This document shows, piece by piece, positions 1-64,000 of a stretch of DNA of 64,000 nucleotides (the first letter of the stretch is position 1; the number at the start of each line of letters is the position of its first letter). The stretch is taken from the IMG/VR virus record IMGVR_UViG_3300028394_000041, positions 102,606-166,605 of that record; one strand, written 5' to 3'. Source of the DNA: a virus. The notes below the pieces were generated by a model that saw only the letters and a program-made list of their open reading frames with translations, was not told where the DNA came from and did not search any database. The position numbers and the translations under genes are program-made.

Positions 1-717
1 ACTCAACAATACTCCTGTACCATTTACTGTTGGGCGATTTGTTAAGGCTACATTTCCATTTGTTATACTTATATCTACTCCAGAAAGAGAAATTATATCA
101 ATATTATTAAAATCAACAGCATTAAAAATTCCAGTTCCAGAGACTTGAATATTATTAACGAAGGTTTTATTTCCACTTATATTTTGATTGCCAAATGTCA
201 GTACTGAAACTCCACTCAAATTATTTATTTTCGTATCAAGAGTCGAACCAGTAGAAGTTAAATTCGTAATAGAAGCGAACGTTGCATGTTCTCCAGTAAC
301 GTATCCACTTAAATTGTTGATTTTAGTATCGAGAGTAGAGCCAGTTGTTGCAAGCTGACTATCACTAGCGTAAGTAGTGTCTAAGTTACCAGTATATCCC
401 GTGAATAGTCCACTCAAGCTATTAATACTTGTAGCTAAAGTTGAACCAGTCGAAGCAAGATTAGTTGTTGTTGCATATGAACTTAAATCTAATCCTGTTA
501 TTAATTTATTTCCGCTAACAATTGGAAATACGTCAAAAGTTTTAATTCCAGATATATTTTGATTTCCAGTATTATAAACTAAATTAGAAGCAACTACTGG
601 AAAGTTACTATCTATATTAAGATTTCTTAAGAATATACCAGAAACATCATCTTTAAGATAAAATCTTTGACCAGATGATATGCCTGAGTTTGAGTAATGA
701 AATACTTGATTGCTCAT
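1..717 (-). CDS. Tail fibre-like protein, partial (runs off window start); paralog of 1751..3094
   Basis: ATG at 717 (MSNQVFHYSNSG...), open to the window edge; same LASTGSTL/TKINNLSG and GNQxIxGxKTF repeats as the neighbouring fibre gene. Confidence 0.7.
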   Translation of the reverse strand, partial: MSNQVFHYSNSGISSGQRFYLKDDVSGIFLRNLNIDSNFPVVASNLVYNTGNQNISGIKTFDVFPIVSGNKLITGLDLSSYATTTNLASTGSTLATSINSLSGLFTGYTGNLDTTYASDSQLATTGSTLDTKINNLSGYVTGEHATFASITNLTSTGSTLDTKINNLSGVSVLTFGNQNISGNKTFVNNIQVSGTGIFNAVDFNNIDIISLSGVDISITNGNVALTNRPTVNGTGVLLS

Positions 718-726
718 TTTAATATA

Positions 727-1749
727 TTAAAGGTTAAATGAACCAATTCCTCCAATGCAGTTTGTAAAAGTTCCAATTCCAGTTACAGCATCTCCGCCAA
801 ATGAATAATCTCCACCAGTGCAATTTGTAAAAATTCCACGCGCAACACCACTTGCGCCAAATGAATACTCTCCAGCAGTGCAATTTTTAAAAGTTCCACT
901 TGCAGTATTACTTCCAAATGAACCAATTCCAGCAGTACAATCTGTAAAGTTTCCACTTGCAATTCCGCCAAATGAATAGTTTCCACCAGTGCAATTCGTA
1001 AAAGTTCCACTTGCAGTTCCACCACTTCCGCCAAATGAATAATCTCCACCAGTGCAATTCGTAAAAGTTCCAGTTGCAGCTCCACCATCTCCGCCAAATG
1101 AACCAATTCCGCTAGTGCAACTTGTAAAGTTTCCACTTGCATCGCCAAATGAATAGTTTCCACCAGTGCAATTCGTAAAAGTTCCACTTGCAGTTCCATT
1201 ATAGCCAAATGATTTATTTCCGCCAGTGCAATTTATGAAAGTTCCACTATACTCTATTGCAGTCCTTGTGCTCCAAGTATAATTCGAATTAGAAGTAAAT
1301 AATACATTTTCTACATATGTTAAATTTAAATTAGTATTTGGAAAATAAGCTGCTGGACTAGTAGTAGATAAAGTGAGTGGTGAATAAGTTGTATTACTAT
1401 TTTTTATTGTTAGATTAAATAATTTAACATCATTTGCAGTTTGTTGAACTGTGCCTCTACTTATTTCTCCAACATTACTTGTGATATAATGTTTGCTTCT
1501 ATCTGAAGTAGAACCAACTATATCAATATATTGAGTATCAAGAATTAAACTTTGAGTTCCAAGATCATAAGTTGCTGCTGGTAAAATAACAGCTAATCTA
1601 TTAACAGTTGACAAAGATGCGCCATTAGGTAATGTTGTTTTTGCAAGAGAATAAGCTGCTAGAAGATTGTTGCCATTAGTTATAGCATTATCTGTTACTT
1701 TAACAGTAACATAATTGGCGCTATTTAACTTATTTAATAAATCAGCCAT
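727..1749 (-). CDS. Virion-associated beta-solenoid repeat protein
   Basis: About 9-10 tandem ASGxFTNCTGGxYSFG repeats in the C-terminal half; lies in the structural module. Confidence 0.65.
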   Translation of the reverse strand: MADLLNKLNSANYVTVKVTDNAITNGNNLLAAYSLAKTTLPNGASLSTVNRLAVILPAATYDLGTQSLILDTQYIDIVGSTSDRSKHYITSNVGEISRGTVQQTANDVKLFNLTIKNSNTTYSPLTLSTTSPAAYFPNTNLNLTYVENVLFTSNSNYTWSTRTAIEYSGTFINCTGGNKSFGYNGTASGTFTNCTGGNYSFGDASGNFTSCTSGIGSFGGDGGAATGTFTNCTGGDYSFGGSGGTASGTFTNCTGGNYSFGGIASGNFTDCTAGIGSFGSNTASGTFKNCTAGEYSFGASGVARGIFTNCTGGDYSFGGDAVTGIGTFTNCIGGIGSFNL

Positions 1750-1750
1750 T

Positions 1751-3094
1751 TTAACTTACTCCTATTCCTTCACCTACGGTTGTCCAACCTGTATAACCTA
1801 CATTATTTACACCGAGGAGCTGCAAGCTCTCATTCTTATAAAGGTTAATATTAGAGAATCCGTCTATAGTTCTTTGACCAGACCCTGTTATTAACAATAT
1901 TCCAGTATTTAAATTTTTAACATAATAATTTATACCAGAAGTTATGTCGCTAGGCAAAGTGCCTGTTATGTTAGTTGAACTATTAGCAATATTTATATAA
2001 GTATTACCAAAAATAAAATTACTATTAACATAATTATAAGATGATAATTTTTTATTTGTTATTTGAAGAGTATCAAAAGAACCTGTTTGAGTAAAAGTCT
2101 TAATTCCAGAGATAGTTTGATTGCCAAATGTTAAAACTGAACTGCCGCTAAGTGAATTTATCTTATTATCTAAAGTGCTGCCAGTTGATGCTAAATTAGC
2201 TGTTGTTGCATATGAGCTTAAGTTAACTCCCGTTAATACTGGATTACCAGAAATATAAATTTGACCAGAGATATTTACATTTCCATTTATTAAGTTTATA
2301 TTTGTCCCAGAGAAATTAAATTCACTAATATTACTTAAATCTAATGCATTAAAAATTCCTGTTCCTTGAACTTCAAGGTTATTTATGAATGTTTTATTTC
2401 CGCTTATGCTTTGATTTCCTGTAGTAAAAACAATATTACTAGATGGAGAATTTATATAGCCACTAAAATTGTTTATTTTAGTATCAAGCGTCGAACCAGT
2501 AGTAGCAAGCTGACTATCACTAGCGTAAGTAGTGTCTAAGTTACCAGTATATCCAGTGAACAAACCACTTAAGGTATTTATTTTTGTATCAAGAGTCGAT
2601 CCAGTCGAAAAAAGATTCGTAGTAAATGTTTCGTTCGTTCCAGTAAAATATCCGCTAACATTGTTAATTTTCGTATCAAGCGTCGAACCAGTATTAGCTA
2701 ATTGAATATCGCTAGCAAAAGTTGCATCTAAAGAACCAGTATATCCAGTAAATAAACCACTTAAACTATTGATATTAAAATTTAAAGTACTTCCAGTTAA
2801 AGCTAAATTAATTTTTGTTGCGTATGAGCTTAAATCTATTCCAGTTAGTACCGCATTTCCATTTACAAAAAGTCCACTAGTGAAATTGCCACTTCCATAA
2901 ACTGTAAATTGATTACCAGAAATAACCAAAAAGTCACCTTGCGCCGAGTCACCAAATGTTGTATTTTCTGCAAAAGTTTTAACACCAGATATAATTTGAT
3001 TTCCAGTATTGTAAATTAAATTTGGCGCAATTGTTTGGTGGGAAAATATTCCTGAGCGACCAAGAAGAGTCTTGCTCTTAAATGTTTGTGCCAT
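1751..3094 (-). CDS. Tail fibre-like protein
   Basis: Repeated TGSTLDTKINxLSG coiled segments and GNQxISGxKTF fibre motifs. Confidence 0.7.
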   Translation of the reverse strand: MAQTFKSKTLLGRSGIFSHQTIAPNLIYNTGNQIISGVKTFAENTTFGDSAQGDFLVISGNQFTVYGSGNFTSGLFVNGNAVLTGIDLSSYATKINLALTGSTLNFNINSLSGLFTGYTGSLDATFASDIQLANTGSTLDTKINNVSGYFTGTNETFTTNLFSTGSTLDTKINTLSGLFTGYTGNLDTTYASDSQLATTGSTLDTKINNFSGYINSPSSNIVFTTGNQSISGNKTFINNLEVQGTGIFNALDLSNISEFNFSGTNINLINGNVNISGQIYISGNPVLTGVNLSSYATTANLASTGSTLDNKINSLSGSSVLTFGNQTISGIKTFTQTGSFDTLQITNKKLSSYNYVNSNFIFGNTYINIANSSTNITGTLPSDITSGINYYVKNLNTGILLITGSGQRTIDGFSNINLYKNESLQLLGVNNVGYTGWTTVGEGIGVS

Positions 3095-3196
3095 ATTCTT
3101 TTCCTTCTATTAGCTTGCGCTAAATTGCTATCTTTCGATAGGCTAAAGAATAAAAGAAGATTTTTCTAGTATTCTAAAGAATATTACACTAATAAA

Positions 3197-3988
3197 TTAA
3201 TCTGCTACTGCAGGATTTTGTTGTAGACTTGCGAATGTATGGATTTTTGCACCAGCTTCAGCTAAATCATCTGAAAGTAATCCAGTATAGCCAGCTGCAC
3301 TAATATTTTTTATACTTAAATTATACATTACATCATTACCGACTTCAAGGGTTGCTTGAACTTTTGGAGCTGTACTGAATGATACGGGATAAAATACAGC
3401 ATAAGAATCTGTGCCTTGAGTTAATGAGGTTGTGAATACTTGTTGACTAGATCTTTTAACAAATTTTGCGTCTGCTGCACCGCTAAATGCTGTTGTGATA
3501 TTATATAAAGCATTACCAGTCGCATTTAAAGCGCCACTTAAACTTGTTGTATAGGAATAAAGAGTTGAGCCAGTTAGGGCTAAATCTAGTTGTGTTTGAT
3601 CAAGTTCGCCACTTAAACTAGAAATATAACTATATAAATTTGATCCAGTAGCGTTTAATTGACCACTTAAGCCATTAATTAAATTACTAACTGCGGTATT
3701 ATTTCCACTTATTGTAATTTCATTGGTAGCTGAATCAACTAAAATAGAAATTCCATTTCCGCCAGTTATCTTGACAGCATCTTGTAACCCGTTTAAGGTA
3801 CTTACATCTGCGTTTGCGGTAGTTATAAGATTATTTAAATAACCACTAATACCTGTTAATTCGTGATAATAGGCAATTCCAGTATTTCCAAGGCCAAGTC
3901 TAAGGACGCTTTGATTTAAATAGTTTGTGCCTTGTACTGGAGTTAAATTATAACCGCTGAGACGAATATGTTTGAATGCGCTTATCAT
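3197..3988 (-). CDS. Tail/fibre-associated structural protein
   Basis: 263-aa ORF with the same TGSxL...LSG repeats; structural context. Confidence 0.55.
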   Translation of the reverse strand: MISAFKHIRLSGYNLTPVQGTNYLNQSVLRLGLGNTGIAYYHELTGISGYLNNLITTANADVSTLNGLQDAVKITGGNGISILVDSATNEITISGNNTAVSNLINGLSGQLNATGSNLYSYISSLSGELDQTQLDLALTGSTLYSYTTSLSGALNATGNALYNITTAFSGAADAKFVKRSSQQVFTTSLTQGTDSYAVFYPVSFSTAPKVQATLEVGNDVMYNLSIKNISAAGYTGLLSDDLAEAGAKIHTFASLQQNPAVAD

Positions 3989-4024
3989 AAATTTATGTAT
4001 CCTTTCACAATATTACACTTAATT

Positions 4025-4573
4025 TTATTTTTTGACTTGAATATTTAGATAATATCCATTATTCAACAAGTTATCGCTAAAATTTATATAAAATCCAGTT
4101 GGATTAATCGATCCTAAATTAAAATAGTAAGCTATATCATCAACGGTATTTTGAAATGCACAAACTACTGATCTAGGCGAAGTCGATAGCACGTTTGGAT
4201 ATGTTATATAATAAGAGTCTGATCCTGCTGTTAGATTAGCTTTATAGCCAATTACATTTTCTCCTTCAAAATAACCACTTAATGGCGCAGCATTTATTTT
4301 AATTGATTTATAAGGATTTTGAGAGCTATCCGATAATATGCTAATACCTGTTTGAGCAATAAATCTTAAGGTTTCTATTCCGCTTGGAATTAAATCTATT
4401 TGCCCACTTACATTTATTATTTTAAAAAGATTATCGGCTCCAGCTGGGCCTTGTTGACCTTGTGGACCTTGTGGACCAGGAATATAAACGTTAGCTGTAT
4501 CTTCAAAAGATGGAGAAACAACCTCGGCTGCAGTTGCTTCTGGTAAGATTACATCTACGATAAAATCTGACAT
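4025..4573 (-). CDS. Structural protein with a short collagen-like stretch
   Basis: GPQGPQGQQGPAG Gly-X-Y repeat. Confidence 0.55.
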   Translation of the reverse strand: MSDFIVDVILPEATAAEVVSPSFEDTANVYIPGPQGPQGQQGPAGADNLFKIINVSGQIDLIPSGIETLRFIAQTGISILSDSSQNPYKSIKINAAPLSGYFEGENVIGYKANLTAGSDSYYITYPNVLSTSPRSVVCAFQNTVDDIAYYFNLGSINPTGFYINFSDNLLNNGYYLNIQVKK

Positions 4574-4577
4574 AAAA

Positions 4578-4952
4578 TTAAAAAGCGGTAACTTCTGGAC
4601 TTACAATGAATTTTCCTCTTATCAATTTAATTGAATTTCCTGTTGGTGTACTGTAAGGAAATCTTTCTATATCGTAAACAAAAACTCCAGCAGGAATACT
4701 TGAAGTATCATATGATGATACATTGATATTTACTAATCCAGATACATATGCTGATCCATTGTTTCCGCTATAAATTGTTGGTTTTAAATTTAATAAAATT
4801 CCAGAATTTCCTGTATATCCATAGCTATATTTTACAACCCCTCTAACGTCATAACCGCTAAGATTGATTCGGTTATTGCTTGTGTCTTTTACGGCTAGAG
4901 TTAATTGAAGATTATCGCCTTGGATTAAATTTATATTATATGAAGTGGCCAT
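4578..4952 (-). CDS. Baseplate/fibre adaptor (BppU N-terminal-like)
   Basis: NLIQGD...INLSGY...YDIE...LIRGKFIVSPEVT pattern typical of this family. Confidence 0.6.
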   Translation of the reverse strand: MATSYNINLIQGDNLQLTLAVKDTSNNRINLSGYDVRGVVKYSYGYTGNSGILLNLKPTIYSGNNGSAYVSGLVNINVSSYDTSSIPAGVFVYDIERFPYSTPTGNSIKLIRGKFIVSPEVTAF

Positions 4953-4982
4953 ATAATAAATTACACTATATTAAATGTGCAA

Positions 4983-7490
4983 TTATGGTTTAATTAATTT
5001 ACTGTATGATAAAGTGGATTCTAGCCCACTTCCTGGAGCAACATCAACAAATTTTTCTAGTCCATATGTAAATTGTTTAGGAGTGATTTGATTAAAGTCA
5101 CCAACTACGTGCCAGTAAAGATTAGAATTAGCTTCTCCAGAGACAACCATTAGTAATCCACTAGTTGAATATCCAGTCAATCCAATATTCCAATTAGAGG
5201 CTGTGCCAACGTTATAACCATTGATAAGGGATAGGTTGTTAATTTTAACACCGTTACCGCTGTTCTCCAAAGTAACATTATATTTTCTTGCTGCAAATTT
5301 TCCATTGGTATTGTACTTGTCACTAACCGCAAGTAGATTTAATGTTCCATTGAGTACGTTTCCACTTTTAATTATAGCCATGCCTTCTAAATCGCCATTA
5401 GAAATATTAATTTCTTTGCCATTTAAATAAATTGATTTTAGGTATGAGCCAGTTGTAACGCCTTTCCAAGACAATTGAGATCTTTGGACTAATGATTGAT
5501 TATAGAATGGTCCCGAAGCGAATACTAACTCCCCTAGATTTGAAGCACGTCCATTATTTCCAATTACAATACTATTCTTGGCAGTACTAGTATTGCTTTT
5601 ACCTAGAATGATTGAATCTTTTGCGTAACTAGCATTATTGTTTCCTACGCTAATATTATCATTTCCGAATATAGTTAAAAATCTTCCAATTGCAATTGCA
5701 CCCGTAGCATTAATATATGTATCATCACAAAATCCGAAATTATCATTTCCATCGAAATAATTGCGATTACCAATTACCGTATTCTTTTGTGCATAACCAA
5801 TCGAACTTCTTTCTGCAGAATTAAGTACTTTATTATTACTACCTAAAATTTTGCTATCAAATGCTGTATTTTCATTGGATTGACCAATCAAGATATTAGA
5901 ATCAGGTTTATTAAAACCTATCCCAGTAAAGAAATAATTATTATTAAATTGTCCTAAAACAATATTAGCTGATCCATATATAACATTTTGTGATCCTAAA
6001 ACAGCGTTGCCATTCACATATACGAAATTAGTATTTCCAAAAATTTGGTTTGAAGTACCACTTACAAGGTTAGAGTTGCCAACTATGCTAGAGTTTATAA
6101 GAGCACTTTTGTTAAAGCTTCCTAAAATAGTGCTAGTATTACCAATTTTTTCTATATTAGCGTTTCCAATACAAATAAATTTTGTAGCACTTGGGTTTGG
6201 ACTCCAATTTCTAGATAACGAAATTGTTCCGTCGGCATTTAAAAAAGCATCACCTGACTGCTGTAGTACATAATTTTTAATACCAAAAATTAAATTATTA
6301 TTTAATCCGCCAATGATTTGATTGTCTTGACCAATTACATGAGTGTCAGAGCCAGTAACATAATTACTAAATCCAAAAATAGAAACTTTTTTATCTGCTG
6401 GATTTAATGAAACTTCTTGATTTAAAATAAAGTTTGTTTTATTATTTACAGATTGTGTTTTAGCTATATTTCTATTACCGACTAATAAGGATTGATTTGC
6501 GCCTACATTTGAATTTCCTATTAGAATAGATTCTGTTAAATAGCGATAAGCTGTATTGTTTCCCCAAACTGGCGAGTAGCCAGTCAAATCATAGAAATTA
6601 ATATTACGATTTGAGGTGCCTATTGTAATATCTGTATATCTATTTGGGACTGTGTATAAATTACTGATATCCCAAGTTTGGGATAAATTTGGGTTACCAC
6701 TAACTCCAGATAGAACTATTCCGCGATATAGACCAGAATATGCAACTCTAGTATCTAATGTATCTTTTACGTTAACATAATCATATCCTGGATCTGTAGA
6801 AATATTTATTCTTGGGAAAATTCTTACTCCATTTGCAAACATTAAATTCATAGAATTTGAATCATCAAAATAATATTTATCTGTATTACCATCTGTTATT
6901 AATACTACTCCGCGTCTGCCACCTTCAATTTCTTTATTAGATGCATTAATAATATGATGATTGGTGCTGTTGCTATTTATTAAGACTCCAGATGAATTTG
7001 TAATCGCGCATCCAGTAGAATCCACTATCATTCCATCATAAGTATTTTCAATTGAGACTCCGTCACAATTTATAGTTTCACAAAATTGAGAGTTAAATAT
7101 TCCATTTCTAGTATCAACATATTCTCCAGAACCGTATGCTTTTTCTCTATGTATAAAATTTCTCCATCCGCCAACGATTGAAGAGTAATTTGTTCCACTG
7201 ATATAACTATCTTCTGCAAGAATTAAACCTCCTGTTGCATAACTATCTATAGATCCAGTAATAGGCGCATGATTTGGCACGGTGTATTCTATTACGCCAA
7301 CCTTAGTGTTTGACCAAATTAAATTTTTACCTTGTAAAAGAGATCTTCCGCCCAGACCAGAGACATATAAATTGTTTCTGTTCTGCTCGTCTGTAAGTAA
7401 AAACATGCCATAGTCTTGAGGCTCTATGACCCTTGGATTTTTTAAATCTGCGGTAACTAATTGAGTGTATATTTTTCCAGACAAATTCAT
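4983..7490 (-). CDS. Tail fibre/adhesin with trimeric-autotransporter-like (YadA head) repeats
   Basis: Many ~14-aa xIGxxN repeats (SIVIGNN, NILIGQSN, NTVIGNRN). Confidence 0.65.
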   Translation of the reverse strand: MNLSGKIYTQLVTADLKNPRVIEPQDYGMFLLTDEQNRNNLYVSGLGGRSLLQGKNLIWSNTKVGVIEYTVPNHAPITGSIDSYATGGLILAEDSYISGTNYSSIVGGWRNFIHREKAYGSGEYVDTRNGIFNSQFCETINCDGVSIENTYDGMIVDSTGCAITNSSGVLINSNSTNHHIINASNKEIEGGRRGVVLITDGNTDKYYFDDSNSMNLMFANGVRIFPRINISTDPGYDYVNVKDTLDTRVAYSGLYRGIVLSGVSGNPNLSQTWDISNLYTVPNRYTDITIGTSNRNINFYDLTGYSPVWGNNTAYRYLTESILIGNSNVGANQSLLVGNRNIAKTQSVNNKTNFILNQEVSLNPADKKVSIFGFSNYVTGSDTHVIGQDNQIIGGLNNNLIFGIKNYVLQQSGDAFLNADGTISLSRNWSPNPSATKFICIGNANIEKIGNTSTILGSFNKSALINSSIVGNSNLVSGTSNQIFGNTNFVYVNGNAVLGSQNVIYGSANIVLGQFNNNYFFTGIGFNKPDSNILIGQSNENTAFDSKILGSNNKVLNSAERSSIGYAQKNTVIGNRNYFDGNDNFGFCDDTYINATGAIAIGRFLTIFGNDNISVGNNNASYAKDSIILGKSNTSTAKNSIVIGNNGRASNLGELVFASGPFYNQSLVQRSQLSWKGVTTGSYLKSIYLNGKEINISNGDLEGMAIIKSGNVLNGTLNLLAVSDKYNTNGKFAARKYNVTLENSGNGVKINNLSLINGYNVGTASNWNIGLTGYSTSGLLMVVSGEANSNLYWHVVGDFNQITPKQFTYGLEKFVDVAPGSGLESTLSYSKLIKP

Positions 7491-7527
7491 GGTACAGTAT
7501 TAGTTACACCTAAAAACTATTTTTAAC

Positions 7528-7875
7528 TTATTTCCCTTCAGATAAAATATTTTTTACGTCTTTTGACATTTTAATTTCATTTTGAGCTTGGGCGGGAATC
7601 CTATACGCAGACATAAATTTCTTATATTCGCTTAATAATCTTTTTGTTAACAATTCTCTATTATCTACTGGAATTAATCCTAGCTTATTTGCATGAGCTT
7701 GTAAATCACTTTTATTTAGTTCAGATACATACTTTAAGTATTGCTCTTCTGTTTGTTGTTTATACCTAGAAGAACCATCATCGCCCCAAATTTGGTCTAA
7801 AGTTTTATGTTGAGTGTCTTCTATTTTTCCATGAGTCTGGTTTAGTTCGTTTAATTTTTTGCTTCTATTTTTCAT
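7528..7875 (-). CDS. Conserved hypothetical phage protein
   Basis: 115-aa ORF just downstream of the capsid gene. Confidence 0.6.
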   Translation of the reverse strand: MKNRSKKLNELNQTHGKIEDTQHKTLDQIWGDDGSSRYKQQTEEQYLKYVSELNKSDLQAHANKLGLIPVDNRELLTKRLLSEYKKFMSAYRIPAQAQNEIKMSKDVKNILSEGK

Positions 7876-7934
7876 TAATATTCTTAAATCTCCTTAGTAT
7901 ATTATATAATTTTAATTTATTAATGTCTAAAAAT

Positions 7935-7966
7935 AAAAAGACCCAACAGAATTAACTGTTGGGCCT
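7935..7966 (-). terminator. Rho-independent terminator after the major capsid gene
   Basis: GCCCAACAG-TTAATT-CTGTTGGGT stem followed by a T-run on the minus strand. Confidence 0.75.
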
Positions 7967-7988
7967 TTCTATTAGATTTATCTTTTAA

Positions 7989-9068
7989 TTAGACTATTAA
8001 TCCAACTATGGAACGTGCATCTACGCAAACACGACCTTCTTCTAGTGATCCGTAGAAGCCAGTCTTTTCAGAACGGGCTGCGAATTGATCATCTGGAAGA
8101 ACAGTGAATGTGCCACCACTTTCGGCTTGACGAGCTACTGGGCGGATGAATGCCTCTTTGCTCAAGTCTAGTCCGATTGCGATTTGCTTACTGCCTACTG
8201 CCCAGTTTGTGCTGAGACTTGAAGCGCCATAAGCATTGAATAGAACGCTATATTTTTGTCCAACGCCAAGTTCTACTAGTTCGTGTACTGACACTCCGTA
8301 GAACTCACTATTTCCACCACGATAAATTCCTTCACGAACTGAATCAGGAAGGTTTTCACCACTTAGAGGATTATAAGCGAGTGAACGCATATTACCTTTG
8401 ATCTCAGGGCTAACAAATAAATCTGTTAATCCGTAAGTATCGGTTGTTGCTCCACCAGCGTAAGAAGTATTAATTCTTTTAACTAGAGTCATTAGTCTGT
8501 TAAGATCATTTAGTACAAATGTTCCAGGGGTTCCAGCACTGATGATTTGACCACCAGCTACTCCAAGATTAGAACCAACTACTGCTGATCTTGCTTCAGC
8601 AAGAGCTTTTAGAATTACTGCCCAAGCGTTACGCTCTTGTTTTACAAGAACTTCGTTGGTCATACGTTCTACTGCTTTACTTACTACATCTAAACGTCCA
8701 CTGCGAGCATAGCGTTTTAAGAAACTTACTGCTGCATCTAAACGGTATGTAGAGATTTTAAGTTCATTAAAACCTTCTACTGTTGAAGAGGGGAGGCCTC
8801 CAGCTACATTTTGACTCCAAACTGTAACGTGATCTTGTGTTTGATCATGCCACAAATCTAGAGGAAGGCTAGGATTATCGTCTTCATCGTAAGGTGAATC
8901 GCTGTAGATTGTACTAGCGGTTCCAGCTTGCATTAGGACTTTACTTACTACGGGTCCAATGAAAGCGGCGAAAGCTTCAGAAGCTTCTTTGGCTACGGTA
9001 CCATCTCTGCTACCCATAGCTTTGATAAGCTCGATTTGCTCAGGTGTATTTTTTAATTTGATTTTCAT
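7989..9068 (-). CDS. Major capsid protein (HK97-like fold, putative)
   Basis: 359 aa; follows protease/scaffold and decoration genes; AAGGAG RBS and downstream terminator; C-terminal GFYGSLEEGRVCVD motif. Confidence 0.8.
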   Translation of the reverse strand: MKIKLKNTPEQIELIKAMGSRDGTVAKEASEAFAAFIGPVVSKVLMQAGTASTIYSDSPYDEDDNPSLPLDLWHDQTQDHVTVWSQNVAGGLPSSTVEGFNELKISTYRLDAAVSFLKRYARSGRLDVVSKAVERMTNEVLVKQERNAWAVILKALAEARSAVVGSNLGVAGGQIISAGTPGTFVLNDLNRLMTLVKRINTSYAGGATTDTYGLTDLFVSPEIKGNMRSLAYNPLSGENLPDSVREGIYRGGNSEFYGVSVHELVELGVGQKYSVLFNAYGASSLSTNWAVGSKQIAIGLDLSKEAFIRPVARQAESGGTFTVLPDDQFAARSEKTGFYGSLEEGRVCVDARSIVGLIV

Positions 9069-9092
9069 TTTTTTTATTAATCTCCTTATGGA

Positions 9093-9683
9093 TTAGAAGC
9101 TGAGAGTAACTACAGCTGTATTATTTACTGGTGCACCAAGTAGAGTTCCGACTCTTGTTTGATTTCCAGCGGTAGTACTTAGTTCACCAACTGTTGGACT
9201 GAGATAAACTCCGTCACCAGCGCTAGCTGAATTGCTAATTAGTGAACCACTATAAGTTACCATTCCTCTTGTGAGAACTGGAACTGATTGACCACTGACA
9301 ACTACGCCCTTTTCGGCGGCTTTGCGTGGATTAAATAGTAATTTTTCACCGTTTTCATCATATTCTTGAACGCCCATAAGGGTAATTCCAAGAGCTAGAC
9401 TGCCAGATGCGGCAGGGACTACTTTTGCTGTTAAAGCAAAACGGTCTGAAACGACGTTCATGTAGGTAGAACCAGCGCCGCCAGCTAGATCAACTGGAAC
9501 TGCGCCGAGAAAACCTGTGCCGCCAAGTCCTGCAACTACTGGTTGAAAACCGTTGCCAGCGACTTTAACTACTGTACCAGCAGAAGCAATAACGCCATTA
9601 GCGCTTTGATCAGCTTGGACAGCAAATAAATTGATTACATTGTGTTCATTGTAATCTCTGAATGGTTTGAGTGTATGTGCCAT
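9093..9683 (-). CDS. Capsid decoration/cement protein (putative)
   Basis: Small beta-rich Gly/Ala/Val protein between scaffold and capsid genes; AAGGAG RBS. Confidence 0.6.
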   Translation of the reverse strand: MAHTLKPFRDYNEHNVINLFAVQADQSANGVIASAGTVVKVAGNGFQPVVAGLGGTGFLGAVPVDLAGGAGSTYMNVVSDRFALTAKVVPAASGSLALGITLMGVQEYDENGEKLLFNPRKAAEKGVVVSGQSVPVLTRGMVTYSGSLISNSASAGDGVYLSPTVGELSTTAGNQTRVGTLLGAPVNNTAVVTLSF

Positions 9684-9701
9684 ATATATTTTTCTCCTTG
9701 T

Positions 9702-11216
9702 TTATTTGATATCAAATCCCTCTAGACCAAAAGCCTTACTATATTTTTCGCGTAGCGAAGCTTCAGGGGCTGTGGTTGAATTTGGGATTGAAGTTTTTTC
9801 TAATTTAGCATTATCAATAACTTCGTCTACAACTTCGGTTGCAGAAATTTCTGGTGATGCAGAAGCTTTGACTTCTTCTTGGGAAGCCTTAGCTTTCATA
9901 GCATCTTCTTTTGCTTTTTTAGCAGTTTTACTTTTTTCTTTCATTAAAACTGCCATCTTATTTTTATAAGCGGCAAAGGTTTCATCGTTTAAATCTTTAA
10001 TATCTGCTGCAAGAACTTGACGATCTTCACTAGATAGGTCAAATTCCTCATCAAAAGAAGCCATACGAATATTAAAGGCTTCTTCGTTTGCTTTAGCAAG
10101 TTTTTCTTCTTCTAATTTAGCAAGAGCAGCTTTTAATTTCTCTAGTTCTTCTTTTACTTTTTCACTTTCGACTGAAAGCGATTCGTATTTTTCTTGAGTA
10201 CTTTTAATAGCATTATCTTTTTCATTCTTTTCAGAAACAAAAGTCTCTGAGGCTTTTTTGAGCTCTTCTTGAATGAAATCAGTTATGCTAGAAGCACTTG
10301 CTTGCTTTAAAAGTTCATCTGTTATTTGATTTATATTTTCTATTTTCATAATTATTCTTTTTATAACTCCTTCTTCTTTTACAGTGTTTTCATCATTTTG
10401 TGAAGTATTATCTTCATTAATACTAGAAGAATCAGAAAGATCCTCTTTTGATTTAAAATCAATAATAGCTACTTTATCGTCTTGCACAGCCACACCTTGA
10501 ACATCTGCAGCAGGATTAGAGGTTAAGCCTATCCCTAATGGAATAACATCTCCAACAACTTGACGATAAATATATGTGCTATTGTCTACTTTACCTGAGC
10601 CACCTAATGCTTTAAGGTTTTTGCTTAATTTAAGTTTTTCTTTTTCGTCAGATACAAAACTAGCATCTTCTAAATTCTTATTAGCATCTTTTAAAAGAAC
10701 TAAATCATATTCATCAAATCCTAGCTCCCAACTTGCACTTACTTTCATATAATTTTCGCTGGAGGGATCATTGCTTTCTTCTATTAAATTTGATAATTGA
10801 GGATTAATGATTTTCCAAATTACCCCGCCTAAAGTAATATAAAATGGCCCTTTAATATCTTTTACTTCATCTTCTGTTAAGGCTTCATTAGTTCCAAACT
10901 TACTAAAGTTTGCTGTTAATACACAACCAATAACTCTTGATCTATCGTGCTCAATATTAATTGGTTTATTAATAAAATTTTTCAACATTTCTGCTGCGGT
11001 CAGAGAGTTTATAACATCACCATTTTTATTTACTCTATTAACAACACAAGCATCAAATGCAATTGGCAATAGATCTATATTTTTATCTGTGTCAATATTT
11101 GGCAAAAATTTCTTTAAGCTATTAATAGAGGCTAACGATAAATATTTGTCTTTATCTTCACTAACTATAGGTTTAATTTGAAGATTTGCGAAAGTTGTTG
11201 TATATTTTAAATTCAT
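9702..11216 (-). CDS. Prohead protease / scaffold fusion
   Basis: N-terminal NKNGD...KPINIEH...SASWE protease-like motifs; C-terminal charged coiled coil. Confidence 0.7.
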   Translation of the reverse strand: MNLKYTTTFANLQIKPIVSEDKDKYLSLASINSLKKFLPNIDTDKNIDLLPIAFDACVVNRVNKNGDVINSLTAAEMLKNFINKPINIEHDRSRVIGCVLTANFSKFGTNEALTEDEVKDIKGPFYITLGGVIWKIINPQLSNLIEESNDPSSENYMKVSASWELGFDEYDLVLLKDANKNLEDASFVSDEKEKLKLSKNLKALGGSGKVDNSTYIYRQVVGDVIPLGIGLTSNPAADVQGVAVQDDKVAIIDFKSKEDLSDSSSINEDNTSQNDENTVKEEGVIKRIIMKIENINQITDELLKQASASSITDFIQEELKKASETFVSEKNEKDNAIKSTQEKYESLSVESEKVKEELEKLKAALAKLEEEKLAKANEEAFNIRMASFDEEFDLSSEDRQVLAADIKDLNDETFAAYKNKMAVLMKEKSKTAKKAKEDAMKAKASQEEVKASASPEISATEVVDEVIDNAKLEKTSIPNSTTAPEASLREKYSKAFGLEGFDIK

Positions 11217-11220
11217 AATA

Positions 11221-11817
11221 TTAAATGATAGTATCTAATCCATATATTGATATTCCATCTTCTTCATCATCAAGATAAAGGTCGTCTGGAGATTCAAAAT
11301 CAAAATTATTTAAGTTATAATTTTTAATATCCTTATCTGCTTCGTTAAAATCTTCTTCGCTTGGTTCGAAATTTGCTTCTATTATATAATCATTTTTTGA
11401 TGCTTTTGCTATATCACTATCAGCTTTGCGATAAGAATCTTTTACTTTTCCTCCGCTCACCATTCTAAGAAAAGTATTTACTCTTGCCATTGACCAAGAA
11501 ACTCGTGATTGTCCTGGTCTGTGAGAGGAAGAAAATGCACCTGCACCACGGCGAAATACTTTTTTTAATTGACCAAGTGTGACTTTTTTCTTATTTTTAC
11601 TATTATGTTCTTTAACTTTATTTTTAAGAGCGTCTATGATTTTTTTAGAAAATTCTATTGCTTTATCGCTTTTTGATCTAGCGCTACCAGGCTTGTTTTT
11701 AGAAGAGCCTTTTTTTCTTTCGCTAGGTTTAGATGGAGTTTGAGCAGATGACTTTGGACCAGGCCTAGCGGCATCTATAAATTCAAAACCAAAATTATTA
11801 GGATTGGTAATACTCAT
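11221..11817 (-). CDS. Basic head-associated protein (putative)
   Basis: QLKKVFRRGAGAFSSSHRPG...WSMARVNTFL motif seen in phage head modules. Confidence 0.55.
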   Translation of the reverse strand: MSITNPNNFGFEFIDAARPGPKSSAQTPSKPSERKKGSSKNKPGSARSKSDKAIEFSKKIIDALKNKVKEHNSKNKKKVTLGQLKKVFRRGAGAFSSSHRPGQSRVSWSMARVNTFLRMVSGGKVKDSYRKADSDIAKASKNDYIIEANFEPSEEDFNEADKDIKNYNLNNFDFESPDDLYLDDEEDGISIYGLDTII

Positions 11818-11944
11818 CTATATATTATACACTTAACAGGCAAATTAAATCAAATTTAAATTAGCATAACGGATAGAACATTATGCTAATCTTTTTACCA
11901 CGTAGGGTCTCATCCGAGCGTACCGTCGCAACGGGCTACATTTT

Positions 11945-13717
11945 TTATAGATATCTGTATCTAAAATTATTATACATTTGTAAAATTTGAATTTGTGAAA
12001 GAGCAACGTTGTATGAATTGGTTACACCAATATCTAAATTGTTAAGGTATCTTTTTCTTTGGAAGGCATATCCTGGTGAGCCTTTTGATCTTCTAGATTT
12101 TCCAAAGCATAAAAAATTATAATTAGATCCAACATTTTCTGAAGTCCAACTTGTGGCTGTTGTGGGGTAAAGTAATCCATTTTTTTTAAGAAATCCTGGG
12201 GCTAATGGAGTTTGATTTAATCTAGCATTTAAAGTTTGTCTATTTGGCGTATCAACATCTTTTCCAGGCCTAATGCAAGGATTAAATTTAAGCATTGCTG
12301 TGGTTTCTAATTGGCCATTTATATATATTTTATATGTTCCACTTTGTCTTGTAATTGAAAGCATATACATTTCGCCAAATTTATACTTGTAATCTGTCAT
12401 AAGAGTAAAATTTCCATAACCAAATTGACTTGTCCATCCGTGTCCAAAACTAAAAACAAAACTAAAAGGTTCAAATTTTGATTTATATGTATTATTTCCG
12501 TTTATATTATAATAAGGAGATCTATACCCGATATGAATATCTTTATTAACTTCTCCACCAGAAATTCTTGCAAATATTCCTCTTTTTTCTCTAACAAGAT
12601 AATTTGTTGGAGATGTATGAGCTATTGGTCTTTGGAGTTTAATGAATGTATTAAATGTAAAATCTCCATTTATATTAATAAAATAAGCACCATCATTTCT
12701 TCTTAATTTTAAAAGTGGAGCAACAAGGTCTTGAAGATTTTTTCCTCTCACCTCAGCAGCTCCATTAGTAAGAGTAGCATAAATTAACTCACCATATTTT
12801 TTTAAATGCTCAACATCATCATTGTTGTTGTATTTTATATATCTGTATGTGTTGTTGGCAAATTCAGCTTTTCTAGTATTAAATGGTGTTCCTGGAATCT
12901 TTTGTCTAACATCTATATTTGGAAATGTTGGTATTATTCCATCTAATTGATAATTTCTTAATTCTTCTAAAAAAACTGGATCAAGATCTGCTGTGCCTTC
13001 TGTTAGATTTAAATATAATGAAATGTTTGGTGGAGTTTCATTTCCAAGTGCCTCTCCACCATCTGGATTAGTCCAATCTACATCATATTGTGGGTAACAA
13101 TTCACAGCATTACCACAATTATTACTTTTTATAAAAATATCAGTATAATCTCTTTGATTTGAATCTCTAATAACCCAAGCTCCAGCACCATTATCAAAAA
13201 TCGCCATATCTTCATCATCATCTTTAATGAAATAACGTCTATTATTAACTAAGCTTGGATTTACAGTTTGACTATATATTCCATTAACATAAGACAGAGA
13301 ACATCCTGATACTAAAATTTTATATCTTTCGTTTTGAATTTCTTTTTTATAAAAAATTGGATCAAAAAGAAAAGTAAGGGCATTTTGTGTTACTCCTGTA
13401 GGTGGATAATCAGAGTTTGATTCGTGCCAATTAATTAAATCAAAAGAAGTATATGATATATCATCTATTGATGGTTCATATAGCGTCCAAGCTGATGTTT
13501 GCCATTGAATATACCTGCCATCTGACCCATTAAATGTTGCAGTTCCACCTGAACTTCTTGTATAAACTCCATTTCCAATTCCTCCTCCAGAAAGAGTTAC
13601 TTTGCTAATAAAATTTGGTGGCAAAAGATCTATATATTTTTTTTCAATTAATTTTCCACTTCCACCTTTTGTGGAATTAATTTTACCGCTTCCGCCTTTG
13701 CCTATTTTAATATTCAT
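11945..13717 (-). CDS. Virion protein with C-terminal LamG/concanavalin-like domain
   Basis: ITRQSGTYKIYINGQLE...YNVALSQIQILQMYN LamG signature. Confidence 0.6.
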   Translation of the reverse strand: MNIKIGKGGSGKINSTKGGSGKLIEKKYIDLLPPNFISKVTLSGGGIGNGVYTRSSGGTATFNGSDGRYIQWQTSAWTLYEPSIDDISYTSFDLINWHESNSDYPPTGVTQNALTFLFDPIFYKKEIQNERYKILVSGCSLSYVNGIYSQTVNPSLVNNRRYFIKDDDEDMAIFDNGAGAWVIRDSNQRDYTDIFIKSNNCGNAVNCYPQYDVDWTNPDGGEALGNETPPNISLYLNLTEGTADLDPVFLEELRNYQLDGIIPTFPNIDVRQKIPGTPFNTRKAEFANNTYRYIKYNNNDDVEHLKKYGELIYATLTNGAAEVRGKNLQDLVAPLLKLRRNDGAYFININGDFTFNTFIKLQRPIAHTSPTNYLVREKRGIFARISGGEVNKDIHIGYRSPYYNINGNNTYKSKFEPFSFVFSFGHGWTSQFGYGNFTLMTDYKYKFGEMYMLSITRQSGTYKIYINGQLETTAMLKFNPCIRPGKDVDTPNRQTLNARLNQTPLAPGFLKKNGLLYPTTATSWTSENVGSNYNFLCFGKSRRSKGSPGYAFQRKRYLNNLDIGVTNSYNVALSQIQILQMYNNFRYRYL

Positions 13718-13863
13718 TTTTTATATAATTCTTTAGAGATATCATCAGCAGAACCCATAGTTGGTGTTTCTGGATATTTTGTAGGCAATTCTCTACTATC
13801 TAAATTTGGCTCAGAACAAGATATTAATAAAAATAGTGGCAATATTAATAATAGTTTTTTCAT
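13714..13863 (-). CDS. Small lipoprotein (49 aa), possible o-spanin; not in the ORF track
   Basis: MKKLLLILPLFLLISC lipobox, Pro-rich body, directly after the endolysin; ATGA overlap with the next gene. Confidence 0.6.
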   Translation of the reverse strand: MKKLLLILPLFLLISCSEPNLDSRELPTKYPETPTMGSADDISKELYKK

Positions 13864-13871
13864 AATAACTA

Positions 13872-14498
13872 TTACACGCTTAAAGATTGTTCTATTAATT
13901 TAGCTTCAGCATCTCGTCTGCGACTCATACCCTTTTCTATGCTTCCACCAATCCATATTCTTTTCATGCTTCTTATTTGGTTGGCTATAAAAGATAGAGC
14001 TTTTTGATCAAAAGTATTTGTTATTCTCATACCGTCTCTTATTAATTTCATTTCGCGGCGGCGATCACCTTCTAAAGCTGCTCCTCTATTAAATACAAGA
14101 CTAACCAATCCACCTTTGGCATCTTCTGGCATTTTATCAAAGTTAGGAAAAGTATCTTTTGTTAAATTCCAAAACTTAGTTACTGTTTTATTATTGAAGA
14201 CTTGCAAAGATAATTCCCAAGGAATAGTTATATCCCTTAATCCTCTAATAAGATTCTTAGCGTTGTATCCTTTGATACCAACTACTTTATATAATCTATC
14301 AAAGATTTCTTTAGGAAGATCTTTCCAATCTTCGCTAAATTCTGCTTTATTTACATAGCCTAAATCGTAACCAACACCAATTGTAACTCCACTTTGACCT
14401 TCTGGCCAAGCTGGATTTTTTAAAAATTTATTATAATAGTTTTCTCCACCGCCAACTTCAAATTCGAGAATAAGATCTAAGGATTTTTTACTTAACAT
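13872..14498 (-). CDS. Endolysin, pesticin C-terminal-like muramidase
   Basis: FE...SGVTIGVGYDLG motif; LVSLVFNRG; GMSRRRDAEA. Confidence 0.8.
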   Translation of the reverse strand: MLSKKSLDLILEFEVGGGENYYNKFLKNPAWPEGQSGVTIGVGYDLGYVNKAEFSEDWKDLPKEIFDRLYKVVGIKGYNAKNLIRGLRDITIPWELSLQVFNNKTVTKFWNLTKDTFPNFDKMPEDAKGGLVSLVFNRGAALEGDRRREMKLIRDGMRITNTFDQKALSFIANQIRSMKRIWIGGSIEKGMSRRRDAEAKLIEQSLSV

Positions 14499-14500
14499 AT

Positions 14501-16105
14501 TTATATAGGATAATCTGTTCCATAAAATCTAATTATTTTCCAACCAGTTTTGCACATTACAAAAAATCTATAATAATGATTGTTTACGAATGACGATGGT
14601 CCAATGCTAGTTATATTAATAGTACCATCTCCAAGATTAGAAATCGAATCAGTATTTATGGTACTTCCATTTTTTGCTCTTATAACAATATAATTATAAT
14701 TAAAATCTACTCCCCCAAGAGAGTTTAATATTGTGGTTGGATCAAGTCCAAGAGATGAGCAACTGCTAGCAAAAGAAGAATAATCAAAAGCTATATTATT
14801 AAAAGTAACACCATTAGGAGCATCATTTCCTGATATTTCAATTAATTTATTAATATTTTGATATCCACAAGTTGAACGTAATGATATTTTTGCAGGACTA
14901 TTATATTTTTCTATAATTGCGCCTACTTCTACAGCTGTTGTTTTGTATGATCTTGGATTAAAATATATGAGTGTCCCTGGATCAATAACTGTATTAGATC
15001 GATCTGTAATAATAGAATTTTGGTCTCTCCATCCTGCAGCTATAAATCCACCAGTTTTTTTATAATAAGAATTTCCATTGAAATAAATTATATCAGCTGA
15101 TCCTATAGTATTTGCTGGTGTTAAATCAAAAATTACTCCTAAAGTATTTATTGAACCGCCTTTAAATATATAAATATTATTCGCGTCGTATACTGTTGAT
15201 CCGCCATCAATTGAATAAGGCTCTAGCTTGGTTTGATTTTGTTTTTTAATTGAAATTTTTCCTGAGCTAAAATTCTCAAAACCAAAACTTTGTGAACCTC
15301 CATCAACAGATGAATCTAGTAATAAAACGGGTATACCATCAAAAGTGCTGTTCCAACCAGATTTTGTTGAGTATCTATAAACTTTTAAATTAGGATTAAC
15401 ATTGGCAGTAAAAAATATATCTCCACCTGAAGTTGGTGCATTTCCTAAAAAATTAACTCTAGTTAGATTAGAACAACCACCAAACGCATTCTGCCCAATA
15501 CTTGTTACGCTGTTGGGAATGGTGATGCTGGTAAGAAATGCTGAATTAGCGAACGCGTAACTCCCAATACTCGTTATACTGTTGGGGATGTTAATGCTTG
15601 TTAGCTTACTGCTGTTAAATGCCTCACCACCAATACTCGTCACATTATTTGGAATAGTTATGCTTGTGAAACCACAATTATCGAATGTACGATATGGGAT
15701 ACTTGTCAATCCATTTCCAATGATAACACTGATTAAGCTTGTGCATCCAAAGAAGACATTTTCTCCAATGCTGGTGACACTATTTGGAATATTAATGCTT
15801 ATTAAACTGATGCAATTAAGGAACGCAGACTCTTCTATGGTTGTTATATTGGCGCTTAGAGTTACTGTAGCTAGATTAGAGCAGCTAGTAAATGCATAAG
15901 GAGCAATACTAGTTACAGTGCTTGGCATAGTTAGACTAGTTAAGCTAGTACGAGAACTAAATGCGAAGTTACTAATTCTAGTCACACCACTTCCAATATC
16001 AACACTAGTTAATGTTAAGGTTCTATTATAACTAGATTGACCAATAATTGTATCAGCACTTGTAGTTGATGACCCATTGCTATAATAGAATGTTGATAAG
16101 GCCAT
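14501..16105 (-). CDS. BspA-type leucine-rich repeat protein
   Basis: About 8 LTSITIPNSVTSIGxxAF repeats. Confidence 0.85.
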   Translation of the reverse strand: MALSTFYYSNGSSTTSADTIIGQSSYNRTLTLTSVDIGSGVTRISNFAFSSRTSLTSLTMPSTVTSIAPYAFTSCSNLATVTLSANITTIEESAFLNCISLISINIPNSVTSIGENVFFGCTSLISVIIGNGLTSIPYRTFDNCGFTSITIPNNVTSIGGEAFNSSKLTSINIPNSITSIGSYAFANSAFLTSITIPNSVTSIGQNAFGGCSNLTRVNFLGNAPTSGGDIFFTANVNPNLKVYRYSTKSGWNSTFDGIPVLLLDSSVDGGSQSFGFENFSSGKISIKKQNQTKLEPYSIDGGSTVYDANNIYIFKGGSINTLGVIFDLTPANTIGSADIIYFNGNSYYKKTGGFIAAGWRDQNSIITDRSNTVIDPGTLIYFNPRSYKTTAVEVGAIIEKYNSPAKISLRSTCGYQNINKLIEISGNDAPNGVTFNNIAFDYSSFASSCSSLGLDPTTILNSLGGVDFNYNYIVIRAKNGSTINTDSISNLGDGTINITSIGPSSFVNNHYYRFFVMCKTGWKIIRFYGTDYPI

Positions 16106-16114
16106 ATTATTATT

Positions 16115-16531
16115 TTAATTATTTATTTTATCTATGGTCTTGTCTAGTATATTATCTTGAGCTACTTTTTCTTTTAGCCAAGAGTTAAGAACTCCAAAAT
16201 AAACAAGATGCTCGCTATCAATTAAAAACAATTCATTACCGAAAGTATCCTTATAAGGTTTAATTCCAGAATCTTCATTTAGATCAATTGCTTTTTCTTT
16301 TTTAAATTTAATTCTATACATTTTAATTAAATTATTATATCGTTCGCGCGCTTGGCGAGTAATAAGAGCATCGTCACCAAGGAAAGAAATCAATCCACCA
16401 TTGTCTTTATCATATTGTTTTGGCGTTGTAGCATCATAAGAAGATTTATCATCTTGTATTTTATTAGGGGTGACCGTAGCACAACCAATAAAAAGAAAAT
16501 TAAGAGCTAATATGCTTGCGAGCTTCTTCAA
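16115..16531 (-). CDS. Lipoprotein, spanin candidate
   Basis: LFIGC lipobox; overlaps 16500..16700 in the lysis cluster. Confidence 0.55.
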   Translation of the reverse strand: MKKLASILALNFLFIGCATVTPNKIQDDKSSYDATTPKQYDKDNGGLISFLGDDALITRQARERYNNLIKMYRIKFKKEKAIDLNEDSGIKPYKDTFGNELFLIDSEHLVYFGVLNSWLKEKVAQDNILDKTIDKINN

Positions 16532-16700
16532 GATCTTTGTCCTTTACTGCATTTTCAATTCCACTTTGATGATCAACTTCTTTTTGAGCTTCTTGACGAT
16601 CTTTCATTTCTTTTGTGTTCTTTGCTCCGAACACATTATTGATCGCTGCGAATATTCCAGATACTGCTGATAGTAAAGCTTGGATTATTCCAGTTGGCAT
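16500..16700 (-). CDS. Small membrane-anchored protein, i-spanin candidate
   Basis: N-terminal hydrophobic helix then charged coiled coil. Confidence 0.5.
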   Translation of the reverse strand: MPTGIIQALLSAVSGIFAAINNVFGAKNTKEMKDRQEAQKEVDHQSGIENAVKDKDLEEARKHISS

Positions 16701-16703
16701 ATA

Positions 16704-17153
16704 TTACTCAACGTAACTTGCTGTGGCATCTTTACAACCAGATGCAATAGCATTTAATACTTTAATAGCGAGAGCACCATTTCCATCAACTCTAGCAAAT
16801 TGCACAGCATACATATCTTTGATTGCACTAACGTAATTTACCCAATGAGTTTTTTCAACAGGAAGATAATCTGTAAGAGCTTTTTGAAGTTGATCAGGGG
16901 TTGGAGCAGATCATAATGTTAAAGATTCAACAATAACTGCAACATGATTAATCATCTTAGCTTTTTCAATTCTATCATTTCCAGAAGTTGCTTGGTCAAG
17001 AACAACTGTGCAAGCTAATATTACCGCTGGTTTAATATAAGGAAGAGCATTTTCAACACTTGCTGGTGCGTCAATTTTACCAGTTTGAGTTGTAGCACAA
17101 GCTCCAAGAAATACGCTCAAAAGAGCAACGGCGGCTAATTGTAATTTATTCAT
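16704..17153 (-). pseudogene. 149-codon lipoprotein gene interrupted by one in-frame TGA (16911-16913)
   Basis: LGAC lipobox; frame continues after TGA (SLTL*SAPTPDQLQKAL...ASYVE) to TAA at 16704, directly before the next ATG. Confidence 0.65.
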
Positions 17154-17431
17154 ATATTTTCTCCAGTTCTTTTTTCTGCTTCGATTGTTTGAGCTACTGT
17201 TCCACCAGTAACTGCTGCATCTTTTACTGTTAATGCAAAAACTATACCAGAAACAACAGCAATTAATTTCGAAATTCCAATAATATAAACTTCTGCTATG
17301 TCTGGAAGAAATGCTACCAAGGTAGGATCAGAATGAATTGCTATTGCGGTAGTAATTGCTATTACTGTGGTAACTCCAGAAGTGGAAGATCTCCAATTGG
17401 GGCCAAAGATTTTAGATAGCATAGCTTTCAT
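17150..17431 (-). CDS. Holin candidate
   Basis: 93 aa with two hydrophobic segments; first gene of the lysis cluster. Confidence 0.55.
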   Translation of the reverse strand: MKAMLSKIFGPNWRSSTSGVTTVIAITTAIAIHSDPTLVAFLPDIAEVYIIGISKLIAVVSGIVFALTVKDAAVTGGTVAQTIEAEKRTGENI

Positions 17432-17463
17432 AATATATTACACTATATTATATGTGTTAAAAA

Positions 17464-19161
17464 TTAAAATATCAATACTTTCTTTTGATTATTGATATAT
17501 GAGTATATTAAATTTCCACTTGTGTAAATGCCTCTAGAACTAGCAGTATCTGTATCAAGGTCAAAGTTAAAATGCAAATTAGCAATTTTATTAGAATTAA
17601 TATTTGAGCTATATTCTATAGCATCAAATTTACAACCACTAAAGATGAATTTAGTTGGGTAAACGTCATTCTTGTTTGAAGCAAAATCTACTACTATGTT
17701 ATAATTATCATTTCTATTTAAAGTATCAAAAAATGAACCTTGGAAACTTTCTTTTGTTAATAAATTTATATTCAATTTACCATTAACTGGAAATTCTATT
17801 TTTTTGATAATTGGAAATTTATAATTAACGCTTTTATAATTTTTTCTATTAAAATTTAAATCAAAATTTAAACCTTGCACAGTATCATTGTAAAATTGAA
17901 TATTACTAAGAGTTCCATAATTAGCAGTTATAGCTCCACCTACTTGATTAAAACTTGAATCAAAATAATAAGTTGTATTTGGGATTGGTACATCAACTGA
18001 TCTGACACTAACTCCATCTTTGAAATAAGTAACAGTCTTTCCGTCGTATTCTATTCTAAATTTTGTTGAAGTTGTATAAGCTCCAAAACTAGTTATAAGT
18101 GAGCCAGTTTCATAAATATTAAAAGTTGCAGCTGCACTCGTATGGAAAGCATAATTTATTGTGTCATAATTAGCGCTTGCAGTTGGATTTGTACTTAAAC
18201 CAAACATAGCTCCAGCTGTGGTTTGATTAGCATTTACCTCAAGATACATATTATTATTATAACCTATGCTAGAATAAGCTTCCGCATCGCCCCAAGTAGT
18301 TCCAGCAATTTTTGTAAATACATTTCCAACTTTACTCATATTTACTGTAGTTATATTTTCAGGAATTAAACTAATAATATTAGTTGAGCCATTATTTGGA
18401 CTTCTATAAAAAGTAACGGTTGCATCTCCTGGCAGGAGAATATTTTCTCCACTCAAATTTGATTGAATATAATTTAAATTTTTTGGAATGATAATTGTAT
18501 CTGTATTTGTTTGATTAATCCCAGATTTTAAGTCTAAGAATGTATACTTTACTCCAGAACCGCTATTATAAAAAGTGATATTGTCTGCACTATAATTTTG
18601 AGTAACTAATGGCAAATTTCCAACTGAAACATCAAAACCATAAGTATTTAAAGTGCAATTTTGAAAATGAAGCAAACTGTAATTTTTGCTATTTTTATCT
18701 ATTACATCTTCGATTGTTGTTGGCTTAATAAGAGAGCTTGATACTGTTGCATTTTCTGAATTAATATCATTCTCGTCTTTATTTATAACAAGATAAAAGT
18801 CTTTATTATTAGATAAAAGATTATTTGTGCATAACCCAGAAAACATTGGTAAATATCTTCCAGAAAAATGATTAACATCAAAATTTAATCTATTCTCATT
18901 TGTAATTCCATCTGGAATATAAGAAAAATCAAATGTTACTTGCGGATTTGCGGCTACTCCTCTAAATATATATTTTTTAGAAGCCATTCCATGCAATTCA
19001 ACCGTATTACTATTTATTCCATAATTGAAATTTTGTATCTTCTCTAGTCTTTTTAAAATTTTATAATTAGCAAGATAATAATCGTTACCGTTTGAATACT
19101 CTCCAGAATATGGAGCTACAAATAGTCCTTGAGTATTGTAAATGATCCTATTTTTTGGCAT
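17464..19161 (-). CDS. Tail tube-like structural protein with an inserted beta-sandwich domain
   Basis: Beta-rich N- and C-terminal halves; an internal segment (~aa 255-420, FTKIAGTTWGD...FRIEYDGKTVTYFKDG) resembles a lectin-like insertion. Confidence 0.5.
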   Translation of the reverse strand: MPKNRIIYNTQGLFVAPYSGEYSNGNDYYLANYKILKRLEKIQNFNYGINSNTVELHGMASKKYIFRGVAANPQVTFDFSYIPDGITNENRLNFDVNHFSGRYLPMFSGLCTNNLLSNNKDFYLVINKDENDINSENATVSSSLIKPTTIEDVIDKNSKNYSLLHFQNCTLNTYGFDVSVGNLPLVTQNYSADNITFYNSGSGVKYTFLDLKSGINQTNTDTIIIPKNLNYIQSNLSGENILLPGDATVTFYRSPNNGSTNIISLIPENITTVNMSKVGNVFTKIAGTTWGDAEAYSSIGYNNNMYLEVNANQTTAGAMFGLSTNPTASANYDTINYAFHTSAAATFNIYETGSLITSFGAYTTSTKFRIEYDGKTVTYFKDGVSVRSVDVPIPNTTYYFDSSFNQVGGAITANYGTLSNIQFYNDTVQGLNFDLNFNRKNYKSVNYKFPIIKKIEFPVNGKLNINLLTKESFQGSFFDTLNRNDNYNIVVDFASNKNDVYPTKFIFSGCKFDAIEYSSNINSNKIANLHFNFDLDTDTASSRGIYTSGNLIYSYINNQKKVLIF

Positions 19162-19207
19162 GAACCTTAATCCTTGAATAGGATTACACTATATTTTAAA
19201 ATGAATT

Positions 19208-20215
19208 TTAGTTGAATGGAAACACTCTAAACGAACCTGTATTATATAAATTTGAAGCATCTCCAGAAGTTAAAGAATAATTTTTCCAAAATCCGCAGTT
19301 TCGAATAATTGTTTTAGTATTATATTCTGTACTAGCAACTGGAGTCCCATTACTTCCGTTTGGACTTGCTCCTATTCCGAATCCTTTATAAGCTGATCCA
19401 AAAAACTTAGATCCTGGGGCAGTATATTTTCCAGATCCTTGAAGTATTCCATCGATATAAAGAGTAATCGCTTTATTGAAAGCGTTATTTACTCCTACTA
19501 TTTGATGATAACCAGTATCGGTTATTGGACTTAAAGATCTTACTCTTGTCCAACTGTAGGTAGATGGAGTATGAGTTGAAAATGAAAATGTCAAATAATC
19601 TCCAGTATTTGTATAGTTCGAATTTGTATATTCAAAATGAAATCCTAATTGACCAAAAGGACTGCCAAGTAAAAATTGACTGTTTGAAGCATTATTAATG
19701 TTCAAACGTTTTGTTTCAAAACTTATAGAAAAATTTTGATTTAAAGTCGCTGGTTCAACTAAATTTGAGCTATAATTAACAAGAGAAGATGTTCCACCAG
19801 CTACATAAGCTCCAGATGATGAAAATGTATTTGGTCCAATGCTTGTGAAATTATAATCGCCATATGTTGCATTTGAGTTTGTTGTAAAATTCCACCAATT
19901 AGAAGCTTGAGGTAAGCTGGACATATTTTTTACAGAATATGTGCTTCTGATTTCTGAAGTGCTCCAGCTCGATAGAGGACTTCTAGCCCATGTATTTTGG
20001 TCAATACAGTAATAAACATATTGTTTATCAAAAGCTAAACTTCCTTTTGTGCCTGGAGATGTTGTCGATACAGGAGAACTAACCAAATTCACATCTCTAT
20101 TTAATGTTTGATCTAAAATTAGTCTATACCCAGAGATAACCAATTCATTAGTATTATTATTGACTACTAACTGTCTATTTGGATCATTATAATAAATTGT
20201 ATTTAATTGACTCAT
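19208..20215 (-). CDS. Virion protein with LamG-like domain
   Basis: PGTKGSLAFDKQYVYYC...W fibre motif; YHQIVGV...ITLYIDG LamG motif; likely start MSQLN at 20215. Confidence 0.6.
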   Translation of the reverse strand: MSQLNTIYYNDPNRQLVVNNNTNELVISGYRLILDQTLNRDVNLVSSPVSTTSPGTKGSLAFDKQYVYYCIDQNTWARSPLSSWSTSEIRSTYSVKNMSSLPQASNWWNFTTNSNATYGDYNFTSIGPNTFSSSGAYVAGGTSSLVNYSSNLVEPATLNQNFSISFETKRLNINNASNSQFLLGSPFGQLGFHFEYTNSNYTNTGDYLTFSFSTHTPSTYSWTRVRSLSPITDTGYHQIVGVNNAFNKAITLYIDGILQGSGKYTAPGSKFFGSAYKGFGIGASPNGSNGTPVASTEYNTKTIIRNCGFWKNYSLTSGDASNLYNTGSFRVFPFN

Positions 20216-20637
20216 ATTAATGATATTCCAGCTGTTGCTGTTACACTTATCCATCCAGTATAATTGTTATTTTTTATTCCTACTATTTTTAAGGCTACTG
20301 GAGCAGTTAAACTTACAGTAGAATCTGCATTGTCAAATTTTTGGCCATTATATCCAGTAATAAAAAGAGGTTGATTGGTAGAAGAAATATTTTTAATTGT
20401 TAGTGTTTGAGTATCAATAATGTCTGGTAAATATCCAGTATATTGTTTAGAATCATCAGAAGTAAAAACTGTTAATGAGCTATCAATAGTAAAATTTTGA
20501 TTTTTGTATAAAGCGTAATTTGTGTAAAGATTTTTATTTTCGTAAGCGTCGCCGCTAATTCTAACATATCTAGTATCTAATTGACCCGACTGGGTTAATT
20601 GGGCTGTAAATACTTGCAATCCATTAAATGTACGCAT
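20212..20637 (-). CDS. Small structural protein related to the fibre C-terminus
   Basis: C-terminus resembles the end of 1751..3094 (IKN...ITG...YTGW). Confidence 0.5.
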   Translation of the reverse strand: MRTFNGLQVFTAQLTQSGQLDTRYVRISGDAYENKNLYTNYALYKNQNFTIDSSLTVFTSDDSKQYTGYLPDIIDTQTLTIKNISSTNQPLFITGYNGQKFDNADSTVSLTAPVALKIVGIKNNNYTGWISVTATAGISLI

Positions 20638-20658
20638 ACAACTTTATTACACGGAAAA

Positions 20659-22590
20659 TTAAACTTTGCTATAATATAATAAAGAGGCTAAATAATTTGT
20701 TATTTGATGCTCTGAGGCTAACTCTTGTATAGCATTTACTTGTTCGAAGTTTTTATCGAAAGGTTTGTCTATATAATCTTTAATTTTAGAGTTCCAGTTT
20801 TCTGGGATTTCATTAGCTATGATGATTTCAGTTAAGCTTTCGGAGTCTTCTTTTTGTTGATTAGTTAGCTTTTTAACGTTAAATTTCTTTCTAAGTGCAG
20901 ATTTAACTTCTTCTTCAAGGGTTTGACTAGCTAAGATGTTTTCTTTAATTTTAGATAATGAGAAATTCGCTTTAACTTTCGCGCCTTTTTGCCCAATTGG
21001 AGATGCATTTTTTGTGCTTTGTGGAATTCCAGTGGTTCCAGCTGGTCTTCCAGACTGTTGCGCTGATCCACCTATAATTGGTTGATAAAGACCTTGGTCT
21101 CTTAAATCTTTAAATTTTTGTTGAGATTCTAAAGACTCTTCTTCAGTTGGTAATCTGCCTTTTTCAATTGCTTGAATACCTTCTTCTGGAGTAAGCACTC
21201 CAAGTTCCATTAGTCTATTATAAACTCTAGATAATTGAGTGTCATCCTTAAGATTCATATCTTGAAATTTAGGCACTGGAAAGTTTTTAAAACCAAGATC
21301 CTTACTGATCCTTCTGATTTCTGGAATTAAAAATTCATTAATAAACACTTCTCTGCCTTGGTTTAATCTTTCTACAAAAACTTTAACTTTGATACTTTGA
21401 TTAGCGAATTTTTCACTTCCAATCAAAACATTATTTAAACCAATTTGGATATCTTTATCTACCACTTCATATTTTTGTGGTCCAATAAGACTGGCTATAT
21501 CTGGAATCACAAACTCAGCCTTGGTTGTATAATCAGCTATAAGAACTCTACCAATACTTTGATTTTCAAATAAAGATTGCATGGCTTGTAAGTTTTTTGG
21601 ATTTACTCCACCTTTATCTGGTTCTGCGCCCATAGTTACCAATAAAATTGCTTGTTGCATGGTTCTTGTAACTGCCATATCCATTTTTTTCATTTCAAGT
21701 TTCCAATTAATATCATCAAGGACTGGGAATCCCATTGGAACAGAAAGAGGTTCGTAATCTTGCTTTTTGTAGAAAACTGCGGCTAATTTTGTTTTATCCA
21801 ATGGGACAAGTATATAAGAACTATTTTTATTTTTAATTTTTTCTTTAACATCTGCTGGTAAAGAATTGTATACTTCTGTATCTTCATCTGTTTTTGGGCT
21901 TCTTAATCTTTCTAATTCGTAATCACTTAATAATTTATAATAAACATTAAAAGCATAATTAACTGTTCCGCCAACATAGATGTCTGCAGGATTAACAATG
22001 GCATATCTTGCTGGTAATTTAATAGAGCCATCTTCCGCTATAGTTTTTAATTTAGATCCAAAAGTTTGAGTGACTTTTAAAAATTGCTCTGGACTCAATA
22101 CGGTATCAAATCTATAAACAAACACGTTTCCACTTCTGTAGTATTCCCTAAAAAATTGATCAAGAAAGCTAGCTAAATTAATTTTTTTAAAATATGCCTC
22201 AAAAAATTCTCTTGATTTTTGACTTCCGCCAGTAAGATAAATTGGGCTACTTGAAAATTCGGTCATTAAATCTATGGTGTTTCTGAAAATTGCTACATTA
22301 TAATATGCTTTTTGACATAGTATGATCGCATCTCTTATGTCTAGAGTTGAAAGATTTTTAACGTAATTAGAATATCTAAAAGGAATTAAACCTTTATCAA
22401 TATTTGCAAATCGATCAGTTCTCTCTATTGTTGACGAAGCGTTCCTTCTAAAAGAAGACGTAGAAGCTCTAATTTCTGATATTTTTGCTCTTTTACTATC
22501 ACTATTAGATTCGCTTCCGTATACCATTAACGGAATATTTTCTTGAATTGAAGCTTTTGTTTCTTGTATTTTTTTATTCTTTTTACTCAT
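20659..22590 (-). CDS. Portal protein
   Basis: 643 aa directly after the terminase; AYYNVAIFRNTIDLM, YYRSGNVF, KKQDYEP portal-like motifs. Confidence 0.8.
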   Translation of the reverse strand: MSKKNKKIQETKASIQENIPLMVYGSESNSDSKRAKISEIRASTSSFRRNASSTIERTDRFANIDKGLIPFRYSNYVKNLSTLDIRDAIILCQKAYYNVAIFRNTIDLMTEFSSSPIYLTGGSQKSREFFEAYFKKINLASFLDQFFREYYRSGNVFVYRFDTVLSPEQFLKVTQTFGSKLKTIAEDGSIKLPARYAIVNPADIYVGGTVNYAFNVYYKLLSDYELERLRSPKTDEDTEVYNSLPADVKEKIKNKNSSYILVPLDKTKLAAVFYKKQDYEPLSVPMGFPVLDDINWKLEMKKMDMAVTRTMQQAILLVTMGAEPDKGGVNPKNLQAMQSLFENQSIGRVLIADYTTKAEFVIPDIASLIGPQKYEVVDKDIQIGLNNVLIGSEKFANQSIKVKVFVERLNQGREVFINEFLIPEIRRISKDLGFKNFPVPKFQDMNLKDDTQLSRVYNRLMELGVLTPEEGIQAIEKGRLPTEEESLESQQKFKDLRDQGLYQPIIGGSAQQSGRPAGTTGIPQSTKNASPIGQKGAKVKANFSLSKIKENILASQTLEEEVKSALRKKFNVKKLTNQQKEDSESLTEIIIANEIPENWNSKIKDYIDKPFDKNFEQVNAIQELASEHQITNYLASLLYYSKV

Positions 22591-22609
22591 AAAATCGTAT
22601 ATATTACAC

Positions 22610-24454
22610 TTAATTGATCATTATAGGTGAAAAAGTGCTCGATATTTGATCAATTGGAGCGGTCATTATATCATAATAGGACTTTAAGCCCCAATTTGCT
22701 AATAAAAGTGCAGAATAATTATCTTTTCTTGCTTTATTTGAAGATGAACTTCTTTTTAAATGTTGAGGTAAATCAAAAGACTGAGTCCCTCTAGCTGTGG
22801 AAGAGTGCTCTACAAGAGTGCATTGCTTTTTAGTTTGGTATATAAAATCATCTTGATTTTCAATAAAATCTAAGGTTGACCAATCCTTTTTGTCTTCAGT
22901 TTTCATTAATTCGATAGGTATATTTTGGCTAAATTGAGATTCAAAGAAGTTATCGTTTGCACAGGTTTTGCTCGCAAACCATATCTTTTTATAATCAATA
23001 GACGCTTGTAAATATTCGTTTGCTTTTCGAATAAAATTACTTGTAAAAACTTGATTGAATGCTATTCTTTTATTTTCTAAGTTATATAAATTTCTGGCTC
23101 TTCTAACTTCTTGGTCATAGTCTAATCCTTCTAAATCTGAATTGAACTCAAAACTATTAATTAGTAAATTATTCTTTTTAAACATTTCTGACTGATTACA
23201 GGCGGATAAGAATACATCTGCGCCAGCATTATCTAAAATCATAAATACAATATTAAAATTAGTCATGATGTAATATAAATAATTAACGTGATTTTTTAAA
23301 TTTCCTAACCCAGCATAAGTATGCACTAGTGCGCCAGTTTTATTTTCTTCATCAATTTCCATTACTGCCATAGCAAAATAATCTGCATTTGGACTATCGC
23401 TCATATTAGGATCAATACCGAGAATATATTTTTTCCCAGGAATCCCTTTCATTAAAGTATGAGGAGTTTCTCCATTTTTAATTGTACAATCTTCCATTTT
23501 TTTTGCACTAAAATAACTATCGCTACCATCAATAAATCTTGCACAATATTCTCTTAGAAAGCTACTATGACTTGATCCTCCATTTTGAGCTTCTTCAATA
23601 ATAGTCTTATCTATCATTTCTAATGGAAGAGCTTCATAACTTAATTGAGAAATAAAATAAGATGCCTCTGTCTCCTCTTTGCAATTGATTTTTTCTATCC
23701 ATTCATTATATGTTTTATAAAGATTTTCAAAAGTATAGCTCGCAGAAGAAAGTGCTATCATTTTACTATTGTTTTCAAATACAATTCTATCTTCTTCTTT
23801 CATTAATCCATCTTTTATTAAAGCATCTTCTGTTTCTCGAATTTCCATTCTCTCTTTCATGTTTTGTGGCGCAACTAAAAATGGCATCAAAACAGTTTTA
23901 ATAATGTCTTCTGAAAGAAGTAAAAACTCATCTAATACAAGTACATTTGCTCTGAATCCTCGAATTTTTTCTCCATTCAAAGGTATTGCGACTATACTTC
24001 CACCATTTATAGCCCATTCATATTGATCATTTCTTTTACTTTTGGAGCCAAAAGCTTGTTGAAGAAGTTCTGCTCCTTTGCTATTTACAATTTTTTCTAA
24101 ATTATTAAATATAAATCTGGCAGTTCTAAAGGTTGGTCCTGCAATTAAAATTTTTGTATTGGGTTCGAAAACGCATTGAAGAAAACAAAAAACTGCTGCT
24201 ACAAAACTTTTTCCACAACCTCTACCCCAAACGCACATATTAAAATTTCTAGTCATTAGAGCTTTTAAATGGATTTCTTGATATGCTGCTAATTTTATAC
24301 CGCTAATAAGTTCTGTGGTAAAGCCTAAGTTCGCTCTCAAGAATTTCGCTAAACTAATTTTTGCTTCTTTATCATTTAAGATGCCTTTTAGTTCCATTAA
24401 TTCTTTATTAATGTCATGTTGCTCTTTTTTATATTTATCTGGAGAATATATCAT
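22610..24454 (-). CDS. terL: Terminase large subunit
   Basis: Walker A GRGCGKS, Walker B VLVLDE, RNase H-like LGIDP and C-terminal KDNYSA; probable start 24454 (ATGA overlap). Confidence 0.9.
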   Translation of the reverse strand: MIYSPDKYKKEQHDINKELMELKGILNDKEAKISLAKFLRANLGFTTELISGIKLAAYQEIHLKALMTRNFNMCVWGRGCGKSFVAAVFCFLQCVFEPNTKILIAGPTFRTARFIFNNLEKIVNSKGAELLQQAFGSKSKRNDQYEWAINGGSIVAIPLNGEKIRGFRANVLVLDEFLLLSEDIIKTVLMPFLVAPQNMKERMEIRETEDALIKDGLMKEEDRIVFENNSKMIALSSASYTFENLYKTYNEWIEKINCKEETEASYFISQLSYEALPLEMIDKTIIEEAQNGGSSHSSFLREYCARFIDGSDSYFSAKKMEDCTIKNGETPHTLMKGIPGKKYILGIDPNMSDSPNADYFAMAVMEIDEENKTGALVHTYAGLGNLKNHVNYLYYIMTNFNIVFMILDNAGADVFLSACNQSEMFKKNNLLINSFEFNSDLEGLDYDQEVRRARNLYNLENKRIAFNQVFTSNFIRKANEYLQASIDYKKIWFASKTCANDNFFESQFSQNIPIELMKTEDKKDWSTLDFIENQDDFIYQTKKQCTLVEHSSTARGTQSFDLPQHLKRSSSSNKARKDNYSALLLANWGLKSYYDIMTAPIDQISSTFSPIMIN

Positions 24455-25386
24455 AAAAGTTTTAGATCGTAAGCAAGTTGAAGATCTATTTCCCTGTAAA
24501 AGCAATTTGATGTAAAAATTGACTCAATTACCCTAGTCATTTCTACTCTTCCGTCCACAAAAAGAAATTGTAAATTATCATAATTTTGTAACAACTCTCT
24601 AACGTTATGGAATATATATTCTGGCGTAGCTTTAATTTTTTTACTAATGTGCGGAAGATATTGAAAGCTAAGGGCATTGGATAGTTTTTCCTCTACCACT
24701 ACTACTAAATAAGCTCCGCTTTTCTTCGCTCGTTCTATTTCGTTTTTAAATCTATCGAAATTTTTAACACTTAAGGTACTAATAAAATCGCTTAGGCTTT
24801 TTCTTTCTATAAAGCATTTACAATTATTATTACTGCAAGAATAATCTCCAAATGGTAATGTTTTAATTTCAAATTTTGCATCAAACTTTAACCAGCTTTG
24901 CTCCCTTGTGTCAACATAAATGATTGATTTTTTATTTAATTTATTTTTAAATTGATCAACTATATTATTAGTGTGAATAAATTTATTTTTTAACCCTAGA
25001 TCGGCGCAAACATCATAATAATCATTGAATATCTTGTTATAAAATATAATTGATGGACACATTATAGTTCTTAGTTCTACCTGAGAAGGACTATATAATA
25101 GATTTTTATCTTGTTTTCTTTTGAGGATTAATGATTTACAATATTCTTGGGCTTTTTCAATTGGCTGTTGTTTAAGCCATTTTTTCATATTATTTTTATC
25201 ATTAAAATCGCTACTTAAATACTGCTCTTTGGTTTTAAAATTAATCAGTTCATTTGTTAAAAGGTCTCGTCTTTCAAAATACGTTTGATAGTATTTAGCT
25301 TTATTAAGCTTGTACCCTTTTAAAGACATATGTAAAGATTTTTCGTTTGGGAATTCTTTTCCATCTACTTTGCAAATAACTGACAT
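24451..25386 (-). CDS. ERCC4/XPF-family nuclease
   Basis: VDTREQ...GDY...IERKSLSDF signature. Confidence 0.8.
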   Translation of the reverse strand: MSVICKVDGKEFPNEKSLHMSLKGYKLNKAKYYQTYFERRDLLTNELINFKTKEQYLSSDFNDKNNMKKWLKQQPIEKAQEYCKSLILKRKQDKNLLYSPSQVELRTIMCPSIIFYNKIFNDYYDVCADLGLKNKFIHTNNIVDQFKNKLNKKSIIYVDTREQSWLKFDAKFEIKTLPFGDYSCSNNNCKCFIERKSLSDFISTLSVKNFDRFKNEIERAKKSGAYLVVVVEEKLSNALSFQYLPHISKKIKATPEYIFHNVRELLQNYDNLQFLFVDGRVEMTRVIESIFTSNCFYREIDLQLAYDLKLL

Positions 25387-25390
25387 AATT

Positions 25391-26485
25391 TTATCCGTTT
25401 AAAATATCTTCTTCAGATATTCCTAAAATTTTACATTTTAATTCGTCCATAGAATCAAGTCTATTTATCTCTGTTTTAACAATGGCTCTTCTTAGCTCTG
25501 CCATCTTTAATAATTTCTTTCTAGACTCTTCTTGCTTCCACATTTCTACAAGATTCAATATACTAGCATTATCTTTTATCTGCTTGCTTAGTCTGTCACT
25601 TCTTTTAACTTTTAAATCATTTAATAGTTTTTGTTGACGATTTACGCAATCATTGTATTCTTTTCGTGCTGTGCTACTGGCTTCTACAATTGCCATTGGA
25701 ATTCTTCCATCTTCTTGAGTCGCTAAATCTATTTGATTTTGCAAAGCTGTAATAGTTTGTTGAATTGTGGACGATATAACTACTTCTGTGGCGAGAACAA
25801 TATACTGATCAACCTCTTCTTGAGTTAAATCACTTTTGTCATAGGTATATCTTAGAAAACTACTTTCAAAAAGATCTCTATCATTTTCATCACTATAAAG
25901 ATTGATTTGATGCGTGAATCTATAAGTATTCATATAGCCAATTAAAGCATTGACTTCTTTCTTTTGCTTTGGGGTAATTTTTTCTTTGTTAATTCCATCT
26001 AATATATATTTATTAATTTTAACAATAGTTCTTTCTTCGCTCCTTGGAGCTTTATAAGCTTCTGTGCTTATGCTGTCGTTACTATCGTTAAGATATCTAA
26101 TATTACTTGGGATACTTTTCATGTAATCCAGAATAGTTCTAGTTTCTTGACTTAAATTTGTAAGTGATTCATTTTTAAATAATATTTTAGCTATCTCAAT
26201 TCCAGTCATAGTTGCACAATTATTACTAATGTATTCTTTTTGATCTTCTGTTAGCTCTATAAGTCCCTTAGCCTGATACTCATGGCTTTTCCTTGGTTTG
26301 ATTTTTCTAGAAGCAAGAAAATTCTTAACAGCTTTCCCTTCTTTGCTTCTTCCATCTAAGTCATCCCTATCAAAAGCTAATTTAACTAACTCATTTAATG
26401 AAGGTGGATTATCTGGTCTATTATTCCATTCCTGCAGCATCTTTAACTGCTGCTCTTCTGTTAAGATAGCAATATCTTCACTCAT
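25391..26485 (-). CDS. Hypothetical protein with coiled coil (possible small terminase)
   Basis: 364-aa ORF upstream of the nuclease/terminase genes; function inferred from position only. Confidence 0.45.
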   Translation of the reverse strand: MSEDIAILTEEQQLKMLQEWNNRPDNPPSLNELVKLAFDRDDLDGRSKEGKAVKNFLASRKIKPRKSHEYQAKGLIELTEDQKEYISNNCATMTGIEIAKILFKNESLTNLSQETRTILDYMKSIPSNIRYLNDSNDSISTEAYKAPRSEERTIVKINKYILDGINKEKITPKQKKEVNALIGYMNTYRFTHQINLYSDENDRDLFESSFLRYTYDKSDLTQEEVDQYIVLATEVVISSTIQQTITALQNQIDLATQEDGRIPMAIVEASSTARKEYNDCVNRQQKLLNDLKVKRSDRLSKQIKDNASILNLVEMWKQEESRKKLLKMAELRRAIVKTEINRLDSMDELKCKILGISEEDILNG

Positions 26486-26486
26486 A

Positions 26487-27170
26487 TTAGTCTATGTCTA
26501 TTTCGCCGTTGTATAAATATTTCTTAACTTTGGTTATGATTAACTTTTTTAAGTTTTTAACTTGCTTGTATCCAATTTTTCTATTTTTTTCTGTGGTTTT
26601 ATACCCCATAATTTTTGCTGTATCTTCTTCAGACTTATGTTCTATAAAATGTAAAGAATAAAATTTCCATTCTAAGGGTTTCAAAATTTGTTGCATTTTT
26701 TTATGTATATTTTCAGCAGTCTTTTCTATGTTAATGGAGTTATGTGGTATGTTATGGACTTCTTGACTATGATTTTCTAAAGCTACTGGCAACTTAATAT
26801 TGCATGCTGATTTTTTACTCTTCTCCCATTTTGCATACAAAGGACACTGACTGCATTGTGTTCCATAAATGTTACAACCATCTTCTTGATCTGCTGCAGC
26901 ACATTTTAAACAGGGTCTTGAATAATTTCCATAAGTATTTCTAATAAGATTTTTAATTTGATTGCTTGCTATTCTATTAATCCATGGGGCCAAGGGCTGT
27001 TTTTGATCATACATATCCCATTTTTTATAAATATGTATTCTTAATATTTGAGCTACGTCATTAAAATCCATCCACGCCAAAGCAGTAAGGCACCATTTGT
27101 TTTTTCTTTTATCAATTTCTTTATTTATCTCTACTATCTTGCTTTCAAATGAAGCTTTTTCGAGATTCAT
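26487..27170 (-). CDS. Phage RNA polymerase sigma factor-like protein with Cys-rich insert
   Basis: Region-2-like DFNDVAQ...WDMYD...PWINRIASNQIKNLIR; region-4-like HTH (SEEDTAKIMGY). Confidence 0.7.
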   Translation of the reverse strand: MNLEKASFESKIVEINKEIDKRKNKWCLTALAWMDFNDVAQILRIHIYKKWDMYDQKQPLAPWINRIASNQIKNLIRNTYGNYSRPCLKCAAADQEDGCNIYGTQCSQCPLYAKWEKSKKSACNIKLPVALENHSQEVHNIPHNSINIEKTAENIHKKMQQILKPLEWKFYSLHFIEHKSEEDTAKIMGYKTTEKNRKIGYKQVKNLKKLIITKVKKYLYNGEIDID

Positions 27171-27583
27171 TTTCCTTTTTTACTTCTTTTAATTGATCCC
27201 GCTTCTTTTGCAAAATCTTCTAATATTTTCTTTTTTGAAAGCTTTTTGCTTGGCGCTCTGTTATTAAATTTAATATTTTCTTCATTATTGTCACTAGTAC
27301 CAAGTAAAGATCCCAATTTTACAGATTTATTCTTAGGAATATCTAGGTCTATTTGTAGGTTAGATATATTAGGTACATAATTCAAATCTTCACCTTCAGA
27401 ATTATCATCGTGGTCATAATCTGCTTCTATGTTTAGATTTTTGACTTTACTTTCTATTTTTTTAACTTCTACTTTACTAGAAACAGATATATTATTATAT
27501 GATTTACCACAATTCGAGCAAAATAATGGTGGTTTTATAGAATATTCTGTTGGTCCACCGCAAGAGGTACAATATTTTTTCAT
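27167..27583 (-). CDS. Zinc-ribbon protein
   Basis: YCTSCG...FCSNCG. Confidence 0.65.
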   Translation of the reverse strand: MKKYCTSCGGPTEYSIKPPLFCSNCGKSYNNISVSSKVEVKKIESKVKNLNIEADYDHDDNSEGEDLNYVPNISNLQIDLDIPKNKSVKLGSLLGTSDNNEENIKFNNRAPSKKLSKKKILEDFAKEAGSIKRSKKGK

Positions 27584-27627
27584 TTAATATAATTATATAT
27601 TAAATATTAATATAAATCTAATTTAAA

Positions 27628-28401
27628 TTAACCCAATGTTAAAAGATATTTTAATCTATTTAAACTGCCAAGTATCTCGTCTCGCGTATTTAATAAATCT
27701 GAATCTCGAGCCTCATCAAGCATATCATTTAATCCAATCAAAAATTTAATATATGAATCTGTTGCGGTACTAAAATTCAAATCAGAATAATTTGACATTT
27801 CAAGATTAAACTTAGAAGCGGCGATTACTCTGCCATATTTACCCATGTATGTTTCAATAAAAGTATCTATGCTTTCATCTAAGCTCTCGTAAATTTTTCC
27901 AAAACTTTTATGTTGTGAGAATGAAGTTGTTTGCCAATGAAATATTTGATATTGTTTTTGCATTTGTAGCATAGAAGTTTGAATAAGTTCCCCTTTACCA
28001 TCTACTTCTGCTTTAATTTCTGAGACTTTTACTTCTTCTATTTTTGGTTCTTCAATTTTAACTTCATTGATAACTTCTGCTGGTGCAGTTACTGCGGTAT
28101 GAACTGGTTCAGCAACTGGCGCTTCAATTTTTTCCTCAACTACTGGCTCTACTTTAACTTGTTTATCAGCTTCTTCTTGAGCCTTTTTCTCTTTAATTTC
28201 TTTAATCTTATCTGAGAAGTCAACTTCAATACTATTTCTGTCTGCTGCTTTGCTCTTCTCTTTTGGCTTGCTATAAGTATTCAAGCAAATTGCCACTTGT
28301 TGTTTATTTTCCATTTTAGGATTATCTTTATTAACTTTGTGCATGCAACGATTCATGTAGTCGTTTTGTTTTTCGTTATCCTTGGGCTGGGGAATCGGCA
28401 T
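27628..28401 (-). CDS. Ferritin/Dps-like (DUF5856-type) protein with N-terminal extension
   Basis: FHWQTTSFSQHKSFGKIYESL...DTFIETYMGKYGR...DLLNTRDEILG...YLLTL. Confidence 0.7.
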   Translation of the reverse strand: MPIPQPKDNEKQNDYMNRCMHKVNKDNPKMENKQQVAICLNTYSKPKEKSKAADRNSIEVDFSDKIKEIKEKKAQEEADKQVKVEPVVEEKIEAPVAEPVHTAVTAPAEVINEVKIEEPKIEEVKVSEIKAEVDGKGELIQTSMLQMQKQYQIFHWQTTSFSQHKSFGKIYESLDESIDTFIETYMGKYGRVIAASKFNLEMSNYSDLNFSTATDSYIKFLIGLNDMLDEARDSDLLNTRDEILGSLNRLKYLLTLG

Positions 28402-28520
28402 GTATGTTATTACACATGTTTATATACTAGTGTAAGAAGAGATATGACCATTTCTACTAGTTTAATTTGTTTTGCTGTGTTAGTTTATATATATTATTTA
28501 GTAGAGAGAGTTAAGTAATA

Positions 28521-29897
28521 TTAATAAATTTGATATTTTTGGTTTAAATAAGCTTCGACTTGTTGGCGTTCTATAGTTGTTAGGACTCGATTGTATACGA
28601 TTACTTCTGCTACTTTTCCTTTTAGGTTAAAAGTTCCAGCTGCATTTTGTTTTCCTATATAAAGAGTTTCATCTCCTCCTATTGAATTGCTATAAGTATT
28701 AGTAGGATCAGAATACATTAGTTGACCATTAACAAATGATTGCCAATCATTATTTGTGCTTTTTACAGAATAAAGAGTCCAAACATTTGTAATAGTTACT
28801 GGTGGCGTAATCTCATTTTTTCTTAATCTTGTTGCGAAAGCATCATAAACATTACAATCTAGACCATAAGGATAATGAGTTTGAGCCGATACATAAGTAT
28901 CTTCTGATCCACCAAAGTTTCCAAATATTGGTCCATTGTCATCACCAGAACCACAAACATCTTCTACATATTGAACTGAAAAAGCCGTTGATCCACTTGC
29001 GCCAAGAGGATTTATTGAAATCGAGAATACTCTTTCAATATAATCAGACATTGATGTTAGTGATATGGTCGGTTTGCTATTCAAATCCGAGGTATTATAA
29101 ATAGGATTATCGGAAAAAGGTGTTGCATTGTTTCCATTATTGCTTTGATCTGCCCAAGCTGTTACAAGAAAATCTCCATATTCTGATGTTGTCACAGATC
29201 CAGTTGGAAGTGTCCCATTTGCAACTCCTATATATGTGCTAGATGGAGATCCAGATGAAAGATTATTTGTCCAAGAACCAGATGGAGCAGAAGACTTTAG
29301 CGGTCCCGTAGAAATTAAAAATGGATAGGGCGAATTTGGATCCACCTTATATAAAAACCAGTTTGTAGAAGGAGCCCCAGAACCATCTCCTGTTGATATA
29401 AAGTAATCTGATCCAGATGCATTAAAATAAAAAAATCCATTATCGCCATCGTATGAATATAAATTGTACGTTCTATTTGCAGAAGAGTGCGTTCCAGTAA
29501 TACCAGATATTGTTATTGTATTTGGCATATTATATACCAAAGACCAGCTAATCCCGTCAGTTGAATTTAAAATAATTATATTTCCAGTACCTTGTGCTAT
29601 ATATCTTAAATTATAAGAAGGCGTATCATCTTGAGAATATGTTATAAAATAACCATTATTCTCACCAAAAGAATAAGAATAATAATTATTAGGATCTGGA
29701 GTTCCACTTGCAACAAATGTTTTATTCAAAATACTTGATGTACCTCCGCTAAGTATAATTTGAGAGATATATGTATTTCTAAATGTTGTAACACCAGCAT
29801 CAGATTTAAGCCAAAGTGATAATCCACCTAAACTTGATGGAAGAAAAGGTGTTCTTGGAATTTTGAAGGTTGTATTTTTTTTAATTATTAAGCTCAT
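28521..29897 (-). CDS. Virion protein with LamG-like domain
   Basis: LSLWLKSDAG, WADQSNNGNNA, VAEVIVYNRVLT...VEAYLNQKY; likely start 29897. Confidence 0.65.
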   Translation of the reverse strand: MSLIIKKNTTFKIPRTPFLPSSLGGLSLWLKSDAGVTTFRNTYISQIILSGGTSSILNKTFVASGTPDPNNYYSYSFGENNGYFITYSQDDTPSYNLRYIAQGTGNIIILNSTDGISWSLVYNMPNTITISGITGTHSSANRTYNLYSYDGDNGFFYFNASGSDYFISTGDGSGAPSTNWFLYKVDPNSPYPFLISTGPLKSSAPSGSWTNNLSSGSPSSTYIGVANGTLPTGSVTTSEYGDFLVTAWADQSNNGNNATPFSDNPIYNTSDLNSKPTISLTSMSDYIERVFSISINPLGASGSTAFSVQYVEDVCGSGDDNGPIFGNFGGSEDTYVSAQTHYPYGLDCNVYDAFATRLRKNEITPPVTITNVWTLYSVKSTNNDWQSFVNGQLMYSDPTNTYSNSIGGDETLYIGKQNAAGTFNLKGKVAEVIVYNRVLTTIERQQVEAYLNQKYQIY

Positions 29898-29899
29898 AT

Positions 29900-30217
29900 T
29901 TATGGTGTTGTAATTGTTATTGAAGGGGACCATCCATTTAATGGAATTGATAAAATGCTGGCTGGATTTGAAGAAAAAAGATTGTTGTTGTCTCCATCAT
30001 AATAAATTAAGCACCATCCAGATTGAAGTCCGTAAGTTGTTCCATCTTTTGTTAAAAACCAAGTGTAGCCAGTATAACCTGAATCATATCTCCAATCTCC
30101 AAAATAACTAGTAAACTGTGCTGGGACTTGGTCTATACCAACGATTGTTAGGGTAGCAGTAGAAAGCGGAAGTGTTGTTGGAGCGGAAATAATATCTCTT
30201 TTAACTATAAAAGCCAT
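29900..30217 (-). CDS. Small virion-associated protein (putative)
   Basis: 105-aa ORF with GTGTAAT motif 7 nt upstream. Confidence 0.5.
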   Translation of the reverse strand: MAFIVKRDIISAPTTLPLSTATLTIVGIDQVPAQFTSYFGDWRYDSGYTGYTWFLTKDGTTYGLQSGWCLIYYDGDNNNLFSSNPASILSIPLNGWSPSITITTP

Positions 30218-30230
30218 AAACTATATTACA

Positions 30231-30497
30231 CTACTCATCCAAATAGGTTTTGATATCTTTTATTAGCTTTTTTCTCTTGTTGCGTTCTAAAACTGTTATT
30301 AAGGTAGCTAGTGATATTGGAAAAGCAAACCTCAGAAAGAATTGAAGGTGATCTTCTCTACTTAATAAATCAAAGTAATTAATGTAAAGGTCACTTAGCC
30401 CCCAAAGTGTGAAAAGTATCGCAGGGACAAAAGTGATAAAAAAGAACTTATCATAGGATTTTAAATTAGCCCACCAGTTCTTAATTTTAAGTAACAT
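30231..30497 (-). CDS. Small two-TM membrane protein
   Basis: Two hydrophobic segments. Confidence 0.55.
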   Translation of the reverse strand: MLLKIKNWWANLKSYDKFFFITFVPAILFTLWGLSDLYINYFDLLSREDHLQFFLRFAFPISLATLITVLERNKRKKLIKDIKTYLDE

Positions 30498-30516
30498 ATA
30501 TAAAGCTTACACAACA

Positions 30517-30849
30517 TTAGATTGGAGTTGCTTGATATGGAACTCCATTTGATAATACTGGAGGTATTTTATATTGAGAATCTGTTGGAGTAGACGAAGC
30601 TCCAGAAGCTGTGTCTGGAGAACTAAAAGTAGAGAATTGAAATTCTTTTTCCATGTTAACATCATTTTCATTAACTTGTATTTGCTTTGACATGCCGTTA
30701 ACTTCTAGAGCTACTGGGCTTTTATGTCCTGATACATTAAGCATCATTTCGCCTTTGTCATTTTTAGTTATTTTAATTCTTATTTGATCTTCTGTATAAG
30801 AATAGGTTGTTAATAGAAACGCCGCTAATAGTATTATTGTTTTTTTCAT
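30517..30849 (-). CDS. Secreted hypothetical protein
   Basis: Signal peptide MKKTIILLAAFLLTTYSYT; ends QATPI. Confidence 0.55.
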   Translation of the reverse strand: MKKTIILLAAFLLTTYSYTEDQIRIKITKNDKGEMMLNVSGHKSPVALEVNGMSKQIQVNENDVNMEKEFQFSTFSSPDTASGASSTPTDSQYKIPPVLSNGVPYQATPI

Positions 30850-31172
30850 AAGGTTTTATATATTGGGGTTTGGAAAACATTGGATTTATTTTTTAAACGT
30901 ATTTGTTTCATAGTATAACCTACCATCACATACAAAGGCTCTTCTGCATTTGTAGGCTTTGCAGATTTGCCTAGACTTAAAACATATTTATGACTATCAT
31001 GGCCAATAGGTTCTGCGCGCTGGGTAAAACAAGAACCTTCATCTGTCACATACTCAAAATCCATGCCATAATTATCTATTTGTTGTTTCACTAAAGATGC
31101 ATGAGGACTATAAACTGTATAAAAAATACTAATTGCAATACAAACGCCCACAATAAAAGGTATCTTATTCAT
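30846..31172 (-). CDS. Membrane-anchored hypothetical protein
   Basis: N-terminal TM segment; ATGA-coupled. Confidence 0.55.
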   Translation of the reverse strand: MNKIPFIVGVCIAISIFYTVYSPHASLVKQQIDNYGMDFEYVTDEGSCFTQRAEPIGHDSHKYVLSLGKSAKPTNAEEPLYVMVGYTMKQIRLKNKSNVFQTPIYKTL

Positions 31173-31387
31173 TGAATTGTAAAGACTGAATATCTTCCTT
31201 TACCTAAGCATTGGTAATAGTACCTATACTTTTCTTCTCCGACTTTATGAACTCCAAAAACTTCATCTTTAAAATAATCCTTTAAACTAACTGTGTCGTG
31301 ATCTCCAACATGTTTTTTAATCCAAGTGGAAACTTCACCAACATTTCCTTCAAAGACTACTACTTTTCCATGACTTGTGTATTGCAT
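31169..31387 (-). CDS. Hypothetical protein
   Basis: 72 aa, coupled within the operon. Confidence 0.45.
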   Translation of the reverse strand: MQYTSHGKVVVFEGNVGEVSTWIKKHVGDHDTVSLKDYFKDEVFGVHKVGEEKYRYYYQCLGKGRYSVFTIQ

Positions 31388-31626
31388 TTTTCTATTCCAC
31401 TTGCTGTTTGTATATCTAAATTGTTTTTAGTTTGTTTAGCTATTATTGATCCTATCATACTTAATATAAGAACACAAGCAAAAATTAAAGCATAATGAGT
31501 TTTTTCTTGAGCTTTCTTTTTAGCTCTATATTGATGAAAATTAGTTATAAAAGCTTCTGTGTCTCTTTTTGAGGGAAGACTCTTTTCATAACTACTTAAT
31601 AATAAGTTTCTCATGTGATTATCCAT
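31360..31626 (-). CDS. Single-TM hypothetical protein (anti-sigma-like architecture)
   Basis: Cytoplasmic N-terminus, one TM helix. Confidence 0.45.
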   Translation of the reverse strand: MDNHMRNLLLSSYEKSLPSKRDTEAFITNFHQYRAKKKAQEKTHYALIFACVLILSMIGSIIAKQTKNNLDIQTASGIEKCNTQVMEK

Positions 31627-31635
31627 TACTTTATT

Positions 31636-32295
31636 CTATCTGGCTTTTGTGTCAGATTCTAATATTACACTACCATCTGTTCTTAACAGATTTCTTGTGC
31701 TTCCATGTGGATTTTTAATTGTTTTATCTAACGCACTACTAGAATGATTAGTAAAAGCTTTAGTAAAATCAACTAAGAAATAATCATTTGTATCCAATGC
31801 TAATATTTTTTTAGAATTTTCTATACCATATTCACCACCTGCTCCTCCAAAACAAGATCCTCTTTTCCAAATAGTAGGATGTTGTTCGTTGTGTGCAGGA
31901 CAACTAAATACTGTATTTGCTTTCTTTTTTTTACCTGTATATGTAACAGGAATATAGTTAGTGAGATAATATTCTATGTTAGATTTATCAACTACATTTT
32001 GAGTTGTGCCACCAAATCTACTATCGCTAATGAATGTATTAATTGTTTGACCATCTGGACCTGGAGGCAACCAGCCATCATTTTCTGCTGCAAATAACAA
32101 AATACTTGTACCAACTTGTTTCATGTTTGAAGAACAAGCAGCTTGAGATGATTTACGTTTGACTGCGCCAAAAGCAGAGAACGATAAGCTCATTACAAAT
32201 GCCATTATAACTATTACAACTGCCATTTCAACTAATGTAAAACCAAAAATTTTTAATAGTCTTGGATGTTTTAAAAGCGTGTTGGGAGTTTGCAT
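31636..32295 (-). CDS. Prepilin-type N-terminal cleavage/methylation protein (PVC-type pseudopilin, H-X9-DG)
   Basis: GFTLVEMAVVIVI...ACSSNMKQVG...ENDGWLP; C-terminal PHGSTRNLLRTDGSV. Confidence 0.85.
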   Translation of the reverse strand: MQTPNTLLKHPRLLKIFGFTLVEMAVVIVIMAFVMSLSFSAFGAVKRKSSQAACSSNMKQVGTSILLFAAENDGWLPPGPDGQTINTFISDSRFGGTTQNVVDKSNIEYYLTNYIPVTYTGKKKKANTVFSCPAHNEQHPTIWKRGSCFGGAGGEYGIENSKKILALDTNDYFLVDFTKAFTNHSSSALDKTIKNPHGSTRNLLRTDGSVILESDTKAR

Positions 32296-34751
32296 TTGTT
32301 TCTCCTCACAATTCTAAGACCTATTAAAACACTAGCACCACCTAATAGAAGTGATAATGTAGAAGGTTCTGGAATAACATTTACTACTCCATCTGTGGTA
32401 AAACTATTAGCGTCCCATTTCAAATTTGAATTAGCAGTATCTAAATTAGGTAATGCTGCTAGTAATGTATTTACATCAAATGCAGATGCTTCGATTGACG
32501 CAAAATTAAATAAATCGTAACTATCATTCATTTGAAATGAGTAATTATCTAATGTTTCAAATGTCCATGATGTACTAGCTCCTAAAGTTAGTAAAGTGCT
32601 TACATTAATAGCATCATAGGTAGTACCTCTGGTAGTTGGTGCGCCTAATTGGAATTGGAATGTTCCATTACTTCCATTCAACTCATAAGCAGTTAGCAGA
32701 CCAGGACTATTGCCAGGGGCCACAGTACCACCATTTAAAGTCAAACCTTGCACACTACCAGAGCCACCTAATGTACCTCCTGTATTTACTAAAACATCTC
32801 CTGCGTTTCCATTTACGGATAACAAACTTCCATTGATAGTAGTACTACCAATAGTACCACCAGAATTAACCGTAGCTGTACCAGAATTAAATACAACAGT
32901 ACCAGCTGTTCCTTCTACTAACAACGTTCCTCCACCTACAGTACTAGTACCCAATAGACTGCCTCCTGATTTTACGTTGAGTCTGCCCCCTGTGTTAACT
33001 GTGGACACGCCAGTATTTCCATATACATCTAATGTACTACCATTAACAGTTGTGATACCAGAATTACCACCCAAATTCACTGTAGCTGTACCAGAATTAA
33101 TAACAGTCTGAGCCACTGATCCACCCACAATCAAAGTACCACCATTAACAGTAGCTTTAGAAGAAGTACCACCTGTTTTCACATCAAAAGTACTGCCTGT
33201 GGCAATTGTTGTTTCACCTACTATGCCACTATTGAGTAAACTCCCTCCTGTGAGAGTCGAGTTTCCAAGTAGCCCGCCACTATACACTGTGGCTGTTCCT
33301 GCAGACATAGAGAATGTACTGCCAGTTCCTCTCAAGTCCAAGGTGCCTCCTCCTTGTGTTATGGTACCTGCTGTGCCATTCATGTTCACCACAGTACTCA
33401 CTCCGATGGAAGTGTTGCCAATGATGCCACCACTATCCACTGTCAAGATGCCACTGTTAGCAGCTACTGTGCCAGCTGTGCCTTTGACACGCAGAGTGCC
33501 TCCTGCCACAACAGCAGCACTAGAAGCAATCGAGCCAGCAGTATCCACGACAAACGTCCCTTCTTGTATAGTAGTATCACCATTGTAAGCGTTAACTGCT
33601 TGAAAAGTTGCTGTGCCAGTGCCTGTTTTGGTTAATCCTCTGAGTGCAGTAGCTGTATTGAACAGTGATCCTTTGAATAGAAAATCACCCACACCACCCA
33701 GAAGACAAGTATCTGCAGTGGTGCCCCCAATGTCCATCGTACCATCAAACTGCACAGTTAAATTAGTGCTGTTGTTGAACAATCTTCTGCCACCGCTTGT
33801 GCCTGTGGATGGAGTTAATATGCTTGCACTATTAGTAAATTGTAATATTGTTTTATATCCACCATGATTGGTGAAAGTCATGTTGCCTCCTTGATATTGG
33901 TTCACAGCATAAGTGGTAGTGGCAACAGAATTAGATCCTGCTAGATCCACAGTGCTCATGTTGGCTAGACTGCTGGACCCTTTAAAACTATTCTGAACAG
34001 ATAATCCTGTGGTCGAATTGACTATTAGTTTTGAGTTACCATTTGACATGGTTACTACGCCTTGACCTACACCAGTGGTACCATTCACAATGACCGTGCC
34101 TCCACCTGTTATTTCAAAACCACCAGCCAGTGTGTTGGTACCATTCATGGTGACAGTTCCTGCTCCTATGTGTTTAACTATACCAGCAGTGGACAGACCT
34201 CCTTGTTTCAATTCATTGTTGAATGTAAATGATCCATCTCCTGCCAGAGTTAATGTTCTGGATGTGCTAGAAGAAGCAGTGGTAAGAGAAGCTACATTGT
34301 TAAATACCAAACCACCTCCTGCAGTTTGAAACCATGTGTTACTATTATTGGCGTTCTCCACTAATATGTTGAATGTTTGAATGGCAGTAGAATTGTTAGT
34401 AATGCCACCACTAGATGATAATGTCTGTGCGCCATTAAAACTATTAATTAAATATGGATTTGCATTGGTTGAAAATGTTATATTTTTTGCAGCTCTAGTG
34501 GAAGTCAAGATGACGGTGTTATTATTGACTCCATAATTGCCAAATGTAATTTCATCTGTGGTAGTGCTTGAGCTAGTTGATGAAGGTTGAATTCCATTTG
34601 TCCAACTCGTTGGTGATGTCCAGTTTGACCCAGTATTGTTCCAAAGAAATACTACTGCATGAGATTCTTGGACAGCTCCAGACATTAAAAAAGCCGCAAT
34701 TAATTTTGCGGCTGTGTTTTTTAGTACCTTTTTTAATAGGTTATTTTTCAT
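32271..34751 (-). CDS. PEP-CTERM surface protein with autotransporter-associated beta-strand repeats
   Basis: Signal peptide; GLTKTGTGTATFQAVNAYNGDTTIQEG repeat; VAPGNSPG; C-terminal VIPEPSTLSLLLGG...RIVRR. Confidence 0.9.
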   Translation of the reverse strand: MKNNLLKKVLKNTAAKLIAAFLMSGAVQESHAVVFLWNNTGSNWTSPTSWTNGIQPSSTSSSTTTDEITFGNYGVNNNTVILTSTRAAKNITFSTNANPYLINSFNGAQTLSSSGGITNNSTAIQTFNILVENANNSNTWFQTAGGGLVFNNVASLTTASSSTSRTLTLAGDGSFTFNNELKQGGLSTAGIVKHIGAGTVTMNGTNTLAGGFEITGGGTVIVNGTTGVGQGVVTMSNGNSKLIVNSTTGLSVQNSFKGSSSLANMSTVDLAGSNSVATTTYAVNQYQGGNMTFTNHGGYKTILQFTNSASILTPSTGTSGGRRLFNNSTNLTVQFDGTMDIGGTTADTCLLGGVGDFLFKGSLFNTATALRGLTKTGTGTATFQAVNAYNGDTTIQEGTFVVDTAGSIASSAAVVAGGTLRVKGTAGTVAANSGILTVDSGGIIGNTSIGVSTVVNMNGTAGTITQGGGTLDLRGTGSTFSMSAGTATVYSGGLLGNSTLTGGSLLNSGIVGETTIATGSTFDVKTGGTSSKATVNGGTLIVGGSVAQTVINSGTATVNLGGNSGITTVNGSTLDVYGNTGVSTVNTGGRLNVKSGGSLLGTSTVGGGTLLVEGTAGTVVFNSGTATVNSGGTIGSTTINGSLLSVNGNAGDVLVNTGGTLGGSGSVQGLTLNGGTVAPGNSPGLLTAYELNGSNGTFQFQLGAPTTRGTTYDAINVSTLLTLGASTSWTFETLDNYSFQMNDSYDLFNFASIEASAFDVNTLLAALPNLDTANSNLKWDANSFTTDGVVNVIPEPSTLSLLLGGASVLIGLRIVRRNKCKLPTRF

Positions 34752-34862
34752 ATATAGTTACTCCTTTTTGTATTCCTCTAAATAGATAGACATTTGATGG
34801 TTATTTTTGTTCATTTTATTTTTCATATAAGGTCTTATTTTATTATTATATAATACTTTTGA

Positions 34863-35240
34863 TTAAAGTCCAGCTTTATTTTTTTCATATGAAGCTTCAA
34901 AAACTTTATTCTTTTTATTTAAAATTCTAAAAGCGGCTTTAGATTCTTCTTTGATATCTTCATCGCTTACAATCCAATATTTACAAATTGCTTCTGCTTC
35001 AATTGGTCCTTCAATTAATTCACATCTTGGAGATTCTCCTTCGAGATAATAAAATGCACAATTTTCACAATCTATTCCTTTTTCTTTAAATGGGTTTTGA
35101 GAGGCACTTGCATAGGCTACTCCATTTGCTCCAACGCTACGGTCAAAGTATCCGTAAGTATTTAAATTAACAATAATCTTCAAATAAAGATCTTTTTGCC
35201 TTTCGTTAAGTTTCGGAAAGATAAGTCCTTCATTTGGCAT
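34863..35240 (-). CDS. Protein with HiPIP-like 4-Cys motif
   Basis: CENCAFY...CELIEGPI...ICKYW. Confidence 0.55.
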   Translation of the reverse strand: MPNEGLIFPKLNERQKDLYLKIIVNLNTYGYFDRSVGANGVAYASASQNPFKEKGIDCENCAFYYLEGESPRCELIEGPIEAEAICKYWIVSDEDIKEESKAAFRILNKKNKVFEASYEKNKAGL

Positions 35241-35244
35241 AAAA

Positions 35245-36240
35245 TTATATTTTCTTTAATTGAATCTCTGTTTTACCAAGCATATCACCTTTTTTCCATG
35301 TCGCCCCATCATTTGTGCATTCGTATACAACTGCATATCCCATATCTTCTGGTAGATCACGAATTTCTTTGACTGTTCCTTCACTTCCATAATGCTTACA
35401 TTCTGCATTTACATTTCTAACTTTATCACCAACTTGAAACATTGTTGAGGCTATGCTTTGATCTTCTTTATTAAACATTACATAATTATGAATTGTGATC
35501 ATATAATCTTCAGCAAGCGCTGCCATTTGTTGTAAGAATGGTTCTGTTAGATTTTCTTTAACCATTGGGTCATTTAATTTATTTAAAATATTTTGTGCAT
35601 GAACTTGAATAGAAGTTATAGATCCGACTATCATTCCATAAAAATCTTCTTTATAATCTTGTAGTTCTTCTTCTGGGCTTTCAATTTCTTCAACATTATT
35701 TAATTCTGCAGTCATTAATTCATTTTGATCAAATTCTGTTTGTCCATCCCATTCGTATTGTTCGTTAGAGTAATCTTCTGCTTGAGCTTTTTTAAATGCA
35801 TCTTTAGTTGGACGATCTGGAGATCCTGGTTTTGCTGGTTTATAATTTTTACCCATTCTTTTTTTCTTTTGCTGAATGTTGTACCAAAGACCTTTGCTCT
35901 TTGCTTGAACGTCTATTTCAAAATTAATCTCTTCTTCGCTTCCAGTAATTTTACTAACTGGTTTTGCACTCCACATTTTGCAACTCCAATAATTGGCTTT
36001 ATATTTTGGACCAGGATTATCGCAACCGTGCCTTGCTCTATAAGCTTTTCGTCTTTCTGGGTTATCTCTTTTGATAGACATATTTGGATCGCCAAAAGTA
36101 ACTTTAACAATATTACCTTTATCATTTTTTACATAAACGCCGAATTTTTTTTTGCTACCAGAAGGTAATCTAAAAGGTTTATTTAAAGGTGCTTTACCTT
36201 TTTTTGCTGCTTGAATTTCGCTACTAAAATCAATTTCCAT
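35245..36240 (-). CDS. Multi-module basic head-associated protein
   Basis: KVTFGDPNM...RARHGCD...ANYWSCKMW module; GLWYNI module; C-terminal SH3-like VGDKVRNVN module. Confidence 0.55.
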   Translation of the reverse strand: MEIDFSSEIQAAKKGKAPLNKPFRLPSGSKKKFGVYVKNDKGNIVKVTFGDPNMSIKRDNPERRKAYRARHGCDNPGPKYKANYWSCKMWSAKPVSKITGSEEEINFEIDVQAKSKGLWYNIQQKKKRMGKNYKPAKPGSPDRPTKDAFKKAQAEDYSNEQYEWDGQTEFDQNELMTAELNNVEEIESPEEELQDYKEDFYGMIVGSITSIQVHAQNILNKLNDPMVKENLTEPFLQQMAALAEDYMITIHNYVMFNKEDQSIASTMFQVGDKVRNVNAECKHYGSEGTVKEIRDLPEDMGYAVVYECTNDGATWKKGDMLGKTEIQLKKI

Positions 36241-36417
36241 ATTGTTAAATATAATTACACTGTAAAATTAATAAATTTCTAATGTATCTTATAAGCTAGA
36301 CTATAAAAACGCTTGAAGTATTTGAATTAATAATGATTTTCTTTTTGCAATATAAACTCCCCTGCTGTTTTAAAAAAATATTTATATATATATAATATAA
36401 TTCGTGTAATAGTTAGT

Positions 36418-37581
36418 ATGCCAAAATGTTCAGCAACACCGATGAGTAGGCCAGCGGGTTGGAATTCTCTTAGTCTTCCAGCTAATCAAGCTCAAGTAGT
36501 TAAAACTGGTCAATCTCCAGGAAAGCCAGCTACAACTCATCAAGTTCCAAGCTGCGGTGTTATACAAATAAAACATAATACTACAGATAAAGTATTTATA
36601 TGTTCTACTGTAGATATCAAAAAAACTTTACAAGGATTTTATAATCAATTAGGTGGCGGTGGTGGCTGTGTTGTTAATCATCCAAAAGTAATTGATTGTT
36701 TTAATGGTGGTAATGGTACATCTAGCCCTATAAGAGTTTGTGGTGGTTTTCCAACTGCTGGTGGTAATTTTGTTGGTAATGGTGGATCAGTCCATTATAG
36801 CTTACCAGTATATAGTCCTATAAAATCTCCTGGACCAATAGCTTGTGGAGGAGCCTTTAATTATCAAGCTCCTTATTCCCAAGGCGGAGCGAGTAATGGT
36901 GTCACTACAACAAGACCATCTAGACCTTCCAACAAACAAAATTGGACTGTTGAATGGATGATAAGAAGAGATGCTAAAACTACTTCAATGACTGATTTAA
37001 GTAATTGGGAGATCGGTCTTAAAAATACTGTTCAACCAGCATTAAATGGAGATAAAGGCTCAAATGGAGCATACAATTTTTGTGGACCTAAAGTTCCTGG
37101 TGGCGGTGGAGGCACTTTTCCTGGTGGATTTTGTGGAACACCTGTTAAAAAAGGTGGTGGATTTTGTGGAACTCCTAACATCCCAAGAAGAGGAAACGGG
37201 AGTCCAGGAGGAGCTGGAACTATGGGATCTGGATGTGGTGGAGGATCAAGAAGCGGCCCTAGTAAATCTGCTATGTTTGAAGCAGAACATCCAATTAGAA
37301 AAGGCAATCCGTATGCTGATGTTTCAGGTGGAAGATCTCCTGTACCAGTTAAAACAAGAAATATTTTAAAATCCGTGCAAGTTTGTTCTGATGCCGATAG
37401 AAAAGTTTTTTATCCTAATCTTCCTAATCTTCCAAATTCAAATTATATACCAAAAAGTAATGATAGATCTTCATCTAGAAAATTTCCCGCTCCAGGCGGA
37501 GGTAATATTGCAGTTAATGGTTCTACTTTTCAAAACCGCGGATTGCCTGTTCAGATGAAAATGGCCGCCTCTCGCAGATAA
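36418..37581 (+). CDS. Gly/Pro/Cys-rich protein with a split, degenerate GIY-YIG-like core
   Basis: 387-aa ORF with its own GTGTAAT motif; GVIQIKHNTTDKVFICSTVDI and WEIGLKNTVQPALN segments. Confidence 0.6.
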   Translation: MPKCSATPMSRPAGWNSLSLPANQAQVVKTGQSPGKPATTHQVPSCGVIQIKHNTTDKVFICSTVDIKKTLQGFYNQLGGGGGCVVNHPKVIDCFNGGNGTSSPIRVCGGFPTAGGNFVGNGGSVHYSLPVYSPIKSPGPIACGGAFNYQAPYSQGGASNGVTTTRPSRPSNKQNWTVEWMIRRDAKTTSMTDLSNWEIGLKNTVQPALNGDKGSNGAYNFCGPKVPGGGGGTFPGGFCGTPVKKGGGFCGTPNIPRRGNGSPGGAGTMGSGCGGGSRSGPSKSAMFEAEHPIRKGNPYADVSGGRSPVPVKTRNILKSVQVCSDADRKVFYPNLPNLPNSNYIPKSNDRSSSRKFPAPGGGNIAVNGSTFQNRGLPVQMKMAASRR

Positions 37582-37600
37582 TCTACATTTTTAAAAAAAA

Positions 37601-38167
37601 TTAATATCTTTCCCAACCAATATATCTCGCACCAATACCACTCACGCTAACTTCTCCGTTATATCCTTTGTCATTTAACTCTCCGCCGTTTGCTTCGTTA
37701 TTAAATGTATTTCTTGCTAAAATAAAATTAAAAGAACTAGCACTTACATTTGGACCATATTTTACATATAGTGTTCCTGTTGATAAATTTTGTATATAAA
37801 GTTCTCTTCGATAGCTATTAGCTTGCATAATCGTTCCAGTTATTCCACTTGGGCCGTAATTACTAATATTCGAGCTTTGCTCTTGATAGGTTTGAACTCC
37901 ATCAAATTGTGGACTTAAGTCTGCTTGATAAACTACTAAACCTTTGTTGCCTAATGGGAAGTTATCTCCAGTATAAAAAAGCTTTGAATTAATTCCACTT
38001 AAAAGAGAATTGGTGCTATTTTCTCCTGTAGCTAAAGAAACTCTAAGTATTTGCTCTAAATCATCTATTTTTGTAAAATCTAAACCTTTATACCCTGTAA
38101 ATCCTGGTTCTTCAGTATAAACCATTGATACATTTTTATTAAATTCTGGATCTTGAATATTTGACAT
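37601..38167 (-). CDS. Hypothetical virion-associated protein
   Basis: ANSYRRELYIQNLSTGTLYVKYG beta-domain. Confidence 0.5.
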   Translation of the reverse strand: MSNIQDPEFNKNVSMVYTEEPGFTGYKGLDFTKIDDLEQILRVSLATGENSTNSLLSGINSKLFYTGDNFPLGNKGLVVYQADLSPQFDGVQTYQEQSSNISNYGPSGITGTIMQANSYRRELYIQNLSTGTLYVKYGPNVSASSFNFILARNTFNNEANGGELNDKGYNGEVSVSGIGARYIGWERY

Positions 38168-38214
38168 ATAATGATATTACACCTTAAATTAAAAATATAA
38201 AATGATATTTATAT

Positions 38215-38949
38215 CTACTTACTGTTATCTAACTCTTCAAATTTTTCAATAATATAAGCTAATATATCATTTCTCATGATATCGCTTGTGCCAAATTTAA
38301 ATGTTACTATCCCTTTGTTTTTACTTTTTTCATCATCAAAGAGCTGATATATTCTTTCGAATCCACTATTCTTAATATCTGACTGACGAATATCTCCAAT
38401 AAATATTAACTTGCTAAATTTACCCATTCTAGTGCTAACCAATAAAAGATCATGAATGCTTAAATTTTGCGCTTCGTCACATATGATATAACTAGCATTA
38501 ATACTAAGACCTCTTAAAAATCCTAATGGAAGACCTTTAACTCTTTCTTGCTTTAGTAATAATTCTGCTTGGCCTTTTGGTAAAAGTTCATGGAGCTTGT
38601 CCATTAAAGGTTGTAAATATGGATCTAATTTTTCATGAAGATCACCTTTTAAGAATCCTAGATTATGAGTGCTACTTTCAACAGGATTACGAATATAAAA
38701 TATTTCTCCAACTTTTTTATTATTAATTGCATGCAACGCGCAGTAAACGCTTAATAAACTTTTAGCTGTTCCTGCTGGGCCTTTGCAAAAAACCATTTTT
38801 GTGGATTTATCTTGCAATGTTTGAATAAATTTTATTTGATTCTCTGTCCAATTAAGGTCTCTAATATTCAGCGGTTGTTGAATTTTATCTCTTTGAGGAA
38901 CCACTGGAGACTTATCCTCTTTTTGTTCTTTTCTATGTTTTTTTGACAT
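38215..38949 (-). CDS. phoH: PhoH-family ATPase
   Basis: GPAGTAKS, LGFLKGDL, FLRGLS, DEAQN, GDIRQSD. Confidence 0.9.
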   Translation of the reverse strand: MSKKHRKEQKEDKSPVVPQRDKIQQPLNIRDLNWTENQIKFIQTLQDKSTKMVFCKGPAGTAKSLLSVYCALHAINNKKVGEIFYIRNPVESSTHNLGFLKGDLHEKLDPYLQPLMDKLHELLPKGQAELLLKQERVKGLPLGFLRGLSINASYIICDEAQNLSIHDLLLVSTRMGKFSKLIFIGDIRQSDIKNSGFERIYQLFDDEKSKNKGIVTFKFGTSDIMRNDILAYIIEKFEELDNSK

Positions 38950-39012
38950 GAGATCTCTATAAAAGATTACACCCGTATTGTCTTAATTTAAAATAAATTT
39001 ATTAAAGTCCTA

Positions 39013-39294
39013 TTAAACTAATGAGTAAGATTTTTTAAATTTTAAATTTAATTCAAAAGGATTAACGGTTTCACTATGATCAAATCTTTTAATAAAAGCC
39101 GCACCAATTTTTGGCATTTTAGCGAAGAACATTTTATTATTTATTTTTAATGTAACGTGAGAAGGCAATACAGAAACACTCATTAATTTACCTTTCATAT
39201 TTCTTTTTATTGCTCTAGCGATTGCACAGTTTTGAGGATTTGCCATTTCTCCTTCAAATATATTTTGTTGTGTTATTTTTATAGTTTTATTCAT
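39013..39294 (-). CDS. Hypothetical protein
   Basis: 93 aa, NPQNCAIARAI motif. Confidence 0.55.
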   Translation of the reverse strand: MNKTIKITQQNIFEGEMANPQNCAIARAIKRNMKGKLMSVSVLPSHVTLKINNKMFFAKMPKIGAAFIKRFDHSETVNPFELNLKFKKSYSLV

Positions 39295-39929
39295 TTTATT
39301 TCCTGTATTTTATAATCATAATTATCGCTATCTTCAGTAACCCATTTGGGGCTATTTTCAGCGGTATAAATATGAGAATTTATTTTTCTTTGCAACAATA
39401 ATTCATTTGTTTTTGTTGCGAAGCTTGGATCGAATACTTTAATTCTGTTGTTGGGTTGTATTGCGAAATTACCATTATCGAGTTTTATAACATGACCAGC
39501 TTTATGTTGATCTGGCTTTTGACTAAATCCAAAATTCAATTCATTATAATCACTATGCGCCCAATCGAGAGTGAATAAATAACGACCCATGTATTCTTTA
39601 CCACTTCTACCAGTATATTTAATTACTTTATTTTCTAATAGGTAAAAAGTTGTTACAGAAATGTGATAGCTAAAACTATCCCATAATTCTAATTCGTCTA
39701 ATTCCATATCTGGCGCATCTTCTTTAGAACAGAATGCGCTTATAGGAGCATGCCACCAAATTCCTCCGTCTTCCATAAGAAAATTAAAAAGAGGGACTTG
39801 ACTGGGAAGACTTGTGACACCAAAAATTAAACACTTATATTTTTTGTCAAAGCTGTCTTCTTGATTTCTTAAATAATTTCCTCTTACAAGAGCTTCAATC
39901 GGAGGAATATTTGCATTTAAAAAAGACAT
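39291..39929 (-). CDS. Conserved hypothetical phage protein
   Basis: FLNANIPP...LELWDSFSY...YLFTLDW...GNFAIQPNNRI. Confidence 0.65.
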   Translation of the reverse strand: MSFLNANIPPIEALVRGNYLRNQEDSFDKKYKCLIFGVTSLPSQVPLFNFLMEDGGIWWHAPISAFCSKEDAPDMELDELELWDSFSYHISVTTFYLLENKVIKYTGRSGKEYMGRYLFTLDWAHSDYNELNFGFSQKPDQHKAGHVIKLDNGNFAIQPNNRIKVFDPSFATKTNELLLQRKINSHIYTAENSPKWVTEDSDNYDYKIQEIK

Positions 39930-39953
39930 CGAATTGATTACGTGCTATTATGA

Positions 39954-40389
39954 ATTCTCTAAAAACTAAGCAGAAGCGAAATTCCCCAAGTTGTAGTCTA
40001 GTGTTTGCTATGCCTTAAATATTTAGAACAATCATCTTAAATTCGAGATGGGGAGGAGCAGGCTTTCTCTGTCGTAGTGAATCCTGACCCCTCCCCGTGT
40101 TATTAAGAATCTCGCCCACACGCTTTCGCGGATTTAGGGAAGCTTTCATGCGACTTATACCTCCAAATGTTAGCTGCATGTCACCATGCAGAGCGGACTG
40201 TATTTAAACTAATATTTCTATTAATCGGGTCATTTATGGCAGATTATTGTTGGAATCTCACTGCCGCAGTCTCTACACCTTCTCATCGCCTTTTAATTCC
40301 AGATGAGCTTGGCTCGGTATTTTCTCCCTTAGAAGAGAGGTTTCCACCGAATTTACCCTTTTCGTGTTTCTGCTTAGATTTTAAAGAAC
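39954..40389 (-). ncRNA. Free-standing group I intron-like ribozyme, apparently circularly permuted
   Basis: P (AATTCGGTGGAAAC), Q (AATACCGAGCC), R (GTAGAGACTG), S (AAATACAGTCC) elements in order, with P3-P9 pairings; ends joined by a ~25-bp stem; no interrupted gene. Confidence 0.8.
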
Positions 40390-40426
40390 TACAATCTATT
40401 ACACATTTTTTTAAATAAAAATATAA

Positions 40427-40900
40427 TTAAATATATACAGTATAAATACTATTGAATTCTTCTGCTGTTAGATTATAAAATTTTCCATTTTGAGGTTCTA
40501 CAAATAATAATTTAAAATTATCTGAACCATCATCATTTTTCCCATCTTGAACATATACTATATTTATTGCATGTGCTCCACTTAATTCATCTTCTGCTTT
40601 TGAATTAGCTACATAATATACTACTCCTACAGCTATACCATTTGCTTCGCTCTCAATAACTTGCTCATAATACCCACAACAAAAAAGTTTAAAAGAATCT
40701 GCAAAATTATCGCAATCCCATTTATGCACCCATTTTGTTAATTTTAATGCTTGAAGCCATTTCCAATATTTAGGAAATAGTTCATCTTTTACCATGTCAT
40801 AAGTAGGACAAAAAAAGTCTACATCAGATATAGAAAAATTTTGTGGTATTTTGCCATTGTTTTGAAATGGAATATATAATTGTTTTCCAGTTATTATCAT
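40427..40900 (-). CDS. Cysteine-protease-like protein (WDCDNF...HA..EPQ)
   Basis: DCDNFA / HAINI / FVEPQ papain/transglutaminase-like triad pattern. Confidence 0.55.
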   Translation of the reverse strand: MIITGKQLYIPFQNNGKIPQNFSISDVDFFCPTYDMVKDELFPKYWKWLQALKLTKWVHKWDCDNFADSFKLFCCGYYEQVIESEANGIAVGVVYYVANSKAEDELSGAHAINIVYVQDGKNDDGSDNFKLLFVEPQNGKFYNLTAEEFNSIYTVYI

Positions 40901-41124
40901 TTGCTTCTCCAGTTATTTCCTACGCCTAATCTATTCTCGGAGCTAGTATAATTTAAAGGCTCGGGCGCGGCTAATTTTGATAATTTTTTATCAACTAAAG
41001 TAGTAGTTGTATTAATTTCTGATTGTATAACAGGTGCTGTATTGTTTTGTTTTTTATTAGATAAGAAGTAGAGTATTGTGATTACTAGTATAGTTAATGA
41101 TATTGTTTTTAAATTGAGTTTCAT
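40897..41124 (-). CDS. Small membrane-anchored protein
   Basis: N-terminal TM segment; GTGTAAT upstream. Confidence 0.5.
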   Translation of the reverse strand: MKLNLKTISLTILVITILYFLSNKKQNNTAPVIQSEINTTTTLVDKKLSKLAAPEPLNYTSSENRLGVGNNWRSK

Positions 41125-41593
41125 AGATTGAATAGAATTACACTCTATATATAAAAAGGCTTTTACATAAAAAGTGCCCGTCCGAAAAATTGACCTTTAA
41201 GGATATCTCTTGTTGTTTATTTTATATGAATTTTAAGAAAGTATGGGGGTATATAGTAATATAAGATAGATATAAGATAGTTATTTTAATTGTATTTAAT
41301 ATAGATCAGATAAGAGTAAGGTATAAATAACTAATATATTAAAGTAATGTGGAGATTGAAGATAGTACCCCCCTGTCACATTTTCATTTTGAGTTAATTG
41401 AATTTTTCCAAAAATGCCATACCCCTCTAGAGAAATCAAACCACGATGACCCCCAAAGGATGTTTTTAGAATAAATAAAACAGAGTTACTATGGGGTAGG
41501 GAGTATGGGCATCTGTAAATCTTTACCTATCAGTGAAATTTAACTTGAAAATATCTCTTGTGCCTTTGCTATAATATGATAGACTGCTCTTAT

Positions 41594-41767
41594 ATGAAAA
41601 ACAAATTGAGCAAGTTCGAAACCCTGCTAGCTAACCTTGAAAAAGCCTCTGCGAATCACGCTAAGGCTTGCGAGTCTTTCCTCAAAGTCTCTGAGGCTTA
41701 TTCCTCTAAGCGTGAGGAGATGCTGAAAATCTATGAGCCTAGCGATCTCAGCCACGCTTGCGAGTAA
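41594..41767 (+). CDS. Small early protein, paralog of 43773..43985
   Basis: KLSKFETLLANLEKASA vs KLTKYEILIANLEKASA. Confidence 0.6.
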   Translation: MKNKLSKFETLLANLEKASANHAKACESFLKVSEAYSSKREEMLKIYEPSDLSHACE

Positions 41768-41895
41768 TAATATGAACCAAATAGAAATCATCCTCACCCT
41801 TACCATCGTAACTATTCTTATCGGAATATACGCTATGGTAACAGCCCAAAAATAAATCATTGACACAACCAATCCAAAAGGATAATATACACACT

Positions 41896-42315
41896 ATGAA
41901 AAACCAACTAAACATCACTAAACAATCATTCGGCGATACGACTGCTTTCCTCTTGGAAGGTGGCAAGGGTCGCATCACCTCGTTCCACAATGCCCTATAC
42001 AACTGGGGTGCAACTAATGGGCAGTTGCACGATATGGGTAACGGCAAGGCGTTTTACTTCTACGCTCAACCCGATGCAGTCTTACACGCTCTTGTTAAGA
42101 TCGCTTTACACTCCCTATGTAATAAGATCAACGCAAAGGGAATGAAGGGTGGATTGATTAACCTTGCGAAGATCAAGGCTCAAGGTCAATTCGATAACAT
42201 CATTGATGGACGCTTCCTTCGCACCTCTGTCTCTAACGATACCTACGGATTCGGTACGATCACAGCAGAGAAACCTAGTGACTACTGCGGTGCAGTAAGT
42301 AGCGGGAGGGAGTAA
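41896..42315 (+). CDS. Early protein, paralog of 50628..51014
   Basis: FHNALYNWGATNG...GTITAEK; TTGACA promoter upstream. Confidence 0.65.
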   Translation: MKNQLNITKQSFGDTTAFLLEGGKGRITSFHNALYNWGATNGQLHDMGNGKAFYFYAQPDAVLHALVKIALHSLCNKINAKGMKGGLINLAKIKAQGQFDNIIDGRFLRTSVSNDTYGFGTITAEKPSDYCGAVSSGRE

Positions 42316-42319
42316 TAGT

Positions 42320-42697
42320 ATGACCGCTGAACTACTCATCATAGCATTAACAATCCTTGGCGAAGCTAGGGGCGAGACATTCGAGGGAATGGCTGGCGTT
42401 GCTAGCGTCATTCAGACACGCACCATACAGCGTAAGCAAACACCTATGCAGGTGTGCTTATCACCTAAACAATTCAGCTTCTGGAATGGTAAGGTGAGCG
42501 AATCATCTAAGCGTAAGCTACTAGCTACTAAGCAAGGCAAGGACGCTCTATACCTTGCTGACCTTGTACTGCATAAGCAGATGCCCGACATCGTCAAGGG
42601 TGCTAACCATTACCACGCTGTCAGCGTCTCGCCTAAGTGGGCTAAGGACACTAAGCTGGTCGCAGTAATACAGCACCATAAGTTCTATAAGCTATAA
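42320..42697 (+). CDS. Cell wall hydrolase, SleB/Hydrolase_2 family
   Basis: ALTILGEARGE...VASVI...QFSFWN...GANHYHA...P.WA...HHKFY. Confidence 0.85.
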   Translation: MTAELLIIALTILGEARGETFEGMAGVASVIQTRTIQRKQTPMQVCLSPKQFSFWNGKVSESSKRKLLATKQGKDALYLADLVLHKQMPDIVKGANHYHAVSVSPKWAKDTKLVAVIQHHKFYKL

Positions 42698-43002
42698 CGA
42701 TTAGCTAACCTACTGCACGTAAGTACCTACCCATCAAGGACTTACGCGCGCAGGGAGGGCGCTTGTCTAAGTGCCTAATAACTAAGGACTTACGCATGCT
42801 CGATCTTAGCGACAAAACTGATGGAACGCAAAAGATCACAACCGATCTTAGCTACAAACATGAATGAATGCATATAATCTAAGTCTCTATACATCAACTA
42901 CTTATATGAGCATCCTCCCTGCAGCTGTAACTCGTTGATAGTCAATGAAATTTAAATGCAGAAATATCTTGTGATAAGTTAAAAATATGATAGAATAAAA
43001 AC

Positions 43003-43242
43003 ATGAAATTAGAAATCAATTCAGCTGTTGAAACCTTGAAAAATGAAATAAATAAAATAATGAACCAAAAAGAATGGATGCAATTCGGAGAATCAAAGAA
43101 ATGGGATCTTTCTGAATTCAAAGCTTACAATGATGGATACAATGATGAAGGATGGGAAAAGTTCAACAATCCTTACCAAGAAAATACTCTAGTTTGGTGG
43201 CTTTATAATGCTGGTGGTTACGATTGTCACACCAATAATTAA
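43003..43242 (+). CDS. Hypothetical early protein
   Basis: 79 aa; promoter -10 box 6 nt upstream of ATG. Confidence 0.55.
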   Translation: MKLEINSAVETLKNEINKIMNQKEWMQFGESKKWDLSEFKAYNDGYNDEGWEKFNNPYQENTLVWWLYNAGGYDCHTNN

Positions 43243-43258
43243 AGAAAGAAAAAACAAT

Positions 43259-43636
43259 ATGATCAAAGCAATCCTCATCGACCCATTTAATGAAACTATA
43301 ATGAATGTCACTTTAGTAGATACTAAACTTCAAACAATCTATTCTCTCTTAGGTTGTCATCTCATTACCATAACAAATCTACAAGATGGCATTGATATGG
43401 TTTTAGATGACGAAGGTTTGTTGAAAGACAAAGAATCTCAAGCATACTTTAAGTTTGGGCTTCACTCTCAGCCTTTTGCTGGAAAAGCTTTAGTAATCGG
43501 AACAAATGACGAAGGAGACTTCGCATCTTTGCCCAAAGAAGTTTCAATAGACAAAATAAATAACCAAGTTATCTTCTTTAAACCTTCCCAAGAAACTTTG
43601 GACGAATCTACCCAAATGACTTTTACATCGTTCTAA
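43259..43636 (+). CDS. DUF3846-like protein
   Basis: KAILIDP...LQTIYSLLGC...LDDEGLL...FAGKALVIG.NDEG. Confidence 0.6.
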   Translation: MIKAILIDPFNETIMNVTLVDTKLQTIYSLLGCHLITITNLQDGIDMVLDDEGLLKDKESQAYFKFGLHSQPFAGKALVIGTNDEGDFASLPKEVSIDKINNQVIFFKPSQETLDESTQMTFTSF

Positions 43637-43772
43637 AAGTTAGCTGATGTAAGTTGTTGAATACCAACGACTTACAAAAGCGACCTCTCTGCCGCTGTAA
43701 CTCGTTGATGGTGAACGAGATTTAAATGAAGAAATATGTTGCATTTCTTCTGAAATATGCTAAACTGTATCT

Positions 43773-43985
43773 ATGAATAAGAAATTAACCAAATATGAAA
43801 TCCTAATCGCAAATCTCGAAAAAGCCTCTGCTGACTTAAAAAAAGCTAGCGAAGAATCTCAAAAAAGATTGAATGAAAGTTTCGCAAAATATCAAGAAAA
43901 AGTTTCAGTCGCTCATCATAACTCTATGATGGTCAACGAAAAACAAATTGAAAAAATCACTTGCAATTCCGCTGAAATATGCTAA
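43773..43985 (+). CDS. Small early coiled-coil protein
   Basis: Paralog of 41594..41767; leaderless-type promoter. Confidence 0.6.
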   Translation: MNKKLTKYEILIANLEKASADLKKASEESQKRLNESFAKYQEKVSVAHHNSMMVNEKQIEKITCNSAEIC

Positions 43986-44038
43986 ACTATACTTATAACA
44001 ATAAAAGATAACAAATAACAAAGAAAGAAAAAAATAAA

Positions 44039-44311
44039 ATGACTCATAGAATGATAAACTGGAATTTTCAACGAAAACAAATGCGTGAAAATATGCGAAA
44101 AAATATGGATACTACTGAATCCATCATAACTAACTCTAACAATACACCAACTTACTTTGGTGAAATATACCTTTACGAAGGAACTCTAGTAAAAGTTTCT
44201 TACAAAACTTCTGCAAATACTGCGGTTGTAACCTTCCTTGAAGGTATAGACAAAGATAAGGTTGGAACTATCAACCTTAACAATGCTAAACTAGTAAAGG
44301 AAAATAAATAA
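44039..44311 (+). CDS. Small early protein, related to 44987..45235
   Basis: IYLY..LVKV...TAVVTFLEGIDKDK. Confidence 0.55.
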   Translation: MTHRMINWNFQRKQMRENMRKNMDTTESIITNSNNTPTYFGEIYLYEGTLVKVSYKTSANTAVVTFLEGIDKDKVGTINLNNAKLVKENK

Positions 44312-44490
44312 AATGAATAACGATAATAAAAAACAATTAACTTCCCAAGAATGGGAAATTCAACGTAAAGAAAAAAATCAAACTCTTTGGGCTAATCGCA
44401 AAAAGCGATGGGCTGAATGGAAAAAAAATAATCCTGAAAAGGCTAAAGCTCACGCCTTACTAAAGGCAAAACTTAATGGAAAATAAATAA

Positions 44491-44673
44491 ATGAACATAC
44501 AACAATTCGAAGAACTCTTAAAGAATCACGATTGGACTTACGAAATGAGTGAAGACTCATACTACTATCGTAGAGGTCAAAAACAACTCAAAGAGATAGA
44601 TGAAGCTATCGCCCAAGGTGGCGAAGAATACCAAAAGCTTTACAAACAATATCGTAACAAGTTTGGAGTTTGA
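44491..44673 (+). CDS. Small conserved phage protein
   Basis: LLKNHDWTYEMSED..YYRRG motif. Confidence 0.6.
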   Translation: MNIQQFEELLKNHDWTYEMSEDSYYYRRGQKQLKEIDEAIAQGGEEYQKLYKQYRNKFGV

Positions 44674-44986
44674 CAAAATTAGCTGATGTAAGTTGTTACA
44701 AGACAACGACTTACAGACGCAGGGAGGGCTCTTGTGTAAGTTCTTGATAGTCAAAGACTTATAGATGTTCGATCTTACGACAAAACATGACTGAAAGCAA
44801 AAGATCAAAACCGATCTTGAGACAAAAACTGAATGAACGCATAAACTCTAAATTGTTACAAGTCAACGACTTACGGCGCCAACCTCCCTGTGGCTGTAAC
44901 TCGTTGATGATCAATGAAATTTAAATGAAGATTTTTGTTGCGTTTTCTCTGGAATATGCTAAACTATACTTATAACAAGATAAGAA

Positions 44987-45235
44987 ATGAAAATGAAAGA
45001 AAGAATAAATAAAATGAATATACAAATAAATCCTGAACTATACGAAAATAAAAACATATACAGATATGGCCACGAGAAATTACTCGTGAAACTTTTTCCT
45101 TCCACTATCGGTTGGAAAACTATGACTGCAACTGCTGAAATCCTCGAAGGTGAGGACAAAGGTAAGTGGACAACCATTTACCTTCGTAGCGGATTGTATA
45201 ATGTCGATACAGGTTCTCTCGTCTGGTACCGCTAA
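44987..45235 (+). CDS. Small early protein
   Basis: TAEILEGEDKGK; stop codon lies inside a palindrome copy. Confidence 0.55.
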   Translation: MKMKERINKMNIQINPELYENKNIYRYGHEKLLVKLFPSTIGWKTMTATAEILEGEDKGKWTTIYLRSGLYNVDTGSLVWYR

Positions 45236-45309
45236 GTCATTGATAGTCAATGAAATTTAACTCAAAGAAATACCTTGCAAAAAACTCAATCTGTGATAAA
45301 CTAAATAGT

Positions 45310-45588
45310 ATGAAAGATAAAGAAATGAAAAACACAATAGAATCCCTCGTAGTGGGTAAATACTACCAAATCGAAAACCATATCGCAATCTGCGAGATGC
45401 TCAATTCAACCTCTAACAAAAAATGCCTTTCCAGAATCTCTGGTGTTGGAAGTGTCCTAGCTTTTTATGATGAATTGACCGAAGTCAAAATGACTCCCGA
45501 ACTTCTCAAACAATGCGAAGAACGCAAAAATGGAACGATGAACTTCATCGGAAGTTTCAATGAATCCTCAAAATATAAAGGAGACTAA
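45310..45588 (+). CDS. Hypothetical early protein
   Basis: Start after a TTGCAA...TGATAAACT promoter. Confidence 0.55.
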   Translation: MKDKEMKNTIESLVVGKYYQIENHIAICEMLNSTSNKKCLSRISGVGSVLAFYDELTEVKMTPELLKQCEERKNGTMNFIGSFNESSKYKGD

Positions 45589-46062
45589 ATGAAAAAAATC
45601 CTTTTCAAACTAAATAAAAAAACTTATAGACTCGCTGTGAAAAATGGTGAGAGGAAAAACTTTCTGCGTGAAAGATTTTTCTACTATGTTTCGTCTGCTT
45701 GTTTGAATCTTAGAGACCTCTTGTAAGAGCCTGAGTATCAACGACTTACAAGCGCAGGGAGGCCGCCCGCGCAAGTGCTTGACCATCAACGACTTAGGAA
45801 GATAAGTTTTTGAGCGAAGCAAGATTAGATTTTCTACTATTTACTTTTATTGAAAATAAACCTTGTTCCAAATTAAATCTGTGATATATTCTAACTATGA
45901 GAAACGAAATCACATCCCTAGCGACGGAAACCTGCGAGGAAGTTTATGCGGACGCAAATGCGTTCTTCGATTACATCAACTCCAATGCTGATGTCAACGC
46001 TATGTTGGATGCGTTGAATGGTACTTATTCTAATTCTGAAACCCTTGTGGAGGTTGTCTAAT

Positions 46063-46377
46063 ATGGATTATAAAGCCTCTCTCAAGGAATGGATGAGCCA
46101 GCATATGCTGGGTGTGTTGGATGTGCGTGATATCTTGAAAGATATTCGTGAGGAGAATATGGCCAACAATATCGTGCATCGGTCTTACTCTGAGCAAAGT
46201 GATCCTCTTATCATTGGCTCTTCAGAATCGTCTTGTGAACCTGATGAGTCGATGGATGGTGACCATGATTCTGCTATGGCTTCTGCTGGCCACGGCACTG
46301 ATGAGGATTACAATGGCGGGTGCTTCCAGATGGAAGACTTTGGTTGGGCTGGTGATTCAGAAATCTGTGGAGAATAA
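46063..46377 (+). CDS. Acidic phage protein
   Basis: DESMDGDHDSAMASAGHGTDEDY motif; GGAGG RBS. Confidence 0.6.
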   Translation: MDYKASLKEWMSQHMLGVLDVRDILKDIREENMANNIVHRSYSEQSDPLIIGSSESSCEPDESMDGDHDSAMASAGHGTDEDYNGGCFQMEDFGWAGDSEICGE

Positions 46378-46780
46378 TTATGGAAATTTTTTTAACCTGT
46401 GTTTGGGCATACTTTGGTTTGGTTTTTGTGCAATTAATTTATGCTTTGATTAGATCAATTATAGAGCGTCGCTAAGTTGCTGAATATCAACGACTTGCAA
46501 CGGCAAGGTCCCTGCGGCTGTAAATCGTTAATGGTCAACGACTTACAACAACAGATAGATTACATAGAGGCTCGCCATCCTTCGAAGAACTCATCATTTT
46601 CTCTTTCTTTTTCTACAAAGGTTTTTTTATTCGTATCGAGTGGAGGAGTGTCGTTATCGCTCCAAGGATAAAAAGATTCTAGGTTTTCTTTTAATATGTT
46701 TGATATGTTCATTTTGATATTGCTAGTGTTAGAACTAATCCTAATATAACAAGGCATAAAAATATTTCCATTTAGACATC

Positions 46781-47416
46781 TTAATGCTTTTTGTAGTTAA
46801 TTGCAAACTCATTTTTATCCCAACACTTGCGACAATCTCCGCACTTGTTACCTTGTTTGGAGCTTGGGCAATTAAAATTACCTAACTTGCTCGCACCGCT
46901 AACACATAAGCCTAGTCTTTGAGCAATTCCAACGGGTGCAGGGCCATCCATCATAAGAGCAGACAAACGGATGGTAAGATTGCTAGGTACTTCACCGCCT
47001 TGTTCGATATAGGTTGAGATAAAAGCATATTCACGAGTTGGAAGCCAAAAAGAAATGTTAGGAAGATTCTTTGCAATCTTCACAATCTTTTCAATATGCC
47101 ACACACCTTGCAAGTCTCCTGAATCGTGCCACCTAAAATAAGGATTCTTAACCTTTCCGATAAGATATGTCATAGCTTCCACCCAAAGATCGTGAGTGAG
47201 TGAAGCAAAACGCTTTTCCATAGCTTTTTGAACATTGGGGAAAACATAACGCCCTTTAAGAGCGTAGCAAAAAGCACACATACTTCCTACAACATTCCGC
47301 ATTTTCTGCCCAATAAGACAACGCTTTGCGGGTGTTGAATAAGCAAATCCTGGCATCTTCGAAGGTTTTGAGAGTGTTCCGACAATCTCCTCGGCTTGTT
47401 TTTTGTTTTTGAACAT
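46781..47416 (-). CDS. Gene product 88 (gp88)-like protein
   Basis: LSKPSKMPG...C..CYA.KG.Y...FRWHDSGDL...WLPTRE...NLTIRLS...C..CRKCW. Confidence 0.75.
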   Translation of the reverse strand: MFKNKKQAEEIVGTLSKPSKMPGFAYSTPAKRCLIGQKMRNVVGSMCAFCYALKGRYVFPNVQKAMEKRFASLTHDLWVEAMTYLIGKVKNPYFRWHDSGDLQGVWHIEKIVKIAKNLPNISFWLPTREYAFISTYIEQGGEVPSNLTIRLSALMMDGPAPVGIAQRLGLCVSGASKLGNFNCPSSKQGNKCGDCRKCWDKNEFAINYKKH

Positions 47417-47544
47417 AAGAAATCTTAACATAAATTAAGTTTGATGCAAGTTTTTTTACCATTTAAATCTCGTTGATAGTCAACGACTTAGGAACGCAGG
47501 GAGGCTGCTTGCGTAAGTGGTTGATACTTAAGCAGTTGCAACTC

Positions 47545-48375
47545 TTAATAATTCATATGCAATTCTTCGTTATCTTTTTTATCGAGAAAAGCGTCAAATC
47601 TTTTTTGTGCTTTGCTAGAAGCTGAGATAATAAAGTTCATGTCTTTCTTTAATACCCCCAGCCAGTTGGAAAGATAGCTGGCAGAATTGTTAAAACATTT
47701 TTCAGAATCAATTCCGCAGAAGTTAAGACAGAGGCTAGCAAAAATCTCTGCGGTTAATTCTTCTTTGCTATAGTTCTGAGAGCCAAAACCATTTTTGATA
47801 TCGTCACTTGTGCTTTTATGCATAGCGTGACCAATCTCATGGAACGCTGTGGAGTAGTACTCCTCAACGCTGTTGAAATTTTCTTTCAAAGGCAAATCAA
47901 TCTTGTGATCTTGTGGATAGTAACAGGCACGACTGCCACCATACTTAATCTGAATCACACACTTGTTGATCAACTTCTCTGCTTCTTCTATTGGTGAAAA
48001 TTCTAACTTAGGAGTCTCTGGTTGCTTCCATTTAATTCCTTCTACATCACTCAACCCAAAAACTTTGTAATATCTCATCATTGGGAAAGTTCTGGTCAAT
48101 TCATTCTTAGCTTCTGTCTTTAGTAATTTATAGTAAACTACCATATGAGATTTTGCCCCAGCTTTGATCCTTCCGCCTAGTTCCTTGATCTGATTAAATG
48201 TAAAAAAGAAATCATCAGAAGAAACCATCCTAAGCAAAAATTGATTGATGCCTCTGTAATTCTTTTTTGAAACGCCATTACAAATCTCAAATACTTTCCA
48301 AGGCTTCTGCCAAGGGCAGACTCCTTTGTTGAGGGCTTCGATGAACTTTTCTGTGATAATTTCGTTTACTTTCAT
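47545..48375 (-). CDS. ardC: ArdC-family antirestriction / ssDNA-binding protein with zincin domain
   Basis: PWQKPW...YRGIN...TFNQIKELGG; YYSTAFHEIGH; YSKEELTAEI. Confidence 0.85.
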   Translation of the reverse strand: MKVNEIITEKFIEALNKGVCPWQKPWKVFEICNGVSKKNYRGINQFLLRMVSSDDFFFTFNQIKELGGRIKAGAKSHMVVYYKLLKTEAKNELTRTFPMMRYYKVFGLSDVEGIKWKQPETPKLEFSPIEEAEKLINKCVIQIKYGGSRACYYPQDHKIDLPLKENFNSVEEYYSTAFHEIGHAMHKSTSDDIKNGFGSQNYSKEELTAEIFASLCLNFCGIDSEKCFNNSASYLSNWLGVLKKDMNFIISASSKAQKRFDAFLDKKDNEELHMNY

Positions 48376-48508
48376 AGCTTAAATATATCAGTTTTTTTCT
48401 TTTTGTCTACTAATAAATCTCACTGACCATCAAGGACTTAGAAGCGCAGGGAGGTTGCTGACGCAAGCCCCTGATAGTCAAGGACTTGCGCCAGTTCCCA
48501 CTAACAAA

Positions 48509-48973
48509 TCAAACTAAACTAAATCCCCTTTCTCCAAGTTTAAATCGTGCAAATATGTTAGTAAGTTTCTTTTCAATTTTAGTATCTGTATCAATAACTT
48601 GATATAGCGGGTCAATTTTGTTTTGAACCCTATACTTATACTTGTTAGCAAGTTCTTTCGCTGTGTTGATTGTTATCTGTTCGATATAATTCAACATAGG
48701 AGAAGAAGGAACGCTAACGACTTGAAACATTCCAATGTTCCAGCCCGTTCCATTTCCATGAAGCGAACGATGTTGATACCAGCGCACTCGAATATCACGA
48801 GATGCCCCGATATAAACACGCCATCCCCACGGACTCGCTTTGATAAGGCAGTAAACGCCCATACGAAGCGAAGCATTTTGGCGAGACTTCGATGTGGAAA
48901 ACGAAGTTCTCATGGTTGTAGTTAAATGTCCACGCATTGTTTTTTTGATGTCTTGTGTTAGTGTTGTTGTCAT
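48509..48973 (-). CDS. GIY-YIG nuclease family protein
   Basis: GVYCL...VYIGASRDIRVRWYQH...IEQ. Confidence 0.7.
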   Translation of the reverse strand: MTTTLTQDIKKTMRGHLTTTMRTSFSTSKSRQNASLRMGVYCLIKASPWGWRVYIGASRDIRVRWYQHRSLHGNGTGWNIGMFQVVSVPSSPMLNYIEQITINTAKELANKYKYRVQNKIDPLYQVIDTDTKIEKKLTNIFARFKLGERGFSLV

Positions 48974-49181
48974 TCTTGTATAGTATCATAGTTTTACTTT
49001 TTGTCACGAAAATATAAGAAATAAATCTCGTTGACTATCAAGGACTTAGGGACACAGGGAGGTTGCTTTTGTAACTCGTTGATACTAAATGATTTAGCTA
49101 GTTTAAGTTGTTGTATTTGTTATTTGTCTATTTTGCTATTACTATTTGCAATTTTGTGTAATATAATTTGCAGTTTATTAT

Positions 49182-49379
49182 ATGAGTGATAATATTAAAG
49201 AAGATATGAATTATATACTGAGTCATTCATTGTTATATAAAAATTTCTTGAGCGAAAGAGAAGAAATCTTAAAGCACAAATGGATTGAAAGCGAAAAAGC
49301 AGGACATGATATTGGTTTTGAAAAAGCTTTATTAAGTTGGGTTTGCCATCACAGAGACAAGTGGCGCAATAAAATATAA
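49182..49379 (+). CDS. DUF4032-like small protein (PVC-type)
   Basis: EREEILKHKWIESEKAGHDIGFEKALLSW; GTGTAAT upstream. Confidence 0.7.
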   Translation: MSDNIKEDMNYILSHSLLYKNFLSEREEILKHKWIESEKAGHDIGFEKALLSWVCHHRDKWRNKI

Positions 49380-49383
49380 ACTA

Positions 49384-49543
49384 TACTCGATGGTGTTGGA
49401 CGCTACCCCAACTCGTCTACGCCTTTCGGCTCAGACAGAAGTTCTTGGATAAAAGTCTCCTAAGAATCATTCTGTTGCGTGTCTCCAGTTTCTACCTAAG
49501 TTATTATTGCAAACTCACAGCTACCACGCCGATCCATCAAGTA
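49384..49543 (-). ncRNA. 160-nt tRNA-shaped structured RNA with enlarged arms
   Basis: Terminal stem TACTTGATGG/CCATCGAGTA, four internal arms, own TTGACT-N16-TACTAT promoter at 49563-49590. Confidence 0.6.
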
Positions 49544-49671
49544 ATAGAAAAGAACTATCTGTATAGTATCAGAACTTAGATCAGAGTCAAATAAAAAAGA
49601 CGAGATTTTTTAGGTCTCGCCCTTTCTATATGAAGGGAAGGGGAAAGATAACCCCACCCATCTCTCTGTTG

Positions 49672-49938
49672 TTAGACTGGCGAGAGACCACCAGCGATGC
49701 GATCATAGCGGAATTGCTTCACGCCAGAATCCATACGACCAGAGAAGCAGAAACTCGTAAAGAGCTTGTTGCCAGCTTTGCTAATCGTAAAAGAACTAGG
49801 CTTGCTGATGATGTAGGTATAAACCTGCTCACCGCCGTAGGGTTTGTATTCGATTAAATACCTTTGCCCCAAGAGGAAAAGGATGAAGTGTTTGAGATAT
49901 GAGGTTGCGTATATGATTGCGTTTTTAATTTTGTTCAT
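49672..49938 (-). CDS. Small protein with WYL-like C-terminus
   Basis: FCFS...VKQFRYDRI. Confidence 0.45.
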   Translation of the reverse strand: MNKIKNAIIYATSYLKHFILFLLGQRYLIEYKPYGGEQVYTYIISKPSSFTISKAGNKLFTSFCFSGRMDSGVKQFRYDRIAGGLSPV

Positions 49939-50462
49939 ACTTAAATATACCACATCTTTGTTTTTTCACAAGAAAAATCTTTAGTTAAATCTCGTTGATG
50001 GTCAACGACTTACGCAAACGAGAGGGTTGCTTTTGTAAATCCTTGATAGGTAAGGACTTAGGAGTGTTGTTTTATTCTTCTAACTGTTTCCAATTAGGAT
50101 GAGCTTTTGCCCATTTGCTATAATGTATTTCTAAACCAGCCAAGTATGTTTCTATTTCAGAGATAAGCTTAGGATCTTCGTCCTTTAGGATTTTCTTTTC
50201 TAATATTTTGCTTATTCTATTTTCATGTTTCATATCACTATATATTACATGTATTTGCTATTAATATCAATAAAATTCTATTTTTATAATTATTAATTGT
50301 TTTTTTATTTTAGATGTGTAATTAATATTTTGATCAATGACTCTACTACGCTCGAGCTTATTACCAACATTATAGTTAAAATTAAAAATTCTGGAAAGTA
50401 TCTAATAAAAAACTTATTCACATACTGGCTTACATCTTAATTATTATTTAGAGAAAATAATT

Positions 50463-50536
50463 CGCTCCTAGCAGGAATTGAACCTGCAACCTACAGTTTA
50501 GAAAACTGTTACTCTATCCAGTTGAGTTATAGGAGC
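50463..50536 (-). tRNA. tRNA-Arg(UCU)
   Basis: Cloverleaf; anticodon arm ACAGT-TTTCTAA-ACTGT; GGTTCAATTCC T-arm. Confidence 0.9.
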
Positions 50537-50548
50537 AACAAGAAAACT

Positions 50549-50621
50549 TCGCCTAAGTCAGACTCGAACTGACACTTGAACGATTTTAAGTCGTTTGCCT
50601 CTGCCATTGGGCTACTAGGCG
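50549..50621 (-). tRNA. tRNA-Leu(UAA), short variable loop
   Basis: AACGA-CTTAAAA-TCGTT anticodon arm; GTTCGAGTC T-loop. Confidence 0.85.
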
Positions 50622-50627
50622 AATAGA

Positions 50628-51014
50628 TTAACTATCCGTATCTAATTTTTCAGCAGAGATTGTGCCAATAGAATAAAAGTCTTGAGCTTCTGCTGTATGC
50701 ATAAAAGATTCTACTGGAATGTTTGCAATCGCGGTTTTCATTCTGTGCATAGCAACCGCTTTCATTCCACCCTTCTTGCCTCTAAACTTTTTGCCAAGCT
50801 TGTCGCTCATTCCATTCAACATATACTTAAACATAACTCGTTCCAGCTTCTCCATAGTAATCCAAAAATATCCAAAGCTCTCACTCATCCATTGAATACT
50901 TCCGTTTGTTCCGCCCCAGTTATATATGCGGTTGTGAAACTGCTCAATGTCATCTACTTTACCTTTCATTCCAATAACCCAATGTGCCCCAAGATTTTGT
51001 TTAATTAATGTCAT
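50628..51014 (-). CDS. Early protein, paralog of 41896..42315
   Basis: FHNRIYNWGGTNG...IGTISAEK. Confidence 0.65.
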   Translation of the reverse strand: MTLIKQNLGAHWVIGMKGKVDDIEQFHNRIYNWGGTNGSIQWMSESFGYFWITMEKLERVMFKYMLNGMSDKLGKKFRGKKGGMKAVAMHRMKTAIANIPVESFMHTAEAQDFYSIGTISAEKLDTDS

Positions 51015-51057
51015 AGTTTTATATTATACTTTCTTTGTTTTTTGTCAAGAGTTGTTT

Positions 51058-51129
51058 TGGGTCGTATAGGACTTGAACCTATAACAAATTCCTTAAAAGG
51101 GAACTACTCTACCATTGAGTTAACGACCC
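51058..51129 (-). tRNA. tRNA-Lys(UUU)
   Basis: GTTCC-CTTTTAA-GGAAT anticodon arm; GGTTCAAGTCC. Confidence 0.9.
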
Positions 51130-51245
51130 TTTTTTAGCAAGTCTTTCCTTGTTGGTAAAGTAATCTTTGATATCTTGTTCTGTTAACTCTGAGTGCTTGT
51201 TATATGAATGAAGCATCCAATCAGCGCACGGAGAAGAAAGGAGAG

Positions 51246-51317
51246 TGGGCAAGGCTGGACTCGAACCAGCACTAGGAAAATTATGAGTTTTCTGTTTCAC
51301 CTTTAAACTACTTGCCC
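51246..51317 (-). tRNA. tRNA-Met or Ile2 (CAU)
   Basis: GAAAA-CTCATAA-TTTTC anticodon arm; GGTTCGAGTCC. Confidence 0.85.
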
Positions 51318-51572
51318 CACTTTAGAAGGAAAACTGGAAGGTTTCGGCACTTGGAAAAACTCTACTGCAAAAGCCTTGGAATAATTCTCCAAGTCTTTGA
51401 GTGAACAAGTTTCCTTGGGCGTACACATACGGATTGCTGAGTTTAGGATAACGGCTCGGTCTTGGCCGAACACATTCATCACATAGAATGGTGCTTTTTG
51501 TTTTGTCATAATGTAAGAATACCACAACTTGAGTTTTTGTCAATAAAAGAATCTCGTTGACTATCAGTGACT

Positions 51573-51663
51573 TACTAGAGGTAGGATTCGAACCTACATT
51601 GCGCTCAAATCTAGAGCTTCACGAGTATAAGTCGTGGGTCTTAACCAGTTAGACGACTCTAGC
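51573..51663 (-). tRNA. tRNA-Ile(UAU) with long variable arm
   Basis: CACGA-CTTATAC-TCGTG anticodon arm; ~20-nt variable arm with GCTC/GAGC stem; GGTTCGAATCC. Confidence 0.85.
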
Positions 51664-51832
51664 ATGTAGTGTCAGCCTCCGAAGTTACTCGCCAATTTTC
51701 TTGATCACTACTTTTGTTCCGTCTGGCCAACGCTTGATGATTGCTCTCCAATGGTTCGCCTCGGCTTCTGCCTCTTCCAAGCTGTTGTGCATATCGTAAC
51801 TAACCCGAATACCATCTCTCAAAACAATATAC

Positions 51833-52069
51833 TTAAGATTCATTTTCTACCTCCATTACTACTGAGTTGTCAAATAATGAGCCACCATCTACTGCATCAC
51901 AAATAACAATATCGCTACTGCCATCGTCACCAGCATAGACGGCTCGGAGTTTCTTTACTTGACTATGTTTGATGTTTGTCCATTTACTTTCTGGAACGCC
52001 AAGGACTTGCAGAGCCTCGACTCTCTCTGGTGAAAGTGCTTCACCGCTTACTGAACATTTATATGTCAT
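51833..52069 (-). CDS. Small protein resembling a degenerate DksA/TraR finger
   Basis: CSVSGEALSPERVEAL resembles CxxCGExIxxxRLEA. Confidence 0.4.
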   Translation of the reverse strand: MTYKCSVSGEALSPERVEALQVLGVPESKWTNIKHSQVKKLRAVYAGDDGSSDIVICDAVDGGSLFDNSVVMEVENES

Positions 52070-52073
52070 AACC

Positions 52074-52490
52074 TTATACTACCTCCATTTGATTTTCTGT
52101 CAAGTGAATTTCTGCTGGAGGTGCTGGAAGAATATTGCTCTTCCGAGGACGACCACGCTTACGCTTCTCGCCACTAGCTAAAACAGAAGTTGCGGTGTAG
52201 TTTGTTAGTTTGTCTTTGAGTTGAATGAAACGCTTGTCTGCATCTTCTCGACTAGTACAAGTATAAGCCCAATCTCCCCATTGAGTGTTGGAAGGATACA
52301 TCTCTGCTGGAGGCATTTTGATTCCTGCAATCTCGTAACCATTGTGACGCTTAATTGCAATTACCTCGAAGTTACTTTCGCCTGACTCAGAATCTTCTAG
52401 TGTCTTTTTATAGATAGCAACATCTCCTTCTCGTTTGACGAGAGAAAGGTTAAATCCTTTGCTGTTAAAATTATCTTCAAGAATTTTCAA
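52074..52490 (-). CDS. Hypothetical protein with AT-hook
   Basis: KRKRGRPRK near the C-terminus. Confidence 0.6.
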   Translation of the reverse strand: MKILEDNFNSKGFNLSLVKREGDVAIYKKTLEDSESGESNFEVIAIKRHNGYEIAGIKMPPAEMYPSNTQWGDWAYTCTSREDADKRFIQLKDKLTNYTATSVLASGEKRKRGRPRKSNILPAPPAEIHLTENQMEVV

Positions 52491-52660
52491 TTTTTACTCC
52501 TTCTGGAAGCCAACCCTTGATGTCGAGTCCGTCTCCAATATAACCAACTTGCATTTCACTTTTAGTTTTGGGGTCTACTGCATAAATAGCGTAGCCACCT
52601 TCAGCGAGTTTTTTGATTTTAGTTATCTTTTCCATTTAAAGATTATACTATACTTTCTTT

Positions 52661-53002
52661 TTAATTCAAGACAAATATATCACGATTAATAATACCAGCC
52701 CATTTAACTTTATATACTGGCTCTAGGTTATCAGCATAAACAAAGCTATTATACTTATAAGGATTGTAGGTAACTTTTCTTTCTACTTGGTCTACTGGCC
52801 AACCATCATCTGGAGTACCACATACAAAAGCGTGAACATTCTTTCTTTGTTCTTTTAAAACCCTGGAACGACCTGCTTGACTCACTCTAAATTCTACATC
52901 CTTCAAAAAGAATTCTGTGCTATGCTCTAATACTTTTCCACGAAGCATAATAGATAAACATTTTTTATGCAAATTATAATATACTTTATGTTTGGCTCTC
53001 AT
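52661..53002 (-). CDS. Conserved hypothetical phage protein
   Basis: VYYNLHK...FRVSQAGR.RVL.E.RKNVHAFV.G...YNPYK. Confidence 0.7.
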   Translation of the reverse strand: MRAKHKVYYNLHKKCLSIMLRGKVLEHSTEFFLKDVEFRVSQAGRSRVLKEQRKNVHAFVCGTPDDGWPVDQVERKVTYNPYKYNSFVYADNLEPVYKVKWAGIINRDIFVLN

Positions 53003-53134
53003 CTCATAACTATAACATAATAGAATAAAAAGTCAAGAGATATATCTCATTGTATATCAAATACTTACAAAGGCAACCTCCGTGCGCGCGTAACTCGTTG
53101 ATGGATAAGCACTTATAATTCATTAGATTTAGAC

Positions 53135-53169
53135 AAAAAGAATGCGAGGGGATTGACCCCTCGCACTCT
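53135..53169 (-). terminator. Rho-independent terminator
   Basis: TGCGAGGGG-loop-CCCCTCGCA stem with T-run, after the DUF932 gene. Confidence 0.75.
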
Positions 53170-53188
53170 GTTAAGATTTCGTTTTAGT

Positions 53189-54043
53189 TTAGGAGACTAG
53201 CTTGAGCAAGTCTTCATCGCGAGTGGCTCCGCTGAATACCTTCAGCAAGTCACGGCTAACCCTCTCGCTATACTCATACCGCTCTTCAGCGACATTACGC
53301 GTTAAGAATTGCGTAGTGGCGTTGTAGAGGTTGTACAAGTTGCGATCAGTGTCCAACTCGTAGGACGGATTACGCCAAACTGCCTCGATGCCTTCGCGCA
53401 CCTTGCCAGAGATGTAATCCTTCTCTTCGAGCTTGGTGAGCAAGGTCAAACCCTGCTCATCAGTGATCGCCTTTTCAGCAAGACGATTGAACACGTTTGC
53501 GCTCTTGTCTACATTGGCGAGAGCATTCTTTAATGCGTCACCAACGAAGTCAAGATTCACCGCAAGCGTGTGACGCTTAGTGAATCCGAACTCCTTCGAT
53601 AGTGAGGTCATTCCGTTTGTGCAAACCAAACGAATGAACCCAAGCGAGAACGATACCCTGCAACTGCGATCATAGCTATTGTTAGCTGTGAGGCGCAGAC
53701 CAAGGATATCACCCTTTGCTCGCTTACCAACTGGCTTGAGCTCAGTCTTGAACTCAGGGAAGTCATAGCTCGCATAAAAACGAGCTCCATCGCGCACCAC
53801 AATAGCCTTGCGAGTATACTCGCCAAGCCCTTGATTAGTGAGCGATTCTTCCACCATGCTGATCATGTCTGCATTCTTCACCACACCATACTGCTCGGTG
53901 CAAACTCCGAGTGTTATGGGTTCGGCGGTGTCACGGCGCACCATTCCGAAGTATCCTGTCCTCTTGCCGTCTGTTGTGAGGAGTGGCTCTTGATGAATAT
54001 CAAAATCATATTCACTTGAGCTTGGTTTAGTTGTTCTTGCCAT
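53189..54043 (-). CDS. DUF932 (LGT_TIGR03299-like) family protein
   Basis: RRDT..LGV....YGVVKN...NSYD.S...RLVCTNG...RHT...LYNLYNATTQ. Confidence 0.8.
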   Translation of the reverse strand: MARTTKPSSSEYDFDIHQEPLLTTDGKRTGYFGMVRRDTAEPITLGVCTEQYGVVKNADMISMVEESLTNQGLGEYTRKAIVVRDGARFYASYDFPEFKTELKPVGKRAKGDILGLRLTANNSYDRSCRVSFSLGFIRLVCTNGMTSLSKEFGFTKRHTLAVNLDFVGDALKNALANVDKSANVFNRLAEKAITDEQGLTLLTKLEEKDYISGKVREGIEAVWRNPSYELDTDRNLYNLYNATTQFLTRNVAEERYEYSERVSRDLLKVFSGATRDEDLLKLVS

Positions 54044-54210
54044 ATAGTAATCATACCACAGTTTTAAGTTATGACAAGAACTTTTTACTATCATAAGATA
54101 CTGCCTGCTAATGCTTTATAGGAAATCGTAAAAATATATTCCTATCTGTAACCCCTTGACTGTCAACGACTTGCGGGGGCGGTGGGGGCCCCAATATAAA
54201 CCCTTAATAA

Positions 54211-54666
54211 TCAAATACTTAAACCAAACTTAATATTATCTTTTCTATACTCTCTTACTTTCCTCTTAGCATATAAACTAGCATCAACTTCACATAATTT
54301 AGCTTTAGTTCCAATATTATATTTTCTTATCTTTTTAATACCATGATAAAACTTACCTTTTTTAAATTGATATAGGTGTCTTAGTTCATGAGATATTAAT
54401 TCAATTAATGATTCTTCCCAGCTATATGTATGTATACTTAAATAGCCTCTGAATCCACCACTCTTGTATACTTTAACATACTTTTTATATTCTGGAACTC
54501 CCACATGCACTCTCATACTTCCCCATGCTCTGCCATGCCAACCCCTTTTAGTATTGCCAAAATCTATCTTTCGGATATCTTTAAGGAATACTCCTTCTGG
54601 CATGCACCATTTAATAATTTCTTTTAGTTTCTCAGAGCATAGGAATGTTCTATTAATTAACTTCAT
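54211..54666 (-). CDS. Zincin-like (HExxH) protein
   Basis: ISHELRHLYQ...CEVDA. Confidence 0.6.
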   Translation of the reverse strand: MKLINRTFLCSEKLKEIIKWCMPEGVFLKDIRKIDFGNTKRGWHGRAWGSMRVHVGVPEYKKYVKVYKSGGFRGYLSIHTYSWEESLIELISHELRHLYQFKKGKFYHGIKKIRKYNIGTKAKLCEVDASLYAKRKVREYRKDNIKFGLSI

Positions 54667-54794
54667 AATCTGATAATACAATAAATTAAAATTATGTCAA
54701 TAGCACAAAATTAAAATATATTCTTATCATATCTATTGAATTATCATGTATTTATTATTAATCAAGCTCTATTTGTTATTTATTTGTTTCTTAT

Positions 54795-55370
54795 TTAGTT
54801 ATTTCGACCACTCATCTCAGTCCATATCAATAAGTCTGCTTGTGCTGTTGATACATTAGGAAAGTAAATAGCTTTATAATAAAAGAATAAACTCTCTATT
54901 TGTTTATATTTCTTTTCGTCTTGAGGTGTTGACAATGGTATTTCAATAGCAGAATCATCTCCACTTACTTTTCTTAACCAATTTAATATATGAACATCTA
55001 ACACAGCAATGTTTTGATTCTCTCTTGTATGTAATAAAAAGAATCGTGCTGTTTTATTTCCTACTCCATATACTTTAAGAAGTCTTTCTAGCGAGTCATT
55101 AACTAAATCTAAATCAAGACTATGTCTTATAGCTTTGGTGATTCGGTTATATTGGCCTACCTTGTTGGCAACAAGAAAGTTATGTAACCCAACGCCAAGG
55201 TCTTTGAAGTATTGAAATAAATCGCCATTAGCTCTGCTCATAAGTTGTGATAGCTTTCGACTTGCGATATCGCTATTCTTTCCTGCGACTAGAATGCAGA
55301 ATATCCAAAAAGCTTGAAGTTCGAGCTTATTGCGGTTAAAGTTGGTTATGTTTTTTGGGTCAATGGTCAT
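54795..55370 (-). CDS. HhH DNA glycosylase/lyase (8-oxoguanine glycosylase-like)
   Basis: VYGVGNKTARFFL...IAVLDVHILNWL...YKQIE...DLLIW. Confidence 0.75.
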   Translation of the reverse strand: MTIDPKNITNFNRNKLELQAFWIFCILVAGKNSDIASRKLSQLMSRANGDLFQYFKDLGVGLHNFLVANKVGQYNRITKAIRHSLDLDLVNDSLERLLKVYGVGNKTARFFLLHTRENQNIAVLDVHILNWLRKVSGDDSAIEIPLSTPQDEKKYKQIESLFFYYKAIYFPNVSTAQADLLIWTEMSGRNN

Positions 55371-56106
55371 ATACCAAATGTACTGCAAATTAAAATTATG
55401 TCAATAGCAAAAAATTGTCTGATATAAGCAACAACCTAGCAAGCTTTGTCAGATAAACAAGACAAATCTATAACAAAGTCATGTCGCAAATTCTGTGTTT
55501 TGTATACATATCTTGACCCTCATGTTACAATTTACTCATTTTATATATATGTTATACCCCTGCTGTATTTGGAATCCTTTTCCAGAATCATGAGGGGTTA
55601 GTCAAGCGTAAGTCAACCGATCATATTCGTGACCTCACGAAAATGATAACCAAACTTTAATAAAAGCTTTTCTTATTAAAGGTTTAAACTGGTATATATG
55701 GGTATTTATTCTGGTGCTATTTGTTATTTAATCTTTTCTTATTTAGCTATTAAGAAATCCTTAAGTACTTAATTGTCATTTTATGACAGATCAATGCGGT
55801 GAATAGCATCCTTATTCGCCGCACAACTATCAAGAGATCCTTGACAGTTCATTCCCGATCAGTATTTATTTAACTATAATTAGATTATTTAAGCTAATAT
55901 GTCCCGATTGGGATATATGTCTAGTAATCGTCCTATATGACTATTACGAGGAATGTATTTTAACTATAAAAACAATTTTAATAAGCCAAATATAACAAAG
56001 CCAAAAGCTATCCATATAATATAATTAATTATCTTATTCATTGTAGCTAAAATATATATAAACAGCAAAAACAATACTTACTAAAATAGCAAAAATTAAA
56101 GGTGCA

Positions 56107-56262
56107 TTACTCATTAATCCACCTTAATAGATGATCTAATTCATGAATTGCACTTTCTAATTCATCAACCGCACTTTGATTATTATCATGCTCAACCATG
56201 AGTGCTTTATATTCTACAATCCTATCACTGATTTCTTTAGCAATTTGCTCACTCGACTTCAT
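56107..56262 (-). CDS. Small hypothetical protein
   Basis: Start MKSSEQ overlapping the upstream gene. Confidence 0.45.
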   Translation of the reverse strand: MKSSEQIAKEISDRIVEYKALMVEHDNNQSAVDELESAIHELDHLLRWINE

Positions 56263-56488
56263 CTTCGTCCTCCTCTTCTTCCTCGACATCAATAGCTTCG
56301 AAGCTATAATCAACCTCATTCCAATCGAGCATCATGCCAGTGCCATCATCACAATTCTCTGCCATCTCAGTAGCTTTATCTACTGCTTCCTCATCTGATG
56401 TGGCCTCCACCTCGATGTCCACTTCTGCGATTTGGTTGCGTTGCATACGAATCGTGAATTTCTTTAGGGGTTTTTCGATGTTGTTCAT
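56249..56488 (-). CDS. Acidic small protein
   Basis: IEVEATSDEEAVDKA motif. Confidence 0.55.
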   Translation of the reverse strand: MNNIEKPLKKFTIRMQRNQIAEVDIEVEATSDEEAVDKATEMAENCDDGTGMMLDWNEVDYSFEAIDVEEEEEDEDEVE

Positions 56489-56523
56489 ATTTTTAATATA
56501 CTCCTTTTTTATTTAATGTCAAA

Positions 56524-56784
56524 TTATATTTTGGCTAAATGTGGATGCCAAGCTTTATGAATCCATGATAGAATCTTATCACTCCAATAGCTACTTGTTA
56601 TTTGAAACAGATCTCTGTCTATTCTAATCCTATCAAAGCTATAATAAATATACTGATTAACTAATTTCTTTGTGTTATAATTACTATCAATAATATCTAT
56701 CTTAATAGTAGTAAATGTTTTAGGAATAGATACTCTGATCGTTCCTCCTACTGCATACTCACCTATCTTGAATGTTTTAGTCAT
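56524..56784 (-). CDS. Hypothetical protein
   Basis: TKTFKIGEYAVGG; TTGACA promoter upstream. Confidence 0.55.
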   Translation of the reverse strand: MTKTFKIGEYAVGGTIRVSIPKTFTTIKIDIIDSNYNTKKLVNQYIYYSFDRIRIDRDLFQITSSYWSDKILSWIHKAWHPHLAKI

Positions 56785-56996
56785 AAGTTAAATATAACCT
56801 AGATTATTATTTTGTCAACTATACTCTGCAAATAAATGGATGATTATTATCTAATACATCATTAGTTTCTTGTTTAGCAAATAGTAATTTAGCTTGATAG
56901 AACTCATTATTACCTTCTAGTATAGTTAAGTCACTATTTAATTGAGACTCATTCATATTATTTAGATTATTTAATAGTTCTTTATATGTCATATTA

Positions 56997-57248
56997 TTAA
57001 ACCCTTTCCCACTTCGCGCCCCATCTATTTAATGTATCTTTTGCTTCTTTGAATGTTTTGAAATAAGTATATTGAGTTGGTTCACAATGAGGAAACACTT
57101 GTTTAGCCATCCATACTTTCTTGTTTAGTAATTTTTTATTATACTCGCCAGTAAACAAATAAGGATTGTTATTTACTACGCGATCTAAAATATAACAAAA
57201 TATAGTAGGTTTATTTATATAGTCTGCTATGTATTTATATGTGGTCAT
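56997..57248 (-). CDS. Hypothetical protein
   Basis: 83-aa ORF with promoter. Confidence 0.5.
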   Translation of the reverse strand: MTTYKYIADYINKPTIFCYILDRVVNNNPYLFTGEYNKKLLNKKVWMAKQVFPHCEPTQYTYFKTFKEAKDTLNRWGAKWERV

Positions 57249-57289
57249 CTAATAAATATAACCTAAATTAAAAATAAGTAAAGAAAAGA

Positions 57290-57472
57290 AAGTTGGTTTC
57301 TGCGATACCAACAAACGCTCAAGGGATATATGGTAGTAGAGTTATTTCGCAATATCTACTACATCCAATCCTTGATCTAGGTGCGAAAGTTTCGTAGAAG
57401 GAACGAAAGAGATATAGGGCGCCTTGGATCTCTTTCTTTGCACTCTCTAGCAATAAGAGTGTGCCTTCTACT
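57290..57472 (-). ncRNA. ~180-nt structured RNA candidate ending in an H-type pseudoknot
   Basis: TTGACA-N17-TAATAT promoter at 57479-57507; multiple perfect stems; no credible ORF. Confidence 0.55.
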
Positions 57473-57740
57473 ATTACTATATTACTTTGAATTGTCTTTC
57501 TTGTCAACTTCTTTTACTTCGAGAGCTTCCACCAAACTGCCAAACACAAGCCCAAAAAAATTAAGACAGTCTCCATAAGATAAATTTTTCTCCATTTGTT
57601 TTTTGCTCATACTCCATATTATACATCAAATACTATATGTTGTAGAACAATTTTTTTAAAAATCGTGCAAGTTATTCGGTACTTGCAAACGATTCACTAT
57701 AACGGAGTGACCACCGATGACCAAACCGCCTCACCAAACT

Positions 57741-58091
57741 TTATGCGACATTTAACTCAACTTCAAGTTTTTTCGTTTTACCCATCCAAGGTTCTGGCAT
57801 AATATGTTTAAGCCAATCTTGCATAGACGGAATGAATCCCAAGTCCTCTGCTATGTGCTGTTCACCAACCCAACGAGTAGGAATCTTTTTGCCATTAGAT
57901 AGTGTGATGGTATTACCAAATATTCTCTCACACATAAAGATACCTTCGGCGTGATGTCGTAAGGCACGATGGCGAAAGTCTGCCATCATCATCTTACTCT
58001 CATCAAACCAATCGTGAATCTTCTGGTAATCTTCTGCTGAACCACCCCACTTCTTTGCTGACGATAATGAATGGTGATATGGATTAGCCAT
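57741..58091 (-). CDS. DUF6915-like protein
   Basis: PYHHSLSSAKKWGG...IHDWFDESK...DFRHRALRHH...GEQHIAEDLG. Confidence 0.7.
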   Translation of the reverse strand: MANPYHHSLSSAKKWGGSAEDYQKIHDWFDESKMMMADFRHRALRHHAEGIFMCERIFGNTITLSNGKKIPTRWVGEQHIAEDLGFIPSMQDWLKHIMPEPWMGKTKKLEVELNVA

Positions 58092-58609
58092 TAGAAACTC
58101 TCCTCACTAGTCCGAACCTCCTCTATCCTCTGATTGTATTCCAGACTCACCTTGCGAGCCGCAACATCAAAGAGGAATGTTCCGTAGCTACCTTCGTTGA
58201 TTTCCCAACCGCCGTGGCTTGCACCTAACTTATCATAGCATATCTCTTCAACGATCTCTCTAATATTTCCTTCTCTTGGTTCTGTCTTGACCAGCATTTT
58301 TTTCTTTTCGTCCCATTGGTGGTAGGATGTTTTCTCTGAACCCTTAACAATAATCTTATTAAGATATGCTTCGTCTATGCGCTTGCTATTAGCGTCTGTA
58401 TAATCTACTGCTTCGATTTGTCCAGAGTCTCCGCAACCTTCAAAAGATACTTCAATAGAAGAGACTTTTGTTTGTGCTAGAGTATCGAATAACAGATTAG
58501 AATGATACTTTACTTTATCTGCTTTCTTTAGTTGGTCTGCTTTAATTTTTGCCATGATGTCATCCATCTTTGGCATCTTGATTTTTTTAGATTTAGATGT
58601 TTTGCTCAT
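58091..58609 (-). CDS. DUF6878-like protein
   Basis: VSFEGCGDSGQIE...GWEINEGSYG; coupled to the DUF6915-like gene. Confidence 0.7.
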   Translation of the reverse strand: MSKTSKSKKIKMPKMDDIMAKIKADQLKKADKVKYHSNLLFDTLAQTKVSSIEVSFEGCGDSGQIEAVDYTDANSKRIDEAYLNKIIVKGSEKTSYHQWDEKKKMLVKTEPREGNIREIVEEICYDKLGASHGGWEINEGSYGTFLFDVAARKVSLEYNQRIEEVRTSEESF

Positions 58610-59027
58610 ATAAAGAGCATAACCGATATTCTAATTAACGCAACTTCTTTTTACTATTCTTTTTCTTTTTATTAAACTTACCAAAGATATCACATCCATT
58701 GTCATATAGTAAAGAACAAACATAGTTAACACTATAGTACATAATACCAATCACAATTCCTAATCCAATCATTCTTATTTCATTATTATTAAACATATTA
58801 TTTAAACCTTATTTGCTACTAATCTACTAATCTTTGCTTTTTCCAGCAAGGCTTCTAGTCTCTCAACCTGCTCCTCGTACCCCCAAGATTGTCTACCCTT
58901 AAGATAAGATATCTGATCAACAATAGCATCTTGAATTAATTCCCAATCTTCTCTTTTAAAATTTTCATCTGTATATTGACTCATATATCTAGTATAACCT
59001 TTATTTAAAAGAAGTCAATGCTATTTC

Positions 59028-59726
59028 TTAAGTTATCTTTCTTGCATTGATCTTCGGAAACTGCCATTCAATTATATTATTTTCATTGAACTCTTTAGAT
59101 CTGGCTATCTTATTTAGTTTGCGAGACTTCTTATTTATAAGAAATAGCTTTATATTTTCTCTTATTGTATTAGTATCCAAGTCTACTATATGTTTTATTT
59201 TGTCCCAATTAAAATCTAATGGCATATTTATAATATGAAAATTAATATTATTTTTAAAGTAATCTATTATATTATTGTTATATTTTATGTATGCTTGAAT
59301 AAAATCTTCTTTATTAAACTTTGTGGCAAGATGTATTTCGTATATTTCAATTAACTTTTGTTTGCTTATTTTGTCTGAGTGTTTCGAATTTACCCAACTC
59401 TCAACTGATTCCCACCATTCGTTTGGATCTCTTATTGTTAAGATAAACTTTGAATCTGGATATCTCTGATGTAGTTCTTTATGAAAGTTGCAGTTCCAAG
59501 GTCTGTCTTTGAATACTGGAGACTCTGATGTATTAATTGCTTCACACAAATCATTTACAATAGAAGAGTTGTCTTTATCCTTTAATAGTATTTCGCTTAA
59601 GCTTTGATATTTGCCTAAGTATAAATTATTATTTATTTTCTTAAAAGGTTTATTTAAAGCAGAACTAATAGCATACCTAATGCAAGTAGTACCAGTCTTA
59701 TTCATTCCAATTATAAAATAGTTCAT
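59028..59726 (-). CDS. Sulfotransferase-family protein
   Basis: IGMNKTGTT PAPS loop; DRPW; YPDSKFILTIRDPNEWWES. Confidence 0.75.
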   Translation of the reverse strand: MNYFIIGMNKTGTTCIRYAISSALNKPFKKINNNLYLGKYQSLSEILLKDKDNSSIVNDLCEAINTSESPVFKDRPWNCNFHKELHQRYPDSKFILTIRDPNEWWESVESWVNSKHSDKISKQKLIEIYEIHLATKFNKEDFIQAYIKYNNNIIDYFKNNINFHIINMPLDFNWDKIKHIVDLDTNTIRENIKLFLINKKSRKLNKIARSKEFNENNIIEWQFPKINARKIT

Positions 59727-59761
59727 ATTAAAAATATACGATCTATTTAAATAAGATTAGT

Positions 59762-60049
59762 TTATGCTTTACTCGCACTCCATCTATTTAACTTACCATA
59801 TTTAGCATAAGATAATTTGCCTATATTTCTATTATTTAAACTACTTATTTTAGTAATTTTCTTTCGGCTTTTGAGTTTATACTTTCTAAAAGTCTTATAC
59901 CTTTTCTTTATTTTGGTTGGTTTGTCTAGCCAATAGTGAATAGGTCTAATGTCATATGATACATATTTAGTTCTAATAAATTTATAAATAACATATAGCC
60001 CCGAAGCAAATGCTGAGATTGTCAATATTAAAGCTATTATATGATTCAT
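59762..60049 (-). CDS. Membrane-anchored basic protein
   Basis: N-terminal TM segment. Confidence 0.45.
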   Translation of the reverse strand: MNHIIALILTISAFASGLYVIYKFIRTKYVSYDIRPIHYWLDKPTKIKKRYKTFRKYKLKSRKKITKISSLNNRNIGKLSYAKYGKLNRWSASKA

Positions 60050-60282
60050 ATATTTGATTCTAATTTGTTTAGTATTTCTATTGTAATACCTTTGTTCTCA
60101 TCTGTCAAGTTCGCACTATGTTTATTTAATGCTAATTGAATCATATCATTTCTAAATGCTTTTAGTATATACCAGTCAAACTCATAGCCCATATTTAAAG
60201 AAGTCCATTCAGTATTTAGAGCATAATAAAGATAAGCTAATTCATTTTCACTCATAGCTTTTATTTGGTTGTCTGTTATCAT
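60046..60282 (-). CDS. Hypothetical protein
   Basis: 78 aa, preceded by a structured leader. Confidence 0.5.
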   Translation of the reverse strand: MITDNQIKAMSENELAYLYYALNTEWTSLNMGYEFDWYILKAFRNDMIQLALNKHSANLTDENKGITIEILNKLESNI

Positions 60283-60413
60283 TATTTAAAGATGTGGTTT
60301 TCGCTTACGCTAGGATGACCACGAACCTGCTTCCTTGGGTCACGGCTTCCAAGTATTCTATATTAACTTAAATAGTTTATTTCGTCAACAACAAATAACA
60401 AATCAAATCAAAA

Positions 60414-60824
60414 TTAACTAAAATTATCTAAATCTCTAATAGCTTTCTTAGTCATCTTTATGCCTAGTGTTTTTATTATTTCCTTGTTTGCCATTACTTT
60501 AGTTGATTCGCCCTTGTATAATACTTGTTTATCTACTGCTATTAAGTCCCAATCCTTTAATAAGTAATCATATTCTCGTTCTATTACTTTTGTAGCAATA
60601 AAATTGACATTATATTTAATAACTATATAACTATGCTTACTTTCTGCTGTTATTAGCTTTTCGCCTTTTTCAATATTTATATCATTGATGCTAGTTAATG
60701 TTATTTTATTTAGTTTATTGTATGCTACTATATCAACAATAGCCCAATTATCTATTACCTTATCTGGATTCTTTATTTTATCATAGTAAAGCTCTAATTT
60801 TGCTTCTAGTGAGTTTTTTTTCAT
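60414..60824 (-). CDS. Hypothetical protein
   Basis: 136-aa ORF. Confidence 0.5.
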   Translation of the reverse strand: MKKNSLEAKLELYYDKIKNPDKVIDNWAIVDIVAYNKLNKITLTSINDINIEKGEKLITAESKHSYIVIKYNVNFIATKVIEREYDYLLKDWDLIAVDKQVLYKGESTKVMANKEIIKTLGIKMTKKAIRDLDNFS

Positions 60825-61128
60825 TAGCTATATAAGTATTATACATAGATAAAGTAACAAAAGAGAATATATTTAAAATATTGCTATTGGTTATTTTTGA
60901 ATTATATATATTATAGACAACCAACTCTACTTTACTCTTTTATACTTATTTCTTTCGTTCTCTATGTCTTTTATTACATTCTCTAGAGTATTTTTAACAA
61001 ATAGCAAACTATATAAAACACCTAATAGGCTCAGTAGCAGTAAGAAGTACAATACTCCTAGTAATAGGTAAAATGGCCTAAATACATACCCTTTTACATC
61101 AAAAGCTATACCTAACAAAGACATAATC

Positions 61129-61572
61129 TTACTTTTTGCCTTCCTTTTTAATATACCCTTTTATCCAATAATTATAGTATTTTTGACTCCACCAGACCAA
61201 TAGTTCTTCGTCTTTTGATACATCTTTTATAGTTTTAAATACAACCAAATGTTCATTTTCTATTACAGAATATTCTGTATTTGCTTCATCTTCTTTATCT
61301 CCACTATTATATATCATACCAAATCCAAGTGGCATTATAGCCATTTGAACTTCTTTATCAGTATAATAAGTATAAGTGTATTGGCAAACTTTATGATCTT
61401 TAATTTGTTCATATGAAGAGTTTAGTACAATCGAATGGCAATATTCTATGATTGTATCTTTCTGTATATCCGTTTTTGCAAACACTCCTAAGCCTTTATG
61501 GTCAGCATTTTTAATATAAATATAAGGAGAAACATATCCAGATTTTTTAATTAAATCCCAATTCAAAGACAT
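61129..61572 (-). CDS. SET-domain protein
   Basis: KGLGVFAKTDI..DTIIE...GFGMIYNS...KDVSKDEELLVWW. Confidence 0.8.
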   Translation of the reverse strand: MSLNWDLIKKSGYVSPYIYIKNADHKGLGVFAKTDIQKDTIIEYCHSIVLNSSYEQIKDHKVCQYTYTYYTDKEVQMAIMPLGFGMIYNSGDKEDEANTEYSVIENEHLVVFKTIKDVSKDEELLVWWSQKYYNYWIKGYIKKEGKK

Positions 61573-61804
61573 AATCTTACTTTTCGCCCCTCTTCTTAAT
61601 ATAGGTCTTGATTCGGTCTAGAGTATATAATATATAAGCATTTATAGCAAAAATTGCTACTAATACTGATACTCCAGCCAATGAGCTTACTAAATCAATC
61701 ACCATTTCACTATTTTCATTTACTATTAAAAACATATCAATTACCAGTTATTAGATAGATAAACCATCCTACAAGCATTACCGCAAGGAGTGGAACAATT
61801 AAAT

Positions 61805-62107
61805 TCATATAGGCTTTAAAACATCTTCAACAAAATTAGTCCGATCTTCCCTTACATACCACTCCCAAACAAAATCTAGGCCATTATATAGCTTTTTAGT
61901 ATTGATTAAAACGCAATAGTGTTCAGAATTAGATACGCTTGAAATCGTACCATAGTATTGAGAACCATCTTCTGTTTGAAAGAAAATCTCTTTGCCTATG
62001 TTTCTTTCCATAACAAAAATCTTAGCATCTTCATTAATCCCAAGGTCAACGCTTTGAGGATAAACCGCATCATAGTCTAATGGATTAGCGTTAATAGATT
62101 GAGTCAT
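61805..62107 (-). CDS. Hypothetical protein
   Basis: 100-aa ORF with GGAG RBS. Confidence 0.5.
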   Translation of the reverse strand: MTQSINANPLDYDAVYPQSVDLGINEDAKIFVMERNIGKEIFFQTEDGSQYYGTISSVSNSEHYCVLINTKKLYNGLDFVWEWYVREDRTNFVEDVLKPI

Positions 62108-62251
62108 AGATTTGCTCCGTTACATCTTCATAGCATACTTCACAATAAAAATCATCTTTATATCTGTGCATACGAATTTTGTCTTGCTTCATTTGCTCTG
62201 GTGTGACAACTTCGCCACAATCAACACAAGTTAGTTCTTTATTAGAAATTA

Positions 62252-62587
62252 TCATCTTTTATCTCCACTTCCTTTTATCTTACCTCGTTTTAATCTATCT
62301 GCAAGTTTATTTATGTTATTTATTGCAACATCTTCAAGATTAACTCCAAGTTCATCTGCTAAACTGGCACAATACCAAAGAACATCACCAAGCTCATCAA
62401 ATATGTCTGCTTTGTTTATTTTGGTAAGTTTTCCATTGTTATCTCTCATTATCTTCTTAACTTTATTGGCAATCTCACCAGCTTCGCCAACAAGTCCTAA
62501 AGTAGTATAGTATAATCCATCATTAGCCAAATATCTTGGATAAAAAGCAGTTCTACTAGCGTTGGTCTGAAAATTATTAAAAGTCAT
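62252..62587 (-). CDS. MazG-like nucleoside triphosphate pyrophosphohydrolase
   Basis: LGLVGEAGEIANKVKK...DELGDVLWY...NINKL.DR..RG.I.GSGD.R. Confidence 0.9.
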   Translation of the reverse strand: MTFNNFQTNASRTAFYPRYLANDGLYYTTLGLVGEAGEIANKVKKIMRDNNGKLTKINKADIFDELGDVLWYCASLADELGVNLEDVAINNINKLADRLKRGKIKGSGDKR

Positions 62588-62806
62588 TTATTCTTTATAG
62601 ACTTCTTATATGCTTTAGTCGAGGTTTTCTTTTTAGGTTTGACATATTTCCAAATCTTGCCATTCTGATCTAAGTCAACACTCCAAAGCATAATCTTATT
62701 ATAGATTTTCCAACCATAACCATCTCCAAATCTCATAATAGTTAAGCTAATAATATCACCAATATGATATAGAATCCTACTTAAAGTTTCTTTTAAAAGA
62801 GTCATA

Positions 62807-63076
62807 TTAGCATCCTTGGCATCCAACAAAATCACAATCGCATTTTCTTGTATTTAATTTCTTAGCTTCTGCATCGTCCCATTCCATTTCTTCCTTCACC
62901 TCTTCTCTATATCCTTTAATTTCTTTCATAGCGTTATGTGCTGGCAAATGTTCAAAAAGCAACTCAATCAAATCTGCTACTGAAGCATTATTATACAAAT
63001 CATAGATATACTCTTGTTCATCCTCAGAGCAAGTCTTGAGGAAATCTTTGATATTCTTAAACTTTTTCATCTTCAT
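62807..63076 (-). CDS. Hypothetical protein, N-terminus related to 63259..63801
   Basis: KKFKN..F...S.DE.E...LIEL.F pattern shared. Confidence 0.55.
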   Translation of the reverse strand: MKMKKFKNIKDFLKTCSEDEQEYIYDLYNNASVADLIELLFEHLPAHNAMKEIKGYREEVKEEMEWDDAEAKKLNTRKCDCDFVGCQGC

Positions 63077-63290
63077 CTTCTTTGCTATAATCTATTACTC
63101 CTATTTCATCAAATATATATCCACATCCTTTAAGAAAATCTCTTAATTTACAGCAAATTTCATCAATGGTTGTTGCATTAAAAGTAATCTTATGATTTGT
63201 TTCTCTGCCAATTTCATCAGCATATTCATACTTAAAGGTAAATTTATCTTTCTTCATTTTAGGAACACTTTCTAGACTTTCTCTTGACAA
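63057..63290 (-). CDS. Small conserved phage protein
   Basis: FNATTIDEIC...DFLKGCGYIFD. Confidence 0.55.
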   Translation of the reverse strand: MSRESLESVPKMKKDKFTFKYEYADEIGRETNHKITFNATTIDEICCKLRDFLKGCGYIFDEIGVIDYSKEDEDEKV

Positions 63291-63801
63291 CTTCCTCGCC
63301 TTTCATATCAAATTGCTCTAACTCTCTTTCTTTTCTCCACTCTGCCAATTCTTCTTTTGCTCCATTAAATTCAGCCCAATCGTCTAATTCTGCATCTGTC
63401 AGATAATTTTCATCTTCCTCTCTTGTAACGCATCCGTGAGCATTGTTCTCTGCTTCGTCTGCATAAGATTCAAGGATATGCTCGGAGCTTGAGCCGTGTT
63501 TGTTGCTAATATCATCTGTGATAGTATAGATTGTTACTTTATATCTTACGCCACTTTTAAATTCTGCTAACTTTTTCTTTTGATCTTTCTTGGTTGTAAG
63601 TATTTGTTTTTGAATCTGAGCTAACTCTTTTCTGTGAGTATTTACGATCTTCTCAAGATCACTATAATAAGGTCTATTCTGAAAGATAAGTTCAATTAAC
63701 TCCATCTTACTCAGCTCGACATAATTACGAGTAACAGCTTCTCTTTCGTCTCCCGAAAGACTATTATAAAATTTTAATGCGTTCTTGAATTTCTTTTTCA
63801 T
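63259..63801 (-). CDS. Hypothetical protein
   Basis: 180-aa ORF. Confidence 0.55.
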   Translation of the reverse strand: MKKKFKNALKFYNSLSGDEREAVTRNYVELSKMELIELIFQNRPYYSDLEKIVNTHRKELAQIQKQILTTKKDQKKKLAEFKSGVRYKVTIYTITDDISNKHGSSSEHILESYADEAENNAHGCVTREEDENYLTDAELDDWAEFNGAKEELAEWRKERELEQFDMKGEEVVKRKSRKCS

Positions 63802-64000
63802 TTGATAACTTGCCTAACTCCGTATGTTTCAATATGATCTTCATTGTCAAAGTCAGCAATCTCAACAACTACCCCTGCTGGTTTAGACACAACTTCTGCC
63901 ATACCTCTGTTGATTTCAATTCTTACTATATTAGTTTTCTTCGTTTTAGTTTTACTCATATATTCAATATACTTTGAATTTAAATTGAGTCAATACGATT

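Follow-up and report, generated by a model that had tools for sequence, protein, structure and literature searches.

Genomic setting of the element

The window, by which we mean the whole 64,000-nt stretch of viral DNA that was analysed, carries a group I core RNA at positions 39955-40390 on the minus strand, sited between two intact late genes. The main features of this locus are:

40427-40900, minus strand: upstream flanking ORF for a lectin-like protein (157 aa, full length)
40398-40404, minus strand: GTGTAAT promoter-like motif ahead of the element, recognized by its copy-number excess and by the empty site of relatives
40383-40390, minus strand: conserved 5' box AGUUCUUU, the putative transcript 5' end, at a fixed 7-nt spacing from the motif
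39937-39943, minus strand: degenerate second motif ACGTAAT, 7 nt before the ATG (39927-39929) of the downstream gene
39291-39929, minus strand: downstream flanking ORF (212 aa, full length, with an end-to-end match to phrog_3704)

Both flanking genes are intact, as originally predicted. Whereas the lectin-like and phrog_3704 ORFs are separated by 497 nt in the window, three relatives (L014, L016, and L006) have the same two genes approximately 20-30 nt apart, without the ~450-nt element. This empty-site spacer consists of a TAA stop, TAT, GGTGTAAT, then the 8 nt TCTAAGCG and the ATG, such that a promoter motif identical to that ahead of the element precedes the start codon of the downstream gene. 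The element is therefore an insertion that interrupts neither a gene nor an RNA gene, and the empty sites together with the intact flanks leave no overlooked host RNA gene at this position. The interruption of a host gene and rejoining of its exons that characterize a group I intron are not found here, and the claim that the RNA is stand-alone holds. The element is also absent from all 80 relatives of the downstream gene taken from IMG/VR, and a DNA similarity search against 50,697 deposited phage genomes gave no match.

The proposal that the element has its own promoter is supported by the statistics of the GTGTAAT motif and by its spacing from the 5' box, which is exactly 7 nt wherever a family member has a motif of the GTGTAA type. 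The window has 19 copies of GTGTAAT, where 9.75 would be expected; one of 100 shuffles gave as many as 19, and 16 of the copies lie on the minus strand within the 1-41 kb region of terminase and virion genes. Most copies are found 5-24 nt, and often 7 or 8 nt, 5' of the ATG of a long ORF, which suggests that the late mRNAs of this phage are leaderless or nearly so; examples with an ATG only 7-8 nt downstream on the minus strand of window positions 1-41200 include 38176-38182, 30225-30231, 28409-28415, and 4960-4966. Ahead of the element, GTGTAAT is followed by 7 nt and then by the element itself. Across the family, the AGTTC of the box (family box AGTTCTTT) starts exactly 7 nt after the motif in all 20-odd elements having a GTGTAA-type motif, and 7 nt after the motif is also the position of the ATG in several late genes; in two elements (L201 and L134) the box starts 5 nt after a T4-type motif, TATAAATA or AATAAATA. 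From this fixed spacing we infer that the RNA starts at or beside the A of AGUUCUUU (40390), and no other feature of the wider family is as well conserved as the box. At the position of the second motif, an intact GTGTAAT is found in four homologs (L231, L238, L247, and L202), and the downstream gene therefore keeps its own promoter in most of them.

No ORF on either strand is common to the six copies of the element described below; a 54-aa ORF at 40015-40179 was rejected as coding potential, being confined to the window and L231. An intrinsic terminator was looked for 3' of the element and none was found. Other RNA genes were observed in this phage group, including a cluster of five tRNA genes at window positions 50463-51663 (minus strand) and, in L024 (1090-1477, minus strand), a relative of the window's phage, a full-length tmRNA gene (RF00023, 105 bits, E = 5e-41).

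Catalytic core and terminal helix

The Rfam group I model, RF00028, run on the sequence as it stands, recognizes the core as predicted, matching positions 40174-40430 at 48.5 bits (E = 6.3e-11), which is 1.5 bits below the gathering score of 50. This score derives from P3-P9, with the P1/P2 part of the model forced onto AT-rich upstream sequence with non-canonical pairs. A permissive Rfam scan of 39500-40900 gave, besides RF00028, just two chance-level matches, with RF00028 the sole family at E <= 1; neither a GIR1 family match nor an adjacent c-di-GMP-II aptamer appeared. Each motif named in the original prediction was found in place on the minus strand, and the core comprises:

40174-40358, minus strand: the group I catalytic core as a whole, from the RF00028 match and the six-homolog alignment
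40355-40358 with 40227-40230, minus strand: P3, invariant in six homologs (GGGTAA at 40353-40358)
40278-40351, minus strand: P4-P6, of which P4 is invariant and P6 has compensatory changes
40267-40271 with 40196-40200, minus strand: P7, invariant
40267-40276, minus strand: R element GTAGAGACTG
40195-40205, minus strand: S element
40238-40265, minus strand: P7.1, with compensatory changes
40208-40225, minus strand: P8 with a GAAA loop, with compensatory changes
40174-40191, minus strand: P9 hairpin with a GUGA loop, with compensatory changes

Homologs found by pattern scans, L202 (=L235), L229, L231, L238, and L247, make up subfamily A together with the window's copy. These six sequences have a mean column identity of 76% and all occupy one locus, after the same lectin-like gene. 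Two sequence patterns used to find further subfamily A copies in IMG/VR retrieved L202 alone. When bacterial and archaeal genomes were scanned with a pattern of the box plus P3, 77 matches were returned from GC-rich, coding-looking sequence; these are counted as chance because a rough estimate of the chance number is ~67 and none has P4 after the motif.

The model tested on the six-sequence alignment comprised the terminal helix, P3-P9 with the P7 pseudoknot, P7.1, a GNRA hairpin, one further helix, P1, and P10. Taken in full it leaves 98.5% of the cells paired, and 12 of its pairs have changed on both sides among the six homologs, a number equalled in none of 500 shuffles, with slid controls giving 0-3. 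The core helices are 100% paired, with compensatory changes in four of them (P6, P7.1, P8, and P9), while the core junctions and the P7 G-site elements are invariant. Moreover, the fold energy of the whole element beats 100 of 100 shuffles (z = -4.7). Judged by its sequence, with P3-P9, a P3/P7 pseudoknot, and R and S elements, this is a genuine and complete group I core.

Outside the core, the two ends of the RNA pair with each other:

40360-40388, minus strand: 5' arm of the terminal helix (the P2 3' strand), pairing with 39955-39981
39955-39981, minus strand: 3' arm of the terminal helix (the P2 5' strand), pairing with 40360-40388

The resulting helix is approximately 25 bp long (element nt 3-31 with 410-436), has a duplex energy of -30.4 kcal/mol, and holds five of the 12 compensatory pairs; its inner part reads CGAAA/UUUCG in the window and GUUUUGA/UCAAAAU in L202. 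The 5' arm is followed by one A (J2/3) and then by P3, and the 3' arm is preceded by UU and an invariant, purine-rich, guide-like sequence, CUUGGGGAA. Canonical relatives with the same P3-P4 sequence are ordered as 5' exon, P1 guide, a GNRA-capped hairpin P2, a short J2/3, and P3. Since the covarying terminal helix stands where these relatives have their hairpin P2, the RNA is opened in P2, with one core helix made by its 5' and 3' ends, as in permuted ribozymes. The predicted P2 opening is thus borne out both by the compensatory pairs in this helix and by a connectivity that matches the canonical guide-P2-J2/3-P3 order. We consider it likely that the architecture as a whole is stand-alone, promoter-driven, and opened in P2, and the covarying GNRA hairpin at 40121-40130 may replace the GNRA loop that was lost from P2. 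At L202 2673-2760 (minus strand), the end of the 3' arm of the terminal helix (GCTTTTAGAGAATTA) is tandemly duplicated and then followed by GCTTTTAGTGTAAT; because this arm end resembles promoter context, the sequence hints at recombination between the two.

Candidate P1 and P10 and the wider phage family

Between the core and the 3' arm of the terminal helix lie the candidate reaction sites, in which a caret marks the predicted splice site:

40163-40164, minus strand: candidate omega-G (GG) in the conserved context AACAUNUGG, with the 3' splice site after G40163
40136-40162, minus strand: candidate internal "exon" of 27 nt, bounded by P10 (AGGU) and P1 (UUCCCU)
40134-40141, minus strand: candidate P1 substrate UUCCCU^AA, with predicted cleavage after U40136
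39992-40133, minus strand: variable P1-loop insert of 142 nt, with the GNRA hairpin (40121-40130) and a helix (40109-40114 with 40044-40049)
39982-39991, minus strand: guide, ACUU (P10 part) then GGGGAA (P1 part, 39982-39987), with CUUGGGG invariant

The candidate P1 joins UUCCCU^AA (40141-40134) to UUGGGGAA (39989-39982) and is paired in all six copies, with one-sided changes alone; at the proposed 5' splice site, L202 and L247 have C-G and the other four copies U.G. P10, formed by the AGGU after G40163 and the ACUU directly 5' of GGGGAA, is likewise found in six of six copies, including L202, where an AAGU/GCUU change retains the pairing. The best or joint-best P10 starts right after the conserved G (40163) in all six. 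It has a length of 6 bp in L202 and L238, and in five copies the minimum-energy fold has it closing the 3' domain. Because P1 and P10 adjoin, the predicted junction CCCU^AGGU would be complementary to one continuous guide in a canonical P1/P10-like manner. This arrangement, with the 3' splice site 5' of the 5' splice site and both segment ends on one guide, is 100% paired, shows no compensatory change, and has a rival substrate. The covariation originally proposed as a check on these helices was accordingly found in P2, with its five compensatory pairs, and not in P1 or P10, where one-sided, wobble-tolerant changes alone occur.

A local hairpin, GGAGG/CUUCC, competes for the P1 substrate strand and is equally compatible with the alignment, and when the 3' domain is folded alone P1 has a high probability in the window (0.9) and L231 (0.47) only. 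Within the P1 loop, the GNRA stem covaries (UA, AU, GC) and the GAGAU/AUCUC helix is kept around large indels. The internal segment is 27 nt long with an AUG in three copies and 26 nt long without an AUG in the other three, so that its translation is not conserved; its readings as a stop-free ORF or a ribosome-binding site were rejected on the same grounds, with the AUG and the 27-nt length found in three of six copies only. No P1 with a 5' splice site was found in the usual group I position 5' of the core, where the leader is occupied by the terminal helix. As candidates for such an upstream P1, the 5' hairpins (UAGAUU/AAUCUA in the window and UUUAGUU/AACUAAG in L202) were rejected for want of a U.G within the predicted transcript. 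Both CUUUAAAAUC and the loop of the 5' hairpin, CUUUAAA, may bear a likeness to the anticodon loop of tRNA-Leu(UAA).

Beyond subfamily A, a scan with the P4/P6 sequence identified matches in more than 119 viral contigs, and the 5' box is present in 16 of the 124 core matches extracted. The two elements of subfamily C (L201 and L134) match RF00028 at 67.2 and 55.5 bits, above the gathering score, and have a terminal helix of 16-19 bp that includes the box, as well as a compact canonical P1 hairpin (GGGU-loop-GCCC, with a U.G) 4 nt 5' of the 3' arm of that helix. By these predicted pairings, subfamily C is a cleaner case of the P2-opened layout. For subfamily D (L250, L251, L253, and L254) no convincing P1/P2 model could be derived. 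Conventional group I introns with the same core were also observed in apparent phage tRNA genes (L118, L154, L173, and L086/L142/L160).

Subfamily B comprises approximately 20 elements, found mostly ahead of conserved ORFs of unassigned function, with up to three copies per contig and no long terminal helix. The elements, among them L058, L120, L100, L139, L164, L203, L211, and L212, lie 3' of the late-promoter motif and 5' of a start codon, and some contigs have two or three copies (L100 with L120; L058 with L207 and L212). The subfamily B guide (UUGGCC and variants, its G 9-10 nt before P3) pairs with a GGNU^AA sequence located 2-20 nt 5' of the next ATG. With independent definitions of guide and substrate, the G.U does not vary, and the middle position has nine G-C, three U-A, and two A-U pairs, with one mis-registered A/G. 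This pairing was matched in 0 of 10,000 permutations, in a test biased by the choice of the best cognate site. A wobble pair that never changes, with covarying pairs on either side, is what marks a group I P1, and with the guide first and the substrate last these elements are read as opened in the P1 loop. In approximately six of 22 elements, a conserved AUAACA..UG motif is the exact position of the best P10 found within 100 nt; in L203 this P10 has 8 bp.

The first step of the subfamily B reaction would free a downstream mRNA with a very short leader, which makes sense where, as in the window's phage, late genes start 5-24 nt, and often 7-8 nt, after the promoter motif. Covarying guide/substrate elements behind the same promoter motif support the existence of a family of rearranged group I ribozymes. 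Since these sister elements place the predicted cut a few bases ahead of the start codon of a late gene, the family probably works as a set of RNA-processing devices for late transcripts. In L218, ~60 nt upstream of the ATG at ~7549, a subfamily B unit precedes a hairpin that resembles a terminator and has a T-run, after which come a new GTGTAAT and the next gene, an arrangement that by its sequence is a second stand-alone layout.

Proposed mechanism, alternatives, and known ribozymes

Read from these predicted pairings, the order of parts shown along the RNA is P2', P3 through P9, omega-G, a short segment, the P1 substrate, a large structured P1 loop, the guide, and P2, which makes it a circular permutation of natural origin with its opening in the P2 loop. 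We hypothesize that the guide (ACUU^GGGGAA) would hold the internal UUCCCU as P1 and the bases just 3' of omega-G as P10, that free guanosine would attack after U40136, and that the new 3' OH would then attack after G40163, whereby the 27-nt segment would leave as a ring and the two ribozyme halves would be kept together by the terminal helix. In a minimum version, the RNA would cut itself at one of the two sites (U40136 or G40163). That this is a non-coding RNA gene behind a late-promoter motif, whose P2-opened core cuts itself and releases a 27-nt ring, seems to us about evenly balanced between right and wrong, and cleavage after U40136 with formation of the ring has at best the same chance and perhaps a slightly smaller one. 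Weighing against the mechanism are the C-G splice-site pair in L202 and L247, the rival substrate in the 5' box, the competing GGAGG/CUUCC hairpin, the one-sided changes in P1 and P10, the restriction of the evidence to six close copies at one locus, a core score under the Rfam gathering cut-off, and the lack of an evident gain for the phage.

An unlikely alternative is cis-splicing with the first eight bases of the transcript (AGUUCUUU) as the 5' exon. The box would leave the terminal helix to pair with the guide GGGGAAU, guanosine would attack after U8 (window 40383), and the 8-mer would be joined after G40163, so that the "intron" would be bases 9-228 and the guide and one P2 strand would stay in the product. 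If G404 is fixed as the wobble G, the box is the best P1 in all six copies, with seven exon-side and two intron-side pairs (AGUUCUUU^AA) and an invariant U8.G404; P10 fits equally well, conservation across the wider family is highest in the box, and several subfamily B elements have, by eye, a purine-rich complement of it (GAGAAGAA, GAGGAA, and UAGAGGAAU). However, the box is sequestered in the terminal helix (-30 kcal/mol) by the 10 outer pairs, and its own helix with the guide includes four wobbles, three of them consecutive U.G pairs. Subfamily C has retained both the box and its complement at the 3' terminus, although the guide there, GCCC, is unable to pair with the box, and an invariant box yields no covariation evidence. 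For its confinement in the terminal helix and its weak guide pairing, the box is ranked second to the internal P1, which is favored also by analogy with subfamilies B and C, both of which would act on the segment from an upstream omega-G to a downstream 5' splice site. The original prediction of a terminal stem and a downstream P1 in homologs is confirmed to the extent that both are paired in all six copies; the reactive role given to that P1 is weakened by the lack of compensatory change, by the C-G pair in L202 and L247, and by the rival U8.G404 pairing. The bases at 40383-40374 (AGUUCUUUAAAAUC), which are the end of the box and those following it, resemble the internal candidate substrate at 40142-40131 (AGCUUCCCUAAAUCC), and the two strands could be alternative substrates for one guide.

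It is similarly improbable, in our assessment, that the element is a folded group I-derived ribozyme making one cut or none, without ligation, whose role would be to signal processing, to persist as a stable structured RNA, or to regulate the neighboring late genes. If one cut is made, it would come either from hydrolysis 3' of omega-G or from a guanosine attacking at P1. The splice-site U.G missing from two of six copies would fit such a role, as would an internal segment that varies between 26 and 27 nt, with or without an AUG, and subfamily B makes sense by its first cut alone, which would free an mRNA with a 2-20 nt leader. Conservation of P10 and omega-G, which are needed by the second step only, argues against this reading, as does the fact that the whole core, with its G-site elements in P7, is invariant. 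An inactive selfish cassette between duplicated promoter motifs, or the decaying remnant of a mobile intron, would agree with the presence/absence differences among close relatives, the two flanking motif copies, the tandem duplication of the 3'-arm end in L202, and the sub-threshold Rfam score, but is very unlikely given invariant core junctions and 12 compensatory pairs across core, periphery, and terminal helix that show selection on the fold.

The element shares its core (P3-P9 with R and S elements), its guide-P2-J2/3-P3 order, and GNRA loops on peripheral helices with canonical ORF-less group I introns of phages and bacterial tRNA genes (relatives L223, L225, and L148). In those introns P1 lies upstream, P2 is a hairpin, and a gene is interrupted, whereas in the window P2 is made from the RNA ends, the candidate P1 follows omega-G, and nothing is interrupted. 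The GIR1 lariat-capping ribozyme is a group I derivative that has no upstream P1, pairs its ends (DP2), and processes the 5' end of a downstream mRNA. The window differs from GIR1 in having no match to that family, ~200 nt between omega-G and the terminal helix, and a normal P3/P7.

Our literature search found no natural permuted group I ribozyme reported for bacteria or phages, and the only published examples of the swapped layout that it turned up are engineered RNAs and a single mitochondrial intron of a coral. The original statement that no natural group I equivalent is known must be amended for this coral ND5-717 intron, a partial precedent of a different kind (PMC6545197). The engineered permuted intron-exon (PIE) constructs are man-made from the Anabaena pre-tRNA and T4 td introns (reviewed in PMC4344496) and are usually opened in other loops. 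They share with the element the order of 3' half-intron, exon, and 5' half-intron and the predicted products, a circular exon and two half-introns. The element differs in that it occurs naturally and comes with a promoter, a terminal helix of 25 bp, a structured 142-nt P1 loop, and a predicted 27-nt ring. Natural group I back-splicing from a permuted intron-exon precursor has been described for ND5-717 in corallimorpharian mitochondria (Chi et al. 2019, PMC6545197), where the permuted order results from where the transcript begins and ends on a circular genome, the exons belong to a protein gene, and a 2.1-kb circular intermediate was demonstrated by experiment (PMC6545197). In the window the gene order itself is permuted and the putative "exon" is a non-coding 27 nt. 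There is also a likeness to the bacterial permuted group II ribozymes, which produce 15-86 nt circles (Roth et al. 2021, PMC8637638) and whose authors cite permuted group I RNA as a laboratory construct only (PMC8637638). Shared with these are a stand-alone non-coding gene, reversed splice sites, small predicted rings, and extra non-canonical structures (PMC8637638). The two nonetheless belong to different ribozyme classes, with a different fold and chemistry.

The window's element, next to a gene that retains a promoter of its own in most homologs, looks like an autonomous derivative within this family of processing devices. More tentatively, and with a probability we place well short of even, this phage lineage may carry a promoter-driven, naturally rearranged family of group I ribozymes, opened in the P1 loop or the P2 loop, as self-contained RNA-processing genes, some of which would cut late transcripts a few nt 5' of the start codon and so restore the usual near-leaderless mRNAs, and all of which would excise the segment from omega-G to the 5' splice site as a small circular RNA, 27 nt long in the window. 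In the sister elements, a ribozyme inserted 3' of the promoter and 5' of the start codon would release the mRNA once more by a cut 2-20 nt before the AUG. The group I ribozymes known from nature are, to our knowledge, almost all introns that excise themselves from a host gene. A free-standing, conserved form that has a promoter and its domains in swapped order would stand to group I introns as the permuted ribozymes reported in 2021 stand to group II introns. If this is true, it would offer a natural compact scaffold for circular RNA production, and phages would have repurposed a self-splicing core as an RNA-cutting or ring-making gene.

Follow-up and report, generated by a model that had tools for sequence, protein, structure and literature searches.

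Why is the same pair of palindromes repeated between one small early gene cassette and the next in the genome of a virus? This question is raised by the record IMGVR_UViG_3300028394_000041, of which positions 102,606 to 166,605 (64,000 nucleotides, the window) were analysed. An initial annotation had suggested that two protein dimers bind the palindromes at a fixed distance, and that the repeats are operators of a regulon, recombination sites of an integron-like cassette array, or loading and protection sites on the first-injected DNA. We favour another reading, to which we assign a probability of about one half: The repeats would be double-stranded cis-acting modules of 73 bp, made of bending sites for a host protein of the HU/IHF type, that aid the early promoters and bound the cassettes.

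The palindromes of the early region

The initial annotation had listed about 29 palindromes, paired with an invariant period of 48 bp and limited to about 41.5-54.3 kb. When all 29 listed starts were read, the 48-bp spacing was exact in 13/13 pairs, and three palindromes were single (41516, 45233 and 51550). The full inventory of the region 41.5-54.2 kb contains one further, degenerate copy at 43919, which lies within the ORF 43773-43985 and has its own promoter. A scan of the window with the motif TAAGT-NN-TTGA-NNN-TCAA-NN-ACTTA (up to three mismatches) yielded 21 matches, every one of them within 42720-54221, whereas shuffled sequences gave 0.14 matches on average and never more than 2. A complete unit thus has 73 bp: a 25-bp palindrome, a GC-rich dyad in a 23-nt spacer, and a second 25-bp palindrome. 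The individual units and singles are as follows (gaps in bp, from the palindrome to the -35 box):

41516..41540, + strand: single proximal palindrome, arm GAAATTTAAC; left edge of the early region; promoter TGn-TATAAT, gap 5-7
42720..42792, - strand: reversed unit, GCAGGGAGG on the + strand, no promoter; directly 3' of the stop codon of a SleB-like hydrolase gene
42880..42996, + strand: forward unit (42880-42952) and promoter TTGTGA, 16 nt, TGn-TAGAAT (42969-42996); ATG 43003 is 6 nt past the -10 box
43650..43766, + strand: forward unit (43650-43722) and promoter, TTGCAT 43739-43744, TAAACT 43761-43766; ATG downstream at 43773
43919..43988, + strand: degenerate single inside ORF 43773-43985 and promoter for gene 44039
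44689..44761, - strand: reversed unit, no promoter; left half of a 279-nt divergent double unit
44849..44965, + strand: forward unit (44849-44921) and promoter TTGCGT / TGn-TAAACT, gap 16
45233..45302, + strand: single proximal palindrome and promoter TTGCAA / TAAACT, gap 17
45724..45796, - strand: reversed unit, no promoter
46473..46545, + strand: unit at the convergence of the + and - strand early arms, no promoter
47422..47538, - strand: unit (47466-47538) and promoter for a GP88-family gene, TTGCAT / TGn-TAAGAT, gap 16
48382..48488, - strand: unit (48416-48488) and promoter for an ArdC-like gene, TAGACA / TGn-TATATT, gap 6; ATG 6 nt past the -10 box
48980..49096, - strand: unit (49024-49096) and promoter GTGACA / TGn-TACTAT, gap 16, serving a weak GIY-YIG-like ORF (48509-48973)
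49944..50060, - strand: unit (49988-50060) and promoter TTGTGA / TGn-TATATT, gap 16
51516..51574, - strand: single palindrome (51550-51574) adjoining the 3' end of tRNA-Ile(tat), and promoter TTGACA / TGn-TATTCT, gap 6
53009..53115, - strand: unit (53043-53115) and promoter for an L5 gp82-like gene, TTGACT / TGn-TATAGT, gap 6
54149..54221, - strand: rightmost unit, upstream of a DUF932 gene; spacer atypical, though likewise of 23 nt

A separate intrinsic terminator is located at 53169-53139, upstream of the promoter of unit 53043.

The units start 0-25 nt past stop codons; as had been noticed, palindromes 45233 and 45724 open with the TAA that terminates ORFs 44987-45235 and 45589-45726, respectively. 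The proposal that the spacer core is asymmetric and follows the promoter also holds: The CCTCCCTGC-type strand is the sense strand of the promoter in every unit that has a phased promoter, and the units at 42720, 44689 and 45724, which are reversed, have none. The 279-nt divergent double unit is present twice, at 42719-42997 and as a copy whose left half is the 44689 unit. The block encodes anti-defence-type genes, e.g. ArdC-like, DUF932 and SprT-like proteins, and the GC content of the cassettes is heterogeneous (0.33-0.48 vs about 0.30 in the backbone).

Scanning related phages, as had been proposed, revealed that the motif is clade-wide, with 835 palindromes in 119 IMG/VR loci. The module of palindrome, GC-rich dyad and palindrome is found in over 90 IMG/VR contigs from a single phage clade and is restricted to one region of 10-13 kb in each complete genome. 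Members of the clade that bear the same palindrome share only about 40% protein identity; they are not T4-type phages, and the terminase shares no more than 24% identity with that of any cultured phage. A tape measure protein of 2559 aa presumably also belongs to the phage genome. The period is specific for the lineage (42, 48, 50, 51 or 58 bp) and spans 4.0 to 5.5 helical turns, so that the relative direction of the two putative bends is not conserved and a single defined three-dimensional architecture cannot be the conserved function. In some sister lineages, the GC dyad is a true terminator consisting of a hairpin and a T-tract.

The palindromes resemble paired IHF half-sites

Do the palindromes act as DNA or as RNA? 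Across 346 units, no excess of complementarity between the arms or of compensatory pairing was detected (z-scores of at most 2), position 4 of the palindrome forms Watson-Crick pairs in only 41-46% of the units, and each half-site is conserved independently of the other. Since the arms lack covariation and the half-sites are conserved on their own, the palindromes look like double-stranded protein sites rather than hairpins, which supports the earlier idea that two protein dimers may bind duplex DNA.

The profile built from 1772 half-sites, W(.80) A(.48) T(.91) C(.86) A(.99) A(.86) C G A S T(.94) T(.98) A(.90), of which the W and the first A lay outside the search pattern, fits the IHF consensus of Escherichia coli, WATCAANNNNTTR, at every specified position, even though the A of WATCAA is conserved in only 48%. 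The textbook IHF site is asymmetric, has an upstream (5') A/T tract and is bound by an alpha/beta heterodimer. In contrast, the phage site is a perfect dyad of two half-sites mirrored about a central base, as would be expected for a homodimer, and the N4 positions are conserved (CGAS), unlike in the canonical consensus. A symmetric IHF site is thus an extrapolation from the asymmetric one. Known IHF sites and IHF-assisted promoters include the lambda H' site, Mu Pe and oriC.

The palindrome also occurs, as a single copy, in bacterial chromosomes, where 99 exactly matching stretches were found. An Akkermansia genome has 22 sites, a second genome (G006) 11 and Fibrobacter eight, as compared to none in the respective controls. 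The Akkermansia sites are all intergenic (nine in divergent and one or two in convergent contexts); one is located 109 bp upstream of dnaA and another one 15 nt before a TGGCAC-N5-TTGCA box. These contexts, i. e. upstream of promoters, beside a sigma-54-type box and upstream of dnaA, are shared with IHF sites. In the scan of the Verrucomicrobia that had been suggested, the strict palindrome is rare in most of the 61 Verrucomicrobiota genomes, two of which supply most of the matches.

The motif-bearing bacteria possess HU/IHF paralogues, none of which reaches the equivalog cut-off for IHF-alpha or IHF-beta in the candidate host genomes. A single IHF-leaning gene is present in G006 and in Fibrobacter, which would be compatible with a homodimer on a symmetric site. 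PF00216 (HU/IHF) is missing from four related phage records (three complete), and a host factor is for this reason the most likely binder. Likewise, since the same site is present in bacterial chromosomes, a host DNA-bending protein is favoured over a dedicated phage repressor.

The modules are phased with early promoters

In the window, TGn extended -10 promoters stand at fixed gaps downstream of ten units or singles. Between the end of the palindrome and the -35 box there are 16-17 bp (eight cases) or 5-6 bp (four cases). The relatives use the same gaps, 6 or 16 bp, in 24 non-redundant promoters. The arm of the proximal palindrome is modified, as had been described, to the A/T-rich GA(A/G)ATTTAA, and the linked promoters appear to yield leaderless mRNAs. 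The centre of the proximal site is at about -53/-63, and that of the distal site at about -101/-111. The arrangement is not universal: Unit 54149 is out of register with the promoter at 54077 (the nearest good promoter is about 71 bp away), the strong promoters 52669, 52103 and 51048 have no unit, and in the 58-bp lineage the promoter is found 110-125 bp beyond the unit.

We propose that each palindrome is a mirror pair of IHF-type half-sites (WATCAA-N4-TTA), to which a homodimeric member of the HU/IHF family of DNA-bending proteins, most likely supplied by the host, is predicted to bind with high affinity. The proximal site is in constant helical phase with a strong extended -10 promoter, 6 or 16 bp before its -35 box, and a sharp bend near -53/-63 together with the A/T-rich, UP-like arm would help the host RNA polymerase to start transcription of the early cassettes. 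The entire module may also be the boundary between cassettes. Since the same sequence of about 75 bp recurs every 0.3-1.5 kb, its copies could as a side effect serve as portable homology by which ordinary recombination adds, deletes and swaps cassettes among related phages.

Alternative explanations

The idea of an operator regulon, i. e. that a dimeric regulator conserved in the phage clade binds the palindromes and shuts off or times the early promoters, is possible but doubtful. Phasing of the proximal site with promoters agrees with it; a centre at about -53/-63, however, is typical of an activator or an architectural protein and thus disfavours a repressor, and both this and the distal site are clear of the -35 and -10 boxes. 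Moreover, there are units without promoters and promoters without units. The restriction of the motif to the early region and its rarity in most of the bacterial genomes sampled would suit a phage regulator, for which the 364-aa protein A5 (25391-26485) is the candidate: Its family was found together with the motif in 5/5 phage records tested and co-occurs with it in 28-38 loci, it contains repeated (L/F)(T/S)xEQ(K/R) motifs, and its predicted model has N-terminal three-helix bundles followed by long coiled coils. But searches against Pfam, PDB sequences and Foldseek gave no support for a DNA-binding fold, and the gene is located in the late block beside the terminase and may encode a small-terminase-like protein. 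The same palindrome is also scattered over bacterial chromosomes in which A5 is absent. No helix-turn-helix regulator, which the initial annotation had thought worth searching for, and no RHH family protein was found in a search of 32 ORFs from the early region and the sequence flanking it.

Could the modules act in the transcript? Transcribed palindromes and the GC dyad might fold to terminate transcription, to be cut by RNase III or to protect mRNA 3' ends, as modelled on REP elements and the early processing sites of T7. Folding energies speak for this idea (-45.9 kcal/mol, z -6.2, for a unit of locus L029; z -2 to -4.3 for the window units), the symmetric positions of the spacer retain dyad symmetry despite sequence change, and in the 58-bp lineage a central GC hairpin followed by TTTTG lies co-directionally with the genes, immediately past stop codons. 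In the window lineage, however, the T-rich side of the spacer is on the strand antisense to the downstream promoter, and 0 window units score as intrinsic terminators. Rfam 15 gave only five tRNAs and chance-level matches in 41000-55000. Together with the lack of covariation in the arms, a G/C position that fails to pair in over half of the sites, conservation of the sequence itself and not merely of pairing across lineages, and bacterial copies mainly in divergent promoter regions, this renders an RNA-level element improbable.

A role at the genome end is very improbable. The block might be a long terminal repeat or the first-entering DNA, with the palindromes acting in packaging, pausing of ejection or protection. 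A single confined block of 10-13 kb per genome, full of early anti-defence-type genes, would be in keeping with this, by analogy to SPO1 and T5, the terminal repeats of which hold the earliest genes. Yet the strict helical register with promoters indicates a role in transcription, the block is internal in the contigs, and the IMG/VR records of the relatives have no end repeats.

The exchange of cassettes bears on the last alternative, dedicated recombination or transposition sites of the attC, REP/RAYT or MITE type. Close relatives do differ in cassettes, and the ends of these differences coincide with units. The cassette 48460-49151 is absent from locus L114, and with respect to the closest relative a crossover inside units 48416 and 49024 makes a clean unit-by-unit cassette indel. 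Two other indels each have one end at a palindrome edge, 43650 and 45233 (the right end of the indel vs L114 is 45232). Breakpoints in the repeats, on which the initial annotation had made its cassette model depend, are therefore seen in individual cases, but the overall enrichment (125/369 homology-block ends near palindromes vs 47.8 expected) is confounded because the ends and the palindromes are both intergenic. At the clean junction, the crossover falls inside shared sequence and looks like ordinary homologous recombination between repeats; no target-site duplications were present at the junctions examined. Dedicated sites, for which the heterogeneous GC content of the cassettes and the likeness of the divergent double units to terminal inverted repeats could also be quoted, are largely refuted: Tyrosine and serine recombinases (PF00589, PF00239) and the Y1 transposase (PF01797) were found neither in four related records (three complete) nor in the early ORFs of the window, where the initial annotation had seen no recombinase either; the period varies among lineages, and the 3-bp central gap of the palindrome is of odd length and variable in sequence. 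Integron attC sites are single-stranded hairpins conserved in structure rather than in sequence, their cassettes are mostly promoterless, and they are served by an IntI-type tyrosine recombinase. Here, the sequence is conserved without pairing covariation and most cassettes own a promoter, so the attC array was rejected, as were REP/BIME elements with a RAYT, given the lack of PF01797.

Comparison with known systems

We found no published description of this module family. The promoter-early stem-loops (PeSLs) of T4-type phages combine a terminator stem-loop with a promoter, and minicircles formed at PeSLs have been demonstrated experimentally (Arbiol 2010, PMC2839356; Comeau 2014, PMC4122927). 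PeSLs and the modules are both short composite motifs repeated among small variable early genes in plastic regions only, both link the end of one gene with the early promoter of its downstream neighbour, and in both cases indels and replacements between close relatives end in the motif, with homologous recombination and no dedicated recombinase. The GC hairpin with TTTTG of the 58-bp lineage may be a counterpart of the terminator stem-loop; no window unit scores as an intrinsic terminator. The modules differ from PeSLs in that they consist of two sequence-specific, apparently protein-binding palindromes about a GC dyad without stem covariation, and in that the palindrome is retained throughout an entire clade of other phages.

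The BIME and RIP (RIB) elements of enterobacteria are REP palindromes that alternate in orientation and have fixed spacers, one class of which contains an IHF site (PMC2817692, PMC3479197). They share with the modules a mosaic of intergenic palindromes, set spacer lengths and, in our case putatively, the recruitment of a DNA-bending protein. In RIPs, however, the spacer contains the IHF site and the REPs form GC-rich hairpins, whereas in the phages the palindromes are IHF-like and the spacer is the GC-rich dyad; moreover, the modules have no RAYT-type transposase and reside in a phage rather than a chromosome.

The stoperators of cluster A mycobacteriophages, asymmetric 13-bp sites for the phage repressor, are likewise present in dozens of copies in short intergenic spaces with an orientation tied to the direction of transcription. 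They are scattered genome-wide, whereas the sites described here are symmetric, paired, confined to one block and shared with bacterial chromosomes.

The host-takeover module of SPO1, about 13 kb long and with a strong promoter for every one of its many small early genes, is similar in size and promoter strength to the block studied here. SPO1 encodes its own HU-family protein, TF1, which prefers sites at early promoters and needs hmU-containing DNA; the present phages have no HU-family gene, and their sites are precise paired palindromes.

Paired palindromes mark the early region throughout a phage clade

The palindromes of the early region are probably docking points for an architectural protein of the host, predicted to lie inside a promoter-and-boundary module that doubles as a recombination joint. 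The array reported in the initial annotation is real: With up to three mismatches allowed, the consensus TAAGT-NN-TTGA-NNN-TCAA-NN-ACTTA yields 21 matches, compared to 0.14 expected from shuffled sequences, and all 21 are located between 42720 and 54221. Inspection of the 29 positions listed there confirmed 13 pairs spaced by exactly 48 bp and three lone palindromes; a further degenerate single is present at 43919. The same units of 73-76 bp, i. e. two palindromes flanking a GC-rich core, were recovered by a repeat search of the window. They are embedded in a block of small ORFs encoded on the plus strand from 41.5 to 46.5 kb and on the minus strand from 46.5 to 54.7 kb. Among the cassette genes, we recognised those for a SleB-like hydrolase, DUF3846, GP88, an L5 gp82-like protein, DUF932 and an ArdC-like protein with a zincin domain as well as a weak GIY-YIG-like ORF; five tRNAs are also encoded in the block. 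The GC content varies from 0.33 to 0.48 across the cassettes as compared to about 0.30 in the backbone.

The element is widespread among uncultured phages. An exact-pattern scan of IMG/VR with TCGTTGA-N3-TCAACGACTTA identified at least 119 loci with at least 835 palindromes, nearly all of them paired. Among the matches listed, the period is constant within a contig at 42, 48, 50, 51 or 58 bp, with 50 bp being the most common, and a GC-rich inverted repeat of lineage-specific sequence is always found between the paired palindromes. The contigs carrying the motif share with the window, at about 35-45% identity, the terminase, the portal protein, a phage sigma factor (26487-27170), PhoH (38215-38949) and a 364-aa protein (25391-26485). 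The confinement to a single block, as seen in the window, recurs in the three complete or near-complete relatives: The palindromes are restricted to 124.7-135.3 kb of a 171.9-kb record, to 93.2-106.2 kb of a 137.7-kb record and to 97.0-107.6 kb of a 112-kb record, and a reversed control pattern had no match in any of them. Megablast revealed neither a cultured relative nor an annotated homologue of the early region, the identity of the terminase to that of any cultured phage does not exceed 24%, and a short-query blastn search of INPHARED with the palindrome gave chance-level matches only.

No description of the element was found in the literature searched, and the motif strings occurred there just in primers and in one terminator table, that of phage DLP6. 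In the intrinsic terminators of this Stenotrophomonas T4-like phage, a GC hairpin comes after the upstream context TCAACGACTTAG or GACTTAGCGAA (PMC5349666), and this junction is the same as that of the right arm and the GC dyad in the window units. Full palindromes were not detected by blastn. The nearest known things are the promoter-early stem-loops (PeSLs) of T4-type phages, IHF-assisted promoters and BIME/RIP elements.

The half-sites resemble the binding site of an IHF-like protein

The initial annotation had proposed two protein dimers that bind at fixed geometry. This idea is supported by a covariation analysis, in which the arm positions of 346 non-identical units were set against within-contig shuffles of their partners: There was no excess complementarity, neither within palindromes nor between paired palindromes (z at most 2), the G/C arm position forms a Watson-Crick pair in just 41-46% of the cases, and two positions per arm are invariant. 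The half-sites are therefore conserved independently of each other, as predicted for a dimeric protein on double-stranded DNA and not for a selected RNA or single-stranded DNA stem. A hairpin function of the palindromes was rejected, since covariation did not exceed that of the within-contig shuffles; the units do fold well, but this follows automatically from the palindromic symmetry, and no Rfam family matches them.

The spacer length is constant within a genome even where the sequence is unrelated, as in the unit at 54149. Between the lineages, the period ranges from 4.0 to 5.5 helical turns, and one conserved three-dimensional shape is therefore unlikely. The constancy would be better explained by a lineage-specific master copy, recombinational homogenisation and some local constraint acting jointly.

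The profile of 1772 half-sites reads, from the centre outward, W(.80) A(.48) T C A A C G A S T T A, with the W and A positions being unconstrained by the search pattern. It agrees with the E. coli IHF consensus WATCAANNNNTTR at all specified positions, mirrored about the central W. Such a symmetrised site would be expected to be preferred by a homodimeric IHF-like protein. The TCAA elements are 3 bp apart, and the published IHF-DNA structure then suggests kinks spaced by about 9 bp, give or take about 1 bp.

The binding protein is probably derived from the host rather than encoded by the phage. A phage-encoded HU/IHF protein, as in the case of TF1, was ruled out by the absence of such a gene from four related phage records, including three complete ones. 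Moreover, none of the 32 ORFs of the early region and its flanks matched DNA-binding or recombinase families.

The pattern is also present in 99 bacterial genome stretches, many of them from Verrucomicrobia, other PVC phyla and Fibrobacter, mainly as single sites in high-GC chromosomal DNA. At up to two mismatches, there were 22 sites in an Akkermansia genome, 11 in a Verrucomicrobiae MAG and eight in Fibrobacter succinogenes, as compared to none in each control. All 22 Akkermansia sites are intergenic and located 48-135 bp from start codons; nine have a divergent context, as compared to only one or two with a convergent one. A site is present upstream of dnaA, and another precedes a textbook sigma-54-type box by 15 nt. 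The strict palindrome was common in only two of the 61 Verrucomicrobiota genomes sampled. The palindrome-bearing bacteria possess HU/IHF paralogues, with only one IHF-leaning gene each in two of them. No common neighbour gene that would have named a regulon was found at the bacterial sites.

Twelve of the 22 Akkermansia palindromes (L219-L238, genome G005) have a second conserved motif at a distance of 5-25 nt, roughly GGGGTGTGCATT-N3-AATGCTGTATAC with the core dyad GCATT-N3-AATGC, that may serve as a co-regulator site or belong to a promoter. About 18 of some 80 single bacterial matches (among them loci L136, L150, L161, L163, L165, L173, L178, L180, L181, L184, L194, L196, L198, L204, L209, L211 and L214) and one phage copy (window 51550-51574) directly adjoin a tRNA or tmRNA gene at its 3' end. 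An explanation as att sites was rejected, as just one of ten neighbouring ORFs encodes an integrase.

Units are linked to promoters in fixed register

At 12 sites in the window, the palindrome proximal to the promoter is followed by a −35 box that is separated by 16 nt from a TGn extended −10 region. Eight of these sites have a gap of 16-17 bp between the palindrome end and the −35 box, and the other four one of 5-6 bp. For 24 non-redundant promoters from relatives with the 48-bp period, the gap is 16 (n=15), 15 (n=3), 6 (n=5) or 5 bp (n=1). Since the gaps cluster at about 16 and about 6 bp, there are two classes one helical turn apart. In the proximal palindrome, the outer arm is replaced by the A/T-rich GA(A/G)ATTTAAAT at the position of an UP element. 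The palindrome centres are found near −53/−63 and −101/−111, positions that are those of an architectural or activator site and not of a repressor. Thus, the operator regulon considered in the initial annotation stands as far as the linkage to promoters in fixed register is concerned, whereas the positions speak against repression, and the predicted binder is probably a host architectural protein. The units are not obligatory for promoters: Promoters without units are present at 52669, 52103 and 51048, and units without a promoter at 42720, 44689, 45724 and 46473.

The early promoters appear, from the position of the start codons, to make leaderless mRNAs: An ATG follows the −10 hexamer by 5-7 nt at about eight of the 12 window promoters, and by exactly 6 nt at 21 of the 24 promoters of relatives (among L002-L115).

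Intervals from the −10 hexamer to the ATG in the window
42996-43005
43766-43775
48382-48373
48980-48971
49944-49937
51516-51507

The GC-rich spacer retains its dyad symmetry while the sequence changes between lineages. In the lineage with the 58-bp period, it consists of a 7-bp GC hairpin followed by TTTTG, is co-directional with the genes and directly follows stop codons; it is therefore a credible intrinsic terminator. The spacer of the window lineage is weak with the T-rich side on the antisense strand, and none of the window units scores as a terminator. In L034, a contig of the 58-bp lineage, a further short dyad, TCTGTTAG ... CTAACA, recurs after the second palindrome (5640-5700, 1540-1570) and precedes promoters 110-125 bp downstream.

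Cassette turnover at the units

Three segments of the window are additional to the sequence of L114, its closest relative (nucleotide identity 86-94%).

Window segments absent from the closest relative
42698-43647, at most 2 bp from a palindrome edge (43650) on one side, just past a stop codon on the other
44484-45231, at most 2 bp from a palindrome edge (45233) on one side, just past a stop codon on the other
48460-49151, GIY-YIG-like cassette, clean crossover

At the crossover, the sequence of the relative corresponds to unit 48416 as far as the common core CAGGGAGGTTGCT and to unit 49024 beyond it. The suggestion that gene gain and loss break within units is borne out by 48416 x 49024; in the other two segments, one end is located next to a palindrome. 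Reading junction 1 as a chimeric palindrome was rejected, since the difference in the left half (one versus two mismatches) was too weak. In nine relatives, 125 of 369 homology-block ends were within 25 bp of a palindrome as compared to 47.8 expected; as breakpoints and units are both intergenic, which explains much of the enrichment, this lends weak support to a link with the palindromes.

The initial annotation had also raised an integron-like cassette array. This is not supported, nor are resolvase- and RAYT-based schemes: Tyrosine recombinases, serine recombinases and Y1 transposases are all absent from four related records, including three complete ones. The turnover fits ordinary homologous recombination among the dispersed repeats, and in this respect the units are similar to the PeSLs of T4-type phages, for which such recombination has been described (PMC2839356, PMC4122927).

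In the cassette that the relative lacks, a 154-aa ORF (48509-48973) has a weak GIY-YIG match (E 0.003, below the cut-off). If this were a homing endonuclease, the flanking units would supply the homology for its spread. Paralogous gene pairs (41860-42315 and 50628-51014; 41558-41767 and 43773-43985) are located in different cassettes and in both arms of the early region. Moreover, a 279-nt repeat with 71% identity comprises a reversed unit, a conserved 86-bp core (42794-42879, 44763-44848) and a forward unit. The core contains GATCTTA-N2-3-ACAAAAC twice in direct orientation, at a distance of about 44 nt; since its small ORF is not conserved, it may act as an additional binding site or encode a small RNA.

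A possible recombinase-free cassette system for early genes

It is conceivable, with a probability of roughly 0.3, that this clade of large phages has evolved a standard boundary-and-booster part, in which two mirror-symmetric sites of very high affinity for a homodimeric IHF-like host protein clamp a GC core. Upon entry, the sites would at once load the host architectural protein onto the DNA that is expressed first; the loaded sites would then activate the leaderless early and anti-defence cassettes, insulate them from each other and make every cassette exchangeable among phages. The early region is where anti-defence genes sit (ArdC-like, DUF932, SprT-like), and such a part would constitute a recombinase-free cassette system for counter-defence genes, accounting for the shuffling of small genes in these phages without a recombinase. 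It would also expose a hitherto unknown sequence specificity of IHF-like proteins outside the Proteobacteria, with a predicted recognition sequence in Verrucomicrobia including Akkermansia (22 sites on the chromosome, with the one ahead of dnaA among them), and provide a simple cis-rule for the earliest genes of a large group of environmental phages without a cultured member. In metagenomic phage contigs, the palindrome is a useful marker for locating early regions and the limits of cassettes, and it may hint at the host.

A clade-conserved operon upstream of the terminase gene

The 364-aa protein shared by the clade is encoded in a conserved late-block operon (25391-27583).

Operon upstream of the terminase gene, in gene order
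27167-27583, Zn-ribbon protein
26487-27170, sigma-70-family factor
25391-26485, 364-aa protein

The 364-aa protein was absent from the palindrome-bearing bacteria and present in all five phage records tested, which again favours a binder of the palindromes derived from the host. Neither Foldseek nor sequence profiles matched its fold to the PDB, and searches with the 282-aa and Zn-ribbon families were likewise without a match. The structure model, with a pLDDT of 80, shows helical bundles and long coiled coils; the protein may be small-terminase-like or regulatory.
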